Below are positions 1-64,000 of a DNA stretch of 64,000 nucleotides, in pieces (the first letter of the stretch is position 1; each line of letters starts with the position of its first letter). Source of the DNA: Candidatus Bathyarchaeota archaeon (lineage in GTDB: Archaea; Thermoproteota; Bathyarchaeia; 40CM-2-53-6; RBG-13-38-9). Made by a program: the position numbers and the translations under genes. The stretch lies in contig JAOZGX010000103.1 of NCBI GenBank assembly GCA_026015185.1, positions 2,127-66,126 on the forward strand, in the 5' to 3' direction. The notes under the pieces are model-generated. The model searched no databases and was not told where the DNA came from. It saw nothing but the letters and a program-made list of their open reading frames with translations.

Positions 1-896
1 AGTATACACCCTTTCGTTTTTTGGCAATATTCGGCGGAGAACCTATAGGAAGACAGATTAGGGAGATTCCAAAAGCTGATGTGGTAATGGGGACGCCTGG
101 GAGGCTTATTGATCATCTCAAACGAGGTACTTTACACCTTAATAAAACTGAAATTCTGGTGATAGATGAAGCTGATAGAATGCTAGACATGGGTTTCATC
201 GATGATGTACGATTCATCATCAATCATCTACCAAAAAATAGACAGACTTGTATGTTTTCGGCCACCATGCCAGAAGAGGTGACTCGGCTCGCTAAAGCAT
301 CTATGAACAATCCAGTAAGGATCTTTGTTGATGAAGATGAGATCTCAGTTGAAAGTATAGAGCAGCTTTACTGTTTGGTAGAGCGTAGACGTAAGCTCCA
401 AACATTAAACGAGTTAATCCATCAGTTTAGATGGAAAAAAATTCTTATATTTGTTGCGACTCGCAGACAAGCTGACTGGCTAGCAGAAAGACTCAACAGA
501 GTGAGCGCTGCTCAGAAACTTCATGGGGGATTAACTCAGTCTCGAAGAAACTTTGTGATGCGACGGTTTAGAAATTCTGAGAGGAGTATTATAGTAGCTA
601 CGGATCTAGCTGCCAGAGGTATAGACATCACAGACATAGATTGTATCATAAACTATGATATGCCGAAGGAGCCTCTAACATACTTCCATCGAATAGGCAG
701 AACAGGGCGTGCTGGAGGACAAGGGACTTCTATGTCCATCGTATCATACCAGGATAGGTCCATGCTTGCGACTATAAAATCCTTTACAAACATTCAGCTA
801 AAGGAATTAATTAGGAAGCACAACAACAATCAAAGATTTGCTGCATGGATGGAAGGATCTCCAGAACCCGATCCATTTGTTGAAGAGATCTATTGA
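1..896 (+). CDS. DEAD-box ATP-dependent RNA helicase, 3' portion (5' end lies upstream of the window)
   Basis: The frame is open from position 3 with no start in the window. Motifs seen: GTPGRLIDHL (Ib), VIDEADRMLDMGF (II, DEAD), FSATMP (III), helicase-C RGIDI and HRIGRTGRAG (VI). TGA stop at 894-896. Confidence 0.9.
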   Translation, partial: YTPFRFLAIFGGEPIGRQIREIPKADVVMGTPGRLIDHLKRGTLHLNKTEILVIDEADRMLDMGFIDDVRFIINHLPKNRQTCMFSATMPEEVTRLAKASMNNPVRIFVDEDEISVESIEQLYCLVERRRKLQTLNELIHQFRWKKILIFVATRRQADWLAERLNRVSAAQKLHGGLTQSRRNFVMRRFRNSERSIIVATDLAARGIDITDIDCIINYDMPKEPLTYFHRIGRTGRAGGQGTSMSIVSYQDRSMLATIKSFTNIQLKELIRKHNNNQRFAAWMEGSPEPDPFVEEIY

Positions 897-933
897 AGTT
901 TCAAGTTCATTAGAGCGTGCACACATCATAGTC

Positions 934-949
934 GGGTACCTTGGTACCC
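934..949. repeat. Inverted repeat GGGTACC-TT-GGTACCC flanked by CACACA tracts, just 3' of the helicase gene
   Basis: Perfect 7-bp arms read directly. The core GGGTACCTTGG recurs at 16977-16994 and 22320-22333. Confidence 0.5.
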
Positions 950-1006
950 GCACACACTTAATTATAAAAGCGTAACATATTTTTGATGTAAATCAAATTT
1001 TGAAGC

Positions 1007-1414
1007 GTGTATCATATGAAAAACGCCATTCTAGCGGGTGCGATTGCTGGATTCATCGGTGGCATATTAGCCGGTGTAATAACATATGTGGGTCTTTCAA
1101 TGGGAATGGGGGGAATCAAAGTACCATTATTTAACGCTTTTATTGCTACACTCTTGCTTACTCTCATTTTTGGGACTATTTTCGGATTACTATATAAAGA
1201 ACTTTATCGGTCTATTCCAGGAAAAGGAGTTAAGAAAGGATTTCTCTTCGGCCTGATCATTTGGCTAATCAAAGACATTACAGCAGGGGCATTTCTGGTG
1301 TTTGTATCAAGTATGAATATCTACTATCTTGCTGCTGCAACTAATCTAATCGTTGTTGGAAGTTACCAATGGATGCTCTATGGTCTTACACTTGGATACC
1401 TCTACAAGAAATAA
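1007..1414 (+). CDS. Small 4-TM membrane protein, member 1 of a 4-copy paralog family (AGAIAG ... PGKGxxKG ... GxLYKK)
   Basis: Hydrophobic ORF sharing conserved motifs with 29064..29453(-), 57267..57644(+) and 57924..58331(+). TAA stop. Confidence 0.6.
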   Translation: MYHMKNAILAGAIAGFIGGILAGVITYVGLSMGMGGIKVPLFNAFIATLLLTLIFGTIFGLLYKELYRSIPGKGVKKGFLFGLIIWLIKDITAGAFLVFVSSMNIYYLAAATNLIVVGSYQWMLYGLTLGYLYKK

Positions 1415-1441
1415 CTCTCATTAGCGTGCGCTTGGTGAAAG

Positions 1442-1678
1442 GTGATAAATATGGGATTGAAAGAAAAGTTTCAAAGAAAGATAACGATGAAGGTGTACGA
1501 ACGACAATGTATGGTGATAATCACAGTCTTGGCTACACTGCTCTTTATAAATATTTGGCCAAGGTTCAGGAGCGATGTGATGAGTGTCGATTGGTATTGG
1601 TATGTCATATTGATAGTTATATTCTTGATATTAGCGCGCGGTAAAATCTTGGGATCCGAACATGAAAGCGCTCTCTAA
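1442..1678 (+). CDS. Hypothetical small 2-TM membrane protein
   Basis: 78-aa ORF with two hydrophobic segments in an otherwise empty gap. No homology recognised. Competes with the overlapping ORF 1369..1644. Confidence 0.25.
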   Translation: MINMGLKEKFQRKITMKVYERQCMVIITVLATLLFINIWPRFRSDVMSVDWYWYVILIVIFLILARGKILGSEHESAL

Positions 1679-1731
1679 TTGAAGATTCTTCTTGATATAT
1701 AGATTTCCTTGAATGAGCCATAAATATAACT

Positions 1732-2088
1732 TTGAGTCAATATTATGATATGAAAAGCAAAGAGGTCGATACATACATCAATAAGTTTGATGTAGAGAAG
1801 AAAAAAATTCTCAAGAAATTAAGAGCAATCATTCTGAAAACAAGGCCAGACCTGAAAGAAGAGTTTAAAATGGGAGTTCCTTGGTATGGCGGTCTGTTTT
1901 ATCTTGTTGGTCTTAAAGACCATGTTAACATGGGATTTGCATTTGGCGGTTTAGAAAAACATAAAAAAGAGTTAGAAGGAAAGGGCAAATATATGAGACA
2001 TATTAAATTTTTCTCATCTAAAGATATTGATGAGAATAAATTAATCAGAATGATAAAATTAACAAAAAAGTCATATGGTAAATGTTAA
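1732..2088 (+). CDS. DUF1801 (YdhG-like) domain protein
   Basis: About 118 aa with a pattern typical of the family: KLRAIIL...P.L.E..KMGVPWYG....V.L....VN.GF..G. Confidence 0.55.
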   Translation: MSQYYDMKSKEVDTYINKFDVEKKKILKKLRAIILKTRPDLKEEFKMGVPWYGGLFYLVGLKDHVNMGFAFGGLEKHKKELEGKGKYMRHIKFFSSKDIDENKLIRMIKLTKKSYGKC

Positions 2089-2174
2089 AAAAAGGAAGAA
2101 TCAGGGGAATAGAACTTTTTAAACACACACGCCTTACATAGCGTAAAAAGAAAACGCGCGCACTATACTGCCAA

Positions 2175-2624
2175 TTATTGCATCTCATGCCTTGCAGATT
2201 TAATTATAGAATAAAAGTTAAGCACTTGTATAAATACCAAAAAACCAAGCGAACCAATTATAGCTACTGTTGTCATTGGGTCCATCCGCATTCTGAAGAC
2301 GATAAATGACAATGATAAGTACAATAACAGGATAGCAAGCAAATAAAGAAAATCTGCAAGAATGAACTCATAGTAATGTTTTATTCTTCTACAAATCTGA
2401 GAGCAGGTAACGAATAGAACTATACATAAGAATAGCCATGGATGTATTCGCAAGCCTATGGCCGGATCAAGAAAGATCTTAATCTGTACTGGATCAAAAT
2501 TTAGAAGAATACCAAAACAAACTAACGAAAAACCGGCGAGGAACAAGGAATCTCTTCTAAGGTCTTTTGCATCTTCTCTCTCTTCAGGATTAATTTCCAG
2601 TTTCCAGAATTGTTTCGTCGTCAA
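2175..2624 (-). CDS. Hypothetical integral membrane protein
   Basis: 149-aa ORF with 4 predicted TM helices. TAA stop. Confidence 0.45.
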   Translation of the reverse strand: MTTKQFWKLEINPEEREDAKDLRRDSLFLAGFSLVCFGILLNFDPVQIKIFLDPAIGLRIHPWLFLCIVLFVTCSQICRRIKHYYEFILADFLYLLAILLLYLSLSFIVFRMRMDPMTTVAIIGSLGFLVFIQVLNFYSIIKSARHEMQ

Positions 2625-2793
2625 CTCTAGGCACCATATATATGATGGTGGAGTTCATTTTAGTTAAAAGCATTTCCACAACTTGTGCGCTTGAATTCTA
2701 TCCAGAAAAAGTTATTCTGATAGATTATTAATAAATAGTTCTTGGAATTATAAGAAATACCAAATTGTTACACTCTTTTTTGGGCGTGTCCTA

Positions 2794-3825
2794 ATGTCAA
2801 CAGATCCTATGAAGATACTTATTGAGAAAGGGCAGATAGTTAAAGAACCTATGATACGATTTCTTAAAATTGGTACTAGTCCCGAATTCGAGGAAATAAT
2901 GCGTTGGCAGGTGGAATCTGGAGGAAAGCGAATCAGGCCTGCATTAGCTCTATCATTCGCAAAAGCCATCGGAAAACGGGACCCACAGGATCCAACGATT
3001 ATTGTTGCTGCTGCCGGTATTGAATTGATCCATAACATGTCTCTTATTTATGATGATATAATTGATCAAGCCACAACTCGGAGAGGAAAACCGACTACGC
3101 GAGCTGAATTTGGAGATGAAATGGCAATTTTAGCAGGAATTCAGCATCGGGAATGTATCTACCAAGCTGCAAGAGAAACAGGATCGGATTACTTCCCCGA
3201 AGTTTCTAGATTATTTTCTGAAGCAATTTCTGAGGTGGTTGAGGGAGAGCGCTTAGATGTTCTTTTCGAGCAAAAAGATCGTCCTTTCCCATATTTTACA
3301 AAGCACAAATACGATCTAGTGGTCGAAGAAGATTATTTGCAGATGATAAATGCAAAAACAGCTAGCTTAATTAGAGCTGCTTGTGCTGTTGGAGCTCTAG
3401 TCGGAGGAGGAACAGAGAAACAGATTGAGGCCGCTGGAGAGTTTGGTACTGCCATTGGTCATGCTTTTCAAATCATGGATGATTACCTTGATTTATTTGG
3501 TGATAAGAAACTTGGCAAAGAAATCGGTAAAGACATTATTGAACAAAAACTTGGCAATATTGTTATAATCAAAGCACTTCAGAACCTTTCGCATGAGAAG
3601 CAGGAGGTACTCCTTGAGACCATGAGAAGCGACCTTCGTGAGGAAGAACGAGTATCTAAAGTTATGGATTTAATAAATCAAGGGAATGGTAGGTCTCTTA
3701 CAAGAAAAAGTGCACAGGAGTTTATTGACAAAGCTAAAAAAGCTCTCGAAGAGAACTTTCCAGACTCTGATGAGAGGAGAGTACTCGCTAAAATAGCTGA
3801 CTATGTTGTTTCCAGATTGTATTAA
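2794..3825 (+). CDS. Polyprenyl diphosphate synthase (geranylgeranyl diphosphate synthase-like) with a C-terminal extension
   Basis: First aspartate-rich motif LIYDDIIDQATTRRGKPT and second motif FQIMDDYLDLFGD, matching the trans-isoprenyl diphosphate synthase family. Confidence 0.85.
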   Translation: MSTDPMKILIEKGQIVKEPMIRFLKIGTSPEFEEIMRWQVESGGKRIRPALALSFAKAIGKRDPQDPTIIVAAAGIELIHNMSLIYDDIIDQATTRRGKPTTRAEFGDEMAILAGIQHRECIYQAARETGSDYFPEVSRLFSEAISEVVEGERLDVLFEQKDRPFPYFTKHKYDLVVEEDYLQMINAKTASLIRAACAVGALVGGGTEKQIEAAGEFGTAIGHAFQIMDDYLDLFGDKKLGKEIGKDIIEQKLGNIVIIKALQNLSHEKQEVLLETMRSDLREEERVSKVMDLINQGNGRSLTRKSAQEFIDKAKKALEENFPDSDERRVLAKIADYVVSRLY

Positions 3826-3860
3826 TGGCCAGCAGTGTGACATTACCTGTCAACTAAACT

Positions 3861-3872
3861 AACGCGCGCTAT
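3861..3872. repeat. GC-rich palindrome variant AACGCGCGCTAT, 117-128 nt upstream of the 3989 start
   Basis: Member of the recurrent GCGCGC-core motif family. A second GC block (GCGCGAGCACTAGTGCCC) lies at 3921-3945. Confidence 0.4.
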
Positions 3873-3988
3873 AATCACCTAAAAATCATAATATAGCTAG
3901 TTCGATATTATTTATTATAATGCGCGAGCACTAGTGCCCACTTAAAATATATTTCTCGTATGTATGGAATAGAGAGGGGGTATAATAT

Positions 3989-4789
3989 TTGGATAATTTC
4001 TTCATATGTGAGTTGACAACAGAGGAGGTAAAAAAAGCCTTAGAAAAAACAGATGTGGTAATATTACCTTTTGGCTCAACTGAACAACATTCAAGACACC
4101 TTCCTCTGGGAACTGACAGCATCATAACTTATGAGATTACAAAAAGAGTTGCAGAAAAAATAAATAAAGAATTTCCAGTTTTAGTAGCACCACTAGTCTC
4201 AATAGGTAAATCTATAGAACATATGTCTTTTAGTGGTACAATTACCTTTCAGAGAGAAACCCTTGCTAATATCGTTTTGGATATTTCCAGAAGCTTGATT
4301 AAGCATGGCTTTAAAAAAATTGTCTTGATAAATGGCCATGGCGGTAACACACGACTTCTTGGTGATTTACTAAAGGACATTAGATATGAAACTGGTGCCT
4401 TTGTTTCTCTAATAGACTTATGGTCACCTGCTTTATTACACGACGTTCTTAAGAAAATAACTGATATCAAAAAATGCGAAGTTTTCCATGCCGGTTTGTT
4501 GGAGACTTCTTTTATGATGCTATTGCGACCTGATTTGGTGCATGAAGATAAAATCCAGAAGGGGCCTCCTAATAGATTCACTGAAGAAACTGGTTTCAAG
4601 TATCATAAGTTGATCGGAGGTAAATTGGGTGGATTCTCTTGGTTGACAAAGGATGTAACAAAGTCCGGAATTATAGGTGATCCAACAAAAGCAACTAAAG
4701 AAATTGGAGAGACTGTCTTGAATTATGTAGTGGATGAGATGTGTAATATTCTGCGAGAAGTAAAGTCTTTGAAGATTGATTATAAATAA
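3989..4789 (+). CDS. Creatininase-family amidohydrolase (ArfB/creatinine amidohydrolase family)
   Basis: VVILPFGSTEQHSRHLPLGTD is the creatininase-family signature. TTG start inferred. Confidence 0.75.
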   Translation: MDNFFICELTTEEVKKALEKTDVVILPFGSTEQHSRHLPLGTDSIITYEITKRVAEKINKEFPVLVAPLVSIGKSIEHMSFSGTITFQRETLANIVLDISRSLIKHGFKKIVLINGHGGNTRLLGDLLKDIRYETGAFVSLIDLWSPALLHDVLKKITDIKKCEVFHAGLLETSFMMLLRPDLVHEDKIQKGPPNRFTEETGFKYHKLIGGKLGGFSWLTKDVTKSGIIGDPTKATKEIGETVLNYVVDEMCNILREVKSLKIDYK

Positions 4790-4868
4790 CGTACACGCTA
4801 TCTTGAGTGCAGGTGCTTAATGTTATTATACAGAATACCCATTATGAGATAAAATGGAGGTGAATTTC

Positions 4869-5090
4869 ATGCCTTATGTTGAAATATCTATGGGAACAGA
4901 GTCTTTAACCCCTGAGCAAAAAATAAAATTGAACAAAGCTATGAGTGATAGTCTATTGAGAGTCTTTCAGGAGGAAAAAGGAATCAAACCGCCAGTAATT
5001 GTTGTAATACGGGAACACCCGCCTGATAATTGGTTAATTAATGGCGAAACATTAACTGAAGTTAGGAAGAAACGACAAGCTCAGAAATAA
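4869..5090 (+). CDS. 4-oxalocrotonate tautomerase family protein
   Basis: The true start is probably the ATG giving MPYVEI (catalytic Pro1 after Met removal). About 73 aa, the typical 4-OT size. The tracked ORF starts 5 codons earlier. Confidence 0.55.
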   Translation: MPYVEISMGTESLTPEQKIKLNKAMSDSLLRVFQEEKGIKPPVIVVIREHPPDNWLINGETLTEVRKKRQAQK

Positions 5091-5163
5091 TACCTTTCAA
5101 TTAATCTTTTTTTATTATTTTTGATTCTTTCAATGCACTAAGAAATATTAATTAAAGCATTTA

Positions 5164-5775
5164 TTGGTCGATTCTATGCATTCAAAACTTCACAGAAGGG
5201 CTCTTTGGCTTTCATATTTCACATTAGGATACAATATCGTAGAAGGAATCATTTCAATTTTTGCCGGCGCATTAGCGGGAAGTATCGCTTTAGTTGGATT
5301 TGGTCTTGATAGTTTTGTTGAGTCTATTTCAGGTGGAGTCATGATTTGGAGGTTTCATAAACCTGAGAATTTATCAGAAGATGAATTAGAAAGAATTGAG
5401 AAGAAAGCAGCGAAATTTGTGGCCTATTCATTCTTTATTTTAGGGATTTATGTGCTATATGAATCGATTAAAAAACTATATTTTAAAGAAATCCCGAATC
5501 CTAGCCTAATCGGAATAGTAATTGCCATCATCTCAATAATAGCGATGCCTATTCTTTACTATATGAAATATAGAACTGGAAAATCACTGAATAGCAAAAG
5601 TCTGATTGCAGATTCCAAAGAAACTCTTGCATGCGCGTTTCTTTCTGTGGCTTTATTGATTGGTCTAGGACTGAATTATCTATACGGATTCTGGCAGGCA
5701 GATCCTATTGTAGGATTAGTAATTGTTTTATTTCTAATAATTGAGGGGTATGAAACCCTGAAGGAAACAGAATAA
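5164..5775 (+). CDS. Cation-efflux (CDF)-like six-TM membrane protein lacking the cytoplasmic C-domain
   Basis: RRALWLSYFTLGYNIVEGI ... LVGFGLDSFVES (TM2 acidic site) ... IADSKETLACAF (TM5 acidic site) resemble CDF TM motifs. Weak call. Confidence 0.4.
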   Translation: MVDSMHSKLHRRALWLSYFTLGYNIVEGIISIFAGALAGSIALVGFGLDSFVESISGGVMIWRFHKPENLSEDELERIEKKAAKFVAYSFFILGIYVLYESIKKLYFKEIPNPSLIGIVIAIISIIAMPILYYMKYRTGKSLNSKSLIADSKETLACAFLSVALLIGLGLNYLYGFWQADPIVGLVIVLFLIIEGYETLKETE

Positions 5776-5807
5776 AGCGCATACCAAAAATAGGGAATAG
5801 AATGCGT

Positions 5808-5819
5808 TAGCGCGCGCTA
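5808..5819. repeat. Perfect palindrome TAGCGCGCGCTA followed by TTTAAAT
   Basis: Read directly. Identical 12-mer at 34054-34065 and 43065-43076; near-identical at 12977, 14450 and 24475. Confidence 0.6.
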
Positions 5820-5957
5820 TTTAAATTTGGACTCGAATTAGGAACCTAATTTTCGATGTCATCATTTAGCACTTTTAATGTTAGCGTATTAAATTGAAGT
5901 TACTTCGCGATCTATTGTAAATAGATTTTAAAATCAGAAAGAAGAGTAAGATAGTTT

Positions 5958-6989
5958 ATGCTGGAAGATGAATTAAAATCCCTTACAATAAAAGAAGGCG
6001 CTATCCGAGCTGGAATCGCACGCAGGGAAGCTTTTTCCAATTCACCACAATCTGCGGACATGCGGTATGTAGAGCCATGGGCCAATGCTGTAGTTTCATT
6101 TGCCCTGACCCCGGGTACTTGGTGGATCGAGGATTATCTAGGTAAAGTCACCCGAATGGTGCAGAAAGCCAATGTATTCACATACTATCGCAAGACATAT
6201 TTCATCGGGGAAATCATCAAGAAACGGATAGAGGCTGCTGGATACAAGGCTCATAATATTATTCCAAATGCAATATACCGTCCCGATCATACGTTTCATA
6301 AAGAAAATCCAGATCTTGATATAAAACCACCTTTATCTTTGCGGTACATGGCTGTTGGAGCTGGTGTTGGGGCATTTGGTTGGAGCGGAAATGTCTTGGT
6401 ACCAGGAGCTTGGTCTAATATTTATTTAGGGGGAGTGATAACAGATGCTTTGCTTCAACCTGATGATCTTTTAGAAGATAACCTTTGTGATAATTGTCGC
6501 ATTTGCGCCCGCGTTTGCCCAACAGGTTTTATCCACCAAAATGAAGAAACCAGCATGGTTATTGGCGGACGTAAACACATCCATAACAAAAAACTTAGCG
6601 ATTTCCGTTGTCTCATTGGTTGTGGAGGGTATACAGGGATTTCTAAGGACGGTAAGTGGAGTACTTGGTCAACAGGCCGGACTATTCTGCCAGAAGACGA
6701 CTTGCTGCTTCCCGATATCTTTGTAAAATTACGTAAAGACCCGACCAATGTCGATGCCAATCGCAATTTAGCCTTAGAGTCTCGCGGAGTTCTGTCCCGC
6801 TCTTTGGAAGCTATGAAACCGACTTGCGCCACATGTTCCGTTGTGTGCAGCGGACCTTTGAAGTATCGTGAAAGGTTGATGAATCTATTATTCAGCTCTG
6901 GAGTTGTTGAAAAGGATGAACAGGGGAATGAAATTGTGATTAAGCGGGATGAAAAAGGAAGGAAAGTCGTAATTAGACCTGAGGGATAA
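5958..6989 (+). CDS. Fe-S cluster protein with a ferredoxin-type CxxCxxCxxxCP motif (QueG/reductive-dehalogenase-like ferredoxin domain)
   Basis: CDNCRICARVCP, plus a second Cys cluster CATCSVVCSGP and CLIGCGGY. No confident family assignment. Confidence 0.4.
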   Translation: MLEDELKSLTIKEGAIRAGIARREAFSNSPQSADMRYVEPWANAVVSFALTPGTWWIEDYLGKVTRMVQKANVFTYYRKTYFIGEIIKKRIEAAGYKAHNIIPNAIYRPDHTFHKENPDLDIKPPLSLRYMAVGAGVGAFGWSGNVLVPGAWSNIYLGGVITDALLQPDDLLEDNLCDNCRICARVCPTGFIHQNEETSMVIGGRKHIHNKKLSDFRCLIGCGGYTGISKDGKWSTWSTGRTILPEDDLLLPDIFVKLRKDPTNVDANRNLALESRGVLSRSLEAMKPTCATCSVVCSGPLKYRERLMNLLFSSGVVEKDEQGNEIVIKRDEKGRKVVIRPEG

Positions 6990-7014
6990 TCGCGTGCGGT
7001 AGCGTGCATGCTAC

Positions 7015-8958
7015 TTAGTGAGATTCAATATTCTGCAGTTTAGGCAAAGTAAAGGTGAATGTAGCCCCTTTTCCTTTACCTGATGACTCAGCCCATATTT
7101 TGCCACCATGGCCATTTATTAATCCTTTTGTGACACTTAGACCTAGACCTGTACCCTTTATATAACCAGATTTTTTGATGATATCCACAAAAGGCTCGAA
7201 AATTCTATCTATATCTTCATTTTTTATACCAATTCCTGTATCTTTTATCTGAACTTGAATACTTTTCTTCATCTTTTCAACGCTTAATTCTATTTTTCCT
7301 TTTTCGGGAGTGAATTTAGAGGCATTGTTTAGTAGGTTCATTAGAGCTTGGCTTAATCTGATGATATCCCCTTTGACAACTAAATTACCCCTTGGAACCT
7401 TAAAGTTGAATCTTTGTTTTTTTCCCTCAATTAATGGTTTAATTTCATTTACGCAATGCTGAATAACTTCTTGGAAGTCTATTGGTTTAAGGTTTAGTCT
7501 CAGCTTTCCAGATTCAATGCGTCGGATATCTAGCAGTTCGTCGACTAGATTTAAAAGGCGTTCAGTATTTCGCTTTACTATTTCTAATTCTAATACTGCT
7601 TGTTTGGGTAATTTACCTGATTTTCCTTCAATAACTCGGTCTACGAAACCTTTAATGGAAACAAGCGGTGTTCTAAGTTCGTGTGTTGCGTCTGAGATAA
7701 ATTTCTCCATCATTTCCGCACGGTCACGCTTTTCTTTTATCTTTCTAAGCTCATTTTCAGTTTGCTTTTTTTTGGTGATGTCACGAAAAATAGTATGGAC
7801 AGACTGCTCATTTTGGTAACTAATTGGAATTGCTATTATTTCGACATCAATCTCTTTGCCATATACGCTGATAAATCTAATTTCTGAGAGCGGTAAATGA
7901 TCTCCACTTTCCACAAGCATCATCTTTTCTTTTATCATATTTTGATATTCGGGATGAATCATACTTGTTATTGATTTTCCTATGAGTTCTTCAGGATTTA
8001 AATAACCAAGAATTTTTGCTGTAGCAGGATTAGCAAATATTATTCTTCCTTTTCTTAGTACAAAGATCGCATCTGGTGAATATTCAACAAGTCGACGATA
8101 ACGTTCTTCACTTTCCAATAATTCCTTAGAATGCTCGTCAATTAATTGTTCTAAAATTTCTGAATAGCTTTTAAATTCTTTCTCTAAAAGTTCGCGTTCA
8201 GTAATATCCTGTCCTATACTATATAGGAAAGTCTTATTTGATATAATTAAGGGCACAATATTAATCAAAAGCCTTTTAGATCTTCCTTGAATAATATAAT
8301 CCACCTTAATTGTTCGGCGACTAATGAAAGGCAATTGTTTTGATGCCTGAATTTTCATAATATCAGGAGGTAAATCAGCGATTTCACCAATCAAATCTTT
8401 TTTATCGCACTCGAAAAAATCAAGGGCTGCTTTATTGGCATCTATGTAACGTCCGTCTTCATTTATAATCATGATTGGGTTTAGAGCACCCTCGAATAAT
8501 ATTTTTTGTTTATAATCAATTTCAAATAATTCTTCTTCTAATTTCCTGAAATCGCTGATATCTTTTAATTCTATTAAAGCTGCCGACTTACCATTGTACT
8601 CAATTTTCTTCAAATCAATATTTACTATTTTTTCTTTATTATCATCGGAATATATTTTGGCTTCATAAGGTACAACAGGAATTCCAGATATGAGTTTAGA
8701 AAAATTTTCAGTGATAGCTGTCATGCCTTCTTTAGAGAAAAATCCTAATTCAAGAAGATTCAGCCCGATTAACTCTTTAATTTTTAAATTAATTAACTCC
8801 TCAACTTTTTGATTGACTGCTAATATTTTTCCTTCCATGGCTGTAATAAAAGCAGCATCGGTTAATTGGTCAAGAGGGATTTTGAATAGAGGAGTGTCTG
8901 GCACTCTTTTATTCTCTTTTAAGTTAATATCTATGATTTTCTCAATTTTATTACTCAA
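7015..8958 (-). CDS. PAS-domain sensor histidine kinase
   Basis: H-box ATHELRTPLVSIKGF; HATPase N-box LMNLLNNASKF; G-boxes DTGIGI and GTGLGLSVTKGLINGHGGKIW. Multiple PAS-like segments. The C-terminal ~250 aa is about 70% identical to 10951..12720. Confidence 0.85.
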   Translation of the reverse strand: MSNKIEKIIDINLKENKRVPDTPLFKIPLDQLTDAAFITAMEGKILAVNQKVEELINLKIKELIGLNLLELGFFSKEGMTAITENFSKLISGIPVVPYEAKIYSDDNKEKIVNIDLKKIEYNGKSAALIELKDISDFRKLEEELFEIDYKQKILFEGALNPIMIINEDGRYIDANKAALDFFECDKKDLIGEIADLPPDIMKIQASKQLPFISRRTIKVDYIIQGRSKRLLINIVPLIISNKTFLYSIGQDITERELLEKEFKSYSEILEQLIDEHSKELLESEERYRRLVEYSPDAIFVLRKGRIIFANPATAKILGYLNPEELIGKSITSMIHPEYQNMIKEKMMLVESGDHLPLSEIRFISVYGKEIDVEIIAIPISYQNEQSVHTIFRDITKKKQTENELRKIKEKRDRAEMMEKFISDATHELRTPLVSIKGFVDRVIEGKSGKLPKQAVLELEIVKRNTERLLNLVDELLDIRRIESGKLRLNLKPIDFQEVIQHCVNEIKPLIEGKKQRFNFKVPRGNLVVKGDIIRLSQALMNLLNNASKFTPEKGKIELSVEKMKKSIQVQIKDTGIGIKNEDIDRIFEPFVDIIKKSGYIKGTGLGLSVTKGLINGHGGKIWAESSGKGKGATFTFTLPKLQNIESH

Positions 8959-9173
8959 AAATAAATGCTCCAGAAAAAGGCAATAAACTATATAATAATA
9001 TCTAATTTTAGGCTTAAAAAAAATTTCTGGAGAGCGTACTGATTGATTATGCTCTTAAAGAAAATGTTAAGAACCAATTATCAATTATTATATACATAAA
9101 GAAATTTCAATTCATATAATATTCTATTGTGATAATTTTCAAACAAAATATCTTTTGAAATGGCGGAAATATT

Positions 9174-9905
9174 TTGAAAAAATATTCTTCTATGATTTCT
9201 GGCTTAGACGACATTCTCGATGGGGGCTTTCCTAGACCCTCATCAATAGGGATTATTGGAGAGGTTGGATCAGGAAAATCTCTTCTATGTTGGAATCTAA
9301 TGATAAATGCATTAAAACAGGAATACAATGTCTTGTATTATCTGACAGAAGAATCAAAGGAAGAAATGAAAGAAAATATATTACAATACGGATGGGATAT
9401 TGATGATTATGAGAATAAGGGAAATCTAAAAGTAGTTGATATTTTTTCAAAAGGTGTTGACTTAGCCAGAGAATCCCTTATGGAACCTGAGGCGTTAATG
9501 AAGGAATCATTTAATTTCTTCGAAATACTCAAGGAAGGAAGGAATTATTATTTTGGCGCTATTCGAGGAAAGGACCTTGTAGTTTTTTTTGACTCATTAT
9601 CAACAATTTTTTTAGCTATGGAAACGAAGAAAGCATTAGCCTTTCTTCAAAATTTAAAAATGGCAACAAGAGTAGCTCGGTGTGTAGGAATAGCCACCCT
9701 TCATACAAAAGTCCATGATGAGATAATTGAAAATATATGCAAAACTAATGCTGATGGAATAATTCAATTAAGTTCTATAGAAAAAGAAAAAGAACTGGAA
9801 TATTATTTGCGAATATTAAAAATGTCAAGATCTAATTTCTATCAGGGAATAGTTAACTATCGTACTTCAGATAAAGGAGTTGCATTTACGAAAGTTAAGA
9901 TATGA
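9174..9905 (+). CDS. KaiC-like / RecA-superfamily single-domain ATPase
   Basis: SGLDDILDGGFPRPSSIGIIGEVGSGKS (Walker A) in the KaiC/RadA-paralog arrangement. Confidence 0.7.
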   Translation: MKKYSSMISGLDDILDGGFPRPSSIGIIGEVGSGKSLLCWNLMINALKQEYNVLYYLTEESKEEMKENILQYGWDIDDYENKGNLKVVDIFSKGVDLARESLMEPEALMKESFNFFEILKEGRNYYFGAIRGKDLVVFFDSLSTIFLAMETKKALAFLQNLKMATRVARCVGIATLHTKVHDEIIENICKTNADGIIQLSSIEKEKELEYYLRILKMSRSNFYQGIVNYRTSDKGVAFTKVKI

Positions 9906-9984
9906 CCTTAGTGAATCATATATGAATTTTAATAACAATAAATGCTCCTAACGAAATTTGAAAGTACGCACTGAAGGTTAAAAT

Positions 9985-10863
9985 ATGTTAAAAGCTAGCG
10001 GATTTTTTGATCTTACGAGGATAAGATATATTATTTTTCTCAATATCCCTTTGTTGCTATCTGCTTTTATTCTTGCTAAAAATTTTGATTTAAGACTGAT
10101 TCTTTTTATATGCATTTCATACTTCTTTGCTCATTTCTTTGTAAATGCTATAAACGACTTATATGATGTTGAAGAAGATAGAATTAATCGAATAAAATCT
10201 GTTGAAAATCCAATATGTTCTGGAAAAATCTCTAGAAAAGAGGGAAGATATATAACAATTACGTTACCATTTTTTGCTATATTATTTGCTATTCCAACAA
10301 ATCTAATATGGTTGGGTGCAATTATATTCACAATTTTTTTAGGCTGGTCTTATAGCGCACCACCTATTAGAGCTGAGATGAAGCCATGGGGTTTTCTAGT
10401 AAATGAATCTCTTGGAAGCAGTGTTGGATTTGTATGGACTTATTTAGCAGTAAAACCGACTAATTTGAGTTTGCCTTTTTGGGTATTTCCTATTGCCCTT
10501 TTCATATTCTTCAGCCACGCGATAATTATTAGTAAGGATCTTCCCGACATGAAATCAGACCGAGAATATGGCTTTAGGACTTTTGCCTTAGTTTATGGTG
10601 TTAGAACCACTCAAAGATTCATAATTCTGAGTATAATTCTATCATTAATAATCTACTTATACCTCTTAGTGATCGGTATTTTCTCAATTATCAGTTTACC
10701 TTTCGCAATTATCGGTGCGATCTTACCATTGAAGAATATTTCAAAACCTCTTAACCAATTGACAGATCGCCATCTTATTTATCAGAAGGTGATACCTGGA
10801 AGTTTATTCTATTCGATTAGCTTAATATTAGGTTTAGCAGGAAAACTTGTAATTCCATTTTAG
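9985..10863 (+). CDS. UbiA-family integral membrane prenyltransferase
   Basis: NAINDLYDVEEDRIN (NDxxDxxxD) and a second Asp-rich motif KDLPDMKSDREYG. About 8 TM helices. TAG stop. Confidence 0.8.
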   Translation: MLKASGFFDLTRIRYIIFLNIPLLLSAFILAKNFDLRLILFICISYFFAHFFVNAINDLYDVEEDRINRIKSVENPICSGKISRKEGRYITITLPFFAILFAIPTNLIWLGAIIFTIFLGWSYSAPPIRAEMKPWGFLVNESLGSSVGFVWTYLAVKPTNLSLPFWVFPIALFIFFSHAIIISKDLPDMKSDREYGFRTFALVYGVRTTQRFIILSIILSLIIYLYLLVIGIFSIISLPFAIIGAILPLKNISKPLNQLTDRHLIYQKVIPGSLFYSISLILGLAGKLVIPF

Positions 10864-10950
10864 ATAAGTAAAGTCCAAACGTTAAGCATTGTAAAAAGTT
10901 AACTACCGATCTGACGAAAAAAAGCAACGTCCTAAACTTTCTTAATAAGA

Positions 10951-12720
10951 TTAAACAATCTCCAGTTTAGGCAAAGTAAAGGAAAATGTAGCTCCTTTTC
11001 CTTCACCTGATGACTCAGCCCATATTTTGCCACCATGAGCCTCCACGAGTCCCTTGGTGACACTGAGGCCTAAGCCAGTACCTTTAAAATAAATAGATTT
11101 TTCGATATTCACAAAAGGTTCAAAAATCCTCTCAAGATCCTTTTTCCTAATGCCTATGCCCGTATCTTTTATTTGAACTTGAATACTTTTCTTCATAGCT
11201 ACAACATTAAGTACTATTTTTCCACCTTCAGGAGTAAATTTGGAGGCGTTGTCTAACAGATTCATTAGAGCTTGACTGAGTCTGACAATATCCCCTTGGA
11301 TGGATAAGCGACCCTTTGGAACTTTCAAGTTAAATCTTTGTTTTTTTTGTTCAATGAATGGTTGAATTTCCCTTGTGCAATTCTGAATAATTTCTTGTAA
11401 GTCCATAGGCTTAATGTTTAGTTCTAACTTTCCAGATTCCATGCGTCGGACATCTAACAGATCGTTGGTTAAACTAAGAAGGCGATCAGTATTTCGCTTC
11501 ACCACCTCTAGCTCTGAAGCAACTTTCTCAGGTAGTAAGCCTACCTTTCCTGAAATAACACGATCTAAGTAACCTTTGATCGATACAAGAGGCGTTCTAA
11601 GCTCATGGGTAGCAGTAGAAATCAATCGATCCATAATTCGCATGCGTGTTTCCTCCTCTTTGGCTCTTCTCATAGCCTTTTCCGCTCGATTGCGTTCAGT
11701 GATGTCACGCATTATAATAAGTCTGCCACCAAGCCGATCGATAATACCGGTCAGAAAGGACATGCGCAAATCGTAGATACGTTGGTCATCTCCTTTACCA
11801 AACACAACTTCCTTGTTTATCTCGGTTCTATTGGAGAAGTCTTCTGCTAGACCAGACCATTCAATCCATACCTTTTCTATAGGTTGCCCAATGACTTCCG
11901 AAAATCTACGGCCTATCAATTTTTCAGTAGAAGAATTCATTTCCACAATATTGTTCTTCGAGTCCAACAAAATAACCGCATCTCTCATTCTGTTAAATAT
12001 AATCCCATGCGCCATTGGCATAATATCTGTCGCACGTAAAGAAATTAGCCTCCATATTAGTATCGGAGTACATATAGTAACTGCTAACGGTGTTGGGTCG
12101 AAGTAAGGAAAAGCATCTGGATAGAAGTATGTAATCATATTAAATATCCAAGGAATAAGCACCACCAATAGCAAAGGCGTTGCTTGCCGGCGATAGAGGG
12201 GGTTTGATTGAATTATGCCTTGGATAAATACAATGGTACCTACTAGAATTAATATATATGAATACGTCAAAAAGAACCCAAACCATAAACCAGGTTCGAT
12301 AATCAGTAAAAAGAATGGATTAATGGCATTCAATGCAATGGAACTCCAGTATAGGCCATGAAAATCATTAGTGAAAATTATTAACAAGGTAGCGATGGGT
12401 ATTACAATTAAAAGTACTAAGTTACGACGTTTCAACCAATTCTCGCGATGGGTAAGCTGTAACGCAAGGATAAACCACATAATAGGCACCATAACAACGC
12501 CAATGTATTGCGTTTTCCTAAATAGAAGCTTGATCTGAAGGTTATCGCTCCCCACCTCCAGCGTGGACGCTAGTAGCCAAATAGCACCAGCTAGCATTAT
12601 CATTGCCCCCACTCGATAAGGACTCTTAAACTTATTAGGTTGCAAAAGAATGTAGAATGCCGCTACGCTTTGTGTAATAGATAATCCTATTAATAGGATC
12701 ATGTATGATGTAATTTCCAA
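10951..12720 (-). CDS. Membrane-anchored sensor histidine kinase (N-terminal multi-TM sensor, PAS, HisKA, HATPase)
   Basis: About 7 N-terminal TM helices. ATHELRTPLVSIKGY H-box, LMNLLDNASKF, GTGLGLSVTKGLVEAHGGKIW. Paralog of 7015..8958; the shared 3' region is also highly similar at the DNA level. Confidence 0.85.
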   Translation of the reverse strand: MEITSYMILLIGLSITQSVAAFYILLQPNKFKSPYRVGAMIMLAGAIWLLASTLEVGSDNLQIKLLFRKTQYIGVVMVPIMWFILALQLTHRENWLKRRNLVLLIVIPIATLLIIFTNDFHGLYWSSIALNAINPFFLLIIEPGLWFGFFLTYSYILILVGTIVFIQGIIQSNPLYRRQATPLLLVVLIPWIFNMITYFYPDAFPYFDPTPLAVTICTPILIWRLISLRATDIMPMAHGIIFNRMRDAVILLDSKNNIVEMNSSTEKLIGRRFSEVIGQPIEKVWIEWSGLAEDFSNRTEINKEVVFGKGDDQRIYDLRMSFLTGIIDRLGGRLIIMRDITERNRAEKAMRRAKEEETRMRIMDRLISTATHELRTPLVSIKGYLDRVISGKVGLLPEKVASELEVVKRNTDRLLSLTNDLLDVRRMESGKLELNIKPMDLQEIIQNCTREIQPFIEQKKQRFNLKVPKGRLSIQGDIVRLSQALMNLLDNASKFTPEGGKIVLNVVAMKKSIQVQIKDTGIGIRKKDLERIFEPFVNIEKSIYFKGTGLGLSVTKGLVEAHGGKIWAESSGEGKGATFSFTLPKLEIV

Positions 12721-12976
12721 AATTATAGAACGTCCTGCTAAGTTTCATTTGAGTAGAATTGGTTACCTAAACCAACTAACATAATTAGATATAATTAATT
12801 TTTATGTCTAACGCGTTAATACTTGGTTTCTCTTGATATGCTTTGGACAATAGTTTTAGCTCTGCTTTTGGCTTCTGAAGTGCTCTATTTTTTCTCCTCT
12901 AACCTTATCTGTAAATGATTATTAATATCAAAAATCATTATGCGGGCTAATAAGGACATTCTCCCATTAATCAGGA

Positions 12977-12988
12977 GAGCGCGCGCTA
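12977..12988. repeat. GC palindrome variant GAGCGCGCGCTA
   Basis: 11 of 12 positions match the TAGCGCGCGCTA family. Sits between the micro-ORF stop and the HK start. Confidence 0.45.
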
Positions 12989-13037
12989 ATAGTTTTTCAT
13001 TATTAAGATATTAGCAAAGTCTTAGCAAGCACACTTT

Positions 13038-13139
13038 TCAGCAAGTGCAATCGTCGTTTGGTTTACCGCACCCGGAACAAACTGCATTTTCAATTGGCTT
13101 TCCACATTTACAGGGCGTACAACCACATGTTTTACACAT
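13038..13139 (-). CDS. Unannotated 33-codon cysteine-rich (metallothionein-like) micro-ORF: MCKTCGCTPCKCGKPIENAVCSGCGKPNDDCTC
   Basis: Hand-translated from the minus strand. 10 Cys in 33 residues, ATG start and TGA stop. An AT box (TTTAAATAAT) lies about 40 nt upstream on the coding strand. Too short for the ORF track. Confidence 0.35.
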   Translation of the reverse strand: MCKTCGCTPCKCGKPIENAVCSGCGKPNDDCTC

Positions 13140-13257
13140 TTTTATCACTCAATTAACATAGTGAAAATCAATTATTTAAATTTCTCATATGTAATCCTAA
13201 ATAGAGGATGCTTTTCTCCAAAGAGTCCAGTTACAGATCCAATCTTTAAGGAATCAT

Positions 13258-13908
13258 TCATTTTTTGTTAACTTTTTGATATTCCATGTATGAATAAATA
13301 ATTGAATAGACCGCCACTCCCAATACAGGAATAATTATAAAAAAAATTGCATAATCAACAAAAAAAATCCCTAAAAGAGCGATTATTCCCGTGATCTTAA
13401 AGAGTTTACCTCCGATTTTATGTGTTTTATCCCATACTTTTTCATTGCTTAAGGTACAGGGTGTTCTAATCCCTACAAACCAATTTCTTTTTGCATTTTC
13501 AACTAAGATTCCAGTGTAATAGAAGAGGAAGGCTAATGCTGGAATTAAAAACTGTAATAGGTTAAACCTAAATCCTAAATTCCATGCGATAGTTAAAAGA
13601 TGAATGTATGAGAAAAAGACGATCAGCAAAACCATAAACCGATTATAATATCCTCTAAATTTCTCAATATTCACTTTTAGCGGATCTATTTTGGGAATGA
13701 TGATAAAAAGCAATAATAGACTAATGGAAACAAAGGGCATTAAAAAAAGACCCCAGAATTTTGTCATATAGCCGTCAACTTGCCCTAGCTCATTCCAGTG
13801 AGAAGCCATTTTATCAGGCATTTTAGGGTAATAAAAGATCCCTAAAACAAATGAAACTAGAATTAATAGAAGAATTATCGACTCATATTTTCTTAGAGCC
13901 ATCGCCAT
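13258..13908 (-). CDS. SdpI/YhfL-family membrane protein (DUF1648-type)
   Basis: NWFVGIRTPCTLSNEKVWDKTHKIGGKLF is the hallmark SdpI-family motif. 6 TM helices. Confidence 0.6.
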   Translation of the reverse strand: MAMALRKYESIILLLILVSFVLGIFYYPKMPDKMASHWNELGQVDGYMTKFWGLFLMPFVSISLLLLFIIIPKIDPLKVNIEKFRGYYNRFMVLLIVFFSYIHLLTIAWNLGFRFNLLQFLIPALAFLFYYTGILVENAKRNWFVGIRTPCTLSNEKVWDKTHKIGGKLFKITGIIALLGIFFVDYAIFFIIIPVLGVAVYSIIYSYMEYQKVNKK

Positions 13909-13923
13909 CTCACATCAATTCAA

Positions 13924-14322
13924 TCATTCTAGGACTTTTAATCCAGCCTCTTTCAATGAGGATCTTGAATATACAAATATAACTTCCCAAGGTTCGTCAA
14001 AGGCATTGTAGAACCAATGGGCACCACCTTTGGGAACCCAAACAGAATCTCCGGCTTTCACATTGAATCTTTGATCCTCCACTTCGACTAAACCTTTACC
14101 AGAGACTATATAGGCTACTAATTCGGCATTTGGATGGCAATGTTTTTTTTCTGTTGCTCTACCAGCTGCTTTAGGTTCAATACGGGCATATGCAAAAGTT
14201 AACTCTTTAGCCCCCACAGTGCTCCCATCCACTATAATCTGTCTAGTTATTTCACCCATCTCTGGAACAGGCGCGTCCATACGGTCTTCAGGCCTAATTA
14301 AATATCTTTTCTTACCCTCCAT
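13924..14322 (-). CDS. Cupin-domain protein
   Basis: Cupin motifs GDSVWVPKGGAHWFYN and PWEVIFVYS. About 132 aa. Confidence 0.65.
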   Translation of the reverse strand: MEGKKRYLIRPEDRMDAPVPEMGEITRQIIVDGSTVGAKELTFAYARIEPKAAGRATEKKHCHPNAELVAYIVSGKGLVEVEDQRFNVKAGDSVWVPKGGAHWFYNAFDEPWEVIFVYSRSSLKEAGLKVLE

Positions 14323-14449
14323 TTTTCCCCACTCCTGAAAGTAAGCTCGCTCTCAATCTGCTATTCATATAGAATATTAGCGTCCGAGTTCTATAATTAA
14401 GAATTAGTATTAGACCTTCCAGAACATAGTACAGGATCCCGCATATATT

Positions 14450-14461
14450 TAGCGCGCGCAT
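14450..14461. promoter_or_regulatory. GC palindrome variant TAGCGCGCGCAT in the divergent intergenic region between the cupin and aminotransferase genes
   Basis: Member of the recurrent motif family, about 115-130 nt from both divergent starts. Confidence 0.3.
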
Positions 14462-14574
14462 ACCCAACATACGCTAAAGCATTATATGTAACAGCTTTAT
14501 TGTCTTAAGAATAATTTTTTAATGGAATTAAACATTCTAAAAAACGATTCGTGAACGTAAAAGGTGTAGAGTAA

Positions 14575-15768
14575 TTGTCTACAGATGATGTATTTTTCGA
14601 TAGATACGCGAACACAAGCACGGGTATTTCTGATACTGATATCAGAACGCTTCGAGCAATGACTAGACGTTTTAACCTTCATACGAAAGAATTCCATCAA
14701 TATTGGAATGAAACAAAAGAATTGCTGAAGAGAGTATTTCAGACAAAGAATACAATGATTGGCATTACAGGCTCTATTAGAATCGGTTTTGATGCTATCT
14801 TAAGCAATGTAATTGAGCCTGGAGATAAAGTAGTTGCTCTAACCAACGGATATTGGGGCGATTACATTCCAAGAGTGATCAAATCATTTAGAGGCGAGCC
14901 TGTAATCTATCAGGAAGATCCCAGGATTCCATTGGATTTGACCAAAGTCCAAGATATTCTAAGACAAAACAACGACGCAAAAGCAGTTGCAGTCGTACAT
15001 GTTGAGACAGATACAGGAATTGCAAACAATATTTCCAAAATAGGCGAAATTGTAAGAAAAGAATTCGATGCTCTCTATATTGTTGATTGCGCGACTTCTA
15101 TGGGAGGAATGGAAGTTAAGGTTGATGATTGGAAAATAGACTTTTGTTTTTCAGGTTCACATAAATGTCTAACTGCACCCGTTGGTCTGGCTTTTATTTC
15201 AATTAGTGAAAAAGGATGGAATGTCATAGAAAATAGAAAAACTCCGATTTTTGGTCAATATAACGACTTAATTCCTTGGAAAGAACCTTTGAAAATGGAA
15301 TGTGAGCCCCCGATACCGACAATGGTGATACACGCTGTCAGAGCTACTTTAGATTGGATATTATCACTAGATCTAAAAGAGATTTTCAAAATGCATAAAG
15401 TCGCTGCTGAAGCTTTAAGGTGTGGACTTATTGATATGGGTTTACAGGTTTTTCCTGATTGCTCCAGATGTGATGGATGTAATTCGAATAATAGATTCTG
15501 TAGCGATGTCGTAACGACTATACCATACCCTCAGGGAGTTAAATCAGCAGATGTCGAAAGGATTATGGGTGAAAGATACCATCTTTCAGTGACTTCAGTT
15601 CCTTATAGACCAGATTGCATCCAGTTTGGCACTATCAATGAATTGCAGATGTCACCCGATTATATTCTGAAGCTATTAACAACACTAGGATTAACTTTTT
15701 CAGAAATCGGAGTTGACATTAATCTAGAGAAGGGAATAAAAAGAGCAAATAGAATCCTCTTTGAGTAG
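14575..15768 (+). CDS. Class V (AGXT-family) pyridoxal-phosphate aminotransferase
   Basis: FCFSGSHKCLTAPVGLAF matches the SGSQK PLP-lysine motif of alanine/serine-glyoxylate aminotransferases. TAG stop. Confidence 0.8.
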   Translation: MSTDDVFFDRYANTSTGISDTDIRTLRAMTRRFNLHTKEFHQYWNETKELLKRVFQTKNTMIGITGSIRIGFDAILSNVIEPGDKVVALTNGYWGDYIPRVIKSFRGEPVIYQEDPRIPLDLTKVQDILRQNNDAKAVAVVHVETDTGIANNISKIGEIVRKEFDALYIVDCATSMGGMEVKVDDWKIDFCFSGSHKCLTAPVGLAFISISEKGWNVIENRKTPIFGQYNDLIPWKEPLKMECEPPIPTMVIHAVRATLDWILSLDLKEIFKMHKVAAEALRCGLIDMGLQVFPDCSRCDGCNSNNRFCSDVVTTIPYPQGVKSADVERIMGERYHLSVTSVPYRPDCIQFGTINELQMSPDYILKLLTTLGLTFSEIGVDINLEKGIKRANRILFE

Positions 15769-15849
15769 AAGTGTGGACGCATAAATTTTCTGCTAGCGCG
15801 GGTTTTAATTTAAACCCATATTTAGAATCAATGAATAGAAGATTTACAC

Positions 15850-16962
15850 ATGAAGATAAAAAATATTCATGCTTACGAATTGAATTGCGAACTTAAAGAG
15901 CCTCTACGCATTTCTTATAAAAATTTTGTTGATATAAGGAATATTTTGGTTCTCATTGAGACAGATGAAGATTATACGGGAATTGGTGAATCCGTTCCGC
16001 TTAAACCTCAAACAGGAGACACACAAAAAGAAGCATTCGATCTTCTTAAAAAAGCAAATATCATATTGAAAGGCCAAGATCCTTCTGATATTGAAGGCAT
16101 CCATGCCCTCCTGGAAGAAATTTCAAAGAAAGAAGGGATTAATAGCCAAACAGCGAAGGCTGCAATCGACTCTGCATGTTACGATATAGTAGGAAAAGCC
16201 GAAAAGAAACCCATCTACAAGGTTCTCGGTCAAGAACAGTTCAGAAGAGTACCAAATGCTGTTACGGTCTACATAAGTTCTGTGGAAGAGACAGTGAAGA
16301 AGACAAGATATACGATGAAAAAACATTCAAAAAACGGATTGAGTAGGCTGAAACTTAAGCTCTCAGGTGAACCTGGGCTTGATAAAGAAAGAGTGATGGC
16401 TGTGGCTTCAATATTCGATGGGGAACTGATTTTAGATGCGAATCAAGCATATGGAGATGCGAATCTAGCGATAAAAATCTTCAACAGCTTATATGATACT
16501 TTGGGATCCAGAGTAATCTTAATCGAACAACCATCACCAATGGATGACTTTACTAAATTGAAATATATTTCTGATAGATGTGAGATTCCTATCTTTGCGG
16601 ACGAATCTGCAGCCACTTTAGAAGACTTTCAGAAAATAACTGAAGAAAAAGTTGCAAAGGGAATTAATATGAAGTTACAAAGGCTAGGGGGAATATATTG
16701 GGGGAATAAGATGGCCGAATTGACTAAAGATTATGGGATGGACATGTCTGTAGGTTGTTTGCCAGAAAGCGGAGTTGGCATGGCTTATGATACTCATTTT
16801 CTAGCAGGAATTTCTAAAAGTGTTATTGGTTCGGATCTTGATACTGATTTAGAACTTAAAACGGATATAGTTAAAGAACAATCCAAAATCCCTTTTGAGA
16901 ATGGAGCACGTTTCCCTTTGGACAAACCAGGACTTGGAGTAGAGCTAAAAAATCAGTATTAA
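15850..16962 (+). CDS. Enolase-superfamily enzyme (mandelate racemase/muconate lactonizing enzyme / dipeptide epimerase-like)
   Basis: KxK motif RLKLKLSG; metal ligands in LILDANQAYG, ILIEQP and IFADESAATLED. Confidence 0.8.
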   Translation: MKIKNIHAYELNCELKEPLRISYKNFVDIRNILVLIETDEDYTGIGESVPLKPQTGDTQKEAFDLLKKANIILKGQDPSDIEGIHALLEEISKKEGINSQTAKAAIDSACYDIVGKAEKKPIYKVLGQEQFRRVPNAVTVYISSVEETVKKTRYTMKKHSKNGLSRLKLKLSGEPGLDKERVMAVASIFDGELILDANQAYGDANLAIKIFNSLYDTLGSRVILIEQPSPMDDFTKLKYISDRCEIPIFADESAATLEDFQKITEEKVAKGINMKLQRLGGIYWGNKMAELTKDYGMDMSVGCLPESGVGMAYDTHFLAGISKSVIGSDLDTDLELKTDIVKEQSKIPFENGARFPLDKPGLGVELKNQY

Positions 16963-16976
16963 TTTCATTCTAACAA

Positions 16977-16994
16977 GCGCGCACCAAGGTACCC
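16977..16994. repeat. GCGCGCACCAAGGTACCC followed by an ACACACAC tract
   Basis: Reverse complement of GGGTACCTTGGTGCGCGC, matching 22320-22335 and the 934-949 core. Confidence 0.5.
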
Positions 16995-17124
16995 ACACAC
17001 ACAAAAATATAATTCCTAATGGGACTGAGGAAGAAGGAGTAATAAAAAGTAATTAAATTTTAGAACGCACTATTCTGTCTCTATAAGAACTTTCTTATAT
17101 GCATCTTCTACTTTAGCACCCGCT

Positions 17125-18123
17125 TTATAGTTCTATCTCAATCAACAATTTTTCCAAGAGCTCTTTATACCGATTTCTAATAGTTACCTCCGTAACGTTG
17201 GCCACTTCTGCTATCTCTCTCTGCGGCTTTCTTTCATTAGTGAGCACTGTTGCAAGATAAGTAGCTGCAGCTACTATGCCTAGAGGTCCCCGACCGCTGG
17301 TTAGCTTCATTTTCTTGGCAGCCCCAAGTATCTTTATAGCTATAATCTCAGCCGTACCTGAAATTGCTAATTTATTTGAAAGTCTGGAAGCATGACTGCT
17401 ACTTTTCAATAGTGGTACAAAAGAATCCAATTCTTTGATTATGAACCTATAACTTCTCGCTAAATCTTTCCTATTTAAGCTGGAAGCAGTGGCTATCTCC
17501 TCCAACGTTCTTGGGATCCCGCACTTCCTGCATGACAAGTAAATAGTAGCTGCTATTATACTATGGATGGACCTGCCGCGGCTTATTTTCTTCTTAACGG
17601 CTTCCCGGTATATCACGGAAGCCGTTTCCACTATACTCCTTGGGAGATTTAAGGCAGATGAAAGTTTACTAAGCTGCGATAGTGCTACAGCCAAATTTCT
17701 CTCAGTAGCATCGAGAACACGAATTTGTCTCTGCCGCTTTCTGAGAGCATAAAGCTCCAATCTCTGCTTAGAAGATATTTTTCCACCTATTGATCTTTTA
17801 TCTTTCCAATCTATGGTGGTCGACAAACCTTTATCATGAATGGTGTAAGTTATTGGCGCGCCCACGCGTGTTCTTTTAGCTCTTTGTTCGTCGTCAAAAG
17901 CTCTCCACTCTGGTTTAGTGTCTATAATCTTTTCGTCTATTACATAGCCACATTCGATGCAAACAATTTCCGCGATGTCATAATCTCTCATCAAATTCGA
18001 GTTGCCACATTCGGGGCATTTCCTTGGTTTACTCTTTACCGAGATGTGACTTTTAGCACTCTGATCGGTGTGCGCATATATTGTAAGATGTGGTGCTTTA
18101 TCGAACCTTCCCAGAGTGATCAC
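17125..18123 (-). CDS. tfb: Transcription initiation factor IIB (TFB)
   Basis: N-terminal Zn ribbon CPECGNS...CIECGYV, B-finger, two cyclin-fold repeats and the C-terminal HTH (NVTEVTIRNRYKEL). Confidence 0.9.
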   Translation of the reverse strand: MITLGRFDKAPHLTIYAHTDQSAKSHISVKSKPRKCPECGNSNLMRDYDIAEIVCIECGYVIDEKIIDTKPEWRAFDDEQRAKRTRVGAPITYTIHDKGLSTTIDWKDKRSIGGKISSKQRLELYALRKRQRQIRVLDATERNLAVALSQLSKLSSALNLPRSIVETASVIYREAVKKKISRGRSIHSIIAATIYLSCRKCGIPRTLEEIATASSLNRKDLARSYRFIIKELDSFVPLLKSSSHASRLSNKLAISGTAEIIAIKILGAAKKMKLTSGRGPLGIVAAATYLATVLTNERKPQREIAEVANVTEVTIRNRYKELLEKLLIEIEL

Positions 18124-18175
18124 TTCATCCCTTAGATAAGGTATGAAGTCAGGCTATTCCATATTAACATATTGG

Positions 18176-18189
18176 GAGCGCGTGCGCTA
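18176..18189. promoter_or_regulatory. Near-palindrome GAGCGCGTGCGCTA, 53 nt upstream of the tfb start
   Basis: Variant of the GC palindrome family with an extra central T. Its spacing from the start matches the 24475, 34054 and 43065 sites. Confidence 0.3.
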
Positions 18190-18294
18190 AAGCAAAAAAA
18201 ATCTAGTATAATTCTGCAAAAATTTAATTTTATATTATTAGCGTATGCTATCTCGGTAAACTCTTATATTATTTCAATGTACATAAAATGAGGC

Positions 18295-18675
18295 GTGAAA
18301 AGTATGCCTTATTGTAGACAATGCGGAGAGAAAAATCCTCAGGATGCTGCTTTCTGTATAAGTTGCGGAGCAAAGGCCAGAGCTACTTCCACCAAATCTA
18401 CATCCTCAACTGATTCTGCTCCTAAAACACAATTGGATGCACCTAGAAAAAAGAAGCATGCTTCATTAGCCGCCATTCTAAGTTTTCTGATAGGTGGATT
18501 AGGGCATTTCTATCTAGGAGAATGGAAGAGGGGCGCATTGTGGTTTATTGCATTGATAATCATAGCGCTAGTACTTTATTATATATTGAATTCTACTGGC
18601 ACTTTTATTGCATTAATATTTAACGTTATCTGTGGTTTAGACGCTAGAAAAATCGCTGTAAAGAAATATTCTTAA
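18295..18675 (+). CDS. Zinc-ribbon + TM2-domain membrane protein
   Basis: N-terminal CRQCGEKN...CISCGAK zinc ribbon. C-terminal AAILSFLIGGLGHFYLGEWKRG is the TM2-domain signature. Confidence 0.6.
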   Translation: MKSMPYCRQCGEKNPQDAAFCISCGAKARATSTKSTSSTDSAPKTQLDAPRKKKHASLAAILSFLIGGLGHFYLGEWKRGALWFIALIIIALVLYYILNSTGTFIALIFNVICGLDARKIAVKKYS

Positions 18676-18884
18676 ACGCGTGTGCTAGTCAAGATCCGAT
18701 AATAATGATATCGTTCTTCATAACCCACACATTACGATAGACTAAGGAAGCATCGTTATTTCAGATATTATCTATTATTTACCTGACATAGGGTTTATAG
18801 AATACAAGGCAACTGAAAAGCTAACGCATTTACTACCAATTCTTAAAAATGATGAAGAATTAAATTACTACCTCAACAATTAAG

Positions 18885-19094
18885 GTGACAAAAGTGAACA
18901 ATGAATTTAAAACAAAATCTATTTCGCATTTCTGTATGTATTCATTGATTGCGTTACTGATATTTTCGTTCTTATCTGTACCTTACAAACCTGCTAGTGC
19001 TGTGGAAGAATATCTGAATGTAATAGACGTTGAAGCTCCATCAAGTATCGGTTTGGCTGAAAAATTCACTGTAAAGGTTAGATTAGATCATTAG
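18885..19094 (+). CDS. Signal-peptide-bearing N-terminal fragment, in frame with the downstream ORF across a single TAG
   Basis: MTKV...LIALLIFSFLSVPYKPASAVEEY is a Sec-type signal peptide. The ORF ends at TAG 19092-19094 and the next ORF's ATG is one codon later in the same frame. Confidence 0.4.
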   Translation: MTKVNNEFKTKSISHFCMYSLIALLIFSFLSVPYKPASAVEEYLNVIDVEAPSSIGLAEKFTVKVRLDH

Positions 19095-19097
19095 GTC

Positions 19098-20411
19098 ATG
19101 AATGATTTCGATGCTTTTATATCAATAATAGATATTGAAGAGGAACAACTTGCATCAGGAGACGAATCAAAAGGTTCTTGGATTATAATAGAACTTCCAG
19201 AAGGAAGTGATTATACTACAGTAGAAATTGAAGTTGAGGCACCAAATGAACCCAAGATTTGGCATCTATCTGCTGTAGCTCTAGCTTGGATTGTTGATAC
19301 GCAAGAATTCGATGTGTTTGGAGCCTACCCTGATAGAAATTTTGATGTGGAAGTCAAACCTACAAAATATACGCTCACATTAAGTGTAACTCCTTCTGAG
19401 TCAGAGAAGCATATGACAGTCACCGGAGGAGGAGAATACGAAAGTGGGCAAAAAGTTGAATTAAAAACTGCGGAAAAAGTTCCAGGTGCAGAAGGAACTC
19501 AATATATTTTCGAAAAATTCTTGATCAACGGAAAGGAAGAGACTGCAAACCCAACAATCATAACGGTAGACCAAGACTATGATATCGTCATGAAATATAG
19601 TACGCAATACTATCTCACAGTTGAGTCAAGTTACGGTACAACATCTGGTGAAGGGTGGTATGAAGATGGGGATAAATCCTTTGCATCTTTGGATATAGAA
19701 AAGATGAGTTCTGGATTTCCTTATGTCTGGAAATTCAAAAGGTGGAGTGGTGATGCTTCTGGTACAGGGCTAACTTCATCTCCTATTACAATGGACAGAC
19801 CTAAAAAAGCTATTGCAATTTGGGAGCAAGAGTTTGGGTGCTTTATTGCTACAGCTACTTATGGCTCTGAGCTTTCACCTGAAGTAACATTTCTAAGAGG
19901 CTTTAGGGATGACCTAGTTTTAACAACATATGCTGGCAATCAATTTATGCAAGTCTTTAACAAGCTCTATTACTCCTTTAGCCCATCAGTAGCTAGGTTT
20001 GTATACGAGAACAATGATGTTGGAATGGCTATGAAGCTAGCTTTATACCCTCTTTTGGGAATACTCCATGTATCAGCTGTGACCTACTCAATTTTCAGTT
20101 TTACTCCAGAGTTAGCGGTAATCTTGTCTGGCTTTGTCGCTAGTTCATTAATTGGTCTAATTTACTTCACGCCAACCACTTTAGGCCTTACAATGATTAC
20201 GAGAAAATTCAAGGGAACAAAGCTAAATACTGGGCATCTAATGCCTATTGCGATATTGGTCTTTTTGAGTATCTTATCGATTCTCATAGGAGAAATTACA
20301 AGGATCACGATGCTAGTACAGATAGCTACAGCAACTTTTGTACTGTCGATCATCTACCTTACTTCTTTATTTGCGACTATGAAAATAGCCAAACGCACTA
20401 GAATTTTCTAG
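19098..20411 (+). CDS. Cell-surface protein with Ig-like region, CFIATATYGS...LRGFRDD motif and a 4-TM C-terminal anchor (possibly a continuation of 18885..19094)
   Basis: No signal peptide of its own; this would be supplied by the upstream fragment if the TAG is read through or is an error. The CFIATAxYGS motif is typical of archaeal surface-protein anchoring domains. TAG stop. Confidence 0.6.
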   Translation: MNDFDAFISIIDIEEEQLASGDESKGSWIIIELPEGSDYTTVEIEVEAPNEPKIWHLSAVALAWIVDTQEFDVFGAYPDRNFDVEVKPTKYTLTLSVTPSESEKHMTVTGGGEYESGQKVELKTAEKVPGAEGTQYIFEKFLINGKEETANPTIITVDQDYDIVMKYSTQYYLTVESSYGTTSGEGWYEDGDKSFASLDIEKMSSGFPYVWKFKRWSGDASGTGLTSSPITMDRPKKAIAIWEQEFGCFIATATYGSELSPEVTFLRGFRDDLVLTTYAGNQFMQVFNKLYYSFSPSVARFVYENNDVGMAMKLALYPLLGILHVSAVTYSIFSFTPELAVILSGFVASSLIGLIYFTPTTLGLTMITRKFKGTKLNTGHLMPIAILVFLSILSILIGEITRITMLVQIATATFVLSIIYLTSLFATMKIAKRTRIF

Positions 20412-20619
20412 AATTACGGAAGAACACTCAATTAACTTTCCTTTTTTTATTGGTGCGCGCTACACTATACTTCATGGCTTTAGAGATAAATCGGTCAATG
20501 TAATAATCCTTAAATAGCACATCATTTACATGTGGTGTAAACAAAATTAGTATTGCCAGAAATGGTCAAAAATGATTGACGAACTAGCACGCTATTTCAA
20601 ATATATCAATTACTAGGTT

Positions 20620-21990
20620 ATGGTATTTTCTGAATTAAAACTAGAGGAAGTTGAATCGAAAATGTTTTCGCATAAAATTAAGGTTTTACTTATCATTTTC
20701 ACTTTATGCTCTATGATTTCAATCGAAACAGGTTTTAGGACAAGGATATTTGTACAAGCTGAGAATAGTGTGGATAATGGCGACATTGAAAAAGTAAGAA
20801 TAGTGGATAGAGACGCTTTAAAGAAAAAGATCGATGAAAATGAAGATTTTGTTCTATTTGATGCGCGTACCTTAAAGAGTTACGAAAAAGAGCATATAAT
20901 AGGCGCGATATCTCTTCCTGTCAATGAGGCTGAAGTTAGGGTCGGGACCATCATCCCAGATAAGAATAAAGAGATAATTGTTTATTGCAGTAGTAAATAT
21001 TGTCCTGAAAGTTCTCTTTTAGTGGAAATACTTGTTGATTTGGGCTATACAAATGTAGCGCATTATGAGGGGGGAATCGATGATTGGAAAGAGGTAGGAT
21101 ATCCAACAGAGAAAAATGAGCGCGCGCGCTTACCTGTAGATGCTCAACAAGATTACACAATAATCTCTAATGAAATAGATTCGACTGTAGTTTTTGATGG
21201 AAAATGGACTACTGATGAAGAATGGAAAAATGGAACTCCAATATCTATGAGATTTAATCCTACTGCGCAAAATGTTGGCCTCATAAATAACGGTACGGTA
21301 TATTGTCAAATAAAGCGTGATGGTGAGGAATTATTCGTTCTGATCGATGCTGTTTCATCCCCAGATCCTTCTGGGAATTATACATCTGGATGGGATTTCT
21401 ATGGAGTGTGTATCGACTCTAATAATGAAAAGTCTGAATACCCGATGAAAGACGATTTAATTATTTCATTGACTTGGTTACTTCAAAATGGGAGCTACTG
21501 GGTAATGAATGGTTTTGGTAGAGTTACAGAGCCTGGATGGGATGCGGCAAATGCAAGAAAAGATCCTGTATACCTAAAACACTCAATTAGTTCATCACCA
21601 TTGTCTGAGAAACCCCATGTAGTATGCGAATTAGCCATTCCATTAGAAGATATGGGTGATGAAATTGGTTTTGGAGTAGTTGCTATTAATTTTTCAAACA
21701 AAACCATTAATACGTGGCCAGACAATTTTGTGGACGGTTCACCCAAAACTTGGGGAACTGTGATTATTAACAAAACAACCGAAATCATTGAGACACCAAT
21801 TTCTATTCAAACAACTAAACCAGCTCAAAATCAAACTGCACCTCCTCCAACTGAAGAAATCGATAAGAATGGTTCGATGAATATTTGGGAATCTCTCTCT
21901 TCACAAACAATTTTCATATTAATTATTGGTGTTATACTGGTTGTCGCGATTATTTTTATAGCTAGGAAATTACTAAAAAGAAAGAAATGA
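20620..21990 (+). CDS. Secreted, membrane-anchored rhodanese-domain protein with a C-terminal beta-rich domain and a Pro/Thr linker
   Basis: Rhodanese fold FVLFDARTLKSYEKEHIIGAISLP ... IIVYCSSKYC (active-site Cys loop) ... YEGGIDDWKEVGYP. The likely start is M15 (signal peptide MFSHKIKVLLIIFTLCS). C-terminal TM plus KRKK. Confidence 0.7.
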   Translation: MVFSELKLEEVESKMFSHKIKVLLIIFTLCSMISIETGFRTRIFVQAENSVDNGDIEKVRIVDRDALKKKIDENEDFVLFDARTLKSYEKEHIIGAISLPVNEAEVRVGTIIPDKNKEIIVYCSSKYCPESSLLVEILVDLGYTNVAHYEGGIDDWKEVGYPTEKNERARLPVDAQQDYTIISNEIDSTVVFDGKWTTDEEWKNGTPISMRFNPTAQNVGLINNGTVYCQIKRDGEELFVLIDAVSSPDPSGNYTSGWDFYGVCIDSNNEKSEYPMKDDLIISLTWLLQNGSYWVMNGFGRVTEPGWDAANARKDPVYLKHSISSSPLSEKPHVVCELAIPLEDMGDEIGFGVVAINFSNKTINTWPDNFVDGSPKTWGTVIINKTTEIIETPISIQTTKPAQNQTAPPPTEEIDKNGSMNIWESLSSQTIFILIIGVILVVAIIFIARKLLKRKK

Positions 21991-22033
21991 TGCTTTAAGT
22001 TCTCCCCTACTAGTACGCGTGCTTTTAATGTAA

Positions 22034-22273
22034 ATGGAGCTAGCCATCTTGTCGAGAGACGTGTCTTTTCGTAGAGATATTTACTTTGCTTTTTTAGGCG
22101 CTATGCTTGGCTTTATCGTTTTTGTGATATATGATATCTACGTTGACTTTGCAACAATCCTATTTGATCTGACTTTCAAAGGTAGATTTTATGCTAAGGT
22201 GTTTTTATCATCAATCATATTCTTAATCGTAATCTTACTAGCAAGGATATGGATAAGGCGATTTCAGCATTAA
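22034..22273 (+). CDS. Hypothetical small 2-TM membrane protein
   Basis: 79-aa hydrophobic ORF. No homology recognised. Confidence 0.3.
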   Translation: MELAILSRDVSFRRDIYFAFLGAMLGFIVFVIYDIYVDFATILFDLTFKGRFYAKVFLSSIIFLIVILLARIWIRRFQH

Positions 22274-22306
22274 TTGAGTTGCTTTTTTAGCGTGTGCTTT
22301 TTATTT

Positions 22307-22346
22307 TTCGTCGTCGTCGGGTACCTTGGTGCGCGACGACGACGAA
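22307..22346. terminator. Strong hairpin between convergent genes: 13-bp stem TTCGTCGTCGTCG / CGACGACGACGAA with a 14-nt loop GGTACCTTGGTGCG, preceded by a T-run
   Basis: Read directly. The stem is a (TCG)4 tract and the loop carries the recurrent GGGTACCTTGG motif. Sits between the stops of 22034..22273(+) and 22382..24505(-). Confidence 0.4.
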
Positions 22347-22381
22347 ATTCATACATCAATATGATCGCCGTGCTATGAGTT

Positions 22382-24412
22382 CTATACCCCATTCGTAGTA
22401 TTCGTAATAGATTGCATTACCTGGAAAACGCCTTGATCAGATGCTAAGAATTTTCCTCCCTCAGATATCATTTTATCAGAAACATATCCTCTCATCGAAT
22501 AAGAACCGCTGGAAGCTTGATCCGACAATTTAAAGCTGATACGAATAATAATCGGGCCTTCATCATCCTTAACAGTATTTTTAATTACATTCTGGATCAT
22601 TAGTATCTGCAGTGGAACCCCATTATCATCCTCTATTTCGATCCAAATAATTCCGTTTAATTCGTCACCTCCGTTATTTATATCCAGAACCACATTTACA
22701 GTTTCTCCTGGACTGAAAATATTCTTTTTCGAATTATTCACATCTGTAGAATAGATAGTGGCTATGATAATAGCTGGATCTGAGCTTTCGCCTACGACAA
22801 ATGACGTTAGGGCATAGGCGTCTCGAACATCTAAATTACTTGCAGTAATAAAAAGTTGATACGTTCCTGATTTGGAATTATCGCCTAGAGTAAAATTATT
22901 ATAAAAACTTCCATGTATATCGGTTGTTGTAAGGCCTATGTGAGCGACATCACCTGAATGATCTGCTACTTGGATAGAAATTGAGACATTATCTGTTGAA
23001 ATGCCCCAACCATCAACCTTTCCATCAATATGAACAGTTTCTCCTGGATTGTATGCTAGCTTATCTGTGGAGATTTCCACTTGCAATGAAGCCCCAGATA
23101 TAATAAGAACTAGACTTGTAGCACATATAGGTCCACCTTCAGCATTACACTTACCCGTTATTGTTAGATAATATATACCTGGAGTGACAAGGAAACCTGT
23201 ACTTACAAGAAGTGTAAGATCTTGTTCATTATCTTGGCCAATAATTACCGGATTTGTACTGAACTCCGATGTGCAATTTTTTGGTAATCCCCCCACTGAG
23301 AAATTTATTGGATCTTCGCTAAGGCCAGAGGTTGAGATAAATATATTATACTTTACAGAATCGCCAGGGATCACCAATTGTGAATTTGGATTTACCTTAA
23401 AATTGAATTCAACTTCTGTGCTGCTTTTGATCCTTAACGTTACATCAAATTTTCTTACCTCATTCAAATGCTTAGCTGAGATTGTAAGGTTATAAATGCC
23501 ATCAGGTGTGCTTGAATCAGAAATAATTTCCATTTTCGAGTTGAATGGGGGGATTCCTGAAGGATTTTCGAAAATTACTTCAGCATCAATAGGTAATCCA
23601 GAGATATCAATTGGAACCTTGTTATAATATTCACCGATAGAAAGGACTTCCACATCGTAAACAGCTGTTTCGCCTGCATCAATTATCTGGAAGTCTGGAT
23701 TAGCTGATAGTGAAAATTCCTTAGGGAGTTTGGCCTCAGTTCCAACATATACCATATCATAATATGCTGTTTGAATAATCCCGGTGCCATAGACATCCGC
23801 TAAGACAAGACCTACACCAGTTATATCAATATTTTGAGGTGGACCCCAAACTGCTGTATAATCTTCATATAAATTCCTTTCATGAGGCATCCATACTTTT
23901 TCAAGCTCATGAAACACGAAGGAATAGGATAATGAACTATTTATACGCGACCCATAATATTCAGAGATGTAATATCCAATTTTTCCATTACTGAATTTGT
24001 AAAAGATACCAATATAGCTGAAATGTTTTAAGGGAACATTCCAAACGAAAGCAGAAACTGTATCCTCCATAAGAGGAATAACAAAGCCTTTTTCAGTGAA
24101 ATCATAATTATACTTTATAACAGCCGATTGTCCTGGTTTTGTGGTTTGAGCTGAGAAAGATAATGATTTCTTTCCTTCGTAAGAAATATCTGCCTGTGTT
24201 TTGAATTCTATAGTTTCCCATCTCCCCTCATGTTCTAGTTTCCATTCGTCAATTCTACGCTCAAAATTCTCATAAAATAAGCTGGCTTCTCTGTAATCCT
24301 TTCTATCATTGTCTTCTTTGCCCAAAACATGGGGCGTATTTGAAATAGTAACTAAATTCATGCAGACAAGCAACAGAACCAATAATGAGGTAGTAGATAT
24401 CCTGGCCTTCAT
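22382..24412 (-). CDS. Large secreted cell-surface protein with multiple Ig/CARDB-like beta domains
   Basis: The likely true start is MKARISTTSLLVLLLVC (signal peptide) at 24412. The tracked ORF extends upstream through a TTG and the GCGCGCGC palindrome. TAG stop. Confidence 0.65.
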   Translation of the reverse strand: MKARISTTSLLVLLLVCMNLVTISNTPHVLGKEDNDRKDYREASLFYENFERRIDEWKLEHEGRWETIEFKTQADISYEGKKSLSFSAQTTKPGQSAVIKYNYDFTEKGFVIPLMEDTVSAFVWNVPLKHFSYIGIFYKFSNGKIGYYISEYYGSRINSSLSYSFVFHELEKVWMPHERNLYEDYTAVWGPPQNIDITGVGLVLADVYGTGIIQTAYYDMVYVGTEAKLPKEFSLSANPDFQIIDAGETAVYDVEVLSIGEYYNKVPIDISGLPIDAEVIFENPSGIPPFNSKMEIISDSSTPDGIYNLTISAKHLNEVRKFDVTLRIKSSTEVEFNFKVNPNSQLVIPGDSVKYNIFISTSGLSEDPINFSVGGLPKNCTSEFSTNPVIIGQDNEQDLTLLVSTGFLVTPGIYYLTITGKCNAEGGPICATSLVLIISGASLQVEISTDKLAYNPGETVHIDGKVDGWGISTDNVSISIQVADHSGDVAHIGLTTTDIHGSFYNNFTLGDNSKSGTYQLFITASNLDVRDAYALTSFVVGESSDPAIIIATIYSTDVNNSKKNIFSPGETVNVVLDINNGGDELNGIIWIEIEDDNGVPLQILMIQNVIKNTVKDDEGPIIIRISFKLSDQASSGSYSMRGYVSDKMISEGGKFLASDQGVFQVMQSITNTTNGV

Positions 24413-24474
24413 CTTTCTTTCCGAATTTAATATATCTTCCATATTTTTAAATGTTTTTTTGTAGCACATATTTG

Positions 24475-24486
24475 CGCGCGCGCTAC
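24475..24486. promoter_or_regulatory. GC palindrome variant GCGCGCGCGCTA, 63 nt upstream of the probable start of the surface-protein gene
   Basis: Read directly. A TTTAAAAATAT AT-box lies between the motif and the ATG on the coding strand. Confidence 0.35.
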
Positions 24487-24769
24487 TATAGCAAATAATT
24501 AACAATTTAATAAAGAGCCTATAAAAAATCGAGAAAAAAAATATAAATCCCTAAATTTTCTCGTCTATTCTATCTGACATTAATATTAAAGGGGATTCAA
24601 AAGTCTTTGTTAGGAGCATTCTTTTCTGACTTTTGTTTTACGATTGGATGCCAAAAAATTGAAACATGGAGATTAAGAAAGACCTTATCAAAAATGTTTA
24701 TTGGTATTTGGATATTGTTGTTATTTTTTTATTGTGCATATTATTTTTAGCGCATGCTCACATGAATCA

Positions 24770-24994
24770 TTATCTTCTAAGTATCAATTGGAGGATTGCA
24801 ACAACTACAAATGCTATTCCTGCATAAATCAGATTTGAAGTTATAAACCAAACTACTAAAGCAGCGATGATAGGTAAAATAAAGTACAATACTGTCTTTA
24901 GAATTGATACTATAATTAATCCAACTACCAATAATATTATGAAGATGATTATTTCACTGAAGCCTATTGAATTCAAGATAGAAAATTGATACAT
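24770..24994 (-). CDS. Hypothetical small 2-TM membrane protein
   Basis: 74-aa hydrophobic ORF in an 800-bp AT-rich gap. Confidence 0.25.
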   Translation of the reverse strand: MYQFSILNSIGFSEIIIFIILLVVGLIIVSILKTVLYFILPIIAALVVWFITSNLIYAGIAFVVVAILQLILRR

Positions 24995-25314
24995 AGTAAA
25001 AATCCAACCTATTGTATGGAATTGTAATTATGATATTATTTAAAATTTCAACAAGTGTATGTGGTTTCATAAGATCCTTTTTTTGCGGAGCCTCCTATGA
25101 TTGGCACCAATCAAATATCTGAATTATTTATATCGATGCGTACATATTTTCAATTTCTAATAAAATTAGAAAATAATTCCTATTAGATTTAATCAAAAAC
25201 ATGGTGGGAATGGTTAATATTAATCAGAATCATTATAGTAATTACTCGAAGTAGTGAAATTAAGTAAATTTTAAAACAGTTATCTATTGACATATTAGTA
25301 AGGTAATTTGTAAA

Positions 25315-26883
25315 ATGCAATCTAAATCTAGTAGAAAAATAGCTGTGATTCTCGCATCAATTTTGATAATCTCATCATTACATGTCCCTTATGCGTTTTC
25401 GCAAACAAATTTGACTCCTAATAGAACGACATCCCCTACCCGTGTTATGGAAGATGAAACTATAAGGATCACTATTGAACTGGAGGGTGCAGGGGATATA
25501 TCTGCATCACCTGTTGATACAATGATGGTTATAGATAAATCAGCCAGCATGGCTGGCGATAAGATCGCTGATGCCAAGACTGCTGCAAAAGCCCTTCTTA
25601 CACTTACCAATGAATTAGATAGGGCTGGTCTAATATCCTTTGGCAGTAGTATAAAAATCAAATATGAATTGGCAATTATGAACTCGACTAATAAAGAGGA
25701 TTTAGAAGACGAGATCGATGACATCACAACTAGTGGGCAGACTAATATATACGATGCCATAATTGCGACCAATGACCTCCTAAATGATTCTCCTAGGCAA
25801 AATGTTCCAAAGGTACAGATTCTTCTTACAGATGGTGCCCACAATTATCCAACAACGCGTCCAGATAGTGATTTCGAAGATCTAGCTGAAGATACAAGGG
25901 ATCAAGGCATCACAATATTCACAATAGGTCTAGGGGTCGACACCAACGAGGAAAGGCTTGGGATGATAGCAAATATCACAGGAGGAAGGTTCTTCTATGC
26001 TCCTACATCTGACGATCTGCCTGAGATATTCAGAGACATCGCAAGGATGTTGGCTTTGGTCGGTACAGACATCGTGGTAACAGAGAGGATCCCTGACTAC
26101 TTGACCTATAATGAAGACGCATCGAAAGACCCTGATGAAAGAAATGATTTTGTAGCCGTACCATTGGGTGTTTCAGATTCGCGCCCGCTACTTGAGCTCA
26201 AATGGAATGTTGGCAGAATGTGGTTGCGGGACGAGTGGAACGTCACTTATACTGTCAAGGCGGAAGACGCTGTGGATACCAGCGGCATTGTGAGCTTCTC
26301 GCAGATAACATACAAAACTCGCGAGGGGCAGTCAGTCACAATAGACCTCTATCAGGGATTAGTTTTTCACAACATATCATTAACAGACCTGATTATAGAC
26401 CCGACTAATGTGATCCAAGGCGATGTGATAAATATCACTGCTACCGTTGATAGCGAGGGCATGATTCAAGATACTTTTCCCGTTGATATAAGGTACGACA
26501 GTACGTTGTTGAACAGGCAGACCGTAACCTTGAGTCCAGGCGAGTCAAAAAACGTAACCTACTCATGGAATACTACTGGTGTGGAGGTTAGAGAGTATAA
26601 CATTACGGTTACCGCGGATCCAGATGAAAATATATGGGAGCAGGACAGGTCAGATAACACAGATAAAGATGAAGTGCGAATATCTACACAAAGCAACCTG
26701 ATAATCTTTTTGTTAATAGGACTCTTTTTCTTGATAATAGCTGTAGCTGGTGTAATAGGCGGTTACCTGTATGAAACAAAGGGAAGAAGATCCCAACCGG
26801 ACTATAGATGGTACTTTGCTGGATGTAGCTTGCGTGCAATATCAAAACTTGCGAAAAGTTCAAATCTAATCAAAGTTCGATAA
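25315..26883 (+). CDS. Secreted vWA-domain + CARDB-domain protein with a C-terminal TM anchor
   Basis: Signal peptide; MIDAS DKSASMAGDKIADAKTAAK (DxSxS), T and D sites; C-terminal CARDB-like beta domain (ITATVDSEGMIQDTFPVDIRYD...). Paralog of 58791..60338. Confidence 0.8.
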   Translation: MQSKSSRKIAVILASILIISSLHVPYAFSQTNLTPNRTTSPTRVMEDETIRITIELEGAGDISASPVDTMMVIDKSASMAGDKIADAKTAAKALLTLTNELDRAGLISFGSSIKIKYELAIMNSTNKEDLEDEIDDITTSGQTNIYDAIIATNDLLNDSPRQNVPKVQILLTDGAHNYPTTRPDSDFEDLAEDTRDQGITIFTIGLGVDTNEERLGMIANITGGRFFYAPTSDDLPEIFRDIARMLALVGTDIVVTERIPDYLTYNEDASKDPDERNDFVAVPLGVSDSRPLLELKWNVGRMWLRDEWNVTYTVKAEDAVDTSGIVSFSQITYKTREGQSVTIDLYQGLVFHNISLTDLIIDPTNVIQGDVINITATVDSEGMIQDTFPVDIRYDSTLLNRQTVTLSPGESKNVTYSWNTTGVEVREYNITVTADPDENIWEQDRSDNTDKDEVRISTQSNLIIFLLIGLFFLIIAVAGVIGGYLYETKGRRSQPDYRWYFAGCSLRAISKLAKSSNLIKVR

Positions 26884-26906
26884 TGTTAGCAAATGGTGAT
26901 TGAATT

Positions 26907-27284
26907 ATGAGCTATGCATATATTCCCAAACCTCCTAAAAGAGTCCTTTGCCAACCGCCACCTGAAACATATACATGTACACCCTCTCCAAGAGCTGTAA
27001 TGGTTCAAGATCCGCCCGTTCAATACGAATACTTCCCTCCACCAGTGGAGTATGTTGAACCGTCTCCTCCTGATGTTTATTACCAGCCTCCTCCTGAGGA
27101 ATTTGCGGTTGAAAAACCGCCTATAACATATGTCTACCAGCCACCCCCGGAGGAGTATTGCGTACCGCAACCTGCGGAGCACTTTATTGTTCAGCAGCCA
27201 GCATACAGAGTCTGTTATTGCTGTGGAGGAAATCTAGGAGAAACAGAGAGATTTTGCCCTAGCTGTGGAGCAGGACAACAATAA
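26907..27284 (+). CDS. Proline-rich repeat protein (YxQPPPEE repeats) with a C-terminal zinc ribbon
   Basis: Repeats QPPPETY, YYQPPPEEF and YVYQPPPEEY, then CYCCGGNLGETERFCPSCG. Lies directly downstream of the vWA gene. Confidence 0.5.
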   Translation: MSYAYIPKPPKRVLCQPPPETYTCTPSPRAVMVQDPPVQYEYFPPPVEYVEPSPPDVYYQPPPEEFAVEKPPITYVYQPPPEEYCVPQPAEHFIVQQPAYRVCYCCGGNLGETERFCPSCGAGQQ

Positions 27285-27492
27285 CCCATTTTTTTATTCT
27301 CATAAACTGAGAATCTATTTTTTTTCAATTGATATGGCACTCGCTATGGTGATTCTCTATTTAATTAAAATTAGAAAATGATATACATCAATTGGAACAA
27401 GATACACTCGATTTAAAATCTCCTTATTGTTAATGGAAAGTAATATATTTGTTTATTAAGAAATAAAATTCTAGGATTGGTGTATAATAAAA

Positions 27493-27852
27493 ATGAAAGC
27501 AAAAATTGGTGAATGGGCCTTCATTGCTTTTGTAATAATAGCGATCTTAGCTGGTCTTGCGGCAGGCATGGGTGGCGACGTAGCTCTTGGATGGGTCACA
27601 CTATTAATGGTGATTCTTGGTATAATAGTTGGGTTTACAACAATAACAACTAAAGAAGCCTCAACATTTCTTATGGCTGCAATCGCTTTGTTGGTTGCTA
27701 ATGCAGGCGGTGTTTTCCTAACAATCGATCAAGTACTTGCTCCCTTAGGAACCATTATCAATGCAATTTTGAATAATATTGCCGCATTCGTAGCTCCAGC
27801 CGCAATTATTTTAGCAGTCAAGGCAATAGTAGGCATAACCAAAACAAAATAA
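27493..27852 (+). CDS. Hypothetical small 3-4 TM membrane protein
   Basis: 119-aa Ala/Gly/Ile-rich hydrophobic ORF. Confidence 0.4.
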   Translation: MKAKIGEWAFIAFVIIAILAGLAAGMGGDVALGWVTLLMVILGIIVGFTTITTKEASTFLMAAIALLVANAGGVFLTIDQVLAPLGTIINAILNNIAAFVAPAAIILAVKAIVGITKTK

Positions 27853-27971
27853 ATACTTTAAAACCACTTCTTTCTTTTTTCTATTTTTTTTACTAAACAG
27901 CAATAGAATATGCAGTTTTTTCCTGAATAACATGCAATTAAGCAATTTTAAATAATCTTTAAACAATTTTA

Positions 27972-28955
27972 ATGAGATTAATTATGAATTTCGGAAAAAT
28001 ATTTAAAATATTGGAGAAGGAGATTATATGGCTATCTCCAAGGATTATCATACTTGCTTTAGTCAGTATAGGATTGTTTCTTTTTTCTCAATTTGGATAT
28101 ATAACCAATGAACAATATTCAATATTTTTCAAGATTTGGCTTGTAGCATACATCTTATTTGGCGCGGCTCTATTCAATAGGTACATTATTCCTAGTATCC
28201 GTGAATTGTTATTTAAATTGGGCACTCGTTATATAGCCGAGATTAAAGATAGAGTGAAATTAAGACGCGCTACTGATTTCTATTCAAGATTATTTTCATA
28301 TGCGATTTATGTAATTGCCATCCTCGCTTCAATCAATTTATTTTTTAATTTGCAGGTCGTATGGTCGGCTCTTGGTACTACATTCTTCTTAATCATAACC
28401 TTCTTCATAGGATTGTTAACATCTTCAGTTTTGGGAAATCTGATAGCGTATGAGGCCATCCGTCAGACAAATATTATTTCTACACATGATATGATCGAAA
28501 AAAAGGATGAATTTTTTGGAGAGGTTATGGGAATCGGCGCATTTAATACAAGCGTCAAGACTACCAAAGACGAAATAATCAACATACCAAATCTGGATTT
28601 AGTGAGTAATGTTTTTACAAATTATAGTAAAAAGATACCTTTGATTATATATGTACCGATTAGTTTAGGCTATGATATAAAGAAGGATGTTGCTAAGAAA
28701 TTATTAATCGAAGCTGCTAAAAAAACTAAAGGCATTCTAAAAGAACCCAAACCTTTCGTTCTTATTCTGGAATTGGGTAATTATGCAATAACGTATGAAA
28801 TAAATGCATATATTGATCAGCCTCTTGACCTCGTGACTATTAGATCAAACCTTATGGAGAATATAATCGACATTTTTAAAAAGAATAGAGTTGCGATAGT
28901 CAGTCCGGAATATGCTATCCTAAAGATCGCCAGAGGTCGAGAACTAAAGAATTAA
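27972..28955 (+). CDS. MscS-family small-conductance mechanosensitive channel
   Basis: TM region followed by the MscS beta-domain motif GEVMGIGAFNTSVKTTKDEIINIPNLDLVSNVFTNYS. Confidence 0.7.
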   Translation: MRLIMNFGKIFKILEKEIIWLSPRIIILALVSIGLFLFSQFGYITNEQYSIFFKIWLVAYILFGAALFNRYIIPSIRELLFKLGTRYIAEIKDRVKLRRATDFYSRLFSYAIYVIAILASINLFFNLQVVWSALGTTFFLIITFFIGLLTSSVLGNLIAYEAIRQTNIISTHDMIEKKDEFFGEVMGIGAFNTSVKTTKDEIINIPNLDLVSNVFTNYSKKIPLIIYVPISLGYDIKKDVAKKLLIEAAKKTKGILKEPKPFVLILELGNYAITYEINAYIDQPLDLVTIRSNLMENIIDIFKKNRVAIVSPEYAILKIARGRELKN

Positions 28956-29063
28956 AAAAATTCGATGTACACTCTAAAGCCAGCATGCCCTATATTCAAA
29001 TAATTCTAATAGTATTAAAAAAATAAGGGAATTAATGGAATAATCAAACATCATCTTAGCGGA

Positions 29064-29453
29064 TTATTTCTTATATAGAGCCCCTAGGACAGGGCCATAA
29101 ACAAGCCTCACGAAAAATCCAACGATACCCCACATAACCGCCAAAGGAATCATCTGTAGACTCAGAACAAAAAATGAAATCGGATATAATCCCACAAAGA
29201 CTAACCAAATTATGAGACTATAGATAAGACCCTTCATGACACCTTTACCAGGAACTACATTATAGACTTTGGCATATATTGCGCCAAATATAGTGCCCCA
29301 GATTAAATTGAGTGCTATCTGGACTATAATCCAATTTGTCATGCTAGGAGCGGCTCCCCAGAGTCCCATACTGAAGCCTACAAATCCAACAATAAGGCTT
29401 GTTATTCCACCGGCTATTCCTGCAATAGCGCCAGCGCTAGTACCACTTTTCAT
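29064..29453 (-). CDS. Small 4-TM membrane protein, member 2 of the paralog family
   Basis: AGAIAGIAGG ... VPGKGVMKGLIYSLIIW ... GALYKK. Confidence 0.6.
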   Translation of the reverse strand: MKSGTSAGAIAGIAGGITSLIVGFVGFSMGLWGAAPSMTNWIIVQIALNLIWGTIFGAIYAKVYNVVPGKGVMKGLIYSLIIWLVFVGLYPISFFVLSLQMIPLAVMWGIVGFFVRLVYGPVLGALYKK

Positions 29454-29637
29454 AAAAAATTCACCTCCTATTCTAATTACCAGGAATTTGAACGTGCGTA
29501 CTAATAATCAGATATTGTTTATTGTCGTAGTGTAAATAAGAATTTGCATTTACAAATGTGCTAGGGATCTCGTAAGCACGCATGTTGGGATGAATTAACT
29601 CTGACTTTAGGTGAAAAATGTGATGGTTTTAATAAAT

Positions 29638-31089
29638 TTAATGAGGGCGTTTACTCTTTCTACCAACTCTATAAGTCAGAATTATTGCAGCTAAAGCTAT
29701 TATAAGAGCTATAATCGCTATTGTTTCTAGAATTGGAGGGCTCACTTGAGCAGGTATTACTGGTTCTCCCTGTCTCATACGTTCTGCTTCTGCTCTCATT
29801 TTGACCAGATGTTCCCTCATCGGAGCATATCCTTCCCAATGCATGTAATCCGAGCTCTCATGGAAAGCACCTTGGAACATTCGGTTATGCCATTGTTCTA
29901 GCATTAAGTAGAGATCTTGCTCTATAGGGGTAGGAGAGGTATAGAAAGCAAGCATAAATGGATAGTTGTATGGATAAGTCTCTGGCTTCTGGATCACCCC
30001 CTCCTCGTACAGCTCTGCGACTAATCTTACACCTTCTGCAAGCAAATGAATTGACTCCTTAGTTGTAGCTTCATATTGTGTAAACTGTTTATCTATATAC
30101 GACTCTGAGTGGCATCTAGAGCAAATCTGTATTTCTTTCTGCCTCACACTTTGGAATTCTTCATCTGATAATCTAGCTATTCTCAAATCCTTTACAACAT
30201 CAAGAAGAACGCCTGGTTCGCCTTCAGGGGTGAGAACTGCGAGACCTTTTAAAACTTCAGCATTATCTTCTGCCCACTCTGGATCATCTGCTAAAGGCCC
30301 AACACCAGGGCCTAGTAGGCCATAAAAACCATAGGCTGTGATAGAATTATGATCTCCGTTGTCCATATGACATGTGATACAAACTGGGGCTTGATTGGGC
30401 CACTGTTCGTTATAAGGATAATCCCAAGTATAGTTTTCTCCTCTTGTATCATAGATTATGCCATGCTTTGAGCTTATGAACATTTCATAAGTTGGGTGGT
30501 CAAATCCCATGTGACAGGTTCTACATGCCTCTGGTTTTCTAGCCTCAATAACAGAGAATGTATGCCTAGTATGGCAAGAGTCGCATTTTGCTCCAGGCGT
30601 ATCAGCGACACCAGGTGTACTTGGTCCCCAATTTGGAATGTCTCCTGACGCTCCAATTCTATGGCAGTAACCGCAACCCTTCCACTTTATTGTTTCATTT
30701 ATTTGCAGCACATTCTCGGCTACGACCTCCATTGCAAGCCATGCCAGATGATGTTTTCCTTCAACGAATTGCTCAACCCTTTGGGGATGGCATGATTTAC
30801 ATGGCGTTTCAGTTGGCATTACTAAAGCTTCATGATTCTGGCCATGGCAGGTATCACAATAGATTTCGTTTTGAGCATGTTTACTCATATTCCAAGATTG
30901 GACCAATCCAGGCATAGTTGTTACATGACAATTTATGCAATCTTGACCAGTATAATTGCCCTTCATCTGCTGGGCCTGAACTGCAATAATGCTCTCTTCT
31001 GCATTGCTCAAGGTATAGTTACTAAAAAGCAAAGAAGAAGTGGTGAATGAAATTAGAAGCAAAATGAATATGATACTGTTATATCGCAT
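29638..31089 (-). CDS. Octaheme c-type cytochrome (HAO/octaheme-reductase-like), signal peptide and C-terminal TM anchor
   Basis: Eight CxxCH motifs read in the translation: CINCH, CDTCH, CKSCH, CGYCH, CDSCH, CRTCH, CITCH, CSRCH. The likely start is MRYNSIIFILLLISF. C-terminal hydrophobic helix plus RKSKR. Confidence 0.8.
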   Translation of the reverse strand: MRYNSIIFILLLISFTTSSLLFSNYTLSNAEESIIAVQAQQMKGNYTGQDCINCHVTTMPGLVQSWNMSKHAQNEIYCDTCHGQNHEALVMPTETPCKSCHPQRVEQFVEGKHHLAWLAMEVVAENVLQINETIKWKGCGYCHRIGASGDIPNWGPSTPGVADTPGAKCDSCHTRHTFSVIEARKPEACRTCHMGFDHPTYEMFISSKHGIIYDTRGENYTWDYPYNEQWPNQAPVCITCHMDNGDHNSITAYGFYGLLGPGVGPLADDPEWAEDNAEVLKGLAVLTPEGEPGVLLDVVKDLRIARLSDEEFQSVRQKEIQICSRCHSESYIDKQFTQYEATTKESIHLLAEGVRLVAELYEEGVIQKPETYPYNYPFMLAFYTSPTPIEQDLYLMLEQWHNRMFQGAFHESSDYMHWEGYAPMREHLVKMRAEAERMRQGEPVIPAQVSPPILETIAIIALIIALAAIILTYRVGRKSKRPH

Positions 31090-31171
31090 CCTCTTCAATG
31101 GGATTAGCTCCAAATAAAAATAGTCTATCAATACATTCTATGTTTTTTATTTATTTAATAATTTGCATGTA

Positions 31172-32485
31172 TCAATCGAGTCGGAATAGCTTTTTTGCAG
31201 TTTTTAATGTATTAATATCGCTGTACTCCGCCGCTTTCCTCAAATTCATTACAGGATCGTATAGAATTCTCTCTGTTATTACCTGTGTTAAATCTTCAAT
31301 TACTTTTTTTTCCTTGACATCCATTTTTCCAAGCATTTTCAGTGCTTTTTTCAACTCTTTTAGCCTGATCTCTTCCGCTTTACTGCATAAGTTCGTCACA
31401 ATTGGCTCTGCTTCCTCACGTTTTAATATAATCTTGAACAACTTCAAATCATCATCAATCATCGCTTCGGCCTTTTCTGCCTGTTTGAGACGTTTTTTAA
31501 GATTTAACTCTGCAATTTCGCGTAAATCATCGATATCATAAAGCTCTACATTTAGTAATTCACCGATGCTTTCCTCAACATTCCTAGGTTGAGAGATGTC
31601 CATGACGAATATTTTCTTCATTTTCCTTGCATTCAGGGCATCTTGAAAAGCTTCTTTTGTTAGTGTATAATGTGGAGCAGCTGTGGCAACGATTACTGCA
31701 TCAACTTCAACAATAACACTATTTAGATTTATGAATGGAACTGGAATTCCATTCAAAACTTTCGCAAGTTTCTTGCTGGTTTCATAAGTTCTATTTACTA
31801 TGTATATTTTAGTCTGCTTCTTAGAAACCAATGCTTTGGTTAAAAGTCTACCAGTTTTTCCTGCACCAATAATAGCAATCTTCTTTTTATTTAGATTGCC
31901 AAGTTTTGATTCCAATAGTTTAACTGCTGCAGATGCTATTGAAACCGCGCCTTTATTTATTTTTGTTTCAAATCTTACTTTCTTTCCTGTTTTTATTGCT
32001 CGATTAAAAGTTGAATCTAGAATTGATCCTGAAGTATGATATTTCTTGGATTTTTCAAGAGCTGCTTGAATCTGGCCAAGAATCTGGTCTTCGCCAACCA
32101 TCATGGACTCTAAGCCTGAAGCCAGTCTCATAAGATGGGTTAATGCATCAATTTTGAACGATTTCTCTATGAATTTATTGAATTCATTCTTGCTTAATTC
32201 AGCACTCTTTCTCCAGTACTCCTCGATCTTCGTTCCAGTTTTTCTTAAGTTAGATTCTTTTGCAACAGCGTAAATTTCAACTCGGTTACATGTTTGCAAT
32301 ATGATGCATTCTTCAGCACAACTCAATGAAAGTAATTCTTCTTGAACTCCATTTGGATCCTTAAAGGTCACTTTTTCTAAATATACCATTGAAAATTTCT
32401 TATGCGTAAAACGAAGATTGATTAAACTATCAATTCCTTCTTGAGCTTCTACGAATCCATTAGCGTTTGACGATCTTTTAGCCAA
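31172..32485 (-). CDS. hemA: Glutamyl-tRNA reductase
   Basis: Catalytic-Cys signature QTCNRVEIY; NADPH Rossmann IAIIGAGKTGRL; C-terminal dimerisation helix. Confidence 0.9.
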   Translation of the reverse strand: MAKRSSNANGFVEAQEGIDSLINLRFTHKKFSMVYLEKVTFKDPNGVQEELLSLSCAEECIILQTCNRVEIYAVAKESNLRKTGTKIEEYWRKSAELSKNEFNKFIEKSFKIDALTHLMRLASGLESMMVGEDQILGQIQAALEKSKKYHTSGSILDSTFNRAIKTGKKVRFETKINKGAVSIASAAVKLLESKLGNLNKKKIAIIGAGKTGRLLTKALVSKKQTKIYIVNRTYETSKKLAKVLNGIPVPFINLNSVIVEVDAVIVATAAPHYTLTKEAFQDALNARKMKKIFVMDISQPRNVEESIGELLNVELYDIDDLREIAELNLKKRLKQAEKAEAMIDDDLKLFKIILKREEAEPIVTNLCSKAEEIRLKELKKALKMLGKMDVKEKKVIEDLTQVITERILYDPVMNLRKAAEYSDINTLKTAKKLFRLD

Positions 32486-32609
32486 TTATTTTACTCCTTT
32501 GATCAAGTTATTGTGAAGAAATTTTATTTTGATAGATCTTTAGAAAGAATTTCTCAGGAAATTAGTAATAAATACTTGGTGAAATTATTTTAGTTTTGGG
32601 TGTATTTCA

Positions 32610-32819
32610 ATGACTTGTTATTTTAGACATATGAAACCCATCTTCAATAAAATGGGATTAGAGATTACAAATGAAAATAAAAAAGAAATTGATAAAGCCA
32701 TTCACGATATTGTAGGCGTAGAGTACAAGAATTGCTCAGCTACTTGGAGAGAAGTTAAAAAGAGGATTAGTGAGGACGAGGAAAGTTTCACTTTTAAACT
32801 AAAAGAATCTGTTTTATGA
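32610..32819 (+). CDS. Hypothetical 69-aa protein
   Basis: Isolated ORF in the hemA-arsM gap. Charged, non-repetitive. No homology recognised. Confidence 0.3.
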   Translation: MTCYFRHMKPIFNKMGLEITNENKKEIDKAIHDIVGVEYKNCSATWREVKKRISEDEESFTFKLKESVL

Positions 32820-32838
32820 TGTAATTCAAAAGCGTTAA

Positions 32839-33675
32839 CTATCGCTTGGAGCCTCTGACTTTAATGCTGATAACCGACTCAGCGACCTCTTTTATCTTCT
32901 CTGATGCTATATCTTGCTTTTCGATTATTGCTTTGGCAGTTGGATCGTTAGCCATTAACTCAACAGGGAAAAAGGTCTCATCTATAACATCAACTTGTTG
33001 AAAACCAGCTTTCTTTATCATTTGGAGATATTCATCTTTCTTAATCGCACCAGACAGACAACCGATGTATGCTTCAACGCTATTCTTAATCAGATCAGGA
33101 AGTTCTTTTAGCAATACTATGTCAGAGATCATCAGTCTACCTCCAGGTTTGAGCACTCTAAAAGCTTCGTTAAAGACTCTTTGCTTGTCGGGTGAGAGAT
33201 TAATTACACAATTTGAGACTATTATATCAACTGAATTATCAGCAGCAGGCAGATTCTCTATTTCTCCAAGCCTGAACTCAACATTCTTAAAATCGCTTTT
33301 TGTTGCGTTTTCTCTTGCTTTCTCGACCATCTCAGGCGTCATATCTATACCGATAACTTTTCCATTCTCACCAACTTTTTTCGCTGCAAGGAAACAGTCA
33401 AGGCCTGCACCCGAACCAAGATCAAGCACAGTCTCCCCTTCCTTTAAACCAGCAAGTGCTGTTGGATTTCCACAACCAAGACCCAAATTCGCACCTTCAG
33501 GAACAACTTTGAGTTCTTCATCAGTATAACCAATATTCTTGCTGATATTTTGAGCCATATCGGCGCCTCCACAACAAGAATTCATAGGAGCACAGCAAGA
33601 GCTATCCTGTTTAGCTATGTCAGCATAACCTTCTCTAACAACTTTCCTTACTTTCTTTTCTTCCACATTAATCAC
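32839..33675 (-). CDS. arsM: Arsenite S-adenosylmethionine methyltransferase
   Basis: N-terminal vicinal cysteines SSCCAPMNSCCGG, LGLGCGNPTALAGLKEGETVLDLGSGAGLD (SAM motif I), IVSNCVINLSPDK and AYIGCLSGA. This pattern of conserved Cys plus the UbiE-like fold is diagnostic of ArsM/AS3MT. TAG stop. Confidence 0.85.
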   Translation of the reverse strand: MINVEEKKVRKVVREGYADIAKQDSSCCAPMNSCCGGADMAQNISKNIGYTDEELKVVPEGANLGLGCGNPTALAGLKEGETVLDLGSGAGLDCFLAAKKVGENGKVIGIDMTPEMVEKARENATKSDFKNVEFRLGEIENLPAADNSVDIIVSNCVINLSPDKQRVFNEAFRVLKPGGRLMISDIVLLKELPDLIKNSVEAYIGCLSGAIKKDEYLQMIKKAGFQQVDVIDETFFPVELMANDPTAKAIIEKQDIASEKIKEVAESVISIKVRGSKR

Positions 33676-33696
33676 CTTCTAATTTAATCTTCATTA

Positions 33697-33990
33697 TTAT
33701 TTTTCAGCAATCTCTTCCATCATTGGACCTAGTATGCCCTTGACCATTCCTGTAAAATCTTCAACTTTAATCAAAGAAATACATGATACATTCCCATCTT
33801 TCTCCCAGCTTACAACCGCTAATTTATCTCCAGAATGGATTTTTGCCTTTTCTCTTATCTCCTTCGGAAGTACCATTTGACCTCTATCATCTACGCTTAT
33901 TACCGATTCAACCTTGCAACAACTTATTCCTTTTTCAGTTTCTGGACAACAGGATTCTTTTTCGTCGATTTTATCCAATTTAATCATCAT
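33697..33990 (-). CDS. AbrB/SpoVT swapped-hairpin DNA-binding domain protein with an N-terminal CCx8CC motif (candidate metalloid-responsive regulator)
   Basis: ESCCPETEKGISCC then DDRGQMVLPKEIREKAKIHSGDKLAVV (AbrB-domain signature). The CC...CC module resembles the one at the ArsM N-terminus. Confidence 0.6.
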   Translation of the reverse strand: MMIKLDKIDEKESCCPETEKGISCCKVESVISVDDRGQMVLPKEIREKAKIHSGDKLAVVSWEKDGNVSCISLIKVEDFTGMVKGILGPMMEEIAEK

Positions 33991-34053
33991 TGCAATGATG
34001 ATTCAGATTATTTAAATATTTCTGAAAATTCAGAATAAACTGAAAATTAATGC

Positions 34054-34065
34054 TAGCGCGCGCTA
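34054..34065. promoter_or_regulatory. Perfect palindrome TAGCGCGCGCTA, 64 nt upstream of the CC-AbrB gene start
   Basis: Read directly. A TATTTAAAT AT-box lies between the motif and the ATG on the coding strand. Confidence 0.4.
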
Positions 34066-34071
34066 TAATAA

Positions 34072-34617
34072 TTAACTCTCTTTACTAAACACCTTGAGGG
34101 CAGGGCAACCGATCTCTCTCTGTTTGCAGTATTTGCATGCTAAAGAACCTCTTACAAATGCATTACCGCCAAGTGAAAGAATGCTTAAGATTATCAATAG
34201 AGCTAGAATGGTCCAAGAGAAATCTGTAACTAGAAGGATAATACCGAAGGCCATGGGAATAATAAATACCAGAAAGTCCGGCACAAGATCAATCTTTTTT
34301 ATTTCTTTTTCAACAAATTTTTTTGGATTTCCTTTCTTGAAGAATAAAGAGCATAATTTTCCCCTGCCAAATGCGCAGATTTTGTCATAGTAATAACAAT
34401 CTACACAACTTCCTTTGAGTAATCTAATTTCAACCCAGATTATGTAAAGTAAAAATAAAACAACAAAGAGTATTCCAAATCTTGACACAATGTACATTCC
34501 TATTGCATAAATTGATACAGCAAGAAGATTGGATAGAAAAACAATCCATGAGGGCATATTTTCATAACTTATTGACTTGCTCAAGAAATCACCTGCCAAA
34601 CAAAATTTATCGTGCAC
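34072..34617 (-). CDS. Cys-motif integral membrane protein (4 TM; CVDCYYYDKICAFGRGKLC and CKYCKQREIGC)
   Basis: ORF with two CxxC-containing loops. No family recognised. Confidence 0.5.
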   Translation of the reverse strand: MHDKFCLAGDFLSKSISYENMPSWIVFLSNLLAVSIYAIGMYIVSRFGILFVVLFLLYIIWVEIRLLKGSCVDCYYYDKICAFGRGKLCSLFFKKGNPKKFVEKEIKKIDLVPDFLVFIIPMAFGIILLVTDFSWTILALLIILSILSLGGNAFVRGSLACKYCKQREIGCPALKVFSKES

Positions 34618-34627
34618 TACACTTTTA

Positions 34628-35326
34628 CTAGGCTACTGCCAAGTAGTCTTGGAGTTCTTTTTTTTCCTTAACCTCTTGAGGCGCTCCCTCAAACACTATG
34701 TGACCATCCCTCATTATATAGACTCTATCGGCCAATCCAAGCGCCAGGTTCACATTCTGTTCGACTAATAAGATAGACGTTTTCATTCTGATTTTATGGA
34801 AACTGGATACCAAGGATTCCGCAACCATTGGAGCAAGGCCCTGTGTTGGCTCATCTAAGATCAAGAGCTTTTTCTTACCTAAAAGGGCGCGACCTATAGC
34901 AAGCATCTGTTGCTCTCCCCCACTCAGATTCCCAGCTGCAGTGTTGAGATAGTCCCTCATGACTGGGAAGTATTCAAAGACATATTCGTAGGTTTTTGTT
35001 CCTGATCCAGCTGCAGCGAGCATAAGATTCTCTGCAACAGTCAACTTTGGGAAAATACCCCTATACTCAGGTACATAGCCCATTCCGATCTGTGTTCTGA
35101 CATAGACAGGGTCTTTTGAAATTTCACGTCCATCATAAGTTATTATGCCATCGTGCGGAGGAGTTAAGCCCATTATGCTTCTTAGAGTAGTTGTCTTCCC
35201 GACTCCATTACGACCGAGTAGAGTCACGATCTCCCCCTCCTTCACGTTGAGTGAGACATCGAAAAGGATATGGCTATCACCGTAAAATGTATTTATCTTC
35301 TCAACTTCAAGAATGGGTCTTTCCAA
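34628..35326 (-). CDS. livF: Branched-chain amino acid ABC transporter ATP-binding protein (LivF-like)
   Basis: Walker A GRNGVGKTT, signature LSGGEQQML, Walker B LLILDEP. TTG start with an AGGGAG SD 8 nt upstream. Overlaps the livG stop by 20 nt. TAG stop immediately followed by TAA. Confidence 0.85.
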   Translation of the reverse strand: MERPILEVEKINTFYGDSHILFDVSLNVKEGEIVTLLGRNGVGKTTTLRSIMGLTPPHDGIITYDGREISKDPVYVRTQIGMGYVPEYRGIFPKLTVAENLMLAAAGSGTKTYEYVFEYFPVMRDYLNTAAGNLSGGEQQMLAIGRALLGKKKLLILDEPTQGLAPMVAESLVSSFHKIRMKTSILLVEQNVNLALGLADRVYIMRDGHIVFEGAPQEVKEKKELQDYLAVA

Positions 35327-36086
35327 GATATATCTCCCTTACAAGTTTGTTTGCTCTGATCTCCTCAGGAGTTCCATCCGCGATGAGTTTCCCTCTGTGC
35401 ATGACTGCGATTCTTTGTGCCAGGTCCATTACTATATCCATCTTGTGTTCTACAACCACTATGGTCAATGTCTTTGCGAGTTCCCTTATTAAATTCACAG
35501 TGACTTTTGTCTCTGCTGGGCTTGAACCTGCTGTTGGCTCGTCTAAAAGCAGGAGTTCTGGGTCGGTGGCTATAGCCATGCCTATTTCTAGTCTCTTCTT
35601 ATCACCTTGAGGCAGTCCTCCAGCGATATCATCTCTACAATCATAAAGTTCGATTCTAGATAGAAGCTTTTCAGATCTACTAACGGTCTCTTCATCATTC
35701 CATTTATCCAAGTAGAACCATTTATGACCCTTCTTCAGTCTATACTGTGCAGCGATTGCCACATTTTCCATAACTGTGAGTTTAGGGAAGATTTGAATTA
35801 TCTGGTGGGCTTTTGCGATTCCCTTTTTCAATCTTTCATGCGGGGGAACATTGGTTATATCTTCATCTTTGAATAGGATTTTGCCAGAAGTTGGTGAGAC
35901 CGTTCCTACCAAGGCCTTAAACAGCGTGCTCTTCCCTGCTCCATTTGGTCCTATGATTGAGGCTAACTCACCATTGTTGAGAACAAAACTGAAAGAATTA
36001 ACCGCGATCAAGCCACCGAACTTACAAGTGAGATCCTCGATCCTAAGGAGAGCCATATCGATTCCTCTTAAACTGGGCACATGCAA
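35307..36086 (-). CDS. livG: Branched-chain amino acid ABC transporter ATP-binding protein (LivG-like)
   Basis: GPNGAGKST, LPQGDKKRLEIG signature, LLLLDEPTAG. Confidence 0.85.
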   Translation of the reverse strand: MHVPSLRGIDMALLRIEDLTCKFGGLIAVNSFSFVLNNGELASIIGPNGAGKSTLFKALVGTVSPTSGKILFKDEDITNVPPHERLKKGIAKAHQIIQIFPKLTVMENVAIAAQYRLKKGHKWFYLDKWNDEETVSRSEKLLSRIELYDCRDDIAGGLPQGDKKRLEIGMAIATDPELLLLDEPTAGSSPAETKVTVNLIRELAKTLTIVVVEHKMDIVMDLAQRIAVMHRGKLIADGTPEEIRANKLVREIYLGKTHS

Positions 36087-36179
36087 GGTAACCCTATAGA
36101 TGATTAGAGAATTTAACCTTAACTTAATAAATATTTTAAAATTAAGTTTAATCTAATATCTTGATCAAGGTAATTTTCT

Positions 36180-37454
36180 ATGTCAAAAACTAAAAAAGAG
36201 GAAACGATGAGTCGACGCCAATGGATGAAAATCGCAGCAGGTGGTGTAGTCGTTGCAGCCGCAGCTGGACTTGGAGGTTACTATCTAACTTCTAGACCAA
36301 AAGAAGAAGATACTATCCATGTCCTGGTCGCCGCTACGATGACCGGTCCTTATGGGTGGGCAGGTCAACACCAGATCGAAGGGACTGCTATGGCTATTGA
36401 GGAGGTCAATGAAGCGGGGGGCGTTCTTGGAAAAGAGCTTGTGTATACAGCTATCGATGATGAACTTAATCCTAGTGTAGCAACTCGCAGAGTTAACGAT
36501 GCCATCGAGAAATACGATACTAAACTAATAGTTGGTGGAACCTCAGGTGGCGTAAATTTACCAATTAATGAAATATCAAAATCTAAAAAAATCTTCTATT
36601 TCATAGGAAATCAAAGTTCACTAACTATACATAAAGCAAATGTCTTGAGTCCCTATACAGCTTCCCCCATGTGTATGGATGTTAATGCTGTAGCCGTGAA
36701 TATGGATTATATGATTAAGAACTATGGGAAGAAATGGTACATTCTTACTGTTGACTACGTTTGGGGCCATGGCATGCTTGAAAAAGAAGAGGCGTGGCTC
36801 GAAAAGTTCGGTGGAGAACTTGTAGGAAAAGATCTCTTCCCCTTAGGAACACCAGACTTCTCAACTATGCTACAAAAGGTGAAAGCTGCGAAACCAGATG
36901 TTATGGCATGTAACTCAGGTGGAACAGATCAACTCAACTGGATTAAACAGAGCAAGGAATTTGGTATGATGGAGGAGATGGTCATTCACGTGCCTTTAAC
37001 TTCAATGTATACCGCCGTTCCTGCAGGACCAGAGATATACGCTGGACTTATCTGTGGAACAGACTTTTGGTACGAGCTGCCTTCAAACTATCCTGGGTAT
37101 GAGGCTGCCAATAAGTTTAGACAGAAGTACGAAGAGAAATGGAAAGCACCTCCTGACCCCTATGGTTCAAATCCATACGTAGCTGTGTGGGAATGGGCAA
37201 ATGCGGTTAATAAGGCAGGGACACTAGATCCAGATGAAGTCCGTAAAGCCCTTGCAGGCAATGAATTCCAGTACTATAAGTCACAAGAATACTGGAGGGA
37301 ATGTGACCTCCAAGCCGTTCAAGACTGGTTCTTAGTAAAGGGAAAGATGCCAGAGGATGTAAAGAGCGATTACGATCTATTCGATGTAATCGGCTGGGGA
37401 GGTAGGGAAAATCCTGAAAACTATCTCCCCTCATGTGAGGAACTTGGATTCTAA
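36180..37454 (+). CDS. Periplasmic-type substrate-binding protein, LivJ/Leu-Ile-Val-binding family, Tat-like signal
   Basis: MSRRQWMKIAAGGVVVAAAAGLGG (twin-arginine-like signal) then the type-I PBP fold. The likely start is M10. Confidence 0.8.
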   Translation: MSKTKKEETMSRRQWMKIAAGGVVVAAAAGLGGYYLTSRPKEEDTIHVLVAATMTGPYGWAGQHQIEGTAMAIEEVNEAGGVLGKELVYTAIDDELNPSVATRRVNDAIEKYDTKLIVGGTSGGVNLPINEISKSKKIFYFIGNQSSLTIHKANVLSPYTASPMCMDVNAVAVNMDYMIKNYGKKWYILTVDYVWGHGMLEKEEAWLEKFGGELVGKDLFPLGTPDFSTMLQKVKAAKPDVMACNSGGTDQLNWIKQSKEFGMMEEMVIHVPLTSMYTAVPAGPEIYAGLICGTDFWYELPSNYPGYEAANKFRQKYEEKWKAPPDPYGSNPYVAVWEWANAVNKAGTLDPDEVRKALAGNEFQYYKSQEYWRECDLQAVQDWFLVKGKMPEDVKSDYDLFDVIGWGGRENPENYLPSCEELGF

Positions 37455-37487
37455 ACGCTCAATGCGTGATGCCCACATTAACTTCCA

Positions 37488-38510
37488 CTATTTTTTTATC
37501 AATTCTCTTTTGTCAAGTTCTTGTTTGATGATATCCAATACTCCGCGGCCTCTATAGGACCAAATCACAGCAACAACCACTATTCCCAGAAGTATCATCC
37601 AGTTAGAAGTCAATGATGCAAAGGAATCCTTCATGAGGATGTAAAGTGCAGCCCCAAGAAGCGGTCCAAAGAAAAGTTCCCTTCCACCTAGCAGAGTCAT
37701 TAGAAATACATCTCCAGATGCAAGCCAAGTTAGGTTCTCTAGACCAACATAATTAAGATGAAATGCATAGAGTGAGCCTGCAAGACCTGAGAAGAGTCCA
37801 GAAAACATGAAACTTGTAAGTTTATATCTCTGGACATCGTATCCGAGCAACATCATTCTCTGCTCATTCTCCCTTATCCCTTTGAGAACCTGTCCAAAGT
37901 GAGAGTTTGATATCTTTCTGGCAACAAAAATGGATATCAAAACTACCATCATAACGAAATAATACCAAGTAATAGGATTTCTCCATACAGCGCCATCAAT
38001 CCATAGAATTGATGGAGTTGGAATGTTTACAATTCCATCACCCCCTCCAGTCAAACCCCCGGGATTCTGGTAGAGAATAAAATAGAACAACTGCGCAAAC
38101 GCCAAAGTGATGAGTGCAAAGTAATGCCCGGGCCTTTTAAGCCCCAGAATTCCAACGAATAAAGCTGCCAACACAGCCAGAGCAGTTCCTGTGGCAAGCC
38201 CGCCCCAACCAAGCCAAAGTGGAATTATTGTTCTGACCCCATAGGGTCTCATAAGCCATAAAGCACAACCATAGCTTCCTAAGCCCCAGTATGCCGCGTG
38301 ACCAAAGGAACCAATTCCAGTCTGGCCAAGAAGAATATTAAATCCTATAGCAAACAAACCCCATATCAGAATATCGGTCGCTACAAACTTAGAAGATGTT
38401 AAATATGGAAAAACAATCAGTAGCAACAACAGAGTTAACATAGGGTATTTCATGAAATAACCAAGAAAGTCCCTTAGGTTCAACACAATCTCTCCTCTAC
38501 TTTTCTCCAA
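37488..38510 (-). CDS. livM: Branched-chain amino acid ABC transporter permease (LivM-like)
   Basis: About 9-TM permease with Gly-rich motifs. Overlaps the livH end. TAG stop. Confidence 0.8.
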   Translation of the reverse strand: MEKSRGEIVLNLRDFLGYFMKYPMLTLLLLLIVFPYLTSSKFVATDILIWGLFAIGFNILLGQTGIGSFGHAAYWGLGSYGCALWLMRPYGVRTIIPLWLGWGGLATGTALAVLAALFVGILGLKRPGHYFALITLAFAQLFYFILYQNPGGLTGGGDGIVNIPTPSILWIDGAVWRNPITWYYFVMMVVLISIFVARKISNSHFGQVLKGIRENEQRMMLLGYDVQRYKLTSFMFSGLFSGLAGSLYAFHLNYVGLENLTWLASGDVFLMTLLGGRELFFGPLLGAALYILMKDSFASLTSNWMILLGIVVVAVIWSYRGRGVLDIIKQELDKRELIKK

Positions 38511-39360
38511 AAAGACCTGCAGGCATGCCGACCAAAACTGCAGCCATGACTACGTAGATCATGACCTGACTTAACCTAGGCTCAAATAGAACTGGCAAGG
38601 TCATGGCTTGTCCAATAAGAATTCCAGCTACTAGAGCTCCACGGAGGCTTCCCAATCCCCCAACAACGACCACCACGAATCCAAGAATTAAAACCTCAAA
38701 ACCCATCTCAGGGTACACTCCAAGCAGTGGTGCAGTTGCCAAGCCAGCAATACCTGCGATAGCCGTACCCAATGCATAGGTCAGAGTAAATGTTCTGCCT
38801 ATGTTAAAACCCAAGACCTGGACCATTTCTCGATCTTGAATCCCAGCCCTTATCAATGTCCCAGATTTAGTCTTTTTCAGGAACAAAAAAATCCCGCCAG
38901 CAATTGCAAGCGAAAGAACGGTGATAAACAATCGGTATGCAGGATATTCAAATAAGAACAAATTCACTCTAAAATCTAATTCGGGCGGTGGAAAGAAGGG
39001 TTGGCCGTATTTTCCCCATATCATTCGGATAGACTCCAACATTATCAGAAGCAAACCAAAGTTAAGAAGAAGACCGGGTATTGGATCGGCGTATAGACGT
39101 CTAAGAAGCGTGGGCTCCACGATAAGGCCTAAAATTCCGCACAAGAATGCGACAAGGATTAAAGCTATCCAATAGTTACCTCCAGAAGCTATAACTTGGA
39201 ATGCTATGAATGCACCGAGCGCATAGTAGCCTCCATGAGCAAAATTGAGAATGCCCATTAATCCGAAAATCAGGCTTAGCCCCATAGAGATCAGTGCAAG
39301 CGCCAGACCCCAAACTAAACCGTTCATAACAGCAGATATTACTAAGGACAAGTCAACCAA
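38497..39360 (-). CDS. livH: Branched-chain amino acid ABC transporter permease (LivH-like)
   Basis: 8-TM permease, LNFAHGGYYALGAF motif. TAG stop. Confidence 0.8.
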   Translation of the reverse strand: MVDLSLVISAVMNGLVWGLALALISMGLSLIFGLMGILNFAHGGYYALGAFIAFQVIASGGNYWIALILVAFLCGILGLIVEPTLLRRLYADPIPGLLLNFGLLLIMLESIRMIWGKYGQPFFPPPELDFRVNLFLFEYPAYRLFITVLSLAIAGGIFLFLKKTKSGTLIRAGIQDREMVQVLGFNIGRTFTLTYALGTAIAGIAGLATAPLLGVYPEMGFEVLILGFVVVVVGGLGSLRGALVAGILIGQAMTLPVLFEPRLSQVMIYVVMAAVLVGMPAGLFGEK

Positions 39361-39509
39361 TTTTGTTCACAAATTCCCACTCAAGGTAAGAAGTATTTAA
39401 GAGTTAACCGTTTTAGCGTATACTATCAAGAAATTATCTACTTTCTAAAATCAATGAATACGCTTAGTTTAGATGGTATAATCAAAAATTAGCAATAACT
39501 TAGTATGCG

Positions 39510-40190
39510 TTATTTTCTCAACCTTCTTTGGACAGTCTCGCTCTCAAGTTCATTGATAGCATTGGAAGCGATCCAACGGGCGGTCTTAGAATTGATTTGT
39601 CGGATTTCCTTAGCAGCTTTGATAGCTGACTTATTCAGGTTGGGATTCCTTTTCCCAATATTCCTAAGCGCCCAGTTTACAGCCTTTTTTACAAAGTTGC
39701 GATCGTCTGTAGCTCCACTTTTTATTACAGGTAATAACTTGATGAATTTTTCGTCTTCTGCCTCTTTATCATGCCATGCAAGACATGCTATAAGCGCAAA
39801 TGCGGCCCTCTTAACGAATTCCTCTTCACGCTTTGGCCAATCGAGGATTTTCTTCCAAGCTAGAGGAGTTTTTTCAAATAGGTTCATACAAACCTGATCA
39901 CAAACATCCCATGAGTTGATGCCTTTGACCCAGTCCTCCATCTGTCTCTCTGTCAATTTCTGGTGCTCATCGATCATTGCAGCAACGATTCGTGCTTCAA
40001 TTATCCCAGTCTTCCATAATGCAAGTGCAAGCTTGTGATCCTCCCCTGTCTCTTTTGCAATCTTTCGCATTTCGGGGACCGATACTCCCAATCTTTGTTC
40101 AACTGCCATGCCAAATTTGGCCATACCTTTTAGTTGATTAGGTTTAGCCTTGTTCTTCAGTTTGTTTAGTATCTCTTCCACAGAAGTCAT
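39510..40190 (-). CDS. DNA alkylation repair enzyme family (AlkC/AlkD-like HEAT-repeat protein)
   Basis: All-helical protein with HEAT-like repeats, about 226 aa, containing W..D.CDQV. Moderate-confidence family call. Confidence 0.55.
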   Translation of the reverse strand: MTSVEEILNKLKNKAKPNQLKGMAKFGMAVEQRLGVSVPEMRKIAKETGEDHKLALALWKTGIIEARIVAAMIDEHQKLTERQMEDWVKGINSWDVCDQVCMNLFEKTPLAWKKILDWPKREEEFVKRAAFALIACLAWHDKEAEDEKFIKLLPVIKSGATDDRNFVKKAVNWALRNIGKRNPNLNKSAIKAAKEIRQINSKTARWIASNAINELESETVQRRLRK

Positions 40191-40407
40191 ATTTCATTTC
40201 CTCTATCTATTTATGCAGATTTTAAATTCATACTTATTATTTACAGGATTTACAGATTACTTTTCTTTTGAACAGACTTAAAGCGCAGGATTAACTAATC
40301 CGATTTTTCTTTTGTTATCTTCAATACGATAATTATTAGGTAATCCTAATTAGGTAAACCTAATAAGTAACCAAGTATATATAAGATTTTTCATGGGGTA
40401 GGTAAAA

Positions 40408-40833
40408 TTGAAGGAAGAAGCGGTAACCGAGAGTATTGAGAACTATTTGGAAGCTTTGTTGAGGGCTAACGAACAAGGCCAAGATTTAACCCAAATAAAA
40501 TGGATCGCTGAGTATCTTGAAGTAGCTCCTCCTAGCGTAGTAGAAATGTTGCGGAAGATGGAGAAAGAAAATTATGTTGAATATTTACCGAGGAAAGGAG
40601 TTAGACTTACCGGTAAAGGGAAAAAGATTGCAAAAGCGGTTATTCGCAATCATCGCCTTATAGAGGTCATGATGGAGAAAACACTTCATATACCTATAGA
40701 TCACGAAAGCGTTTGTGGAATAGAGCATCATATGTATAGAGATTTCACTAATGCATTATGCACTTTATTAAATCATCCTAGAAAATGCCCACACGGGGAA
40801 TTAATTCCTAAAGGTGAATGCTGTCCTAAATAA
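40408..40833 (+). CDS. DtxR/MntR-family metal-dependent transcriptional regulator with a C-terminal Cys tail
   Basis: wHTH IAEYLEVAPPSVVEMLRKMEKENYVEY and metal-site helix RNHRLIEVMM, plus CPHGELIPKGECCPK. Confidence 0.8.
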   Translation: MKEEAVTESIENYLEALLRANEQGQDLTQIKWIAEYLEVAPPSVVEMLRKMEKENYVEYLPRKGVRLTGKGKKIAKAVIRNHRLIEVMMEKTLHIPIDHESVCGIEHHMYRDFTNALCTLLNHPRKCPHGELIPKGECCPK

Positions 40834-40920
40834 AATAAATCACGGCATTAGTGCGCATTCCTCGTATACACATGAATCTTTATTAAATTCAAAATTTTCT
40901 AGAGTTCTTGGTTAAATAGT

Positions 40921-41898
40921 ATGCCCGGATTACAGAGGGTAATTTTAGGCAATCTGCCCCTGCTCGGTATAAGTTATCAAGGCACAGAGAAAGATAGAGA
41001 GTACAAGAAAAAATTCTCAGACAAAAACGAATTAAAACTTATTTTGCGAGTAGGTTTAAAACATAAAGTAAGAAATTTTTCAGCTTCTTCTTTTGATTTT
41101 AATGAACTCGCTCCTTTGCATCTTGAGGTGGTGAAGGAGCTAGAAAAAGAAGAGAATATAAAAATCCCTTTAATCGCATGCCAGGGGATTCCTATTAAGT
41201 TTCAAGGTCAGAGGATAGATGATTATCGGAGATGGGCTACACATCTAAAATATGAAACGAATGAGTTTGGACAAGAAGTCAAAACTAGATATTTGGAGGA
41301 TCCTATACTAAATTTCCGAACAAATTGGAGAGAAAATCTTAGCTCATCTAAGCCTTATGATAAAAAGGAAATTGAAAACAATCTCAGCATCAATTGGAGA
41401 CAATGGGAAGAAAACCTCCAAAAGTTCTCAGATTACGAAGTAGAATTCATGGAGCCAGGATCCGAAACAGATTTCCTAGCTTTATGCAGAATTGATTTAT
41501 TAGAGGAACTTGTCGATAGGACGCGTGAGTTAGGATATAGAATTCTATTGGGATCACATCATCTAGGATCTACTGCGTATATGATTAAAAGAAAGATAGA
41601 AGGTTACGATGGATTCGTTACTCCGGTGAATAAACTTGGCCTAATGATGTTTCCACTTCAAAGAAAAGCTGAAGAAGCAATTAAAGAAGTTAGAAAAGAT
41701 GGAAAATTAATAATTGCTGTAAAGCCTTTTGCTGGTGGTAGAATAGAACCGAAGGAAGCTCTCGAATACGTTTTTAATAAAATGAAAGTAGACTCTTGCA
41801 TGATTGGTGTTGGCTCGGTGGAAGAAGCAGAATTTGATATTCAAATAGCAGAAAAAATTCTCAAAGCCATCGATCAGATTGGTACAAAGACGCTGTAA
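40921..41898 (+). CDS. Hypothetical protein (C-terminal region vaguely TIM-barrel oxidoreductase-like)
   Basis: 325-aa ORF. No confident domain. LGSHHLGSTAYMI and IIAVKPFAGGRI are weakly aldo-keto-reductase-like. Confidence 0.45.
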   Translation: MPGLQRVILGNLPLLGISYQGTEKDREYKKKFSDKNELKLILRVGLKHKVRNFSASSFDFNELAPLHLEVVKELEKEENIKIPLIACQGIPIKFQGQRIDDYRRWATHLKYETNEFGQEVKTRYLEDPILNFRTNWRENLSSSKPYDKKEIENNLSINWRQWEENLQKFSDYEVEFMEPGSETDFLALCRIDLLEELVDRTRELGYRILLGSHHLGSTAYMIKRKIEGYDGFVTPVNKLGLMMFPLQRKAEEAIKEVRKDGKLIIAVKPFAGGRIEPKEALEYVFNKMKVDSCMIGVGSVEEAEFDIQIAEKILKAIDQIGTKTL

Positions 41899-41959
41899 AG
41901 CTTTGAATTTAAAAAGTAAGTTATCCCAAATAAGCTAACAGTATCAATTTTACATCCTT

Positions 41960-43012
41960 TTAAATTGGTGAGCCGCATGCATCTTCAAACGTCCCTACGC
42001 CGCTCCCTAAATCGCCTAAACTGATTACACTGCTTTCAGTTTTCAGATCAAATTCTTCAGGTATAACGGCATACTCTATGTAAACTTGTGAGCCCCCACC
42101 CTTTATAGTATAAAGTTTCTTAGCATAACTCGCCAAGACGATTTTAACATCTTTGTCATCATCACGTCCTTCAACAATCCATTGCCTTCCACTTTCTATC
42201 TTCTGTATTTTCAGTTTTGGATTGTCAAAATTGATTGTCTTATTATTCTTAAAATCTTGGAAAATTATAGATCTGTGAAAATATCTATTTGAATTTTTTC
42301 CAGCTTTAAGGCAAAAAAACGATATTGAAAATCCCCTCTGGAAAACTACCCTCCCCCAATGAAAATGGCCGAACGTTGTAACCCCAACCACCTTCTGTAT
42401 GTGCGCTGTCCCCCTGAATCTTTTTCCGAGCACAGTACCTTTAGCGTCTAGAAAAATATCCACCCAACCCATACCGAATGGGGGCATAAAAACACCGTAG
42501 GCATCTTTATTCATAATACCATTTAACCCGCCGATATCTAGGTCAATGATGTCACTCACCCTTAATCTATAACTTGGAAAATTGCCATTAAGCATCATTT
42601 TCCGCCCTGAAATAGTCGTAAATATCGTTTTTCTATCAGAATCCACTTTTGTGACAGCGTTCGTATCTCCCAAGTCATGAAGCCTCTCTCCATCATATAT
42701 CCAGCCAGTGGTAACTGCTTGAAACGTGTTTTCTTCTAACCACATGAGCGTCATCTCTTTATCATTGAACATTACATTTCCTCCATGTTTCCTAAATACC
42801 AATAACATAAATTGAATCGGTTTTTCTCCATCTCGACCAGAGAAATGAAGCCACCAATACTCCTTTCCTAGAGGGGGCAACAGTTCAGCATTATACATCA
42901 CTCTATCTAACACCGACGCATCTATGTCTGAGCCGTTTATGGATGAAAGTTTTCTAATGAGAGAATAAGTTCCTCCAATTTTCCACATCGTTTTGTATAA
43001 TTGACGGATCAT
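41960..43012 (-). CDS. Hypothetical protein, no recognised domain
   Basis: 350-aa soluble ORF. GC palindrome 53 nt upstream. Confidence 0.45.
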   Translation of the reverse strand: MIRQLYKTMWKIGGTYSLIRKLSSINGSDIDASVLDRVMYNAELLPPLGKEYWWLHFSGRDGEKPIQFMLLVFRKHGGNVMFNDKEMTLMWLEENTFQAVTTGWIYDGERLHDLGDTNAVTKVDSDRKTIFTTISGRKMMLNGNFPSYRLRVSDIIDLDIGGLNGIMNKDAYGVFMPPFGMGWVDIFLDAKGTVLGKRFRGTAHIQKVVGVTTFGHFHWGRVVFQRGFSISFFCLKAGKNSNRYFHRSIIFQDFKNNKTINFDNPKLKIQKIESGRQWIVEGRDDDKDVKIVLASYAKKLYTIKGGGSQVYIEYAVIPEEFDLKTESSVISLGDLGSGVGTFEDACGSPI

Positions 43013-43064
43013 CAGATTATCACATCGTTGTTTATTTCATCTTTTCAGGTATGGGTAACCAAGC

Positions 43065-43076
43065 TAGCGCGCGCTA
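43065..43076. promoter_or_regulatory. Perfect palindrome TAGCGCGCGCTA, 53 nt upstream of 41960..43012 and adjacent to CTTGGTTACCC
   Basis: Read directly. Confidence 0.4.
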
Positions 43077-43199
43077 TTTATTAGAAATTAAGAATAAAAT
43101 TAAAAGAAGTAAATTCTATCATACAAAGAAGTTATTTGACGAATTAGGTGCTTAAGTTAGTTCATCCTAAATAAGTTAACAGTATCCTTATGAGCTACC

Positions 43200-44048
43200 T
43201 TATTCTTTAAGTATTATAGTTCCTCCAAGCTTGCTAATTTTGGATTCTAACTCTTCTTGAGCTGTTTTGATCTTTTCTTCTAAGAAATCTTTGCTCTTAT
43301 CAAAACATTGCGGATCATTGGGAGTAGTCAAGTGAAATTCAACGATAGAATCAGATTCATCCTGTTTCGGATGTGATTTTATATAAACGTAAGGACTACT
43401 TTTCTTCATAACTTCTTCAATTGCAGGTGCCATTGAACTTTCACCGATGCCTTTTACGAAAAAATTAGATTCTGCAAAATAACGCTTTCCAACTTCTTTT
43501 ACAATTTCGCTTTTTACACTTTCCTCAAATATCGCTTTTAACTCACTTTGGACTCCAGGTAGGCATATAACATTCGTAATTTCCTTTTTCAAAAGCACAC
43601 CGGGCGCAGATCCTACAGGATTCGGTAATGGTATCGAACCTGATGGAAGATTCGCCATTTTTTTTCTTGCAGGTGTGATTGTAGGATCACCTAAACGTTT
43701 TTTTTCATAAAGCTCTTGATATTTATGGGTTATCCATGAAAGTGCAGTTTTGTTGATTCCTAATGGTTTGTCTATGGCTAATGATAAACCCTCAAGAGTC
43801 ATGTCATCGTAAGTGGGACCCAAACCACCTGAGATTATGAGAAATCTAGGAGAACGATTTAGAATCTCCTTTATCACGCTAGAGATCTCTTCAAGAACAT
43901 CTCTAACAACATTAATTCTTGAACATGTTCCTCCCAATAGTGTAATTTGACGTGTAAGCCACTGGCTATTCATATTCAAAATTTTTCCTATTAATAATTC
44001 ATTGCCTATGAACAACAGTTCAAATTTTACATCTTTGTTTGTCGGCAA
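43200..44048 (-). CDS. CinA-like molybdopterin-binding domain protein
   Basis: FIGNELLIGKILNMNSQWL ... ISGGLGPTYDDMT is the CinA/MoCF-binding domain signature. Confidence 0.7.
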   Translation of the reverse strand: MPTNKDVKFELLFIGNELLIGKILNMNSQWLTRQITLLGGTCSRINVVRDVLEEISSVIKEILNRSPRFLIISGGLGPTYDDMTLEGLSLAIDKPLGINKTALSWITHKYQELYEKKRLGDPTITPARKKMANLPSGSIPLPNPVGSAPGVLLKKEITNVICLPGVQSELKAIFEESVKSEIVKEVGKRYFAESNFFVKGIGESSMAPAIEEVMKKSSPYVYIKSHPKQDESDSIVEFHLTTPNDPQCFDKSKDFLEEKIKTAQEELESKISKLGGTIILKE

Positions 44049-44129
44049 TATTTCTCATCTTCAACTGGCTTGAGAGAGAATAATAATCAAAAAGCTATTT
44101 AAATTCAAAGAAAGGCCTTTTTAATTGAT

Positions 44130-44609
44130 ATGTCCTCGGTATCTGAACTGATATCCTACGCTAATGAAATAGCAACGAAAATGGGTTTGCATAAATCTCT
44201 TGATATCGAAGTTGATTCGAGATTTGGCTTTAATTATTATAGTAATACAAAAGAATTTCATAGAATTAGATTAACGGATTTTAATAAATCAGAACTTTTA
44301 CATGAGCTTGGTCATGCTTACATGTCCGAAAAGTTAACCAAACTTTATAGAATCTTTGAAAAAGTAATGAAGGCATTAAACATTCTCGCTGCAAGGTATG
44401 GCGAAGTTGGTGATTTTGTAAGTAATGTGATTTATAGTATTATTTTGTTTTTGTATTTTCTATTTGGAATCTTTATTGCATTTGAAAATAGTTCACCGGC
44501 AATTTTATTACCATTAATGATATTTGGAATAATTTTAATTATCCCTGTTATTGATGAGTTACTAGCTACGTATTTTGGAAATAAATTCAAGGCGCAAAAA
44601 AGAAAATGA
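44130..44609 (+). CDS. HExxH-motif membrane protein (putative small Zn-metallopeptidase-like)
   Basis: SELLHELGHAYM plus C-terminal TM helices. First gene of a 5-gene overlapping + strand run. Confidence 0.4.
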   Translation: MSSVSELISYANEIATKMGLHKSLDIEVDSRFGFNYYSNTKEFHRIRLTDFNKSELLHELGHAYMSEKLTKLYRIFEKVMKALNILAARYGEVGDFVSNVIYSIILFLYFLFGIFIAFENSSPAILLPLMIFGIILIIPVIDELLATYFGNKFKAQKRK

Positions 44610-44923
44610 ATGATTCTTCATGGGTTTTTGCGATTGAAGAAGATAAGTTAATTGAAGATAGCATGCATGTTGCCTTCCCAAAGGGGATACCAATTATCCT
44701 TATAAAAAAAGAAGGCAAGATTTATGCTGTTTCGAATAAATGCGCTCATATGGCTTGTCCACTTTCAGGAGGGACTCTTGTAGATCATACTCTAACGTGC
44801 CCATGTCATGATTGGAAGTATGACATAAGAACAGGCGAATTTCTTCACGCAAAAGAAATAAAAATACCTATCTATCAATGGAAACTAGATAAAGGCAAAA
44901 TATTTGTAAAAATTGAAGGTTGA
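44606..44923 (+). CDS. Rieske [2Fe-2S] domain protein
   Basis: CAHMACPLSGG ... CPCHDWKY (CxH...CxxH). ATGA overlap with the upstream gene. Confidence 0.75.
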   Translation: MNDSSWVFAIEEDKLIEDSMHVAFPKGIPIILIKKEGKIYAVSNKCAHMACPLSGGTLVDHTLTCPCHDWKYDIRTGEFLHAKEIKIPIYQWKLDKGKIFVKIEG

Positions 44924-45176
44924 AAATATGGTAAAAGTAGTTATGTATACTCTAAGTACTTGCCCTTGGTGTAGGAAAACAAAGCAATTCTTTACCGATA
45001 AAAAGATCCCTTTCGACTTCATAGATTACGATTTGGCAGATGAGAAGGAACAAGAGAGGATAAAGAGTGAAATGTCGAAGTACGGCGGCTCAATAGCTTT
45101 TCCATTTGTAATAATTGGAGAAGAGGCTATTGTTGGATATAACCCTGAGAACTATGCAGAGTTATTGGGGTTGTAG
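44913..45176 (+). CDS. Glutaredoxin-like (NrdH/Grx family) protein
   Basis: CPWC active site in a thioredoxin-fold context (VVMYTLSTCPWCRKTKQFF). TAG stop. Confidence 0.75.
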   Translation: MKVENMVKVVMYTLSTCPWCRKTKQFFTDKKIPFDFIDYDLADEKEQERIKSEMSKYGGSIAFPFVIIGEEAIVGYNPENYAELLGL

Positions 45177-45190
45177 AAAGGAAAATAAAG

Positions 45191-45526
45191 ATGAATGTTG
45201 AATCAAGAAAAAAGGCTCTAAGATATCTGTTTCAAAGAGTAATAGATCCTTTGGGCTACAAATTTAGTCCGGATCAGGAGATAGTTGATTTCCTGCTTGA
45301 ACAAGAGGTATCCTTGGAGCAGAAACATGGAATTCCATTCTGCCCTTGTCAGGGCCTAGCAAATAATCGAGAACAAGATATGAAGATAGTATGCCCTTGC
45401 ATTCCGTATCACAGAGAACATTTTGATGCTATGAAACGATGTTGGTGCGGATTATACGTACACAAGGACGTTACTGATCCTGATAAACTTAGACAAATTC
45501 CTGCTAGTGAGTTCGAAAGTGGTTAA
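45191..45526 (+). CDS. Ferredoxin:thioredoxin reductase catalytic-subunit-like protein
   Basis: CPC-x15-CPC-x14-CWC matches the FTR catalytic CPC...CPC...CHC arrangement, with His replaced by Trp. Confidence 0.65.
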   Translation: MNVESRKKALRYLFQRVIDPLGYKFSPDQEIVDFLLEQEVSLEQKHGIPFCPCQGLANNREQDMKIVCPCIPYHREHFDAMKRCWCGLYVHKDVTDPDKLRQIPASEFESG

Positions 45527-45923
45527 AATGTTCACTGAAGTAGCGAAAGTTAGCGAAATATTCCCTGGTGGAATGAAAGCTGTTGCTTCAAATGGGAAAG
45601 AAATTTTGCTATGCAATTTTGAGGGCAAGATATATGCTGTGGAGAAAAGATGCGGTCATATGAACGCCCCATTAAATCTCGGCACCCTTGAAGGATATAT
45701 TATAACTTGCCCAATGCATCATGTTCAGTTTGACATGAATACAGGTGAAGCATTAAGCCTTCCCATCCCTCATTATTTCGGAAAAGAACCGATGCCTGAT
45801 AAAGTTGATGAGTTTTTCAAATATAGAGGAGAGCTGAGCAAGCACATTAAAGTTCGAAATCTTAAGACATACCCTGTCAAAATAGATGGAGACACTATAA
45901 AGATAGATACTAAGACTTGTTAA
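45507..45923 (+). CDS. Rieske [2Fe-2S] domain protein (second copy)
   Basis: CGHMNAPLNLG ... CPMHHVQF. Confidence 0.75.
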   Translation: MSSKVVKMFTEVAKVSEIFPGGMKAVASNGKEILLCNFEGKIYAVEKRCGHMNAPLNLGTLEGYIITCPMHHVQFDMNTGEALSLPIPHYFGKEPMPDKVDEFFKYRGELSKHIKVRNLKTYPVKIDGDTIKIDTKTC

Positions 45924-45930
45924 CTAAAAA

Positions 45931-46341
45931 TCAAGTTCGCTCATTTAGGAATTTTAAAATTTTTTCATGTATTAAATTGCGTATTCTTCTAAAATTCTCT
46001 TTTGATGTCATGTAAGGATCCTTGATATCCCAGACAATTATTTTTTCTTTATTGTTGGATGGTAGGTTCATAAAATCATTCTCAATAGAGCCATCCAGCA
46101 AAATAACCTTATCAGCCCAATTCAGCAAGTCTTGAGTGACTCCTTTTGGCTTATGATTGGTAATATTGATTCCTAATTCACGCATGATCTCTACAGAACC
46201 ATCTATAACATGCGTATATGGTTTTACTCCAGCACTTTTTGCTTCATCATGATTATTGTTCTTTTTTGATTCAAAATTGAATAATCCTTCAGCCATTGGA
46301 CTTCTGCAAGCGTTGCCTATACAAACAAATAATACTTTCAA
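45931..46341 (-). CDS. Low-molecular-weight protein-tyrosine-phosphatase family / ArsC-type arsenate reductase
   Basis: P-loop VLFVCIGNACRS (CX5R) with downstream Cys residues, typical of thioredoxin-coupled ArsC. Confidence 0.7.
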   Translation of the reverse strand: MKVLFVCIGNACRSPMAEGLFNFESKKNNNHDEAKSAGVKPYTHVIDGSVEIMRELGINITNHKPKGVTQDLLNWADKVILLDGSIENDFMNLPSNNKEKIIVWDIKDPYMTSKENFRRIRNLIHEKILKFLNERT

Positions 46342-46384
46342 TATTTCTCACTGATAGAGAAGTTGCTCTTGACTTAATCGTGGG

Positions 46385-47473
46385 TTATTTGAATTTGAAA
46401 GGGACTTTTTGGTATTTATTTTCACAAGGATTTCCTTCAGTACAATAAAAAGTACCTTCATTTAAATCCATGATCATCGAGAAAATGGTCTCAAATCTAT
46501 ATTCGGCTTTTGAAGTCTTGTCCAAATGTCTACATAAGGAGAATGGATAGTCAAAATGATCGCTTGCTGCTTTTCTAATATCTTCATAATCAATCTGGCC
46601 CGATTTTGGCTTTAGTAACCTCTTCAATCTATGCCATCTTGTAATAGAATCAGGGAAGGAAATCTTTCCCAAGTCTTTAATGTTGCATCTTTGAGTCAGA
46701 AAGTTGTTTGAATGCGTTAGAATTCCCTGGTCAGGATATAAGAAATAGACATCGTCAGGAGTAATCTCTAAATCCAAGACCTCTCCTCCTGAATGAGCTA
46801 TCATAAAATTGATTGAGGCAGACCTCTCTGCTTTTAAAACAGCTAATATTGCATCTCTCAATCTTTCCGAATTCATTATCTTACGAGAAATCACAGTTAT
46901 CAAAGGAATGGCGGGCTCAATTTTATCTTCATTTGAGATTAATGCATTTATACACAATCCTAAACCTGCAGAATTAAGACCTTTGTGTCCCACTGTTCCA
47001 GCTTCTAGATGCATAAGTATATCCGGTCCATCCTCTCTTTCGACCATTAAGAATACACATGAATCCTTTAAACCATGCATGAAATCCCAATTCTGGCCCA
47101 ACAAAACATGCCCAGATTTAGTAACCTCAGGGGTGAAGCCATAAGAAGTACAGCCTTCCAAATATTTCTTAGCTATTGAAGTGATCGCAAGCTCATATCT
47201 GGCATTCAATACGAATATGTCTTCGATCTTTCTACCAGCACCCTCAGCAATTCCTTCCATTTCTCTAAAGATCTCTGCATCATATTCTTCTGTTTTTGAA
47301 ATTGAACTCTCTATTTTACCAATAGCTTCCTTCCAATTTAGGCCTAGGAATTCGGCACAGTAATTTCCGTAATATTCGATATTATGGTCTATGGATTTCT
47401 TGGCTTCTGAACCATATTTCAATCCACGATCATATGCATCTCCTTTGACCTTGATCAATGGCGTCCCTAACAT
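46385..47473 (-). CDS. Ntn-hydrolase, peptidase C45 (acyl-CoA:6-APA acyltransferase)-like
   Basis: GCTSYGF nucleophile region and NWDF motif. The true start is probably MLGTPLIKVKGDAYDRGLKYG. The tracked 5' extension overlaps the Sec61-beta gene on the opposite strand. Confidence 0.6.
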   Translation of the reverse strand: MLGTPLIKVKGDAYDRGLKYGSEAKKSIDHNIEYYGNYCAEFLGLNWKEAIGKIESSISKTEEYDAEIFREMEGIAEGAGRKIEDIFVLNARYELAITSIAKKYLEGCTSYGFTPEVTKSGHVLLGQNWDFMHGLKDSCVFLMVEREDGPDILMHLEAGTVGHKGLNSAGLGLCINALISNEDKIEPAIPLITVISRKIMNSERLRDAILAVLKAERSASINFMIAHSGGEVLDLEITPDDVYFLYPDQGILTHSNNFLTQRCNIKDLGKISFPDSITRWHRLKRLLKPKSGQIDYEDIRKAASDHFDYPFSLCRHLDKTSKAEYRFETIFSMIMDLNEGTFYCTEGNPCENKYQKVPFKFK

Positions 47474-47561
47474 GATAATAACCTTCCTAAAATTGATTAA
47501 CGGGAGCTTTATAAAGATGCTACAGGATATGAATAGATCAGATCTAGGAGTGAACCAATAG

Positions 47562-47750
47562 ATGAGTAGTACTCGAAGCCGTAGAGAGAAGAAAAGGCGT
47601 AGAGAAGCCCCTATGCCAGCTGCTAGTGCTGGATTATTGCGCTTCTTTGAAGAGGAAACCGCTGGGATTAAAATCAGACCAGAGGTAGTACTATTTGTAG
47701 GCATATCTATAATTGCTATCAGTATATTTGCTCATTTTTCTTTAGGATAG
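47562..47750 (+). CDS. Preprotein translocase Sec61-beta (archaeal SecG) subunit
   Basis: Basic N-terminus, then PMPAASAGLLRFFEEETAGIKIRPEVVLFVGISIIAISIFAHF, the conserved archaeal Sec61-beta pattern ending in a single TM. Confidence 0.7.
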   Translation: MSSTRSRREKKRRREAPMPAASAGLLRFFEEETAGIKIRPEVVLFVGISIIAISIFAHFSLG

Positions 47751-48764
47751 GAAATCCTCTAATCTTTTCAAAGGCAATGCAGGGATAGGTTTAGCACTTA
47801 TTCCAAGCTTTTTATTCAAATAATTAGTAAATCCGGTTTTAAACCCTGTATAGACATACACGGTTCTAGCCCTTGTTCTATTAACAAATTGAATCAGTTG
47901 TTTGAAGTCAGCATGAGCGCTCAAAGGAAAACCAATCATAGAGTTAAAATACTCCTTAATTACCCATCCTGTGGCAACAGCCTCAGCTTGGTTGTCGAAA
48001 TTCTTTGAATTTTTTGAGGGTAAAGTCACATAAATACATGAGTGATCATTTATCACATCATCAGACTCTACTTCAGATATGTCCATATTTTTGAGATTTA
48101 CTCCCCTTTCAGAATATGCTTCACAAACTCTGGAAATTCTGGGATGAGTTAACACGGTTAAATTAGTATATGTATTGAAGATCTTGATCAATTCCTGAGC
48201 TTTTCCCGAACCATAAACACGAAAAACCGGGATTCTTCCTTCTTTTAGTTTTTCGAGCGACCATTTGATCATATCAGTATATATTGTCTCTCTTTTCGGG
48301 AAGATATATGTGGGTTGGCCATAGGTAGCTTCAATTATTAATATATCGCATTCAACCTCATCCGCTTTCTTAGTTATCAAAGTGTTAACGCAATTTATAT
48401 CGCCAGTATATAATACGCTAGAATCAGGTGATTGCACTCTGTATTGAACAGAGCCTAGCATATGCCCAGCATTAATAGGTGTAATTTCAATATTGTCGAA
48501 GTTGAGTGTCTGATTTAGTTCAACAGGTTTAAAATTATGAACCTCTCTGTTTCTAATATTTTCAAAAATTCTTCTACTATCTTCTGTTGAATATTTAATC
48601 GAAGGTGATGTATAACCGGCTGAATGGTCTGCATGAGAATGAGTTATGAAAATTGTATCATCTTTATTGATAGTAGATTTAGAGACTGGATCAAACAAAA
48701 ATCGATTCTCGCGATTCCTTATTACAATTCCATGATTCCAGCCAACTTCAAGCCCGTTTCTCAC
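47742..48764 (-). CDS. Metallo-beta-lactamase-fold hydrolase
   Basis: FITHSHADHSAG (HxHxDH) and downstream His/Asp ligands. Confidence 0.7.
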   Translation of the reverse strand: MRNGLEVGWNHGIVIRNRENRFLFDPVSKSTINKDDTIFITHSHADHSAGYTSPSIKYSTEDSRRIFENIRNREVHNFKPVELNQTLNFDNIEITPINAGHMLGSVQYRVQSPDSSVLYTGDINCVNTLITKKADEVECDILIIEATYGQPTYIFPKRETIYTDMIKWSLEKLKEGRIPVFRVYGSGKAQELIKIFNTYTNLTVLTHPRISRVCEAYSERGVNLKNMDISEVESDDVINDHSCIYVTLPSKNSKNFDNQAEAVATGWVIKEYFNSMIGFPLSAHADFKQLIQFVNRTRARTVYVYTGFKTGFTNYLNKKLGISAKPIPALPLKRLEDFLS

Positions 48765-48999
48765 CGTAGGAGTTTCTCCAACATATATTCATTTTATGCT
48801 CTATTAGGTATGCGCAATATTTTATAACTTGATACTTGCTATTGTTTTAAAACTTCCCGATAAAATTTGGTTAGAATTAACATTTATTGAAGACCTAAAT
48901 CACTATATTCACATAAATAAAATCTGAACGGGTATTTGTAAAACAAGAATCGACCTAAAATTCTAGGAGCTTCACAAGATGTCGGCGTTTGAGGGTAAT

Positions 49000-49254
49000 A
49001 TGATACGTGTTGGTAAAAAGCCAGTACTGAACTATGTAATGGCATGTGTGACATTGTTTAATTCAGGAAATAATGAAATAATCATAAGGGGAAGGGGCAC
49101 AGCCATCACAAAGGCAGTTGATATTACTGTGATGCTTAGAAGATCTTTTGCTAAGGATTTGATTATTAAATCGATTAAAGTCGGTTCAGAAGATATTAAG
49201 CGCATGCAAGAAGAATTTCCAATATCAACAATAGAAATAGTTCTTACGAAATGA
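49000..49254 (+). CDS. albA: DNA/RNA-binding protein Alba
   Basis: MIRVGKKPVLNYVMACVTLFNSG.NEIIIRGRGTAITKAVDITVMLRR. The likely start is M8 of the tracked ORF. Confidence 0.85.
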   Translation: MIRVGKKPVLNYVMACVTLFNSGNNEIIIRGRGTAITKAVDITVMLRRSFAKDLIIKSIKVGSEDIKRMQEEFPISTIEIVLTK

Positions 49255-49309
49255 TAAGAACAAAGATTTGGTTTTTGTTCTTTGCAGATTTTATTGGAAG
49301 TTAATTTTT

Positions 49310-50662
49310 ATGAAGAACAAACCTAATATTGTGGCTAGGCCTCCAGGTAAAAAAGCTAGAAGTCTACTGGAGAAGGATTACCAAATAATCTCTCCTTCAG
49401 TTAGGAGATTAAATCCATTATTTATAGAATCTGCAAGAGATTGTATGATTAAAGATGTAGATGGTAATGAATACATAGATTTTGATTCGGCCTCTGCAAT
49501 CATGAATGTCGGTCATTGTCATCAAGATATCGTTAGTGCAATAAATCAACAATCTAATAAATTAATTCATTATCCTTGGAGCAATTTTTCTAATGAAATA
49601 ATACTCAAGCTAGGGGAAAAATTGATTGACTTATCTCCAGGGACCTTTAATAAAAGAATTTTCTACTGTTCTAGCAATTCCGAGGCAATAGAAATAGCGA
49701 CCAAACTTCTATTCTGGCATACCAGAAAGCCAATTATTCTCGCTTACTCGAACTCATATCATGGTGAAACATTAGCTGCAACTTCGCTTACATCAGATAA
49801 GGCTGTAAGAAGAAGACATACTCCCAAAACATATTTGGATATAATACATTTACCCTATCCCTATTGTTATCGTTGCCCATTTAAGTTGAATTATCCAGAA
49901 TGCGATTATCTATGTTTGGAATATATTGTAGATAATGTGATAGGGAAGATCGCTCCGATTGAAGAAATAAGCGGATTATTCTTTGAATCCATCCAAGGTG
50001 AAGGAGGAATAATAGTTCCTCCACCAGAATATTTCCAGAAGTTAAAAAGATTATTGGATAAATATGACATCCTTTTGGTTGATGATGAAGCTCAAACTAG
50101 TATGGGAAGAACTGGTAAGTGGTTTGGAATAGAAAATTGGAAAATCACACCGTATATGATTTGTTTTTCTAACGCCTTGGCATCTGGTTTGCCTTTGGCA
50201 GTGACGATTTCAAATGCTGATTTAATGGACTGGGAAAGTGAATCTAATATAAATTTCGTTGGAGGTAATACGATTGCCTGTTCTGTGGCATTGCAAGTTA
50301 TAGAGGTAATAAAAAAGGAGCGTCTTCTTGAAAATTCATTCAATCAAGGAAAATACCTAGTGAAACGGTTGAACGAGATGAAAGAAACTTATGATATAAT
50401 CGGCGATGTTAGAGGTAAAGGGTTGATGATTGGTGTAGAGATAATTAAAGGCTCAGCTAATAAACAGCCCAATGAGGATGAAGCCAAGGATATAATGGAT
50501 AAATGCTTCAGAAGAGGCTTAGTTTTCACTATCTGTGGGCTATCAACTTTGAAAATAACGCCTCCTTTGACAATAAAAAGAGACCTCATCGATGAAGGTT
50601 TATCGATCTTCGAAGGCGTATTAAAGGAAGTTTACAGGGAACGCTACAAAAAAAAGAGCTAA
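49310..50662 (+). CDS. Class III pyridoxal-phosphate aminotransferase
   Basis: LLVDDEAQTSMGRTGKWF matches the DE(V/A)QTGxGRTGK PLP-lysine region. The likely start is MKNKPNIV. Confidence 0.8.
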   Translation: MKNKPNIVARPPGKKARSLLEKDYQIISPSVRRLNPLFIESARDCMIKDVDGNEYIDFDSASAIMNVGHCHQDIVSAINQQSNKLIHYPWSNFSNEIILKLGEKLIDLSPGTFNKRIFYCSSNSEAIEIATKLLFWHTRKPIILAYSNSYHGETLAATSLTSDKAVRRRHTPKTYLDIIHLPYPYCYRCPFKLNYPECDYLCLEYIVDNVIGKIAPIEEISGLFFESIQGEGGIIVPPPEYFQKLKRLLDKYDILLVDDEAQTSMGRTGKWFGIENWKITPYMICFSNALASGLPLAVTISNADLMDWESESNINFVGGNTIACSVALQVIEVIKKERLLENSFNQGKYLVKRLNEMKETYDIIGDVRGKGLMIGVEIIKGSANKQPNEDEAKDIMDKCFRRGLVFTICGLSTLKITPPLTIKRDLIDEGLSIFEGVLKEVYRERYKKKS

Positions 50663-50684
50663 AATAACTTAGCTTAAATTCAAT

Positions 50685-51746
50685 CTATTCGACTTGTTTC
50701 CACATGTTTTTATTCTTGATATCAGCAAGTTTGTAAACTAAATTGAGCTTTGTTTTCACATCTTTTATTGGTCTGCTTTGAATGATTCCTGAATCACACG
50801 TATTTTTGAAGAGTTTTTCTCCCCTATCAGTTCTTGTAAAAACTATGGACCAACCTTGAGGAGCACCGGCACCTCCTACTGAGATATCAGCTAACTCTGC
50901 CGTATAATCTTGACAAGATTTACAACCTTGCCTTGTTAATTTACCCAAATCCTTAATGGGAGAGTCGACCAATTCCTCTCTTTTCTTGTTGAGCGCTTTA
51001 AACCTACCCTTTTTGATCTCCGTTCTTACTACTTCTTTTAGACCTTCGCCAGATTGTTTGCCTATGAATCCACTCAATTTATCATAATAGAAAGCTTTTG
51101 AACAGAAAATACCAAGTGAGAACTCAAGACTTTCAATTATATTGTTGTTCGCGATCTCAGTGGTTTGCATCTTTCTAACCCCTTGAATCTCACAAGGCAA
51201 GCCAGTAAACGCTATTTTTCCTTGTGGAAAGTTCTCAAAAGCCTCTCTCAATTCACTTACGCCCGCACCTATTGAGTATCGTGTTCCGCTGATTCCTGTT
51301 AAATCCACAGGGTCCCATATTGCGTGAGATTTCGGTTTTAAAGGACTGAGTTCATCTGATGAAGATGCAGCAACACAATCTATTACACGTTTTTCCAATG
51401 CGTATTTAAGAATGGAAGTTGCCACACCACCGTCTTGACAACTTCTTAAGATATTTTTATCTTTAGAACGAGCAAAATATGCGCCTTTAAAGATTCCAAG
51501 AGTCTCATTTTCTTCTTTCTCCCTACCAAAGATCTCTTTCTCAATTTCAGGTTTATCATATTTTACTCTTGGACAACTGTAATAACATATCTGGCAGAGA
51601 ACACATCTGCCTTTTATCATAGGTTTCTCAGCATCACTGGGGTATAGTACATTTACAGGACAAGATGCCATACAAGTCCCACAATATGCGCATAAATTGG
51701 TATTGATAACTTTAGTCATTAAAGTTCCAAATACATTCAAACTCAC
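50685..51746 (-). CDS. FrhB/FdhB-family (F420-hydrogenase beta-subunit-like) flavo-Fe-S protein with N-terminal 2x[4Fe-4S]
   Basis: CAYCGTCMASCP and CVLCQICYYSCP ferredoxin motifs, then the FrhB N/C domains. TAG stop. Confidence 0.7.
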   Translation of the reverse strand: MSLNVFGTLMTKVINTNLCAYCGTCMASCPVNVLYPSDAEKPMIKGRCVLCQICYYSCPRVKYDKPEIEKEIFGREKEENETLGIFKGAYFARSKDKNILRSCQDGGVATSILKYALEKRVIDCVAASSSDELSPLKPKSHAIWDPVDLTGISGTRYSIGAGVSELREAFENFPQGKIAFTGLPCEIQGVRKMQTTEIANNNIIESLEFSLGIFCSKAFYYDKLSGFIGKQSGEGLKEVVRTEIKKGRFKALNKKREELVDSPIKDLGKLTRQGCKSCQDYTAELADISVGGAGAPQGWSIVFTRTDRGEKLFKNTCDSGIIQSRPIKDVKTKLNLVYKLADIKNKNMWKQVE

Positions 51747-51910
51747 TGTATCAACACTCTCCGATTATAAGTTCAATATAGTTACTATAATATTACTGGA
51801 ATTTTTTGTAAACATAAAGAAAGATATAGGTATTTAAATAATTAGTCCCTTGAGGATTGTCTTTTTAGGTATAATTCAATGACACCAAAATTCCAGGAAA
51901 AGAATTTATC

Positions 51911-52564
51911 ATGCATATCAAAGAAATCCTTTCCAAGATTAAGGAAATGAATAATGAGTCATGCGACAATACCGCACTGAAAGACATAAGTGAAGACAAA
52001 TCTACTGATCCATTCAGAGTCCTAATCGGAACAATACTATCACAAAGGACCAGAGATGAAAATACTAGGAGAGCAGTTAGGAATTTATTTTCTCATTATA
52101 AAAATGCTGAGGAGTTAGCAAAAGGAAGAATTGATGTTATTGAGAAGTTAATAAAGCCATCTGGTTTCTATCATGTAAAAGCGCGAAGAATAAGGGATGT
52201 TTCGAAAATAATTGTTGAAAAATATCATGGAAAAGTACCAGATGATATAGATTCACTTCTTTCCATGCCTTCAGTTGGTAGAAAGACTGCTAATTGTGTT
52301 TTAGTATATGCTTTTAATAAACCTGCAATCCCCGTGGACACTCATGTACATAGAATATCTAATAGATTGGGAATCGTAGAAACCAGAAAGCCTGAGGAGA
52401 CTGAGGTTGCTCTTCGAGAAAGCATTGACCAAGAATTTTGGTTAGAATTAAACGATTTATTCGTAAAATTCGGTCAGAGAATCTGCACACCAATAAGTCC
52501 CAAATGTAATACCTGCAAATTAGGAAACGCATGCACATATTATTTAGAGAAAATAGAAAGTTGA
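51911..52564 (+). CDS. nth: Endonuclease III (HhH-GPD base-excision glycosylase with [4Fe-4S])
   Basis: Hh[14 protein letters not shown], catalytic D in VDTHV, C-terminal [17 protein letters not shown] (Cx6Cx2Cx5C). Confidence 0.85.
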
Positions 52565-52572
52565 AGTCTACG

Positions 52573-53748
52573 CTATATCTTCTCAATATGCGTTAAGATA
52601 TCAGAAGACAATTCCAACTCTTTATCATTTGGTTTAAGTCTTGCATAAACACCTATGGCTCTAATTCGATTTCCTTTTTCAAGGCTATCTGCAGAACCTG
52701 CCAGCTCTCTCCATAATAGTATTTTACCTTGGCCTGAACCATCATCAATGGTAAATGAAGCTAGCTTTATTTCCTCTCCTTTTTTCGTAATTACTTCTTT
52801 AATGTGAGGGCCTTCGACTATCGTACCTTCTATTGAGACCAATTTTTGTTCTTTAATTTCTCCTATTTTATCTATTTTCAAAGGCAAAATTTCTTGGGGG
52901 CTCAGACTTTTTGGATTTATTGTTACAGAACTTGAACTATTAACTGTTAGGAAAATTCTATCGAACTTTTCTTTTGTAAAAGCTCTTTGAATTAATAGTG
53001 TGTCACCTTCCTTGATCTTGTTAAATAACTTTACTTTATCCTCCCAAAGATACGCTTTCATAATTCCATCTTTATTTCCTAAGAGTATCGTTCCAAAATT
53101 ACTTATTCTATCTGAATTTTCTATTTTCTTTGTAGAACCAATCTTAATGACTTTTGCAAAGACATTTACGCTCTTTTTTTCTGCCCTCATATTAGAAATA
53201 TCTATCAATTCCAGTTTTTCTTCATCATATTTCGGATAATTTTCTTCTGGTACATCGGGAGCGATTATGTAATCTCCTCTATCTCCAACATGAAGTTCTA
53301 CTTCCTTAGAAATTCCCTCTCGTGTATATCCGTGGAGTATTTTTAATAACTTACCCTGCAAATTCTTGTGTTTGGAAATCTGCTCAGCTTTAGAATCCCA
53401 AAATATGCAAAATATTTTACCTGTTTTATCAGTTAAAACCAGTCTGGTAAGCTTTCCTATATTTCCATCACGTTTAGTGAACTCTCTAATAGGCCAGACA
53501 TCCACCACTCTACCTGTTATAGTTACATCGTTTAGGTTTGGAATAAGATCATTGATTTGTAGTTCTTCTAGGCTCCCTTGTTGTTCTATTTCAATATCCA
53601 AGTCCTGGGCGACCAAAAGTGCAGCGCCTTCATCGGAAAGCAAATCCTGGAAGTCATTTTTCTTTTCTTCTACGAGTCCAATAACCTCATTTTCGTTTAA
53701 ATCCTCTTTTTGCGCAAGTATCTTTTCAATGATATTCTTGAATTCCAT
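52573..53748 (-). CDS. Replication protein A (multi-OB-fold ssDNA-binding protein)
   Basis: Repeated OB-fold segments (ITGRVVDVWPIREFTKRDGNIGKLTRLVLTDKTGKIFCIFW...). TAG stop. Confidence 0.7.
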   Translation of the reverse strand: MEFKNIIEKILAQKEDLNENEVIGLVEEKKNDFQDLLSDEGAALLVAQDLDIEIEQQGSLEELQINDLIPNLNDVTITGRVVDVWPIREFTKRDGNIGKLTRLVLTDKTGKIFCIFWDSKAEQISKHKNLQGKLLKILHGYTREGISKEVELHVGDRGDYIIAPDVPEENYPKYDEEKLELIDISNMRAEKKSVNVFAKVIKIGSTKKIENSDRISNFGTILLGNKDGIMKAYLWEDKVKLFNKIKEGDTLLIQRAFTKEKFDRIFLTVNSSSSVTINPKSLSPQEILPLKIDKIGEIKEQKLVSIEGTIVEGPHIKEVITKKGEEIKLASFTIDDGSGQGKILLWRELAGSADSLEKGNRIRAIGVYARLKPNDKELELSSDILTHIEKI

Positions 53749-53769
53749 CTAAGAACAAGACCCTTTGGT

Positions 53770-54828
53770 TCAGAGAATTTTCCAATAATCAGATAAAATT
53801 ATCTTAATTTCTTTTATTCTCTCTTGCATGTTACGATTTATAATCTGTTTAGGTTCAGAGCGTGGATCAGAGAGATCCAATTCTTTCATATCAGCTAAAG
53901 TAGCTATGATAGCAGTTATTATTCTAGGTAAAGCTTCTAAATCATATCCCCCCTCAAGAACTATTGAGATTCTTCCATCACAATAATCATCAGCGACTTT
54001 CATAATACGCTTTGTAAGCTGTATGTAAGTATCAAAAACAAAATTGAGATTAGCCAATGAATCTGCGAAATAAGCATCTTGCCCTGCAGAAATTGCTATG
54101 AAATCTGGTTTGAATTCTTCAGCAATAGGAACAAAAAGTTCTTCAATAGCGTGAATGCAATCTGCACCTGTTGAATTTGGCGGTAATGGAACGTTCACTG
54201 TATACCCTCTGCCTTCTTTTTCACCTATCTCTTCAATGCTTCCTGTTCCTGGGAAAAGTGGCATCTGGTGAGTTGAAAAGTAAAGGACTGAAGGATCGTT
54301 ATAAAAAATATCTTGTGTACCGTTTCCGTGATGTACATCCCAATCAAGGATCATGAATTTCTTTAATCCATATTCACGTTTAATGAATTCAATCATTATT
54401 GCAATATTGTTAAAATAACAGAATCCTCCGCCATAATCTATACCTGCATGATGCCCAGGGGGCCTAGTCAATGCGAATGAATTTTTTAGCCCCTTCTCAG
54501 CTACAACCTTGCCACCAAGAATCGCTCCACCTGCACTCAATTTAGCCAAATTATAAGTCTCGTTCATTACAGGTGTATCTGAAGTTAGAATTCCTGTATA
54601 GTTACTTAGAATCTCAATTTGTTTGATATGGTCTTCAGTATGGACTAAAGCTATATCTTCTTCATTGGCAGTTTCAGGTTTCAAAAGCTCGATCTTGTAT
54701 TTTCTTAAGAGATCAATTTCTCTTAGATATTTCATAGTCTCTTTGAGCCTATCTGGACATTCTGGATGACCCCTTCCAGGATCATGTTTTAAATAATCTT
54801 CATGATAAATTATGCCTGTTCGATTCAA
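53770..54828 (-). CDS. Histone deacetylase-family / acetoin-utilization AcuC-like deacetylase
   Basis: ILDWDVHHGNGTQDIF and catalytic HH in RPPGHHAG. Confidence 0.85.
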   Translation of the reverse strand: MNRTGIIYHEDYLKHDPGRGHPECPDRLKETMKYLREIDLLRKYKIELLKPETANEEDIALVHTEDHIKQIEILSNYTGILTSDTPVMNETYNLAKLSAGGAILGGKVVAEKGLKNSFALTRPPGHHAGIDYGGGFCYFNNIAIMIEFIKREYGLKKFMILDWDVHHGNGTQDIFYNDPSVLYFSTHQMPLFPGTGSIEEIGEKEGRGYTVNVPLPPNSTGADCIHAIEELFVPIAEEFKPDFIAISAGQDAYFADSLANLNFVFDTYIQLTKRIMKVADDYCDGRISIVLEGGYDLEALPRIITAIIATLADMKELDLSDPRSEPKQIINRNMQERIKEIKIILSDYWKIL

Positions 54829-54981
54829 ATCTATGAACTTCCATAATCTGAAGGTAATAATTACAGAACTGTCTTAACTTAAGTCTTAAGGAGTGCGCTA
54901 TTGCATTTTTAAAAGAATAAAAAAAATAATCTCCCAATTACTATATTATTTATTATTAGAGGATTTGTTTGGGGTTTATTA

Positions 54982-56169
54982 ATGTCAGAGATTCTACTCG
55001 GAACTAGTGGCTGGAGTTATGCTGAATGGGAAGAGACGCTTTATACTAGGAAACAAGGCAAACTTACACAATACTCTTCGATATTTCCAACAGCTGAGAT
55101 CAATTCTACATTCTACGCTCTTCCTAAGAACGAAATAGTCTTTGGCTGGACAAGGCACACTCCTTCAAATTTTAGATTCTCTGCTAAGTTGCCCCAGACA
55201 ATCACGCATAAGAAGGCATTAGATTCCTCTAAAGGAATCGAGTCAGATCTAAATCTATTCTTGGAAGTAATGAAGCCTTTGATAGATGCTGGTAAATTGA
55301 TTTGTATATTGGTTCAACTTCCGCCCTTTCTTAAAATCAATATTGATAGGTTAGAATCATTTCTCACACTTATTCCAAAATCATCTCCTGCTTTTGCTGT
55401 TGAATTTAGGCATATGTCTTGGCTTCAGAAAGATGTATTCAAACTCTTGGAAAAGTACTCTGCAGCCTATACAATAGTTGACGAACCGCTTCTTCCGCCC
55501 GATGCTCACATAACATCTGATTTTGCTTACTTTAGGTGGCATGGAAGAGGTAGTAAGCCTTGGTTCAATTATAGGTACTCAGAGGAAGAACTTGAAGAGT
55601 CAGTCAAACGTGTTAATGAAGTAGTTAAGAAGACTGATAGAATCATTGGCTATTTCAATAATCACTTTCATGCTTATGCCCCTGAGAATTGTCTTCAGAT
55701 AATGAAGATGCTGGGGATTGAAACACCTGAGGGCTCCACTGCTTTGGATAGAATAACTTCCAGGCGAAAAGGTAAGCCTTCGACTACATCCAAGACTCTG
55801 GAAGCTTGGATGGGTCCTTTAGGTGATAGGGCAATTGAAAATAGGCTACTCAAATTGACAAGTGCTGATGTTATTGAATCGGCAAAATCTATACCTGACA
55901 AGGACTTTTCTCTTCGGGAGGATAGCAAGAAAAGAATAGCGGCCTATATAGGTGAGACAACTGTTGACATCAACTTTGAACTTCATTCAATTACTCATTA
56001 TTGTCCTTTCTGGTCGAAGTCAAGTCTAAAAAAGAGAATCTGTCCACATATAGCCAAACTTTTATTGAGCATTGAACCAGAAAAGGCAAGAGCTGCGTTA
56101 ATTCAGATAAACTCAACTTTGGACAGATGGAATTTCGAATCCAGACTTTCAGTGGATTTCCCAAAATAA
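54982..56169 (+). CDS. DUF72 (UPF0759) family protein
   Basis: N-terminal ILLGTSGWSYAEWEETLY signature. Confidence 0.7.
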   Translation: MSEILLGTSGWSYAEWEETLYTRKQGKLTQYSSIFPTAEINSTFYALPKNEIVFGWTRHTPSNFRFSAKLPQTITHKKALDSSKGIESDLNLFLEVMKPLIDAGKLICILVQLPPFLKINIDRLESFLTLIPKSSPAFAVEFRHMSWLQKDVFKLLEKYSAAYTIVDEPLLPPDAHITSDFAYFRWHGRGSKPWFNYRYSEEELEESVKRVNEVVKKTDRIIGYFNNHFHAYAPENCLQIMKMLGIETPEGSTALDRITSRRKGKPSTTSKTLEAWMGPLGDRAIENRLLKLTSADVIESAKSIPDKDFSLREDSKKRIAAYIGETTVDINFELHSITHYCPFWSKSSLKKRICPHIAKLLLSIEPEKARAALIQINSTLDRWNFESRLSVDFPK

Positions 56170-56199
56170 TATGCGTAATAAAACAGTGGTAAGTAAAGA

Positions 56200-57150
56200 A
56201 TGAAATTGAATGATTTCTTACCTGAAGAAAAATCAGTAGATTTCAGGATCGGGACAGGTGGGTGGGCATATTTTCAAGTTCCAGGAATGGATTCACTAGC
56301 CGCTTATTCTAAAGCTTTCAACTTTGTTGAAGTAAATTCTACTTTTTACACAATTCCTAGTATTGACGAAGTCACTTCATGGAGAAAAAGGGTAAAATCG
56401 GATTTTAAGTTCTCAGTCAGATGTCATCAAGATCTTACTCATAAACACAATCTTAGACCAATAGCTGAGTCCTATCAAATATTGAATGAAATGTTATTAA
56501 TATGCAAAACACTGGACGCAAATGTTTTACACATACAAACTCCACCAACATACCAAATAACTACTTCCAAGATAGATCCGATCCGCGATTTGCTGAGTTC
56601 TTTCCAATTCAAGGGAATAAGGTTAGCTTGGGAAATAAGGCAAAAGCAGCAGTGGCCATCATATTTAACAAACTTGATGCAGGATTTTAATATAATCCCA
56701 TGTGTTGATCTATCGAAAGAAGAAGAGCCGTTTGCTTCAGATATCCTATATTCAAGACTTTTTGGTAGAGGTTCACATAACATCTACCAGTTTGAGGATG
56801 AAGAGTTAAGGACCATAAACAATAGAGCTTCTGAAGGGGATCAAAAAAAGGTTATCTTATCATTTCATAGCTTGAAGATGTTCAAAGATGCTGCTAGATT
56901 AAAGATTTTCAAGGAAACTGGGAAATTTCCTTCTATTACAAACTCAACAGGTTTGTTCTCACTTAAAGAAATATTAAGTGAAGATGCAAAGTTTCCTTCA
57001 ACAAAAGAAGAACTGATCAAACATCAAGGATGGAAGGTTTTCGATTTAACGTCAAAAGAGAGAATTCATACTCACAAAATTCTAGATAAGCTTCCAGAAA
57101 GGAATTATAGTAACTTAGATGAAGTACTACAAGAACTTCAAAAGTACTGA
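56200..57150 (+). CDS. DUF72 (UPF0759) family protein, tandem paralog
   Basis: FRIGTGGWAYFQVPG ... FNFVEVNSTFY. Confidence 0.7.
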   Translation: MKLNDFLPEEKSVDFRIGTGGWAYFQVPGMDSLAAYSKAFNFVEVNSTFYTIPSIDEVTSWRKRVKSDFKFSVRCHQDLTHKHNLRPIAESYQILNEMLLICKTLDANVLHIQTPPTYQITTSKIDPIRDLLSSFQFKGIRLAWEIRQKQQWPSYLTNLMQDFNIIPCVDLSKEEEPFASDILYSRLFGRGSHNIYQFEDEELRTINNRASEGDQKKVILSFHSLKMFKDAARLKIFKETGKFPSITNSTGLFSLKEILSEDAKFPSTKEELIKHQGWKVFDLTSKERIHTHKILDKLPERNYSNLDEVLQELQKY

Positions 57151-57266
57151 TAAAATTACGCGTTTTCATATTTAATTAGTCTTTTAAACAATCCATTGAA
57201 GATATTATGATTATATATGGACTAACAATCCATATGGTTTGATAAAAAAAGGGAGATAAATTCTGA

Positions 57267-57644
57267 ATGAAAAATAGTATTGTCGCTGGTGCTATAGCTG
57301 GGCTTGTAGGTGCAGTAGTAGCTGTAATATTTGGCATTTTACTTTGTTTCGTAGGATGGTGTCCAATGCCTACTTCGTATTCTAGCATAGTAATGATTAT
57401 TATTTCTTTAATTTTCGGTGCAATATTTGGCAGAATATATGAGATGATTCAGCGCTCTATTCCGGGTAAAGGTTCTATGAAAGGCCTTAACTTCGGTTTA
57501 TTGATATGGCTAATTTGTAATATCGCAGCTGGTGCTTATGTTGGTTTAGTCGTTAATGAAGTATCTACAGCGATTGGCTTAATCTCTTTTGGTTTCTTCA
57601 CATGGATCGTATACGGATACGTGCTCGGAATACTATACAAGTAG
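57267..57644 (+). CDS. Small 4-TM membrane protein, member 3 of the paralog family
   Basis: AGAIAGLVGA ... IPGKGSMKGLNFGLLIWL ... GILYK. TAG stop. Confidence 0.6.
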   Translation: MKNSIVAGAIAGLVGAVVAVIFGILLCFVGWCPMPTSYSSIVMIIISLIFGAIFGRIYEMIQRSIPGKGSMKGLNFGLLIWLICNIAAGAYVGLVVNEVSTAIGLISFGFFTWIVYGYVLGILYK

Positions 57645-57923
57645 TCCATTTATCTTTAAAAATCCCCTTTTTTATTTTTTATCTAGGAATGGACTCCTTA
57701 GCAGTAGATTTTATGGTTATTTGATCTTAACATTAAAGTAGCATAAGCTGGGTTCAGAATCACAAATTCAAATAACACAAGTAAAGATAAAGTGCGGGCA
57801 CTAATTTGTTATGATAATTCTAGGAAATTCTTAATTAAAACTTCATAAATTACCTATTGATTATCATTATTTTTTCAATACTTCACCAATTCCTTGATGA
57901 ATTAAGAAGGGGGTGAGAATTTT

Positions 57924-58331
57924 ATGAAAAGCGGTGTTGCTGCAGGTGCTATTGCGGGTATAATCGCTGGCATAGTGGCAGTTCTTTACTTAGAATTACT
58001 TGTTAATATGGGCCCATTAGCAATGTATTATGTTGCAGATCCAGTTATTTTGATGAAGTGGGCTGCAACTCATATCGGACTTAACGTGTTCTGGGGAGCC
58101 GTAATGGGTGCAGTATTCGCAAAGGTTTATAATGTGGTTCCAAATAAAGGTGCAATGAAAGGGCTTATCTTCAGCCTGATAATGTGGATATTTGTAAACG
58201 TCTATATGGTTACATTTAATACTCTGAGCTTAGGAATGCCTGTTACTATGTCAGGAATTCTTTTAATCTCAGTTGGATTACTTGTGAGAATTGTATATGG
58301 CCCAATACTTGGAGTTCTCTATAAGAAATAG
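57924..58331 (+). CDS. Small 4-TM membrane protein, member 4 of the paralog family
   Basis: AGAIAGIIAG ... VPNKGAMKGLIFSLIMW ... GVLYKK. TAG stop. Confidence 0.6.
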   Translation: MKSGVAAGAIAGIIAGIVAVLYLELLVNMGPLAMYYVADPVILMKWAATHIGLNVFWGAVMGAVFAKVYNVVPNKGAMKGLIFSLIMWIFVNVYMVTFNTLSLGMPVTMSGILLISVGLLVRIVYGPILGVLYKK

Positions 58332-58430
58332 TCCACTCATATAATGGTTGGCTCTTCCATTAATTCCCTTCTTTTTTCTATCACTTTAAGATTTTTTTTA
58401 ATGTTTGCGCGCTTTATTCTTGAAATTATT

Positions 58431-58748
58431 TTATTTCTTTTTTTCGACTTTAATTTTACATTTCGTAGCAATTGCAGCGATCGATCCAAGTGCAGCTAGC
58501 CATGGGGCCAGAATAATACCTACAACACCTGCCGTTACTGGAATTTCAAGAAGGGTTTTTCCCTCTTCATTTTCAACAATTATCTTGCTCACTTTTCCTT
58601 CTTCAATGATCTCTTTTGTTTTCTGTACAAGCTCCTCTGATTTAACCTCGAATTCTTCAATAAACGATTTGCCTAAGTTTGCTCCGCAGTTTGAGCAATA
58701 ATTTGCATCTTCTGGTAATTTTTTATTACATTTTCTACAAGAAACCAT
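58431..58748 (-). CDS. Zinc-ribbon protein with a C-terminal hydrophobic helix
   Basis: CRKCNKK...CSNCGANL, then an acidic linker and a TM segment. In the same frame as the upstream vWA gene, separated by two TAGs. Confidence 0.5.
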   Translation of the reverse strand: MVSCRKCNKKLPEDANYCSNCGANLGKSFIEEFEVKSEELVQKTKEIIEEGKVSKIIVENEEGKTLLEIPVTAGVVGIILAPWLAALGSIAAIATKCKIKVEKKK

Positions 58749-58790
58749 AGGACATCTACCCTTATTCTATAGTAAGAAATGCTTTTTTAT

Positions 58791-60338
58791 CTATCTGAAA
58801 TAGCGTCTGCATCTAGCGCAGTACCATCTTCCGGTTCGGCTGTCGCATATCAAGGACGATCTACATCTCGGACAAGAAGCGTGTGCACTACTAATGACTC
58901 TTCCCCTTCCACGTCTAGAATAGTAGATTCCTCCAACTGCAGATGTAGCTAACATCAAGAAAAATATAACGATAACGAAGAAGATGATCGGACTTAATTC
59001 TCCGGCGCTAACATCTACTTTTGTAGTCGCTATATTATCAGTCCTGTTTTGCTCCCATATATTCTCATTTGGATCTGCAATGACTTTAACATCATATCTC
59101 CCTCCTTGAACATCGGAAGTATTCCATTTATAGCTAACATTCTTAGGCTTATTCGGTTCAAGAATCACGGTTTGACTGTTCAACAATGTATTGTTCGACC
59201 TCATCTCTACCTCGCAAGCATCTTGTAACATACCTTTACTCTCAACAGTAGCTAGAATATTCACTAATTCTCCACGGCTTACCCTATCTGGCTCTGCAAC
59301 TAATCGAGTTACTGCAATATCGTGAAAAACCAATCCAGGTAAGAGATTTATTGTAACTGGAACATCTTCAATCGTAGTATATTTAATTTGAGTCTGGCTT
59401 ATGGCACTACTGGAATCAACAGCTTCGTCAGCTCGGGCTGTATAGGAAACCTCCCAGACTTCATTTATCCAAAGAGTGCCTACATCCCATTTGAGAGTTG
59501 TATTTGAACTCTCATTTATTTCATCTGGAGTTATCGAAGAGTCCTTATTATAGGATAAATAATAGGGAACGGTCTCAGATACCGTAATTCCAATACCGGC
59601 TATCGCTAATCTGCCTGCAATCTCAATAAATATGTCTTGAAGTTCTTCTGATGTCGGTGCAAAGTAATATTGACCGTCAGTAATATCAGCGATCATTCTA
59701 AGCCTATCAGCATCAACATCGCTCCCTAAACCTATTGTATATATAACAATCCCACTATCTCTAGTTTCTTCTGCAAGGGACTCAAACGCCCCATCAGGAA
59801 CCGCTGGATAATTATGACGACCGTCTGTGAGGAATATTTCTACTAACGGGATATCTTCTCTTGCCGAATCAATGAGAAGTTCATTTGTGGTTTTTATGGC
59901 ATCATAGATGTTAGTAGTTCCTGCTGCACTCACTTTGAAAGTGTCTATCTCACTCTTTAAAAAATCCTTATTAGCGGAATTCATGAATTCTAAATCAGAT
60001 TCAATCTTTACATCTCTTGAAAATGTAATCAAACCAACTCTATCGATATCATCGGTAAAATCTAGAAATGCTTTAGCTGCAGTTTTAGCATCAGCTATTT
60101 TACTACCGCTCATGCTACCAGATCTGTCAAGAACCAAAACGACATCTACTTCAGAAAAACCAATATCTCCGACTCCAGAAAGCTCGATAGTAATCCTTAC
60201 CGTTTCCCCCTCTAAAACACGTTGGGGAGAGATTATCTTATTTATTTCTAAGCGTTGAATCCCTTGTGAATTCGCATTAGGGATGTATATGGGTAGGATT
60301 ACCAACAGTATGAAAATTAAAGGAATTATTTTGCGCAA
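58791..60338 (-). CDS. Secreted vWA-domain + CARDB-domain protein with a C-terminal TM and cytoplasmic zinc-ribbon tail
   Basis: MIDAS DRSGSMSGSKIADAKTAAK; CARDB-like ILATVESKGMLQDACEVEMR...; TM; then CPRCRSS...CARCRRYFR. Paralog of 25315..26883. TAG stop. Confidence 0.8.
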   Translation of the reverse strand: MRKIIPLIFILLVILPIYIPNANSQGIQRLEINKIISPQRVLEGETVRITIELSGVGDIGFSEVDVVLVLDRSGSMSGSKIADAKTAAKAFLDFTDDIDRVGLITFSRDVKIESDLEFMNSANKDFLKSEIDTFKVSAAGTTNIYDAIKTTNELLIDSAREDIPLVEIFLTDGRHNYPAVPDGAFESLAEETRDSGIVIYTIGLGSDVDADRLRMIADITDGQYYFAPTSEELQDIFIEIAGRLAIAGIGITVSETVPYYLSYNKDSSITPDEINESSNTTLKWDVGTLWINEVWEVSYTARADEAVDSSSAISQTQIKYTTIEDVPVTINLLPGLVFHDIAVTRLVAEPDRVSRGELVNILATVESKGMLQDACEVEMRSNNTLLNSQTVILEPNKPKNVSYKWNTSDVQGGRYDVKVIADPNENIWEQNRTDNIATTKVDVSAGELSPIIFFVIVIFFLMLATSAVGGIYYSRRGRGRVISSAHASCPRCRSSLICDSRTGRWYCARCRRYFR

Positions 60339-60431
60339 TTACGACCGACCGTTATTATTCTTAATATCTAGCGCCTTTTTATCTATAAAGTGTTTGATCC
60401 TCGTAATTTGATAAGAAACTCTTTAAATTTA

Positions 60432-60836
60432 CTAACTAAAGAATCTACCCATTACATAAGCCCCAAGAAACATCGATGCGATTCCGATAAGGATTGGAAC
60501 ATTCCCTATACCTATACTTGCAACAGCAGAACCAGGACACTGCCCAGAAATACCCCATCCTATCCCAAATATCGTTGCTCCGATAATGGTCCTCTTACTT
60601 AGAATACGCTCTCTCCTTTTGAATTCTCCACCAGTAAATGATTCTTTCATTACTTTTGGAATAAGATTAATGGTAAGCCCTGTTACTAAAGCAGCCCCTC
60701 CAATCACTAATAAAAGGCCAAGATCCTTGAGCTGTAAGAAACTCAAAACGATCTCTGGTTTGGTCATTCCACTCGCTGCCAAACCAAAGCCAAATAATAG
60801 CCCTCCTAGAAATACCAAAGGATGATTGGCTCTCAT
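60432..60836 (-). CDS. YeeE/YedE-family (sulfur-transport DUF395) membrane protein, second half-gene
   Basis: The likely start is MRANHPLVFLGGLLFGFGLA, with an ATGA overlap with the upstream gene. GWGISGQCPGS motif. TAG-TAA tandem stop. Confidence 0.65.
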   Translation of the reverse strand: MRANHPLVFLGGLLFGFGLAASGMTKPEIVLSFLQLKDLGLLLVIGGAALVTGLTINLIPKVMKESFTGGEFKRRERILSKRTIIGATIFGIGWGISGQCPGSAVASIGIGNVPILIGIASMFLGAYVMGRFFS

Positions 60837-61297
60837 GGTGATACACCCAATGCTTGAACAAGTATTGCAGTAAGTATAGCGACTATTATGAAGGTAATTA
60901 CTGCATACAAAGAAGTAGTTGAGAGAGAAGCTAAACCACTTATGCCATGACCAGATGTACATCCCTTTGATAGGCGTGTTCCAAAGCCCACAAGAAATCC
61001 TCCTATAGCCAGTCGCCACCACTGTACAGAAGTCGTAAAGAAACTAGAGAATATTATCGTATAGATGAAAGCACCTATAATAAGCCCTGCTGCCAAGGTA
61101 AGCCGCCAGTCTCTTGAGTTAAGATACCCTTTTTGTTGAAAATAAGGTCTTCTTGAAAAATAAGATATAGTTGTGCTAAAAAAACTGCTTGTAGTAGCAT
61201 GAAGTCCAGTAGTTAAAAAAACAAAACTTACTCCTAAACCTATTATGATTCCACCAATTAGATAAGAAAATATTCCTAATGGAAAAAATTGAAACAT
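60833..61297 (-). CDS. YeeE/YedE-family (sulfur-transport DUF395) membrane protein, first half-gene
   Basis: GFGTRLSKGCTSGHGISG is the family's signature Cys loop. Confidence 0.7.
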   Translation of the reverse strand: MFQFFPLGIFSYLIGGIIIGLGVSFVFLTTGLHATTSSFFSTTISYFSRRPYFQQKGYLNSRDWRLTLAAGLIIGAFIYTIIFSSFFTTSVQWWRLAIGGFLVGFGTRLSKGCTSGHGISGLASLSTTSLYAVITFIIVAILTAILVQALGVSP

Positions 61298-61343
61298 ATT
61301 TCAAAATTGAAGTTTGAGTAATAATAAATCTTTTTGGTTCTTC

Positions 61344-64000
61344 TTAATCCCAAAAAGATCTTGTACGCTGGTATTCCCTCTCTGCTTTCAATATTTCTTT
61401 ATAGAAATCCGAATCTTTTCTAACATACTTTCTTAAAATTCTGGTTGCTACTGTTGGTCCAACGCCTCTGGAAGCTAATACTATTACTGCTTTCTTGCCA
61501 TTATTTTGAACGAGTCCAGCAGATTTCCAAGCTCTATTCCACATCTCCGTCTCCTCTATTTCGAGCTTTTTACCATCCTTCTTCTTTCTAATTACGCTTA
61601 ACAAGTTGTTATTACCCTTATAGGTGACCGAGATAAGCGTTGAACCGCATTTAGGACATTTAATTGACTCCGGGAGTTTGCCAACAATTCTTATTCCTTC
61701 CCAATCTGCGTTGAAAATGCATACTAACCTTACTCTATTAGAAAGTATCCTTTCTTTTATTATTTCTAAAATAGATTTATCACCAGAAATCGGTCTAAGA
61801 ACACTATGAGGCACGATTTTATCCAGAATGGGTAGTGCTAAAGGAGAATAATCAGCTTCTTTAGATTGAGCGAACTCGATTTTTATTTTTCCATCAATTA
61901 TCCTCTTAGCCACACTCTTAGCATTCGCTAAATCCATCTTTTCCAAAAATGATTCTCTAATAGCTTCTTGATTTATTGGAGTATCACTTAATATCCTTGC
62001 GAGTTGTTTTCCTCTACTGATTTTATACTCAACTTCCGACTCAACTACTCCAAATCTTTTGGCCACATGCCAATTTATCCATGCGAAATTTTCTGTTTCT
62101 TGAACTGTCTTGGTTAGGATCTCTTCAAGATCCTTAGGAGTAAGCTTCAACAACTCTTCTCCTACTATTCTCTCATTGATTTTTATTGGACATACCAAAG
62201 CAATTCGGTAAGAATCAATTATTACAGATACGTTTATGCCGTATTTTGCTCCTATAAGCGCCCTTAAGATTGCTCCATAAACTTCATTAACTAGATTTCC
62301 AAGGCAACCATGTATTATAACACAATTCTCGAATCTTTCAATAAGAATCAAATCATCAGATGGTAATGGGTAATGCTTAGCATGATTTTGTATGGTTTCC
62401 TTAACTTTATCCATACTTTGGCTACTCAGTCCCGCTTCTTTGCATAAAGATGAAATTGATTCGCCTTTCTTTATTGATACTGCTAAAGTTTTTCTGAGTT
62501 TCCCCACCTCCTGAGCAACATCATGTTCTACGGGTATTAACTCCCCTTCCCAACTGGGAATTGCGTTAAAACTAGGGTTTGTGGGTTCAACCTCAATTTT
62601 GCGTTCTTCATCGTCAATACTAAGAATCCGCCAAGTACTACCATGCATAATAAATTCCACCCCTGTAGCGCACTTCTTGGCCACAAACGCTTGATCTAGC
62701 GTTCCTATCCTAGTCTTCCTGAAAAAGTCCAAAACATGGTATTTTCTAACATCTGGAATTACTGACAAATTCCCAAAATAGTACTGATAGGTCCTTCGAA
62801 AAGAGAGGGAAACCCAATCATCCCTTTTTCTAAGTATTTTTTCGCTTTCTAATTGATTGATAACTTTTACAAGATCTTCGGGGCTTAAATTCCAATATGG
62901 GTAGGCCCCTTTTACAATCGAGTAGATTTTTTGGATCTTTACTCTCTTAAGATCCATTACTATTCCTACAATTTGATGCGCCAAGACATCAAACGCATTT
63001 TCATGAATCTTCACAGTCTCTATTTTACCTTGTTTTGCACGCTTTATTAGTACAAAAGACTCAAGAACATCATCTGGGAAACAGGTAATCACGCAGCCTT
63101 TTGGAAGACCTGTTACTTGGTGGTTGCTTCTTCCTATTCTTTGAATTAAACGAGTAGTCCCTCTAGGCGACATATATTGTATCACATAATCAACAACGCC
63201 TACATCCACTCCAAGTTCTAAAGAAGAAGTACATATTATTCCCTTTAGTTTACCTGCTTGAAATTCCTCTTCAACCTCTTCTCTTATTTCTCTTGAGAGG
63301 GAACCATGATGAGTCCTTATTGGTAAATCACCTCTTATCGCTCTTATTTGAGATCCTAATGCTTCTGCATGTTCTCGCGTGTTGGTAAATACTAATGTAG
63401 ACGTATTTTTGGAAGCAAGCTCAGCTATCCTTTTCACACGTGCGATAGATGAGGGAGGAATTCCAAAAGATTTTGCGATCTTGGAATCACCATCACTTGG
63501 CAGGGGATATTCTAACTTTATATCAATATCTTTGAATTCTTGTGTTCTCAATACTCTGACTGATTTATCTGAACCTGCCAATAATTTGGCAATCTTGGTT
63601 TCATCGCCAATCGTAGCTGATAATCCTATTCTTTGATATTTATTTCCAATGTTATTTCGAAGTCTTTCTAATGCTAATGAAAGTTGTATGCCTCTTTTAC
63701 TATCCACTAGCTCATGTATTTCGTCAACGATAACCCACTTAACACTTTTAAGATGTTCCTTCATTCTCTTACCAGGAAGTATCGCTTGAATGGTTTCAGG
63801 TGTAGTAATAAGCATGTCCGGTGGTCTTTTTGCTTGTTTTGCTCTAACACTTTGCACGGTATCTCCATGCCTAACTTGAACATCAATTCCAAGCTCTTTG
63901 CCTATTTCAGAAATTCTCCTAAAGATATCTCTATTTAAGGCTCTAAGCGGAGTGATATATAGTATAGAAATGCCGGAAGCCCCTTCACTCTTTTTACTTG
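61344..64000 (-). CDS. lhr: Lhr-type large ATP-dependent helicase (5' end beyond the window edge)
   Basis: Helicase motifs (TPETIQAIL, DEIHE, SATIGD, QRIGRSNH) followed by a long Lhr-specific C-terminal region. The reading frame stays open upstream of the tracked GTG to the window end (…SPLRALNRDIFRRISEIGKELGIDVQVRHGDT…). Confidence 0.85.
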   Translation of the reverse strand, partial: SKKSEGASGISILYITPLRALNRDIFRRISEIGKELGIDVQVRHGDTVQSVRAKQAKRPPDMLITTPETIQAILPGKRMKEHLKSVKWVIVDEIHELVDSKRGIQLSLALERLRNNIGNKYQRIGLSATIGDETKIAKLLAGSDKSVRVLRTQEFKDIDIKLEYPLPSDGDSKIAKSFGIPPSSIARVKRIAELASKNTSTLVFTNTREHAEALGSQIRAIRGDLPIRTHHGSLSREIREEVEEEFQAGKLKGIICTSSLELGVDVGVVDYVIQYMSPRGTTRLIQRIGRSNHQVTGLPKGCVITCFPDDVLESFVLIKRAKQGKIETVKIHENAFDVLAHQIVGIVMDLKRVKIQKIYSIVKGAYPYWNLSPEDLVKVINQLESEKILRKRDDWVSLSFRRTYQYYFGNLSVIPDVRKYHVLDFFRKTRIGTLDQAFVAKKCATGVEFIMHGSTWRILSIDDEERKIEVEPTNPSFNAIPSWEGELIPVEHDVAQEVGKLRKTLAVSIKKGESISSLCKEAGLSSQSMDKVKETIQNHAKHYPLPSDDLILIERFENCVIIHGCLGNLVNEVYGAILRALIGAKYGINVSVIIDSYRIALVCPIKINERIVGEELLKLTPKDLEEILTKTVQETENFAWINWHVAKRFGVVESEVEYKISRGKQLARILSDTPINQEAIRESFLEKMDLANAKSVAKRIIDGKIKIEFAQSKEADYSPLALPILDKIVPHSVLRPISGDKSILEIIKERILSNRVRLVCIFNADWEGIRIVGKLPESIKCPKCGSTLISVTYKGNNNLLSVIRKKKDGKKLEIEETEMWNRAWKSAGLVQNNGKKAVIVLASRGVGPTVATRILRKYVRKDSDFYKEILKAEREYQRTRSFWD

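Follow-up and report, generated by a model that had tools for sequence, protein, structure and literature searches.

A Bathyarchaeota octaheme cytochrome c of the HAO family with a predicted membrane anchor and no cross-linking tyrosine

The gene at 29638..31098 on the reverse strand of the Bathyarchaeota DNA analysed here (a 64-kb stretch, referred to as the window) encodes an octaheme c-type cytochrome of the hydroxylamine oxidoreductase (HAO) family, as judged from its sequence and its modelled fold. By analogy with characterised members of that family, it is probably a membrane-tethered, reductive-type HAO, with nitrite, NO or hydroxylamine as the likeliest substrates. The Bathyarchaeia rank among the most abundant archaea of anoxic sediments, and models of their metabolism usually include no respiratory cytochromes and treat them as fermenters and acetogens. 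A selected HAO-type reductase in some lineages would, if real, enable them to consume or detoxify nitrite, NO, or hydroxylamine, and would extend the Tyr-less reductive HAOs, presumably the ancestral form, by an archaeal branch. Such genes are also easily mis-scored as markers of “hydroxylamine oxidation” in metagenome surveys. Our literature search found no dedicated description of an HAO-like or octaheme protein in Bathyarchaeota; the significance is nonetheless incremental, as the HAO family and its Tyr rule were known already, along with archaeal members (IhOCC, for example), and apart from its rarity the Bathyarchaeota cytochrome is an ordinary member of the family. A TFIIB gene at 17125-18123 in the window agrees with the archaeal host proposed in a first-pass annotation of this DNA, as do seven proteins of the window that are identical to NCBI proteins of a Candidatus Bathyarchaeota archaeon MAG (locus tags NWF08_*).

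The maximal open reading frame of the cytochrome spans 29638..31131 on the reverse strand (497 aa, opening at a TTG at 31131), and hemA spans 31172..32485 on the same strand, both as first annotated. Translation probably starts at the TTG at 31098 (MKRMRYNS...), which is conserved in orthologs and preceded by a GGAG 9 nt upstream, giving a 486-aa precursor that ends at the stop codon 29638-29640. A start at Met15 was dropped because this position is Ile in 92%-identical orthologs; the “mature” protein of 483 aa reported earlier is in fact the unprocessed precursor counted from Met15, and the mature cytochrome would be ~453 aa long if cut after SNA33. The gene shows a dN/dS of 0.09-0.13 against its orthologs, and the Bathyarchaeia clade to which it belongs is monophyletic in 200/200 neighbour-joining bootstraps, indicating that the gene is functional and under purifying selection.

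Exactly two hydrophobic segments are evident in the Kyte-Doolittle (KD) profile of the cytochrome, one at each terminus and the C-terminal one followed by a basic tail, in keeping with the signal peptide and C-terminal anchor proposed previously. The predicted signal sequence MKRMRYNSIIFILLLISFTTSSLLFSNYTLSNA (31000..31098, reverse strand) consists of a basic n-region followed by a hydrophobic stretch, with KD values above 1.6 from residue 6 to residue 28 (486-aa form) and putative cleavage after SNA. This region is open and kept in frame in the orthologs L089, L091, L094, L007, and L008, and is cut off in several public gene calls of such genes. The C-terminus, ...PPILETIAIIALIIALAAIILTY-RVGRKSKRPH, comprises a predicted transmembrane helix, ILETIAIIALIIALAAIILTY (29671-29733), and the basic tail RVGRKSKRPH (29641-29670), together occupying 29641..29733 of the reverse strand, with a KD maximum of 2.95 over residues 447-480 and a helix at 458-482 in the AlphaFold model. 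This predicted anchor is present in 11/11 proteins of the archaeal clade and is missing from the ~410-aa bacterial relatives described below. A PGF-CTERM/archaeosortase signal was considered, with inspection by eye revealing no PGF-like motif, and the segment is treated here as a plain tail anchor. The NeHAO gene also encodes a C-terminal hydrophobic tail.

Eight CxxCH heme-attachment motifs (CINCH, CDTCH, CKSCH, CGYCH, CDSCH, CRTCH, CITCH, and CSRCH) were found by regular expression in the translation of 30109..30939 (reverse strand), at 30925-30939, 30844-30858, 30787-30801, 30661-30675, 30571-30585, 30511-30525, 30367-30381, and 30109-30123. These motifs contain 16/16 of the Cys residues of the protein, and the same search of the translation returned no CxxCK, CX15CH, or CX3-4CH. 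Their number is far beyond chance, since in a six-frame scan of the window, covering ORFs of 50 aa or more, just one other ORF had even one CxxCH. All eight motifs align one for one with those of NeHAO, KsHOX, and Kustc0458 and are invariant in alignments of 15 and 74 sequences, so that the count of eight heme sites given in the first-pass annotation stands in full. The heme 4 motif (30661-30675, reverse strand) is matched to the motif of NeHAO whose last residue is His233, and by this alignment is the putative catalytic site.

The conservation of the motifs extends to the putative distal ligands, whose presence had been left to an alignment by the earlier annotation. Asp211-His212 (497-aa numbering; 30496..30501, reverse strand), located beside the heme 6 motif, is invariant in the 74 homologs and aligns to the ...CHSGVDHNNWE... 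segment of 4fas (chain numbering checked). It corresponds to Asp267-His268 of NeHAO, the distal pair at the catalytic heme of that enzyme. Eight His residues outside the motifs, His212 among them, are conserved (H85, H100, H127, H190, H212, H223, H261, and H424), with seven invariant in the 74 homologs and the eighth kept in at least 90%, matching the number needed for seven bis-His hemes and one catalytic His.

Membership of the HAO family is supported by a PF13447 score of 100.9 bits (gathering cutoff 21.9; E 9.3e-29) and by profile comparison with the PDB, where 6t5e (8e-51), Kustc0458 (1e-50), KsHOX (5e-48), NeHAO (5e-43), HDH (4e-38), and IhOCC (5e-31) were matched; the significant PDB matches in phmmer and hmmsearch were HAO-family proteins only. 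The AlphaFold model (pLDDT 79, pTM 0.75) contains helices at 332-365, 391-412, and 416-442 that fit the long C-terminal helices by which the HAO fold trimerises, with the surroundings of heme 4 (residues 140-177, 486-aa form) modelled with low confidence. In Foldseek, the 11 best matches to this model belong without exception to the HAO family (E 4e-14 to 7e-11), with the next match at E > 0.5. The earlier assignment to an HAO/octaheme nitrite-tetrathionate-reductase family is thus upheld for HAO, and not for ONR, OTR, or MccA, to none of which a sequence or fold match was found. Membership of the ONR (TvNiR)/NrfA group was rejected, with no CxxCK motif, no significant PDB sequence match, and NrfA structures appearing only at Foldseek E > 1. 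Octaheme tetrathionate reductase was likewise discarded, with the Shewanella enzyme (1SP3) absent from both the sequence and fold match lists, as was the sulfite reductase MccA, whose structure (4RKM) is absent from both lists and whose CX15CH motif is not found in the cytochrome.

The best structural match to the cytochrome is the reductive Kustc0458 (HAOr of Kuenenia stuttgartiensis, PDB 6H5L; Foldseek E 3.6e-14, TM 0.57), at a sequence identity of only ~22%. The two have in common the HAO fold and the layout of eight hemes, as well as the Asp-His pair and C-terminal helices. Neither protein has the cross-linking Tyr, whose position in Kustc0458 is taken by an aromatic Trp cluster. Kustc0458 is soluble, resides in the anammoxosome, and has a diheme partner (Kustc0457), whereas the archaeal cytochrome carries a predicted C-terminal anchor and lacks a neighbouring gene for a partner cytochrome. 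The compounds reduced by Kustc0458 are nitrite (to NO), NO, and NH2OH, and the enzyme is unable to oxidise NH2OH (PMC8042395).

The oxidative enzymes NeHAO (1FGJ/4FAS), KsHOX (4N4J), and HDH (6HIF) also share the order of CxxCH motifs, the distal His set, the Asp-His pair, and the C-terminal helical bundle with the cytochrome, but carry a Tyr-heme double cross-link (P460) that drives oxidation and whose Tyr is absent from the archaeal protein. The alignment check for this residue, proposed by the first-pass annotation, places His431-Trp432 (29836..29841, reverse strand) at its site. Tyr467 of NeHAO falls on His431 in the HMMER profile alignment, and three MAFFT modes place Tyr467 of NeHAO and Tyr415 of KsHOX in one column, which holds His in the archaeal clade, Leu or Phe in the bacterial relatives, and Trp in Kustc0458. 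The alignment at this site requires one gap, and a shift of one residue would put Trp432, invariant in the following column, at the Tyr site. Tyr429, two residues upstream of the cross-link column, is invariant in the 15 sequences and present in at least 90% of the 74 homologs. As the cross-linking Tyr is replaced by His431/Trp432, the cytochrome belongs by sequence to the reductive type of HAO, together with Kustc0458, epsilon-Hao, and IhOCC.

Epsilon-Hao (HaoA) of the Campylobacterota is cited, in passages of PMC8042395 and PMC10949509, as a Tyr-less HAO that reduces nitrite and hydroxylamine, and is described in a passage of PMC8940962 (citing Haase 2017) as having a Trp equivalent in position to the Tyr, with a Met eight residues upstream of this Trp. 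Compared with epsilon-Hao by description only, the cytochrome is similar in that its invariant Trp432 adjoins the Tyr column, and differs from that passage in having an invariant His424, not Met, eight residues before Trp432. IhOCC (Igni_0955 of Ignicoccus hospitalis, PDB 4QO5) is an archaeal, membrane-associated octaheme protein of the HAO clade that lacks P460 and has been described as a nitrite reductase (PMC9250108, PMC4429474). IhOCC is a significant match to the cytochrome in both sequence and fold, and shares with it an archaeal host and a membrane association that is predicted for the cytochrome, but no other solved HAO-family match is as distant (111 bits vs 150-176; 18% identity), and the Bathyarchaeia clade is therefore not close kin of this only characterised archaeal member.

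The nearest relatives of the Bathyarchaeia clade are instead bacterial. The closest proteins outside Bathyarchaeia are uncharacterised ~410-aa HAO-like proteins of Acidobacteriota, Ignavibacteria/Melioribacteraceae, Fidelibacterota, Nitrospirota, and others, which are 38-44% identical to the cytochrome and have all of its motifs, including DY..W.G. They form a clearly separate clade, with no C-terminal anchor and with Leu or Phe rather than His at the Tyr column, and their mean distance from the archaeal clade is 1.09, compared with 0.39 within it. On these sequence comparisons the Bathyarchaeia clade is sister to a very large bacterial family. In most Bathyarchaeia lineages that have the cytochrome, the protein carries an extra predicted N-terminal membrane domain of three helices.

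In the mechanism that we favour, the N-terminal signal sequence would export the precursor, hemes would be attached at all eight CxxCH motifs, and the C-terminal helix would keep the protein tethered on the outside of the cytoplasmic membrane. Judging from the solved HAOs, electrons would pass along seven bis-His hemes to heme 4, a five-coordinate catalytic heme with the conserved Asp-His pair on its distal side. With His/Trp in place of the Tyr that cross-links and ruffles the heme (the P460 cofactor) in oxidising HAOs, the enzyme would be expected to run reductively, converting nitrite, NO and/or hydroxylamine to NO or ammonium, either for detoxification or as an electron sink. The catalytic direction, the substrate, a trimeric state, and the electron donor are all assigned by inference, and since octaheme enzymes are promiscuous the physiological substrate is not readable from sequence. 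Two reports count against the reductive reading, with a cultured Bathyarchaeum having no c-type cytochromes and no nitrite reduction (PMC10477458), and three Bathyarchaeota genomes of an earlier survey having neither a heme c motif nor CcmCF (PMC8351635). It is conceivable, if doubtful, that in a few Bathyarchaeia lineages an acquired, self-contained HAO-type reductase forms the sole respiratory or detoxifying outlet for nitrite, NO, and hydroxylamine (or for extracellular acceptors), taking electrons directly from a membrane complex without a partner cytochrome or quinol dehydrogenase; were this true, N-oxide reduction in this very abundant group of sediment archaea would follow a distinct and minimal scheme.

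The first-pass annotation proposed extracellular electron transfer or reduction of N- or S-oxyanions as possible roles, and of these N-oxyanion reduction is the best supported. As an electron conduit, the cytochrome would pass fermentative or acetogenic electrons from the cell surface to humics, Fe(III), or a partner cell, or would take electrons up. Its predicted tethering outside the membrane, its occurrence as a lone cytochrome without N-cycle neighbours, and the anoxic, nitrite-poor sediments inhabited by Bathyarchaeia (PMC12740246, PMC10477458) are compatible with such a role, as is a weak Pfam match to MtrC/MtrF domains II/IV (4.7e-12), although this match is confined to generic heme-packing motifs. 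However, the HAO catalytic apparatus (the Asp-His pair, the heme 4 motif, and the full ligand count), which a pure wire does not need, is invariant family-wide, and the compact HAO fold with eight hemes does not reach across an S-layer, making a conduit unlikely.

The cytochrome lies next to hemA, which the first-pass annotation took as a sign of a co-regulated heme-supply and cytochrome unit, with the supply of heme precursor transcriptionally coupled to an eight-heme protein. The hemA gene itself (31172..32485, reverse strand) is genuine, matching the glutamyl-tRNA reductase model TIGR01035 above its cutoff (1.9e-114) and containing all three Pfam domains of the enzyme (GlutR_N, Shikimate_DH, and GlutR_dimer). 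The cytochrome lies on the same strand, 73 bp downstream of hemA when counted from the TTG at 31098 (40 bp from the maximal ORF), with no obvious terminator hairpin noted after hemA, and the adjacency is kept in the close relatives L089, L090, L091, and L094 (92% identity) and in L007 (82%), despite a dS of ~0.9 for the latter. Against a shared unit, the adjacency is seen only in these relatives of 82-92% identity, being absent from 8/8 more distant Bathyarchaeia contexts and from the bacterial relatives. The spacer (31099..31171, reverse strand) moreover holds an AT-rich TATA-like box at 31143-31164 (AAATTATTAAATAAATAAAAAA), right after the hemA stop codon, and the GGAG at 31108-31111, both conserved in five close orthologous loci and with AT-rich and GAGG equivalents in L007; the cytochrome thus plausibly has its own promoter. 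The product of hemA also performs the first step for all tetrapyrroles, including cobalamin and siroheme, and not for heme specifically, with cobalamin needed by such organisms anyway. No other hem, ahb, or ccm gene was found in the window by Pfam and NCBIfam searches of essentially every ORF of at least 130 aa, with an aminotransferase at 49268-50662 considered as hemL and rejected, its best match being the acetylornithine aminotransferase family. The adjacency is best read as lineage-specific synteny that looks incidental, and a co-regulated unit appears improbable.

It is more improbable still that the cytochrome reduces sulfur oxyanions (sulfite, tetrathionate, or thiosulfate) rather than nitrogen compounds. 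Sulfite is often also turned over by multiheme N-oxide reductases. Reducers of nitrite, sulfite, and tetrathionate have been grouped as relatives (PMC9250108), TusA adjoins one ortholog, and rhodanese and sulfur-transport-like genes are found elsewhere in the window; however, these neighbours are neither adjacent to the cytochrome nor conserved, and the protein lacks both OTR or MccA similarity and the CX15CH copper-site motif. An oxidative HAO/HDH-like enzyme acting on hydroxylamine or hydrazine, such as a missing archaeal hydroxylamine oxidoreductase, was ruled out on the Tyr column and is highly improbable, for although NeHAO, KsHOX, and HDH belong to the same family, some relatives are named “hydroxylamine dehydrogenase” by JGI, and Tyr429 lies close by, the two known cross-linking Tyr residues co-align in every alignment tried with a column that holds His here, the hydrazine dehydrogenase equivalog NF052343, whose cutoff is 900, scores only 97.8 bits, the host, a Bathyarchaeota MAG, is anaerobic and no ammonia oxidiser, with no amo genes in the window, and the Tyr-less HAOs assayed so far are without oxidative activity (PMC8042395).

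For the favoured reductive-type HAO, a search of the window in six frames, and of the related loci (~10-kb flanks), revealed no cytochrome c maturation gene with a CcmC/F-type WWD motif, and no archaeal variant of System I (CcmABCEF) was seen in these stretches. A hint of maturation is provided by a thioredoxin gene divergently paired with the cytochrome in seven other Bathyarchaeia loci, L004 being the exception with a readable upstream flank. The predicted thioredoxin is secreted and C-terminally anchored, contains WCSPC, and has ResA, TlpA, and DsbE/CcmG as its best family matches. A CBS protein is also found beside the cytochrome in other Bathyarchaeia loci. The 129-aa membrane protein encoded downstream of the cytochrome was considered as a partner and rejected, being missing in 92%-identical relatives and having three paralogs at other places in the window. 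Within ~10 kb of the cytochrome, none of the Bathyarchaeia loci contains a gene for a partner cytochrome or a quinol dehydrogenase, or any nitrate/nitrite gene, and the 73 bacterial loci have no conserved functional partner, with any one neighbour family occurring in at most 7/73. Rrf2 regulators, hemerythrin, and NapH-like polyferredoxins recur near the bacterial relatives, and P-II and Amt lie beside one archaeal ortholog, each a weak hint of nitrogen metabolism. A metagenome scan added at least two more archaeal loci among the matches listed.

Directly downstream of the hemA ORF, the minus-strand ORF at 31131–29638 encodes a protein of 497 aa counted from its first TTG (the numbering used here), in which eight CxxCH motifs hold all 16 cysteines and no CxxCK, CX15CH, or CX3-4CH variant is found. 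In a six-frame scan of the 64-kb window just one other ORF of ≥50 aa contains any CxxCH, in single copy, so the cluster is not a product of chance; all eight motifs, as counted by the first-pass annotation, are invariant in alignments of 15 and 74 sequences. Hydropathy analysis reveals exactly two hydrophobic stretches, an N-terminal signal-like segment and a C-terminal helix (ILETIAIIALIIALAAIILTY, followed by RVGRKSKRPH), in agreement with the signal peptide and C-terminal anchor proposed previously. The accompanying length of 483 aa does not hold, having been counted from Met15, which is Ile in the 92%-identical orthologs and thus not a conserved start. At six orthologous loci the TTG at 31098, three codons upstream of Met15, never varies and has GGAG/GAGG 9 nt before it, and this codon is equivalent to the called start of a 92%-identity relative (P0001); initiation here gives a 486 aa protein beginning MKRMRYNS, with cleavage after SNA33 of this shorter form probably leaving a mature protein of ~453 aa. 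Public gene calls for four orthologs (L089:1324-2652, L090:1321-2649, L091:1210-2538, and L094:246-1574) begin at Met56 (442 aa) and lose the signal peptide; the frame upstream of these calls is open and conserved, with a ribosome-binding site before it, and proteins called in this way would be scored as cytoplasmic by annotation pipelines.

The cytochrome is matched by PF13447, the Pfam HAO-type multiheme family, at 100.9 bits (threshold 21.9), and among all PDB sequences only HAO-family chains were matched, both by the query alone and by the family profile (Brocadia HAO-like 6T5E, 8e-51; the reductive Kuenenia HAO Kustc0458, 6H5L, 1e-50; the oxidative KsHOX, 4N4J, 5e-48, and NeHAO, 5e-43; hydrazine dehydrogenase, 4e-38; the Ignicoccus octaheme IhOCC, 4QO5, 5e-31). 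With 74 homologs as input, AlphaFold gave a model (mean pLDDT 79, pTM 0.75) that matches eleven structures, all of the HAO family (E 4e-14 to 7e-11, TM ~0.55), with Kustc0458 the top match and nothing outside the family below E = 0.5. The nitrite, tetrathionate, and sulfite reductases ONR, OTR, and MccA, together with NrfA, gave no significant match in PDB sequence or structure searches; thus, whilst membership of the HAO family is upheld by domain, PDB, and fold matches, the other half of the original assignment, to octaheme nitrite/tetrathionate reductases, is unsupported. Soares et al. (PMC9250108) place HAO, HDH, and IhOCC in a clade apart from NrfA and ONR, with OTR as an outlier.

The pair Asp211-His212 is invariant in both the 15- and 74-sequence alignments, as are the non-motif histidines H100, H127, H190, H223, H261, and H424, with H85 kept in ≥90% of sequences. 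Asp211-His212 aligns with the VDH of NeHAO at chain positions 267-268, its distal pair. The conserved non-motif histidines, His212 included, number eight, as required by an HAO architecture of seven bis-His hemes and one catalytic distal His (PMC8042395). The tyrosine that cross-links the P460 heme of oxidising HAOs is a different matter, with HMMER placing NeHAO Tyr467 on His431 of the query. Re-alignment of the C-terminal regions of NeHAO, KsHOX, Brocadia HAO, and Kustc0458 with 21 family members brings the cross-linking residues NeHAO Tyr467 and KsHOX Tyr415 into one column in all three MAFFT modes. Every archaeal-clade protein has His in this column, where Kustc0458 has Trp and the bacterial relatives have Leu or Phe. 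As the adjacent Trp432 is invariant across the family, shifting the alignment by one residue would bring Trp instead of Tyr to the site. A tyrosine does lie two residues before His431: Tyr429 is found in every sequence of the 15-sequence alignment and in ≥90% of the 74 homologs, and the oxidative enzymes have non-Tyr residues opposite it. Judged from sequence, the cross-linking tyrosine is absent in every alignment tried.

Ferousi et al. (PMC8042395) showed that the Kustc0458/7 complex, which lacks the tyrosine, converts nitrite to NO, can reduce NO and hydroxylamine as well, and is unable to oxidise hydroxylamine or hydrazine; they argue that catalytic direction is encoded by the presence or absence of this residue. 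Epsilon-Hao, likewise Tyr-less, reduces nitrite and hydroxylamine according to work cited in PMC8042395 and PMC10949509, and IhOCC is described as a P460-free octaheme enzyme that reduces nitrite (PMC9250108). Because these Tyr-less enzymes are reducers, the best-supported mechanism for the query, by analogy, would be that of an exported, membrane-tethered HAO-type reductase of nitrite, NO, or hydroxylamine, making N-oxyanion reduction a likely role, as initially suggested. In such an octaheme enzyme, probably a trimer, electrons would travel via seven bis-His hemes to heme 4, a five-coordinate heme and the probable site at which nitrite, NO, and/or hydroxylamine is reduced.

None of the Bathyarchaeia orthologs examined has an N-oxide gene nearby, nor one for a partner cytochrome or an NrfH/NapC-type protein, and no neighbouring family recurs at more than seven of 73 bacterial loci (L012–L088). 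The recurrent bacterial neighbours (e.g. L024:13177-13608, L028:644-1777, and L055:15045-15668) include Rrf2-type regulators and NapH-like Fer4_5 polyferredoxins (6 loci each) as well as hemerythrin-domain proteins (5, typically ~76 bp off) and second HAO paralogs (5), with identities confirmed for representatives of these families. Rrf2/NsrR regulators and hemerythrin-type proteins are tied to nitrosative stress in other bacteria; the Rrf2, hemerythrin, and NapH-like neighbours are too few for a conserved operon and are suggestive of such a link, and this context fits an N-oxide or hydroxylamine role weakly and without proving it. The sole archaeal context with a nitrogen-metabolism neighbour is that of ortholog P0006 (L004:9585-13937), which lies between a TusA-like gene upstream and a glnK (P-II)/amt ammonium-transporter pair downstream.

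The placement of this protein in an archaeon is confirmed by a TFIIB gene at 17125–18123, which marks the genome as archaeal, and by seven window proteins identical to NCBI “MAG: Candidatus Bathyarchaeota archaeon” entries (locus tags NWF08_*). Its nearest database relatives share 92% and 82% identity, followed by a group at 51–67% (L001, L002/L003, L005, L006, L009, L010, L095, and L096) in which one protein carries the name of a Bathyarchaeia MAG, and then by a very large set of ~410-aa proteins at 38–44% from Acidobacteriota, Ignavibacteria, Fidelibacterota, Nitrospirota, and other bacteria. The archaeal clade, of eleven sequences, is recovered as monophyletic in 200/200 NJ bootstraps, with a mean corrected distance of 0.39 inside the clade versus 1.09 to bacteria, and a “short form” trio (query, P0001, and P0002) is supported equally often (200/200). 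The C-terminal anchor is present in all archaeal-clade proteins and missing from the typical ~410-aa bacterial ones, and the 51–67% group carries an extra N-terminal extension of ~100 aa, which contains three hydrophobic segments and lacks conserved His or Cys residues. A dN/dS of 0.09–0.13 against orthologs indicates purifying selection.

Across 185,579 species-representative genomes, three Bathyarchaeota/Bathyarchaeia loci and one unclassified archaeon (40% identity) appear among the best 80 of at least 589 confirmed stretches, and a metagenome scan places two archaeal-clade loci among the best 80 of at least 586 matches, all counts being lower bounds. HAO-type cytochromes are already known in archaea (11 matches in ~300 proteomes), in which C-terminal anchors of cytochromes c are common (PMC4429474); our literature search found no dedicated description of one in Bathyarchaeota. 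An earlier survey found neither a heme c motif nor CcmCF in three Bathyarchaeota genomes (PMC8351635), cultured Bathyarchaeum is without c-type cytochromes (PMC10477458), and nrfHA is reported from one MAG in a study cited by the latter. The query adds a new and rare member to a known enzyme family, from a lineage in which cytochromes of the c type are unusual. In another Bathyarchaeia MAG, JBAUBP01 (L011:9749-11505), an HAO-like gene is split over two frames with 7 + 1 CxxCH motifs, being either a pseudogene with a frameshift or the product of faulty assembly.

Neither the window nor the ~10 kb around each Bathyarchaeia ortholog encodes a WWD-motif (CcmC/CcmF/CcsA-type) protein, and the large ORFs and membrane ORFs of the window all carry an assignment other than cytochrome c maturation. 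A three-gene neighbourhood (e.g. L001:6498-7130 and 9073-9516) is observed in most Bathyarchaeia orthologs, at all loci of the 51–67% group save the short contig L096, which has the CBS gene only: upstream of the cytochrome lies a divergent, secreted thioredoxin-fold protein with a WCSPC motif and a C-terminal anchor of the same kind as the cytochrome's, and downstream a CBS-domain protein of 147 aa (75–95% identity). The best NCBIfam matches of the thioredoxin are ResA, TlpA, StoA, and DsbE/CcmG, all under cutoffs, and neither it nor the CBS protein has a homolog in the window. Indirect evidence suggests that a holo-cytochrome is made, namely that the 16 heme-binding cysteines are all under strong purifying selection and that most orthologs are paired with a ResA/TlpA-like thioredoxin.

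The first-pass annotation had read the position beside hemA as a co-regulated heme-supply unit. The gene (32485–31172, minus strand, 437 aa) is a genuine glutamyl-tRNA reductase, with GlutR_N, Shikimate_DH, and GlutR_dimer domains and an above-cutoff TIGR01035 match (1.9e-114), and a spacer of 73 nt separates it from the cytochrome. Four loci with 92%-identical orthologs share the order MscS, cytochrome, hemA, and, further on, an ArsM-like methyltransferase and an ABC transporter, and the hemA adjacency is also kept in the 82% relative (L007). It is confined to these relatives, with neighbours other than hemA throughout the 51–67% group. Furthermore, the spacer opens, just past the stop codon of hemA, with AAATTATTAAATAAATAAAAAA (31164–31143), a TATA-like box ~45–65 nt upstream of the TTG that is conserved in close relatives and has an AT-rich equivalent in L007; a T5 run follows the cytochrome stop codon, and the 64-kb window holds no further hem, ahb, or ccm gene. 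The adjacency is best taken as a lineage-specific synteny; the two genes may be co-transcribed, but a dedicated heme-supply unit is not supported. HemA supplies all tetrapyrroles, including the corrinoids used by these organisms, and B12-binding and MtaA-like genes lie near several orthologs.

Beyond hemA, an ArsM-like arsenite methyltransferase (32839–33675, minus; NF008823, 1.8e-109) sits beside a 97-aa AbrB-fold protein (33697–33990, minus) matching “HgcAB-associated protein HgcC” (NF040962, 5e-35, above the 70-bit cutoff), with neither HgcA nor HgcB seen among the annotated window ORFs. A family of small polytopic membrane proteins (~125–135 aa), with no Pfam or NCBIfam match, has four copies in the window, one just downstream of the cytochrome (29064–29453, minus), missing there in the 92%-identical L089, L090, L091, and L094, and three paralogs on the plus strand (1007–1414, 57267–57644, and 57924–58331). 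A 437-aa protein (19098–20411, plus) carries a CFI-box-CTERM domain (NF041770, 8.8e-20) and matches no other family. Two VWA + CARDB paralogs lie at 25315–26883 (plus) and 58791–60338 (minus); in the 90% cluster of the former one record, WP_455276195.1, bears the label [Eubacterium] cellulosolvens, apparently through contamination or mislabelling. At ~44606–45923 (plus), synteny with the annotated relative L089 reveals a compact cluster of Rieske, glutaredoxin, ferredoxin:thioredoxin-reductase-beta-like, and Rieske genes.

Follow-up and report, generated by a model that had tools for sequence, protein, structure and literature searches.

The hgcC-arsM gene pair of a Bathyarchaeota genome and a putative operator for its AbrB-fold protein HgcC

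What governs the methylation of arsenic and mercury by microbes is an environmental question that still awaits an answer. One study screened 112 genomes for a putative regulator encoded immediately upstream of hgcAB, probably a member of the HgcC family (PMC7438021), and another reported an AbrB/PrlF/MazE-like gene upstream of hgcA, mentioning neither its cysteines nor an operator (PMC10349881); a standalone hgcC-arsM pairing is described in neither study. In Pseudodesulfovibrio mercurii ND132, an ArsR-like regulator of hgcAB has been described (bioRxiv 10.1101/2022.10.17.512643). Our literature searches on hgcC, or on AbrB proteins in connection with arsM, found no characterisation. To our knowledge, just one regulator of hgcAB, of the ArsR-like type, has been tested, in one bacterium.

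The ArsR/SmtB repressors, including that of ND132, follow the same logic that we propose below for HgcC: a small, autoregulated repressor encoded by the first gene of its operon, cysteine thiolates that sense As(III), and derepression of ars or hgc genes. ArsD combines vicinal cysteines with chaperone activity and weak repression; like HgcC, it is a small protein with vicinal cysteine pairs that is encoded beside its client, and a dual regulator/chaperone role is conceivable for HgcC as well. Among proteins of the AbrB/SpoVT/MazE/Sso7c4 group, MazE and AbrB autoregulate via sites that overlap their promoters, and we are aware of no member of this group that bears a Cys-rich sensor tail or is connected with metal(loid) genes.

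The hgcC-arsM cassette and its surroundings

The locus studied here is a self-contained two-gene cassette, hgcC-arsM, within a 64-kb stretch of a Bathyarchaeota genome (hereafter, the window). The three open reading frames of the initial annotation lie exactly where it had placed them, all on the minus strand: hgcC (33697..33990), which encodes 97 amino acids from the ATG at 33990 or 93 from a TTG at 33978; arsM (32839..33675; 278 amino acids), the second gene of the operon; and a membrane-protein ORF (34072..34617; 181 amino acids). The motifs it had quoted were likewise all found, namely ESCCPETEKGISCC in the 97-amino-acid protein, and SSCCAPMNSCC, GCGNPT, SNCVINL and GCLSG in ArsM. When all frames of the window were searched, just two stretches matched CC-x(4-12)-CC, one in HgcC and the other in ArsM. 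The arsM gene begins with a GTG located 21 nt past the hgcC stop codon, with an RBS-like AGGTGA ahead of it. The window is archaeal: it holds TFB and RPA genes, and the HemA that it encodes is 100% identical to its counterpart in a Ca. Bathyarchaeota MAG. Neither hgcA nor hgcB was detected there by a degenerate DNA pattern or by six-frame regular expressions that included the HgcA cap-helix motif, and Rfam and tRNA scans gave no match.

The identification of ArsM, made initially from motifs, was upheld by profile and residue-level comparisons. The protein scored well above the cut-off of NCBIfam NF008823 (PRK11873; 365.5 bits vs 263), it contains a Class I SAM-binding Rossmann domain (Pfam Methyltransf_31, 1.5e-47, with further matches to Methyltransf_25 and Methyltransf_11), and phmmer matched it to solved ArsM structures (5evj, 2e-36; 4fr0, 3e-32). 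In the phmmer alignments with 4kw7/4fr0, C68 (in GCGNP), C156 (SNCV) and C206 (GCLSG) fall opposite C72, C174 and C224 of CmArsM, which bind As(III); C44 is its fourth, N-terminal cysteine. These three As(III)-type cysteines are kept in 61-65 of the 68 cassette ArsMs. The window protein further carries an N-terminal CC-x5-CC at residues 27-35, in contrast to the single Cys at the N-terminus of CmArsM and CrArsM; the PDB alignment begins only at residue 63, leaving CmArsM C44 outside it. While the catalytic domain and the three cysteines are common to all of these enzymes, the window ArsM, at 278 amino acids, is without the C-terminal domain of CmArsM and CrArsM (~380 amino acids). A look-up returned no record with exactly this sequence. 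Judged by its sequence, arsM is the gene of an arsenite S-adenosylmethionine methyltransferase, whose activity is predicted.

For two further genes that the initial annotation had connected with the cassette, the connection was not supported. The 181-amino-acid membrane protein does have four predicted TM helices and two Cys segments, as had been described (C71-x2-C74..C81..C89 and C161-x2-C164..C171), but its membership in the module did not stand: tblastn matched it in 0 of 80 hgcC loci, and its genomic contexts vary: it accompanies a liv ABC operon in the window, and P-type ATPase/MscL, ATP-grasp or prenyltransferase genes elsewhere. Neither Pfam nor NCBIfam offers a family for it, and its fold matched nothing in the PDB; this protein is an unrelated conserved orphan. 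The ORF at 45931..46341, 12 kb away, had been read as an ArsC-type phosphatase. It has the LMW-phosphatase fold (Pfam PF01451), but it reached only 69.4 bits against the thioredoxin-type ArsC model TIGR02691 (cut-off 174.3) and has no ars neighbours; its only cysteines, C7 and C12, belong to the CX5R P-loop, and it is without the Cys82/Cys89 relay pair that we take to typify thioredoxin-coupled ArsC. The ArsC assignment was not supported.

Family, fold and cysteines of HgcC

The 97-amino-acid protein had been described as novel-looking; it belongs, however, to a named family, passing the NCBIfam NF040962 equivalog model “HgcAB-associated protein HgcC” with 119.2 bits (cut-off 70) over residues 24-93. 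Its length, AbrB core and CC motifs are those of the family. It differs from the family's namesake context in that the 64 kb hold no hgcAB and its partner is arsM, as in most of its closest relatives.

That an AbrB/SpoVT domain follows the CC..CC stretch, as initially suggested, was supported by Pfam, NCBIfam, a profile match to SpoVT and Foldseek. The protein exceeded the AbrB model TIGR01439 (36.0 vs 28.3) and, as its best Pfam match, PF04014 MazE_antitoxin (26.0 vs 24.7), the latter covering only the AbrB-type hairpin that these proteins share (residues 33-60). An N-terminal CC-x8-CC tail is followed by a predicted swapped-hairpin core (residues ~27-75) and a C-terminal helix (76-96); in an AF2 monomer model the core has a pLDDT of ~87, while the N-terminus is disordered, with a pLDDT below 50. 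Searched against the PDB, the family profile found SpoVT at 9e-5, and the top Foldseek matches (SpoVT, AbrB, Sso7c4, C68 and MazE; probability up to 1.0, E-values 0.02 or higher) are all DNA-binding swapped-hairpin proteins. The PKEIR stretch and four basic residues of the loop (R36, K43, R46 and K56) are near-invariant across 150 diverse representatives, and these positions align with the DNA-recognition domain of SpoVT. HgcC is a small AbrB/SpoVT-fold protein that is putatively DNA-binding and predicted to be dimeric, and probably forms a tetramer. Pfam and NCBIfam searches gave no winged helix-turn-helix match (PF01022 or HTH_20) and no ArsD or thioredoxin-fold match, and the fold search returned only AbrB-type proteins. 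A tblastn search of PLSDB for plasmid-borne copies gave no match to HgcC.

HgcC has four cysteines in its N-terminal tail (C14, C15, C24 and C25) and one in its core (C70). In an alignment of the 150 diverse representatives and the window protein, C24, C25, C69 and C70 are each found in 91-122 of the 151 sequences, while the C14/C15 pair is found in just 45-63; position 69, a Cys in most members, is Ser in the window protein. The N-terminal SCC[A/P]P..CC resembles the SCC[A/S/T]P-x3-SCC of ArsM, and the initial suggestion that the HgcC N-terminus mimics the cysteine module of ArsM holds at the family level, SCC[A/S/T/P]P...CC being present in both. Vicinal CC pairs are typical ligands of As(III) and Hg(II) and are unusual as Fe-S ligands.

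These features set HgcC apart from each of the described systems. The winged helix-turn-helix of ArsR/SmtB and the predicted swapped-hairpin beta-barrel of HgcC are unrelated folds with different operators, and the HgcC cysteines, unlike those of ArsR/SmtB, lie in a disordered N-terminal tail and a beta-strand. With ArsD there is no sequence or fold relationship; the ArsD client is the ArsA ATPase, whereas that of HgcC would be a methyltransferase, and HgcC is accompanied by a strong, conserved putative operator. The DNA-recognition domain of AbrB, SpoVT, MazE and Sso7c4, including the PKEIR loop-helix, is common to HgcC, which differs from this group in its distinct C-terminal helix and in having no toxin partner.

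Pairing with arsM and the palindrome upstream of hgcC

The initial annotation had proposed a search for CC..CC-AbrB genes beside arsM in other genomes, and such pairs were found in both collections that we assembled. In the first, 80 hgcC loci from the species-level genomes with the closest relatives, arsM directly follows hgcC in 70, a rate that may not hold family-wide, as these are the nearest 80 of at least 540 matches. The pairing spans Bathyarchaeia, Methanoperedens, Thermoplasmata, Aminicenantes, Dehalococcoidia, Nitrospirae, Thermodesulfobacteriota, Zixibacteria and others, and the hosts across the 80 loci are all anaerobes of sediments and groundwater. The gap between hgcC and the enzyme gene is 10-60 nt, and the two genes are probably translationally coupled. 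Other neighbours seen in more than six of the 80 loci were ABC-transporter ATPases (12, varying in position and strand), HgcA (9-10) and a nitroreductase-like gene (8); HgcB follows in six. In some Methanoperedens the operon runs on from hgcC-arsM into hgcA-hgcB, and one locus (L025) is a five-gene operon, hgcC-arsM-x-hgcA-hgcB, with gaps of 3-41 nt.

In the second collection, the hgcC-arsM pair occurs in 43 of 73 informative arsM-centred metagenomic loci. Because the remaining 41% of these close arsM genes are without hgcC, the latter is dispensable; in a syntenic relative that is ~91% identical, arsM is kept and both hgcC and the operator described below are missing.

Upstream of hgcC we found a conserved palindrome, TTCTGA-N4-TCAGAA (34020..34035; TTCTGAATTTTCAGAA on the minus strand), which ends 3 nt upstream of a TATA-like box and is the single such site in the 64-kb window at ≤1 mismatch. 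With ≤2 mismatches, it was present in 71 of 79 hgcC upstream regions (33 perfect copies, the gap always being 4 nt), a count made on the same 80 loci on which the motif had been defined; the background was 32 of 1485 windows of 120 nt (about 2%). The metagenomic set, a partly independent replicate, contained it in 28 of 35 loci with hgcC and in 1 of 30 arsM loci without hgcC. Other sites at ≤1 mismatch within the genomic loci were in two further hgcC promoters and inside one unrelated ORF (L036), and the same palindrome lies ahead of hgcA-linked copies of hgcC (L002, L012 and L038). TTCTGA-N4-TCAGAA is a conserved cis-element and the putative operator of HgcC.

Shorter elements flank this site, the family consensus being TCAG-N5-TTCTGA-N4-TCAGAA. 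Here, the upstream auxiliary half-site TCAG (34040..34043, minus strand) lies within AATTTTCAG, one copy of a direct repeat of CTGAAAATT at 34022-34030 and 34040-34048. The TATA-like box TTTAAATA (34009..34016, minus strand) has operator half-sites on both flanks and probably acts as the TATA box of a candidate archaeal promoter for hgcC-arsM; between it and the start codon lies a downstream half-site, TCTGAAT (34001..34007, minus strand), which matches the TTC(A/T)GAA conserved downstream of that box in the archaeal loci. The consensus of the 41 archaeal loci, in which the operator abuts the TATA-like box, is TCAGAAAAgTtTAAATATTC.GAA, the distance from the start of the palindrome to the TATA-like element being 19 nt. 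In bacterial loci the operator is located at or just downstream of the -10 element, around the predicted transcription start, with TTGACA mostly 38 nt upstream of the operator. Initiation at TTG 33978 would give both the typical family length, 93 amino acids, and the typical operator-to-start distance, 60 nt, and the true hgcC start may be this codon rather than ATG 33990.

The palindrome that the initial annotation had singled out, TAGCGCGCGCTA, is indeed present upstream of hgcC (34054..34065, with 63 nt between it and ATG 33990), but the role of operator does not fit it, since it is a genome-wide intergenic motif: the window has six copies (≤1 mismatch), all of them intergenic, against 0.03 expected, and related promoters are without it, save for GCGCGC in a few loci. 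A further palindrome of 22 bp, AATCATCATTG/CAATGATGATT (33982..34003), spans the ATG and is the sole perfect palindrome of at least 18 bp in the window. Folded as RNA it gives -9.4 kcal/mol (z-score -2.9), and none was seen in other hgcC loci; it may serve as a second operator or form a hairpin in which the start region is hidden.

Candidate roles of HgcC

Our preferred reading, which we consider moderately probable, is that HgcC is a thiol-sensing autorepressor of hgcC-arsM. HgcC would bind TTCTGA-N4-TCAGAA together with the flanking TCAG/CTGA half-sites. In archaea these sites are found on either side of the BRE/TATA region of the hgcC promoter; in bacteria they coincide with the -10 element or come just after it, around the predicted transcription start. 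Since they overlap the promoter, binding would repress hgcC-arsM. In some Methanoperedens, repression would extend to hgcC-arsM-(nitroreductase-like)-hgcA-hgcB. A thiophilic metal(loid) would be held by the conserved vicinal cysteines, in the flexible N-terminal SCC..CC tail and in the CC of strand beta-4; we expect the ligand here to be As(III), with Hg(II) a plausible one for the hgcAB-linked copies. Ligand binding would loosen HgcC from the DNA and the methyltransferase would be switched on. Because hgcC-arsM recurs across many archaea and bacteria, we think that the system is probably an arsenic/mercury-sensing switch.

Some of this evidence would also suit a protein that is mainly a metal(loid) chaperone, or, as in ArsD, a dual chaperone and weak repressor, whose cysteines deliver As(III) or Hg(II) either to ArsM, at its Cys-rich N-terminus, or to HgcB, at its C-terminal CC. 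The AbrB fold would then serve for dimerisation or partner contact. The flexible tail with vicinal pairs does resemble the N-terminal motif of ArsM, the gene is tightly coupled to that of the enzyme, the family has two distinct methylating enzymes, ArsM and HgcAB, as partners, and ArsD offers a precedent. Chaperoning alone, however, leaves unexplained a conserved palindrome that is gained and lost together with hgcC; the positions that do not vary belong to the loop and helix with which SpoVT/AbrB recognise DNA, searches gave no sign of ArsD or of a thioredoxin fold, and the best 150 cluster representatives, all of 65-140 amino acids, include no fusion to ArsM or HgcA. We regard a chaperone as unlikely. 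An autoregulator that senses a signal other than As or Hg, either (i) redox state or oxygen, through a thiol-disulfide switch, (ii) sulfide or polysulfide, or (iii) an Fe-S cluster, and so confines the methyltransferase genes to anoxic conditions, appears to us rather improbable. The operator evidence fits it equally, each monomer has four well-conserved cysteines in two CC pairs, and the hosts are without exception anaerobes; against this, the sole recurrent regulated genes encode enzymes whose substrates are thiophilic metal(loid)s, the sensor tail copies SCC[A/P]P..CC of ArsM, and vicinal CC pairs are, as noted, more usual ligands of As(III) and Hg(II) than of Fe-S clusters.

In many AbrB/SpoVT/Sso7c4-like proteins, DNA binding requires no ligand, and the N-terminal CC pair varies across the HgcC family, as might be expected of a metal-blind autoregulator or a nucleoid-type AbrB protein with structural cysteines and an arsM linkage due to co-transfer. 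Yet two of the Cys pairs show strong conservation from phylum to phylum, only arsenic and mercury methylation genes share the linkage while the genomic contexts vary, and the operator is a single specific site instead of one among many, all of which make this reading very unlikely. Scarcely credible, finally, is a type II antitoxin of the MazE/PrlF kind, despite the best Pfam match to MazE_antitoxin and the prlF/mazE/abrB labels drawn from KEGG and COG (PMC10349881): that match is limited to the shared hairpin, the gene downstream is arsM both here and in the 70 related loci, no MazF/YhaV-like partner adjoins hgcC, and no obvious toxin appears among the 25 most recurrent neighbour families of the 80 loci, most of which were taken without a domain-library scan. 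On these grounds the toxin-antitoxin reading was rejected.

Beyond the thiol-sensing autorepressor itself, we put forward a broader proposal, which we hold tentatively and think somewhat more apt to fail than to stand: HgcC would be the first member of a structurally new class of metal(loid)-sensing transcription factors, joining an AbrB/SpoVT swapped-hairpin domain to a vicinal-cysteine tail that mimics ArsM, using one operator in archaeal and bacterial promoters, controlling arsenic methylation and, in many lineages, hgcAB, linking arsenic to mercury methylation both physically and in their regulation, and spreading as a mobile cassette. With a 16-bp putative operator and few candidate ligand cysteines, the hypothesis is directly testable.

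In many uncultured archaeal and bacterial anaerobes, including Methanoperedens and Bathyarchaeia, a gene of the HgcC family appears to stand first in an arsM operon and, in some cases, in an arsM-hgcAB operon. The main context of the family may be broader than, or other than, what the name “HgcAB-associated” and the “antitoxin” labels suggest. If our reading is true, the AbrB fold would join the small set of metalloregulator scaffolds, and HgcC would provide a marker for when arsenic and mercury methylation genes are expressed, as well as a compact biosensor part.

ArsM and HgcC in the window

The three minus-strand ORFs described in the initial annotation were confirmed, namely an ArsM-like protein of 278 aa (32839..33675), a 97-aa protein (33697..33990), and a membrane protein of 181 aa (34072..34617), and every motif quoted for them was found in the sequence. 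Apart from the CC-x8-CC of the 97-aa protein and the CC-x5-CC of ArsM, no frame of the window contains a stretch of this type. ArsM scored 365.5 bits against the NCBIfam arsenite methyltransferase model (cut-off 263) and matched the solved ArsM proteins of Chlamydomonas (5evj, 2e-36) and Cyanidioschyzon (4fr0, 3e-32); its residues C68, C156, and C206 align with the As(III)-binding C72, C174, and C224 of solved ArsM. No further ars, mer, or hgc genes were found among window ORFs of at least 110 aa, and tRNA and Rfam scans of the window returned no hits. The DNA is archaeal: it carries genes for TFB and RPA, and its HemA has 100% identity to the HemA of a Candidatus Bathyarchaeota MAG.

The 97-aa protein barely exceeded the threshold of the Pfam MazE_antitoxin/AbrB family, and clearly passed that of the NCBIfam equivalog NF040962, "HgcAB-associated protein HgcC" (119 bits, cut-off 70). 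The HgcC family profile matched the DNA-binding domains of SpoVT and the AbrB family in the PDB, with an identical PKEIR. An AF2 model of the monomer is confident in its core (residues 30-80, pLDDT about 87), ends in a helix at the C-terminus, and leaves the Cys-rich N-terminus disordered; its closest structural matches are the proteins SpoVT, AbrB, Sso7c4, C68, and MazE. The family comprises 2633 clusters at 90% identity (E 1e-3 or better) and 337 clusters at 50% identity (E 1e-10 or better); the best 150 of the latter are all stand-alone proteins of 65-140 aa.

Among close relatives C70 is invariant, and C14, C15, C24, and C25 are almost so. In an alignment of 151 sequences (150 diverse cluster representatives plus the window protein), the best-kept cysteines are C70 (122), C25 (114), C69 (103), and C24 (91), while the first pair, C14/C15, is more variable (45-63 of 151). 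Positions 69-70 read CC in most members and SC in the window protein. The near-invariant basic and loop residues are D34, R36, G37, Q38, P42, K43, R46, and K56. The N-terminal tail follows the pattern SCC[A/P/S]P...CCKVE, and the cysteine module of the partner ArsMs opens with SCC[A/S/T]P-x3-SCC in 42/68; through this shared SCC..P pattern the tail of HgcC resembles ArsM's own motif, as had been suspected from the window alone.

Genomic context of hgcC

A scan of species-representative genomes yielded at least 540 hgcC loci, of which the 80 closest were examined. Their archaeal members belong to Bathyarchaeia, Methanoperedens, other Methanomicrobia, and Thermoplasmata; the remainder come from Aminicenantes, Dehalococcoidia, Clostridia, Actinobacteria, Nitrospirae, Thermodesulfobacteriota, Aerophobetes, and Zixibacteria. 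At 70 of the 80 loci, the next gene after hgcC, co-directional and no more than a few tens of nt away, is an arsM whose product is 55-77% identical to the window ArsM. When all neighboring ORFs were clustered, the other neighbors occurring in more than six loci were ABC-transporter ATPases (12, variable in position and strand), HgcA (9), and nitroreductase-like proteins (8), with HgcB following in six; as the 80 loci are the query's nearest relatives, this ratio of arsM to hgcA is no estimate for the family as a whole. No obvious toxin, arsR, arsB/acr3, or arsC was seen among the 25 most recurrent neighbor families, of which a minority were scanned against domain libraries. Viewed from arsM, hgcC lies upstream in 43 of 73 informative metagenomic loci.

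Some copies are linked to hgcAB. In a Ca. Methanoperedens locus (L025, 3529..6656), hgcC, arsM, a gene for a nitroreductase-like protein of 190 aa, hgcA, and hgcB form a tightly packed single operon, with successive gaps of 14, 41, 4, and 3 nt, and a similar arrangement was found in L011, L014, L028, and L035. Such an operon places arsenic and mercury methylation genes behind one hgcC promoter. In L002, L038, L054, and a second copy in L012, hgcC is directly 5' of hgcA.

Three loci about 91% identical to the window (L081-L083), one contig being from a sample labeled SMTZ1, share its full synteny of liv genes, membrane protein, arsM, hemA, and multihaem cytochrome. They lack window segment 33679..34071, which contains hgcC and its promoter/operator, and carry 84 unrelated bp instead; they also have an extra Spore_YtfJ-like gene after arsM (at about window position 32852) that the window lacks. 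The hgcC segment and the ytfJ-like gene thus represent two indels flanking arsM between near-identical genomes. In the window, the multihaem c-type cytochrome (497 aa, 29638..31131, minus strand) adjoins hemA. A 69-aa ORF (32610..32819, plus strand), which has no family assignment, is convergent with arsM and about 90% conserved in close relatives, and a DtxR-family iron-dependent repressor is encoded 6 kb from the hgcC-arsM cassette (40408..40833, plus strand).

The initial annotation had also pointed to the membrane protein and to an ArsC-type phosphatase 12 kb away, and neither is part of the cassette. The gene for the membrane protein lies 10 nt from one for a livF-like ABC ATPase. The protein has four predicted TM helices and is a member of a conserved family of orphans (913 homologs, with identities of about 60% among those from ANME-1, Aenigmarchaeota, Planctomycetes, and Nitrospirae); its seven invariant cysteines are in SCxxCYYYxKxC..C and ACKYCKQREIGCPA. 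Neither Pfam nor NCBIfam has a model for it, and its fold has no match in the PDB. We rejected it as a cassette component because its neighbors elsewhere are variable and unrelated. The presumed phosphatase (45931..46341, minus strand) is an LMW-PTP-fold protein with a CX5R P-loop, encoded near ferredoxin-thioredoxin reductase (beta), Rieske, and acyltransferase-type genes. Although most similar to ArsC models, it scored far under their cut-offs and has no cysteines beyond the P-loop, and with the relay cysteines absent it was rejected as ArsC.

A conserved palindrome upstream of hgcC

Comparison of the 120 nt 5' of hgcC at 79 loci, designated archaeal or bacterial by record titles, revealed a common pattern in both domains. 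Its core, the palindrome TTCTGA-N4-TCAGAA, is present with at most two mismatches in 71 of the 79 regions (33 perfect), always with a gap of 4 nt; at the same threshold it occurs in 32/1485 background 120-nt windows and 18/790 shuffled upstream regions. The copy at 34020..34035 is the sole site with at most one mismatch in the 64-kb window, and across about 0.7 Mb of loci the other such sites are in two more hgcC promoters and inside one unrelated ORF. In the metagenomic set the palindrome accompanies 28/35 hgcC-positive loci versus 1/30 hgcC-less arsM loci, a presence/absence contrast that, like the set itself, lessens but does not remove the circularity of having defined and first counted the palindrome on the same loci. 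From this co-occurrence, we infer that HgcC binds the palindrome. On three metagenome contigs (L102, L139, and L142), a decayed hgcC precedes arsM: a 15-codon ORF (MVKEEGRNGKRCCQI, then a stop) retains the N-terminal CC region alone, and 5' of it lies a degenerate operator with three mismatches.

The archaeal consensus, TCAG-N5-TTCTGA-N4-TCAGAAAA-g-TtTAAATATTC(A/T)GAA, brackets a TATA-like box with half-sites that cover the expected BRE position. At bacterial loci TTGACA is most often 38 nt 5' of the palindrome, a spacing that puts the half-sites around the predicted transcription start, either on the -10 box or immediately 3' of it. This geometry is that of a promoter-occluding repressor.

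The palindrome is 48 nt from the annotated ATG (33990) and 60 nt from a TTG at 33978. Because 60 nt is the archaeal median, the 93-aa product of the TTG is the commonest family length, and ATGATTAAA aligns with the Shine-Dalgarno region GGTGATAAA of relatives, the TTG may be the true start of hgcC; alternatively, a leaderless mRNA may begin at the ATG. A perfect 22-bp palindrome, AATCATCATTGCAATGATGATT (33982..34003), spans this ATG. It is the sole perfect palindrome of at least 18 bp in the window, would form an RNA hairpin (-9.4 kcal/mol, z-score -2.9), and was not seen in related loci.

A different palindrome, TAGCGCGCGCTA (34054..34065, separated by 63 nt from the hgcC ATG), had been noted 5' of this gene. 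GC-alternating 12-mers of this type, with at most one mismatch, occur six times in the 36%-GC window (1632, 3860, 5808, 12977, 34054, and 43065) against 0.03 expected, and other (GC)3+ tracts lie at 2155, 14452, 16977, 20455, 24474, and 58407; 11/14 (GC)3+ tracts are intergenic, often just past a stop codon and next to A/T-rich TATA-like runs. As a genome-wide motif, TAGCGCGCGCTA was rejected as the hgcC-arsM operator; candidates for its role are a Z-DNA tract, a protein site, and an element of a promoter or terminator.

Proposed role of HgcC

On balance, we favor as the most likely mechanism that HgcC is an AbrB-type autorepressor of hgcC-arsM, released by a thiophilic metal(loid) at its cysteine pairs. 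A dimer or tetramer would repress its own operon, plus downstream hgcAB where present, and would leave the operator once the metal(loid) occupied the cysteine pairs; As(III) would be the expected ligand in the window's cassette. The comparisons establish the family, the fold class, the pairing with arsM, the conserved and co-varying operator, and the conserved cysteines; DNA binding by HgcC, the direction of regulation, and the ligand are inferred. HgcC would work like the ArsR-type As(III)-responsive repressors, but it has no wHTH and is therefore not a member of the ArsR family.

Four alternative roles were weighed. That HgcC is an ArsD-like chaperone, or a dual-function protein, we consider unlikely: a chaperone role alone does not explain the operator, and no fusions occur among the best 150 clusters. 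Sensing of redox state, sulfide, or Fe-S by a regulator of the same kind seems quite unlikely, and an autoregulator blind to any ligand is improbable. A type II antitoxin, with no obvious toxin among the 25 most recurrent neighbor families, is barely credible.

With an HMM that they built for a "putative transcriptional regulator" encoded directly 5' of hgcAB, McDaniel et al. (PMC7438021) found this gene in 112 genomes; the regulator family is probably HgcC. A "toxin-antitoxin" gene of AbrB/PrlF/MazE-like type, located 5' of hgcA and seen mostly in archaea, was reported by Zhang et al. (PMC10349881), who suggested that it encodes a regulator; their paper mentions no cysteines and no operator. 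In the literature on hgcC, or on AbrB/SpoVT/MazE with arsM, we found no characterization and no description of an hgcC-arsM cassette. The window protein is therefore a member of a named but uncharacterized family, and its context, next to arsM without hgcAB, departs from the published definition of that family.

Follow-up and report, generated by a model that had tools for sequence, protein, structure and literature searches.

A run of plus-strand genes at 44130-45923 in the 64,000-nt stretch of archaeal DNA analysed here (the window) raises the question of why two small Rieske [2Fe-2S] proteins should be encoded on either side of a glutaredoxin-like (Grx-like) redoxin and a protein with the catalytic cysteines of ferredoxin:thioredoxin reductase (FTR). 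An earlier note on this DNA had read the five genes as one operon for a self-contained electron relay that reduces thiols, with Rieske proteins rather than plant-type ferredoxin as donor. We favor, at a probability of roughly 0.6, a version of this reading in which four of the genes form a thiol-reducing relay, with Rieske proteins carrying electrons to a disulfide reductase of the FDR type and to Grx. FDRs are described in the literature as [4Fe-4S] disulfide reductases related to the FTR catalytic domain (FTRc). The features discussed are these:

44096-44103, plus strand: TATA-like element TATTTAAA, 26 nt upstream of ATG 44130 (pattern search)
44130-44609, plus strand: HELGH protein ORF, 159 aa; its last 4 nt (ATGA) are shared with the start of Rieske1
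44606-44923, plus strand: Rieske1, a soluble Rieske [2Fe-2S] protein, 105 aa (PF00355, E 1.6e-18)
44928-45176, plus strand: Grx-like redoxin, 82 aa from ATG 44928; longest ORF from TTG at 44913 (PF00462, E 7.4e-13)
45191-45526, plus strand: FTR-catalytic/FDR-like disulfide reductase (FTRc), 111 aa, single domain (PF02943, E 3.8e-26)
45528-45923, plus strand: Rieske2, a Rieske-type ferredoxin, 131 aa from ATG 45528; longest ORF from GTG at 45507 (PF00355, E 9.6e-17)
45931-46341, minus strand: neighbour with an LMWPc domain (PF01451), convergent, 7 nt past the cassette

Layout of the locus

The five plus-strand ORFs described earlier are all found in the ORF list at the coordinates then given, and Pfam agrees that they include a Rieske protein, a CPWC glutaredoxin, an FTR-catalytic-like protein and a second Rieske protein. 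The short spacing and overlaps reported for them hold as tight packing, but overlaps of 11 nt and 20 nt arose because the longest ORF was taken for Grx and Rieske2, and they vanish when the starts are placed at ATG 44928 and ATG 45528, after the gene calls in close relatives. With these starts the first two of the five genes overlap by 4 nt and the later junctions leave, in order, 4, 14 and 1 nt between genes, a packing that remains as tight as in an operon. The TATA-like element sits in the 81-nt divergent intergenic region upstream of the HELGH gene, with no further match to the pattern within 44104-45923; over the whole window such matches are no more frequent than expected (17 against 20.5), and we regard 44096-44103 as a weak candidate, by sequence, for the archaeal promoter of a leaderless five-gene transcript. 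A sigma-70 promoter scan of the window found 11 matches where 10.2 are expected, which is no enrichment, and the same scan saw no intrinsic terminators, both results being uninformative for an archaeon; Rfam and tRNA scans of the window gave no matches.

The first gene does not belong to the conserved unit, and the five-gene module of the earlier note is thus reduced to four. Its product had been described as an HExxH membrane protein, and HELGH and two C-terminal hydrophobic helices are indeed present, but the five-residue HExxH motif is not by itself diagnostic of a zinc metallopeptidase, and the protein has no Pfam, NCBIfam or PDB family match even at E up to 10. Its homologues form 12 clusters, each at least 82% identical, all in a narrow Bathyarchaeia lineage, and the one at 100% comes from a Ca. 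Bathyarchaeota MAG; the gene is syntenic with the cassette in every relative that has it and absent at the other 80 loci, these being the reference-genome loci that we examined out of 336 GTDB species matched to the family. A dN/dS of 0.28-0.38 indicates a coding gene under constraint weaker than that on the cassette genes, whose values of 0.04-0.15 reflect strong purifying selection. The HELGH gene is probably co-transcribed with the cassette.

The convergent gene beyond Rieske2 had been read as an ArsC-type phosphatase needing a Trx/Grx reductant, and the relay could on this view supply reductant to an adjacent arsenate reductase. The LMWPc-fold gene lies only 7 nt beyond the cassette and its best NCBIfam matches are ArsC models, although these fall far under their cutoffs (69.4 vs 174.3 bits). 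However, the gene is on the opposite strand and is kept beside the cassette only in the window's lineage (L001, L088-L091), and at 0 of the 80 other loci. The phosphatase P-loop is present (CIGNACRS, CX5R), Cys7 and Cys12 are the only cysteines, and Asp and Phe align to Cys82 and Cys89 of the Trx-coupled ArsC of S. aureus (pI258 type). Since the Cys82/Cys89 relay pair is missing, the protein looks like a low-molecular-weight protein-tyrosine phosphatase, of which its CIGNACRSP and DPY motifs are typical, and the arsenate link fails; that reading is largely refuted and we consider it very improbable.

The four cassette proteins

The FTRc protein scores 91.6 bits against PF02943 (FeThRed_B; cutoff 22), covering profile positions 4-103 of 106, and carries the signature CPC-x14-CPC-x13-CWC with exactly six cysteines (C51, C53, C68, C70, C84 and C86) that are invariant both in 25 close homologues and in 80 diverse superfamily members. 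Trp85, His74 and His77 are also conserved, W85 being invariant in the subfamily, and all 120 of the closest homologues have CWC with 14/13 spacing. An AF2 model built from the diverse 80-sequence alignment reaches a pLDDT of 94.9, and all 13 of its significant Foldseek PDB matches are FDR or FTR catalytic chains (TM 0.57-0.69), led by 7pwe and 4tpu (TM 0.68-0.69). The FTR-like catalytic fold and six-cysteine site proposed earlier are therefore borne out by model, Foldseek and invariant cysteines. A separate model from the 25 close homologues was discarded (pLDDT 60.7, below 50 in the cluster region). The statement that the active-site His is replaced by Trp holds against plant-type FTR but not as a local event, as the position varies superfamily-wide and His is itself a minority (Y 29, W 25, H 22, F 19 among 150 prokaryotic superfamily representatives); the Trp of CWC is a subfamily hallmark.

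Sequence and model comparisons place the enzyme in the FDR branch (4tpu, 7pwe) and not with plant FTR. The M. acetivorans FDR (4tpu) is its best PDB sequence match (E 8.6e-13) and one of its top structural matches (TM 0.69, against about 0.6 for classical FTR), and the two have in common the FTR-catalytic fold and a cluster/disulfide site built from six cysteines as CPC...CPC...CxC; the spacing is nearly the same, 14/12 in 4tpu and 14/13 here, and Trp85 of CWC aligns to the Tyr of CYC, both aromatic residues standing in place of the plant His. Whereas the cassette protein consists of the 111-aa catalytic domain alone and the Rieske protein has a gene of its own downstream, 4tpu has a fused C-terminal rubredoxin domain and its gene is not encoded with Rieske proteins. 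Rubredoxin-type members form separate superfamily representatives, and since one occurs as a separate neighbouring gene in Methanoperedens (L019), where the FDR type and the cassette type stand side by side, the two are distinct systems. The second relative, the Grx/FDR fusion of Desulfotalea psychrophila (7pwe), matches both the cassette Grx (E 8e-7) and FTRc (E 1e-8) and has its Grx-like and FDR domains in cassette gene order, although it is fused and has CYC rather than CWC; it has no known Rieske partners, and no paper on it was found in the literature searched.

Plant and cyanobacterial FTRs (EC 1.8.7.2; 1dj7, 2pvd, 7c3f) share the catalytic fold (TM 0.58-0.61), the same six cysteines and the common logic of two one-electron inputs for one disulfide reduction, but their sequence similarity to the cassette enzyme is marginal (E about 1e-3). 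Their signature is CPC-x16-CPC-x8-CHC with His86 at the active site; they pair with a variable subunit (FTRv), receive electrons from a plant-type [2Fe-2S] ferredoxin and reduce thioredoxin. Neither a scan of nine proteins around the cassette nor the recurrent neighbours revealed an FTRv-like domain. We also note that no NCBIfam model names any of the four cassette proteins, every match being under its cutoff; the model closest to FTRc, 'FtrB family double-selenoprotein', gives 40 bits where 160 are required.

The redoxin has the active site STCPWC with a cis-Pro (FP). CPWC is present in 74 of 78 orthologues, and S10, T11, C12, P13, W14, C15, F58 and P59 are each at least 95% conserved. With best PDB matches to 3nzn and 5cax (Methanosarcina Grx/MRX, E about 1e-17), it is most closely related to the methanoredoxin-type Grx of Methanosarcina, a Grx-like disulfide reductase according to the literature, whose CVWC differs from the CPWC seen here. 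The gene context suggests that its reductant would be the FTRc enzyme rather than glutathione or coenzyme M. 

All four cassette proteins are small and soluble, and the two Rieske proteins both pass the PF00355 gathering score, with ligands at least 95% conserved in each family (56 sequences each). Rieske1 contains CAHMAC...CPCHDWKY, in which the CxH...CxxH ligands are accompanied by the extra Cys pair of the bc1/b6f type, and this aligns column for column with the b6f Rieske protein 8hn2 (CTHLGC...CPCHGAKY). The protein has exactly four cysteines; C46, H48, C51, C65, C67, H68 and W70 are each at least 95% conserved. Its sequence has no twin-arginine (RR) motif and no N-terminal hydrophobic segment, no cytochrome b gene was found among the cassette neighbours (Pfam scan at the locus, recurrent neighbours elsewhere), and the best PDB similarity is to a dioxygenase Rieske ferredoxin (2qpz, E 6.6e-10). 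Rieske2 has CGHMNA...CPMHHVQF without the extra pair and, compared with dioxygenase ferredoxins, has about 28 additional residues inserted, which split the PDB alignment; its PDB matches are Rieske ferredoxin and oxygenase components of dioxygenases and monooxygenases, led by 2qpz (E 1.4e-16), with no bc1/b6f-type Rieske among them. The extra Cys pair is found in 93 of 95 Rieske1 orthologues and paralogues and in 0 of 61 Rieske2 orthologues, and scores of 138-222 bits on the own HMM against 57-78 on the other's separate the two cleanly; they are distinct families.

Conservation, co-evolution and fusions

Conservation in other genomes, which the earlier note had named as the check on its reading, was found for the four-gene order in both archaea and bacteria. 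Rieske1, Grx, FTRc and Rieske2 occur in the same order and strand at 54 of the 80 loci, which span at least 15 archaeal and bacterial lineages, and three further loci are cut by contig ends; since these are unrelated genomes, the arrangement is far beyond chance. Another 19 loci are of a Methanosarcinaceae type, in which Grx and FTRc are preceded by one, two or three copies of Rieske1 and Rieske2 is absent from the cassette. The family is matched in at least 336 species, including methanogens, Methanoperedens, Bathyarchaeia and an Asgard archaeon, and its bacterial holders include Omnitrophota, Nitrospirota and soil Actinomycetota, so that the cassette is not specifically archaeal. Matrices of pairwise identity are correlated among the four genes (r 0.49-0.73, with 0 of 500 Mantel permutations reaching the observed value), and a Nitrospirae cassette is as close to that of the window as other Bathyarchaeota cassettes are, which argues that the unit was transferred whole. 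These comparisons indicate that the four genes evolve together and are passed between domains by horizontal transfer. Carriage on known plasmids is without support, as tblastn of FTRc against a plasmid collection gave no match.

Gene fusions follow the cassette order and in Rosetta-stone fashion support a relay. Grx is fused to FTRc in 7pwe and in P0123, a metagenomic CWC-type protein flanked by both Rieske genes, and FTRc is fused to a Rieske domain in P0132 and P0145, each with Grx upstream. Five other apparent fusions (P0133, P0154, P0137, P0140 and P0210) were set aside, as they look like frameshifted read-throughs, either of adjacent genes or of the genuine fusion. Across the superfamily the domain order is [Grx or Trx]-FTRc-[rubredoxin-like or Rieske], the domain after FTRc being a one-electron input of either the rubredoxin or the Rieske kind. 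The position of the Rieske2 gene after FTRc matches that of the fused Rieske domain, although the latter scores at cross-family level against both HMMs and was rejected as either Rieske1 or Rieske2 type; it is a third lineage, and the fusion is therefore silent on which cassette Rieske docks FTRc. Co-conservation in both domains strongly backs the core idea of a self-contained module with Rieske, FTR-like and Grx-like components, and co-evolution and fusions support it as well.

A survey of same-strand abutting ORFs found a nitroreductase-family gene downstream of FTRc at 14 Methanosarcinaceae loci and upstream of Rieske1 at 8 Thermoleophilia loci, an Fe/Mn SOD beside the cassette in 8 Thermoleophilia loci, and a peroxiredoxin in which TGA (selenocysteine) takes the place of the peroxidatic Cys codon, directly upstream in L084-L087. 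Nitroreductase flavoproteins, SOD and this selenoprotein as neighbours suggest a role in repairing thiols during oxidative stress; the associations are lineage-specific and represent a few independent events.

The proposed relay and its alternatives

We propose that genes 44606-45923 constitute a self-contained, horizontally mobile four-gene redox module. Its centre would be an FDR-type enzyme with the FTR-catalytic fold, a CWC active site and a [4Fe-4S] cluster lying beside a redox-active disulfide; the enzyme would accept single electrons from a soluble Rieske protein and spend them in pairs on the CPWC disulfide of the methanoredoxin-like Grx, the product of the preceding gene. Once reduced, Grx would pass electrons to client disulfides or thiol-dependent enzymes, probably to repair thiols and detoxify peroxide. 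As direct donor Rieske2 is the most likely candidate, in the role played by the C-terminal rubredoxin domain of the Methanosarcina FDR, and Rieske1 may serve the module as another carrier or as an element gated by redox state. A flavoprotein is the probable entry point for electrons, given the nitroreductase-family genes directly beside the cassette in two unrelated lineages, and the chain would then be akin to the reductase, Rieske ferredoxin and terminal enzyme of three-component Rieske oxygenase systems. Those systems use a flavoprotein reductase, and both cassette Rieske proteins are closest to their Rieske ferredoxins (2qpz); however, the cassette is without an oxygenase subunit, its electrons would end at a disulfide reductase of the Fe-S kind, and the bc1-type Cys pair of Rieske1 goes beyond dioxygenase Rieske ferredoxins. 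Domain identities, Cys/His signatures, fold, co-conservation, co-evolution and fusions were computed here, and from them we infer the cofactor content, protein contacts, direction of electron flow, donor and clients of the relay model. Judged by gene context, Rieske proteins are a likelier donor than plant-type ferredoxin, and the Grx-like redoxin a likelier acceptor than thioredoxin.

The direction of electron flow has to be weighed with care. By textbook values, Rieske centres usually lie at about -150 mV or higher and the disulfides of FTR, Trx and Grx at about -200 to -320 mV, and Rieske-driven reduction may therefore be uphill unless the Rieske protein is unusually low or the Grx unusually high in potential. 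The same module run backwards would be a thiol oxidase or disulfide generator, in which the Grx dithiol is oxidised at the cluster/disulfide site of FTRc and its two electrons leave singly via the Rieske proteins to a flavoprotein or other acceptor. This direction would be downhill with Rieske potentials that in textbooks are typically above those of dithiol/disulfide couples, Rieske1 has the high-potential hallmarks of an extra Cys pair and a CPCH..[KR][YF] box, and nitroreductase-family neighbours are equally possible as acceptors or donors. The hallmarks are incomplete, however, as a conserved Trp in Rieske1 replaces the potential-raising Ser of the bc1 type and the Tyr is Phe in most orthologues, and a peroxiredoxin among the neighbours consumes reduced thiols. 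A cytoplasmic disulfide generator would also be unusual for methanogens, Bathyarchaeia and other anaerobes, and every FTR or FDR characterised so far is reductive. We consider the reversed module unlikely, in both its thiol-oxidising step and the onward step to an acceptor.

For the forward direction, the M. acetivorans FDR is reported to reduce Trx5 and methanoredoxin, the latter being the closest solved relative of the cassette Grx (Prakash et al., 2018), and an FDR reportedly reduces an NrdH-like redoxin for the class III RNR of M. barkeri (Wei et al., 2015).

The thiol-reducing relay that we prefer leaves unexplained why two separately conserved Rieske families are needed and why a cytoplasmic Rieske1 bears a bc1-type Cys pair. 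Rieske2 cannot be a universal donor, since it is absent in Methanosarcinaceae. One alternative makes Rieske1 a client: Rieske2 or a flavoprotein would supply electrons to FTRc and Grx, and these would reduce or control the cluster-adjacent disulfide of Rieske1; the outcome would be a switched potential or stability, or aided maturation, and the cassette would be a redox-gated electron carrier system. The Cys pair is kept in a cytoplasmic Rieske protein without a Tat signal, Rieske1 always immediately adjoins Grx, and Methanosarcinaceae have two or three Rieske1 paralogues with single-copy Grx and FTRc. Contigs with Grx and the FTRc-Rieske fusion show no Rieske1 in the little upstream sequence present, which would suggest that the core relay may work without it, although these contigs are short and the absence is not established. 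However, an in vivo disulfide of the Cys pair is only supposed, and a client Rieske1 would be given no output function. Both the client role and the gated outcome strike us as quite unlikely, and we retain Rieske1 as a member of the module.

To our knowledge FTR-type enzymes are the only Fe-S disulfide reductases that couple one-electron donors to two-electron disulfide reduction, and the donors we know of are ferredoxin, directly or through a fused rubredoxin. A Rieske-wired version would, if true, be a new electron-input route to thiol redox control, and would raise the thermodynamic question of how a Rieske centre drives disulfide reduction. It would also give a function to widespread small genes annotated singly as 'Rieske', 'glutaredoxin' or 'ferredoxin-thioredoxin reductase', and never as a system; no published description of the Rieske-Grx-FTRc-Rieske cassette was found in our literature search, although an earlier mention is still possible. 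We tentatively entertain the further idea, doubtful as it is, that the cassette represents a new class of thiol-reducing system, free of low-potential ferredoxin and of NADPH-flavoenzyme thioredoxin reductases, in which two Rieske proteins cooperate at one FTR-type [4Fe-4S]/disulfide site. The two could deliver sequential electrons at different potentials, or the Cys pair next to the Rieske1 cluster could itself act as a further disulfide relay coupled to Fe-S chemistry. As Rieske clusters are relatively stable to oxygen, the cassette would be a horizontally traded, oxygen-tolerant thiol-repair kit, which if true would serve anaerobes and microaerophiles of both domains.

A conserved four-gene cassette

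The five + strand open reading frames at 44130-45923 reported in the earlier note are present, and Pfam assigns Rieske, glutaredoxin, FTR (ferredoxin:thioredoxin reductase) and Rieske domains to the last four. The G+C content of the window is approximately 36%, and the features are:

Open reading frames of the cluster
44130-44609, + strand: HExxH protein, 159 aa, with HELGH and two hydrophobic helices
44606-44923, + strand: Rieske1, Pfam PF00355, E 1.6e-18
44913-45176, + strand: Grx (longest ORF), glutaredoxin-like with CPWC, Pfam PF00462, E 7.4e-13
45191-45526, + strand: FTRc, FTR catalytic chain, Pfam PF02943, E 3.8e-26
45507-45923, + strand: Rieske2 (longest ORF), Pfam Rieske, E 9.6e-17

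The packing is as tight as expected of an operon, but the 11-nt and 20-nt overlaps described previously are a product of choosing the longest ORF; gene calls in close relatives place the starts of Grx and Rieske2 at ATG 44928 and ATG 45528, and with these starts the junctions between the five genes are -4, +4, +14 and +1 nt. A pattern search finds a TATA-like TATTTAAA element 26 nt upstream of ATG 44130, and pattern and terminator scans found neither a second TATA-like match nor a terminator-like site within the cluster; these signals hint weakly at a single leaderless transcript spanning 44130-45923.

At E <= 1e-5 there are 752 FTRc homologues, the best 120 of which are both archaeal and bacterial, share 68-96% identity, and without exception contain CPC-x14-CPC-x13-CWC. 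In a survey of one genome per GTDB species, relatives were present in 336 species, and among the best 80 loci analysed the order Rieske1-Grx-FTRc-Rieske2 is preserved on one strand in 54, with three further cassettes interrupted by contig ends. Nineteen loci of Methanosarcinaceae type have one to three Rieske1 paralogues followed by Grx and FTRc without Rieske2, and the four exceptions are FTRc-Rieske2 (three) and Rieske1-FTRc-Rieske2 (one). Methanolobus sp. ZRKC2 and Ca. Ferrigenium straubiae are examples of carriers in culture. Archaeal carriers include Bathyarchaeia, Methanoperedens, Methanolobus, Methanomethylovorans, Methanococcoides, Methanocellaceae and a Promethearchaeota MAG, and bacterial carriers include Nitrospirota, Omnitrophota, Thermodesulfobacteriota, Chloroflexota, Acidobacteriota, Thermoleophilia, Bacteroidota, Fibrobacterota, Spirochaetota, Elusimicrobia and a Gallionellaceae isolate.

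Within the lineage of the window, strong purifying selection acts on all four cassette genes (dN/dS 0.04-0.15). Mean identity is highest for FTRc (69%, with Grx, Rieske1 and Rieske2 at 48-52%). The pairwise-identity matrices of the four genes are correlated (r 0.49-0.73), with the observed value reached in none of 500 Mantel permutations, and a Nitrospirae cassette (80% identical to the window in FTRc, 65% in Grx, 65% in Rieske1 and 60% in Rieske2) is no farther from the window than are other Bathyarchaeota cassettes. On the evidence of the matrices and the Nitrospirae cassette, the cassette is both inherited and transferred horizontally as a unit. We are much more confident that the four genes constitute one functional module than we are of the overall mechanism proposed below.

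The conserved arrangement, envisaged earlier as four or five genes, does not extend to the HExxH protein, which is absent from the 80 other cassette loci. It is 100% identical to NCBI entry NWF08_08550, has no family match in Pfam, NCBIfam or the PDB, and its homologues fall into only 12 clusters, none less than 82% identical and every one in the same syntenic context; its dN/dS of 0.28-0.38 indicates a coding gene under less constraint than those of the cassette. The convergent LMWPc-fold gene at 45931-46341 (- strand), whose start in relatives varies to give 121 or 136 aa, also adjoins the cassette only in the window's lineage. It had been read as an ArsC-type phosphatase needing a thioredoxin (Trx) or Grx reductant, a reading that we reject: the only cysteines are Cys7 and Cys12 within the P-loop CIGNACRSP, in the alignment with S. 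aureus ArsC, Asp and Phe take the place of the relay pair Cys82/Cys89, and the protein falls far below the NCBIfam ArsC model cutoffs. The cysteine pattern, the low ArsC scores and a DPY motif make it look like a low-molecular-weight protein-tyrosine phosphatase. That the cassette serves to support an ArsC neighbour, as the adjacency in the window could suggest, is very improbable given the missing relay and the restriction of the pairing to one lineage.

We also note a gene for an iron-dependent repressor of DtxR type (PF01325/PF02742 in relatives), whose place 3-4 kb upstream of the cassette is conserved across the lineage of the window (window ~40300-40850, + strand; L001:1559-1945 and L088:316-702 in related loci).

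The CWC enzyme and its probable redox partners

FTRc is a PF02943 superfamily member of the FDR (ferredoxin:disulfide reductase) branch. Its best sequence matches are the FDR of M. acetivorans (4tpu, E 8.6e-13) and the Grx/FDR fusion of Desulfotalea (7pwe, E 1e-8); classical FTR chains give E values of only about 1e-3. Structural modelling, suggested earlier as a check, supports the assignment of the fold: the predicted structure, built from a diverse 80-sequence alignment, is confident (pLDDT 94.9, pTM 0.85), all 13 significant Foldseek PDB matches are FDR or FTR catalytic chains, and TM scores are 0.68-0.69 to 7pwe and 4tpu and 0.57-0.61 to classical FTR. In an alignment of 80 diverse superfamily members, some as little as 23% identical, no columns other than the six cysteines and Pro69 are invariant.

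Trp85 does align with the active-site His of FTR, and with the Tyr of FDR, but it is not the local substitution implied by the earlier note, as CWC is present in 120 of 120 relatives. Among 150 superfamily representatives the equivalent residue is Y in 29, W in 25, H in 22, F in 19 and L in 7, and W accompanies 14/13 cysteine spacing, whereas the other residues accompany 14/12; Trp is thus a subfamily hallmark rather than a loss of the catalytic His. By these sequence criteria the CWC proteins are a distinct subfamily on the FDR branch, with His74 and His77 conserved in the longer CPC-CWC linker. FTRc lacks two defining features of M. acetivorans FDR (the rubredoxin domain and CYC) and two of plant FTR (CHC and 16/8 spacing), and no variable subunit gene was found next to the cassette. 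Ca. Methanoperedens has, approximately 500 nt downstream of its CWC cassette, another FTRc-like gene, of FDR type, whose product ends in a rubredoxin-like domain (L019:6199-6705, + strand), which argues that the two systems are not interchangeable copies.

The solved structures most similar to Grx are 3nzn and 5cax, Grx/methanoredoxin proteins of Methanosarcina (E about 1e-17), methanoredoxin being a Grx-like protein disulfide reductase; these structures have CVWC, whereas CPWC is found in 74 of 78 cassette Grx orthologues. Rieske1 and Rieske2 represent distinct families: scores are 97-166 or 138-222 bits with the HMM of the same family, compared with 40-79 bits when the HMMs are exchanged. 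Two additional cysteines of bc1/b6f type (CxHxxC...CxCH) occur in 93 of 95 Rieske1 members, aligning column for column with a b6f Rieske, and in none of 61 Rieske2 members. Rieske2 has an insertion of approximately 28 aa. Among solved structures, its nearest relatives are without exception Rieske proteins of dioxygenases or monooxygenases, for the most part the ferredoxin component, and none is of bc1/b6f type.

NCBIfam contains no model naming any of the four proteins, and a full-text literature search of incomplete reach found no description of the cassette, so an earlier mention is possible.

A candidate electron relay and its alternatives

An exhaustive search of 1.84 billion representatives yielded only 302 superfamily members, and domain fusions among them are informative as to likely partners. 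P0123 is a Grx-FTRc(CWC) fusion flanked by Rieske1-type and Rieske2-type genes in four contigs, P0132 and P0145 join FTRc(CWC) to a Rieske domain and are immediately preceded by a Grx gene, the solved structure 7pwe joins Grx to FDR, and further architectures are Trx-FTRc, FTRc-Grx, Grx-FTRc-DUF3422 and FTRc-rubredoxin-like. Most fusions place the redoxin N-terminally and a one-electron metal center (rubredoxin or Rieske) C-terminally, and the cassette order Grx-FTRc-Rieske2 matches this predominant order, suggesting that Grx is the probable substrate of FTRc and that Rieske2 probably corresponds to the rubredoxin domain of FDR. In 2018 Prakash and co-workers reportedly proposed that this rubredoxin domain passes electrons from ferredoxin to the active-site cluster. 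HMM comparison places the Rieske domain fused to FTRc in a third Rieske lineage, and the fusions are therefore ambiguous as to the docking partner.

Most of the genes that directly adjoin the cassette on its own strand are specific to a lineage, but some recur. A nitroreductase-family flavoprotein gene directly follows FTRc in 14 Methanosarcinaceae loci lacking Rieske2 and directly precedes Rieske1 in eight Thermoleophilia loci, the differing positions pointing to independent recruitment. An Fe/Mn superoxide dismutase gene directly follows Rieske2 in eight Thermoleophilia loci, and FMN reductase and glutamate-cysteine ligase genes each abut two cassettes. In L084-L087, where the cassette has the form Rieske-[Grx-FTRc fusion]-Rieske, an AhpC/Prx gene (L084:3056-3667) precedes it by 20 nt; although annotated as pieces of 57 and 142 aa, this gene forms a single reading frame in which an in-frame TGA falls exactly on the codon for the peroxidatic Cys (FYPADFTFV-TGA-ATE), and the product is probably a selenocysteine peroxiredoxin. 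Guilt by association over this handful of independent events suggests flavoprotein electron input and output in peroxide detoxification and thiol repair.

We propose that a flavoprotein or other donor would reduce a Rieske carrier, most likely Rieske2, which would feed electrons one at a time into the [4Fe-4S] cluster of FTRc; once two had accumulated at the cluster/disulfide site, as happens in FTR and FDR, they would reduce the CPWC disulfide of Grx, which in turn may serve clients such as peroxiredoxins. By analogy, the mode of working would resemble that of the Methanosarcina FDR/methanoredoxin and FDR/NrdH pairs and of plant FTR/Trx. We assign this scheme as a whole a probability of roughly 0.6.

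Typical Rieske potentials lie above those of Trx-type and Grx-type disulfides, and on these textbook values thermodynamics is the main difficulty for Rieske-driven disulfide reduction. The module might instead run in reverse as a thiol oxidase, which we consider unlikely. Rieske1 is the main feature that the relay leaves unexplained, being universally retained and multiplied in Methanosarcinaceae. No Tat signal was found in it, so it should be cytoplasmic, and its cluster-adjacent Cys pair (C51/C67) would then sit in a reducing compartment. A slimmer chance attaches to Rieske1 being a regulated client of the system rather than one of its carriers.

Variants and other observations

Several variants of the system deserve mention. 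In two seawater metagenome loci (L082 and L083) the Grx upstream of P0132 has SPYC, with Ser replacing the first active-site Cys, which suggests monothiol chemistry in a reduced two-gene version. An in-frame TAG at a non-conserved position of the cassette Grx gene of an uncultured Methanosarcinales (L047:4876) could reflect read-through, in a pyrrolysine-decoding order, or a pseudogene, and the L079 Grx gene is frameshifted in a long-read assembly. In the Grx-FTRc-DUF3422 proteins (P0219, P0242 and P0270; 614-648 aa) a disulfide reductase of FTRc type is combined with a large domain of unknown function. Three tandem nitrogenase-like (NifD/K/E/N-type) paralogues of ~475 aa are convergent to the cassette and nitroreductase gene in Methanomethylovorans and Methanolobus (L031, L035, L036, L044, L045, L052 and L053, about 5970-10300, - strand), probably as lineage synteny.

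Elsewhere in the window of this archaeal MAG, genes for two PAS-domain sensor histidine kinases are near neighbours at 7015-8958 and 10951-12720 (both - strand), and a rhodanese-domain protein is encoded at 20620-21990 (+ strand). The 497-aa protein at 29638-31131 (- strand) has a hydrophobic N-terminus and eight CxxCH heme-binding motifs, and weakly matches a hydrazine dehydrogenase/HAO-type octaheme cytochrome model (E 4.9e-28, well short of the cutoff); an octaheme cytochrome c in a Bathyarchaeota MAG may merit a look.
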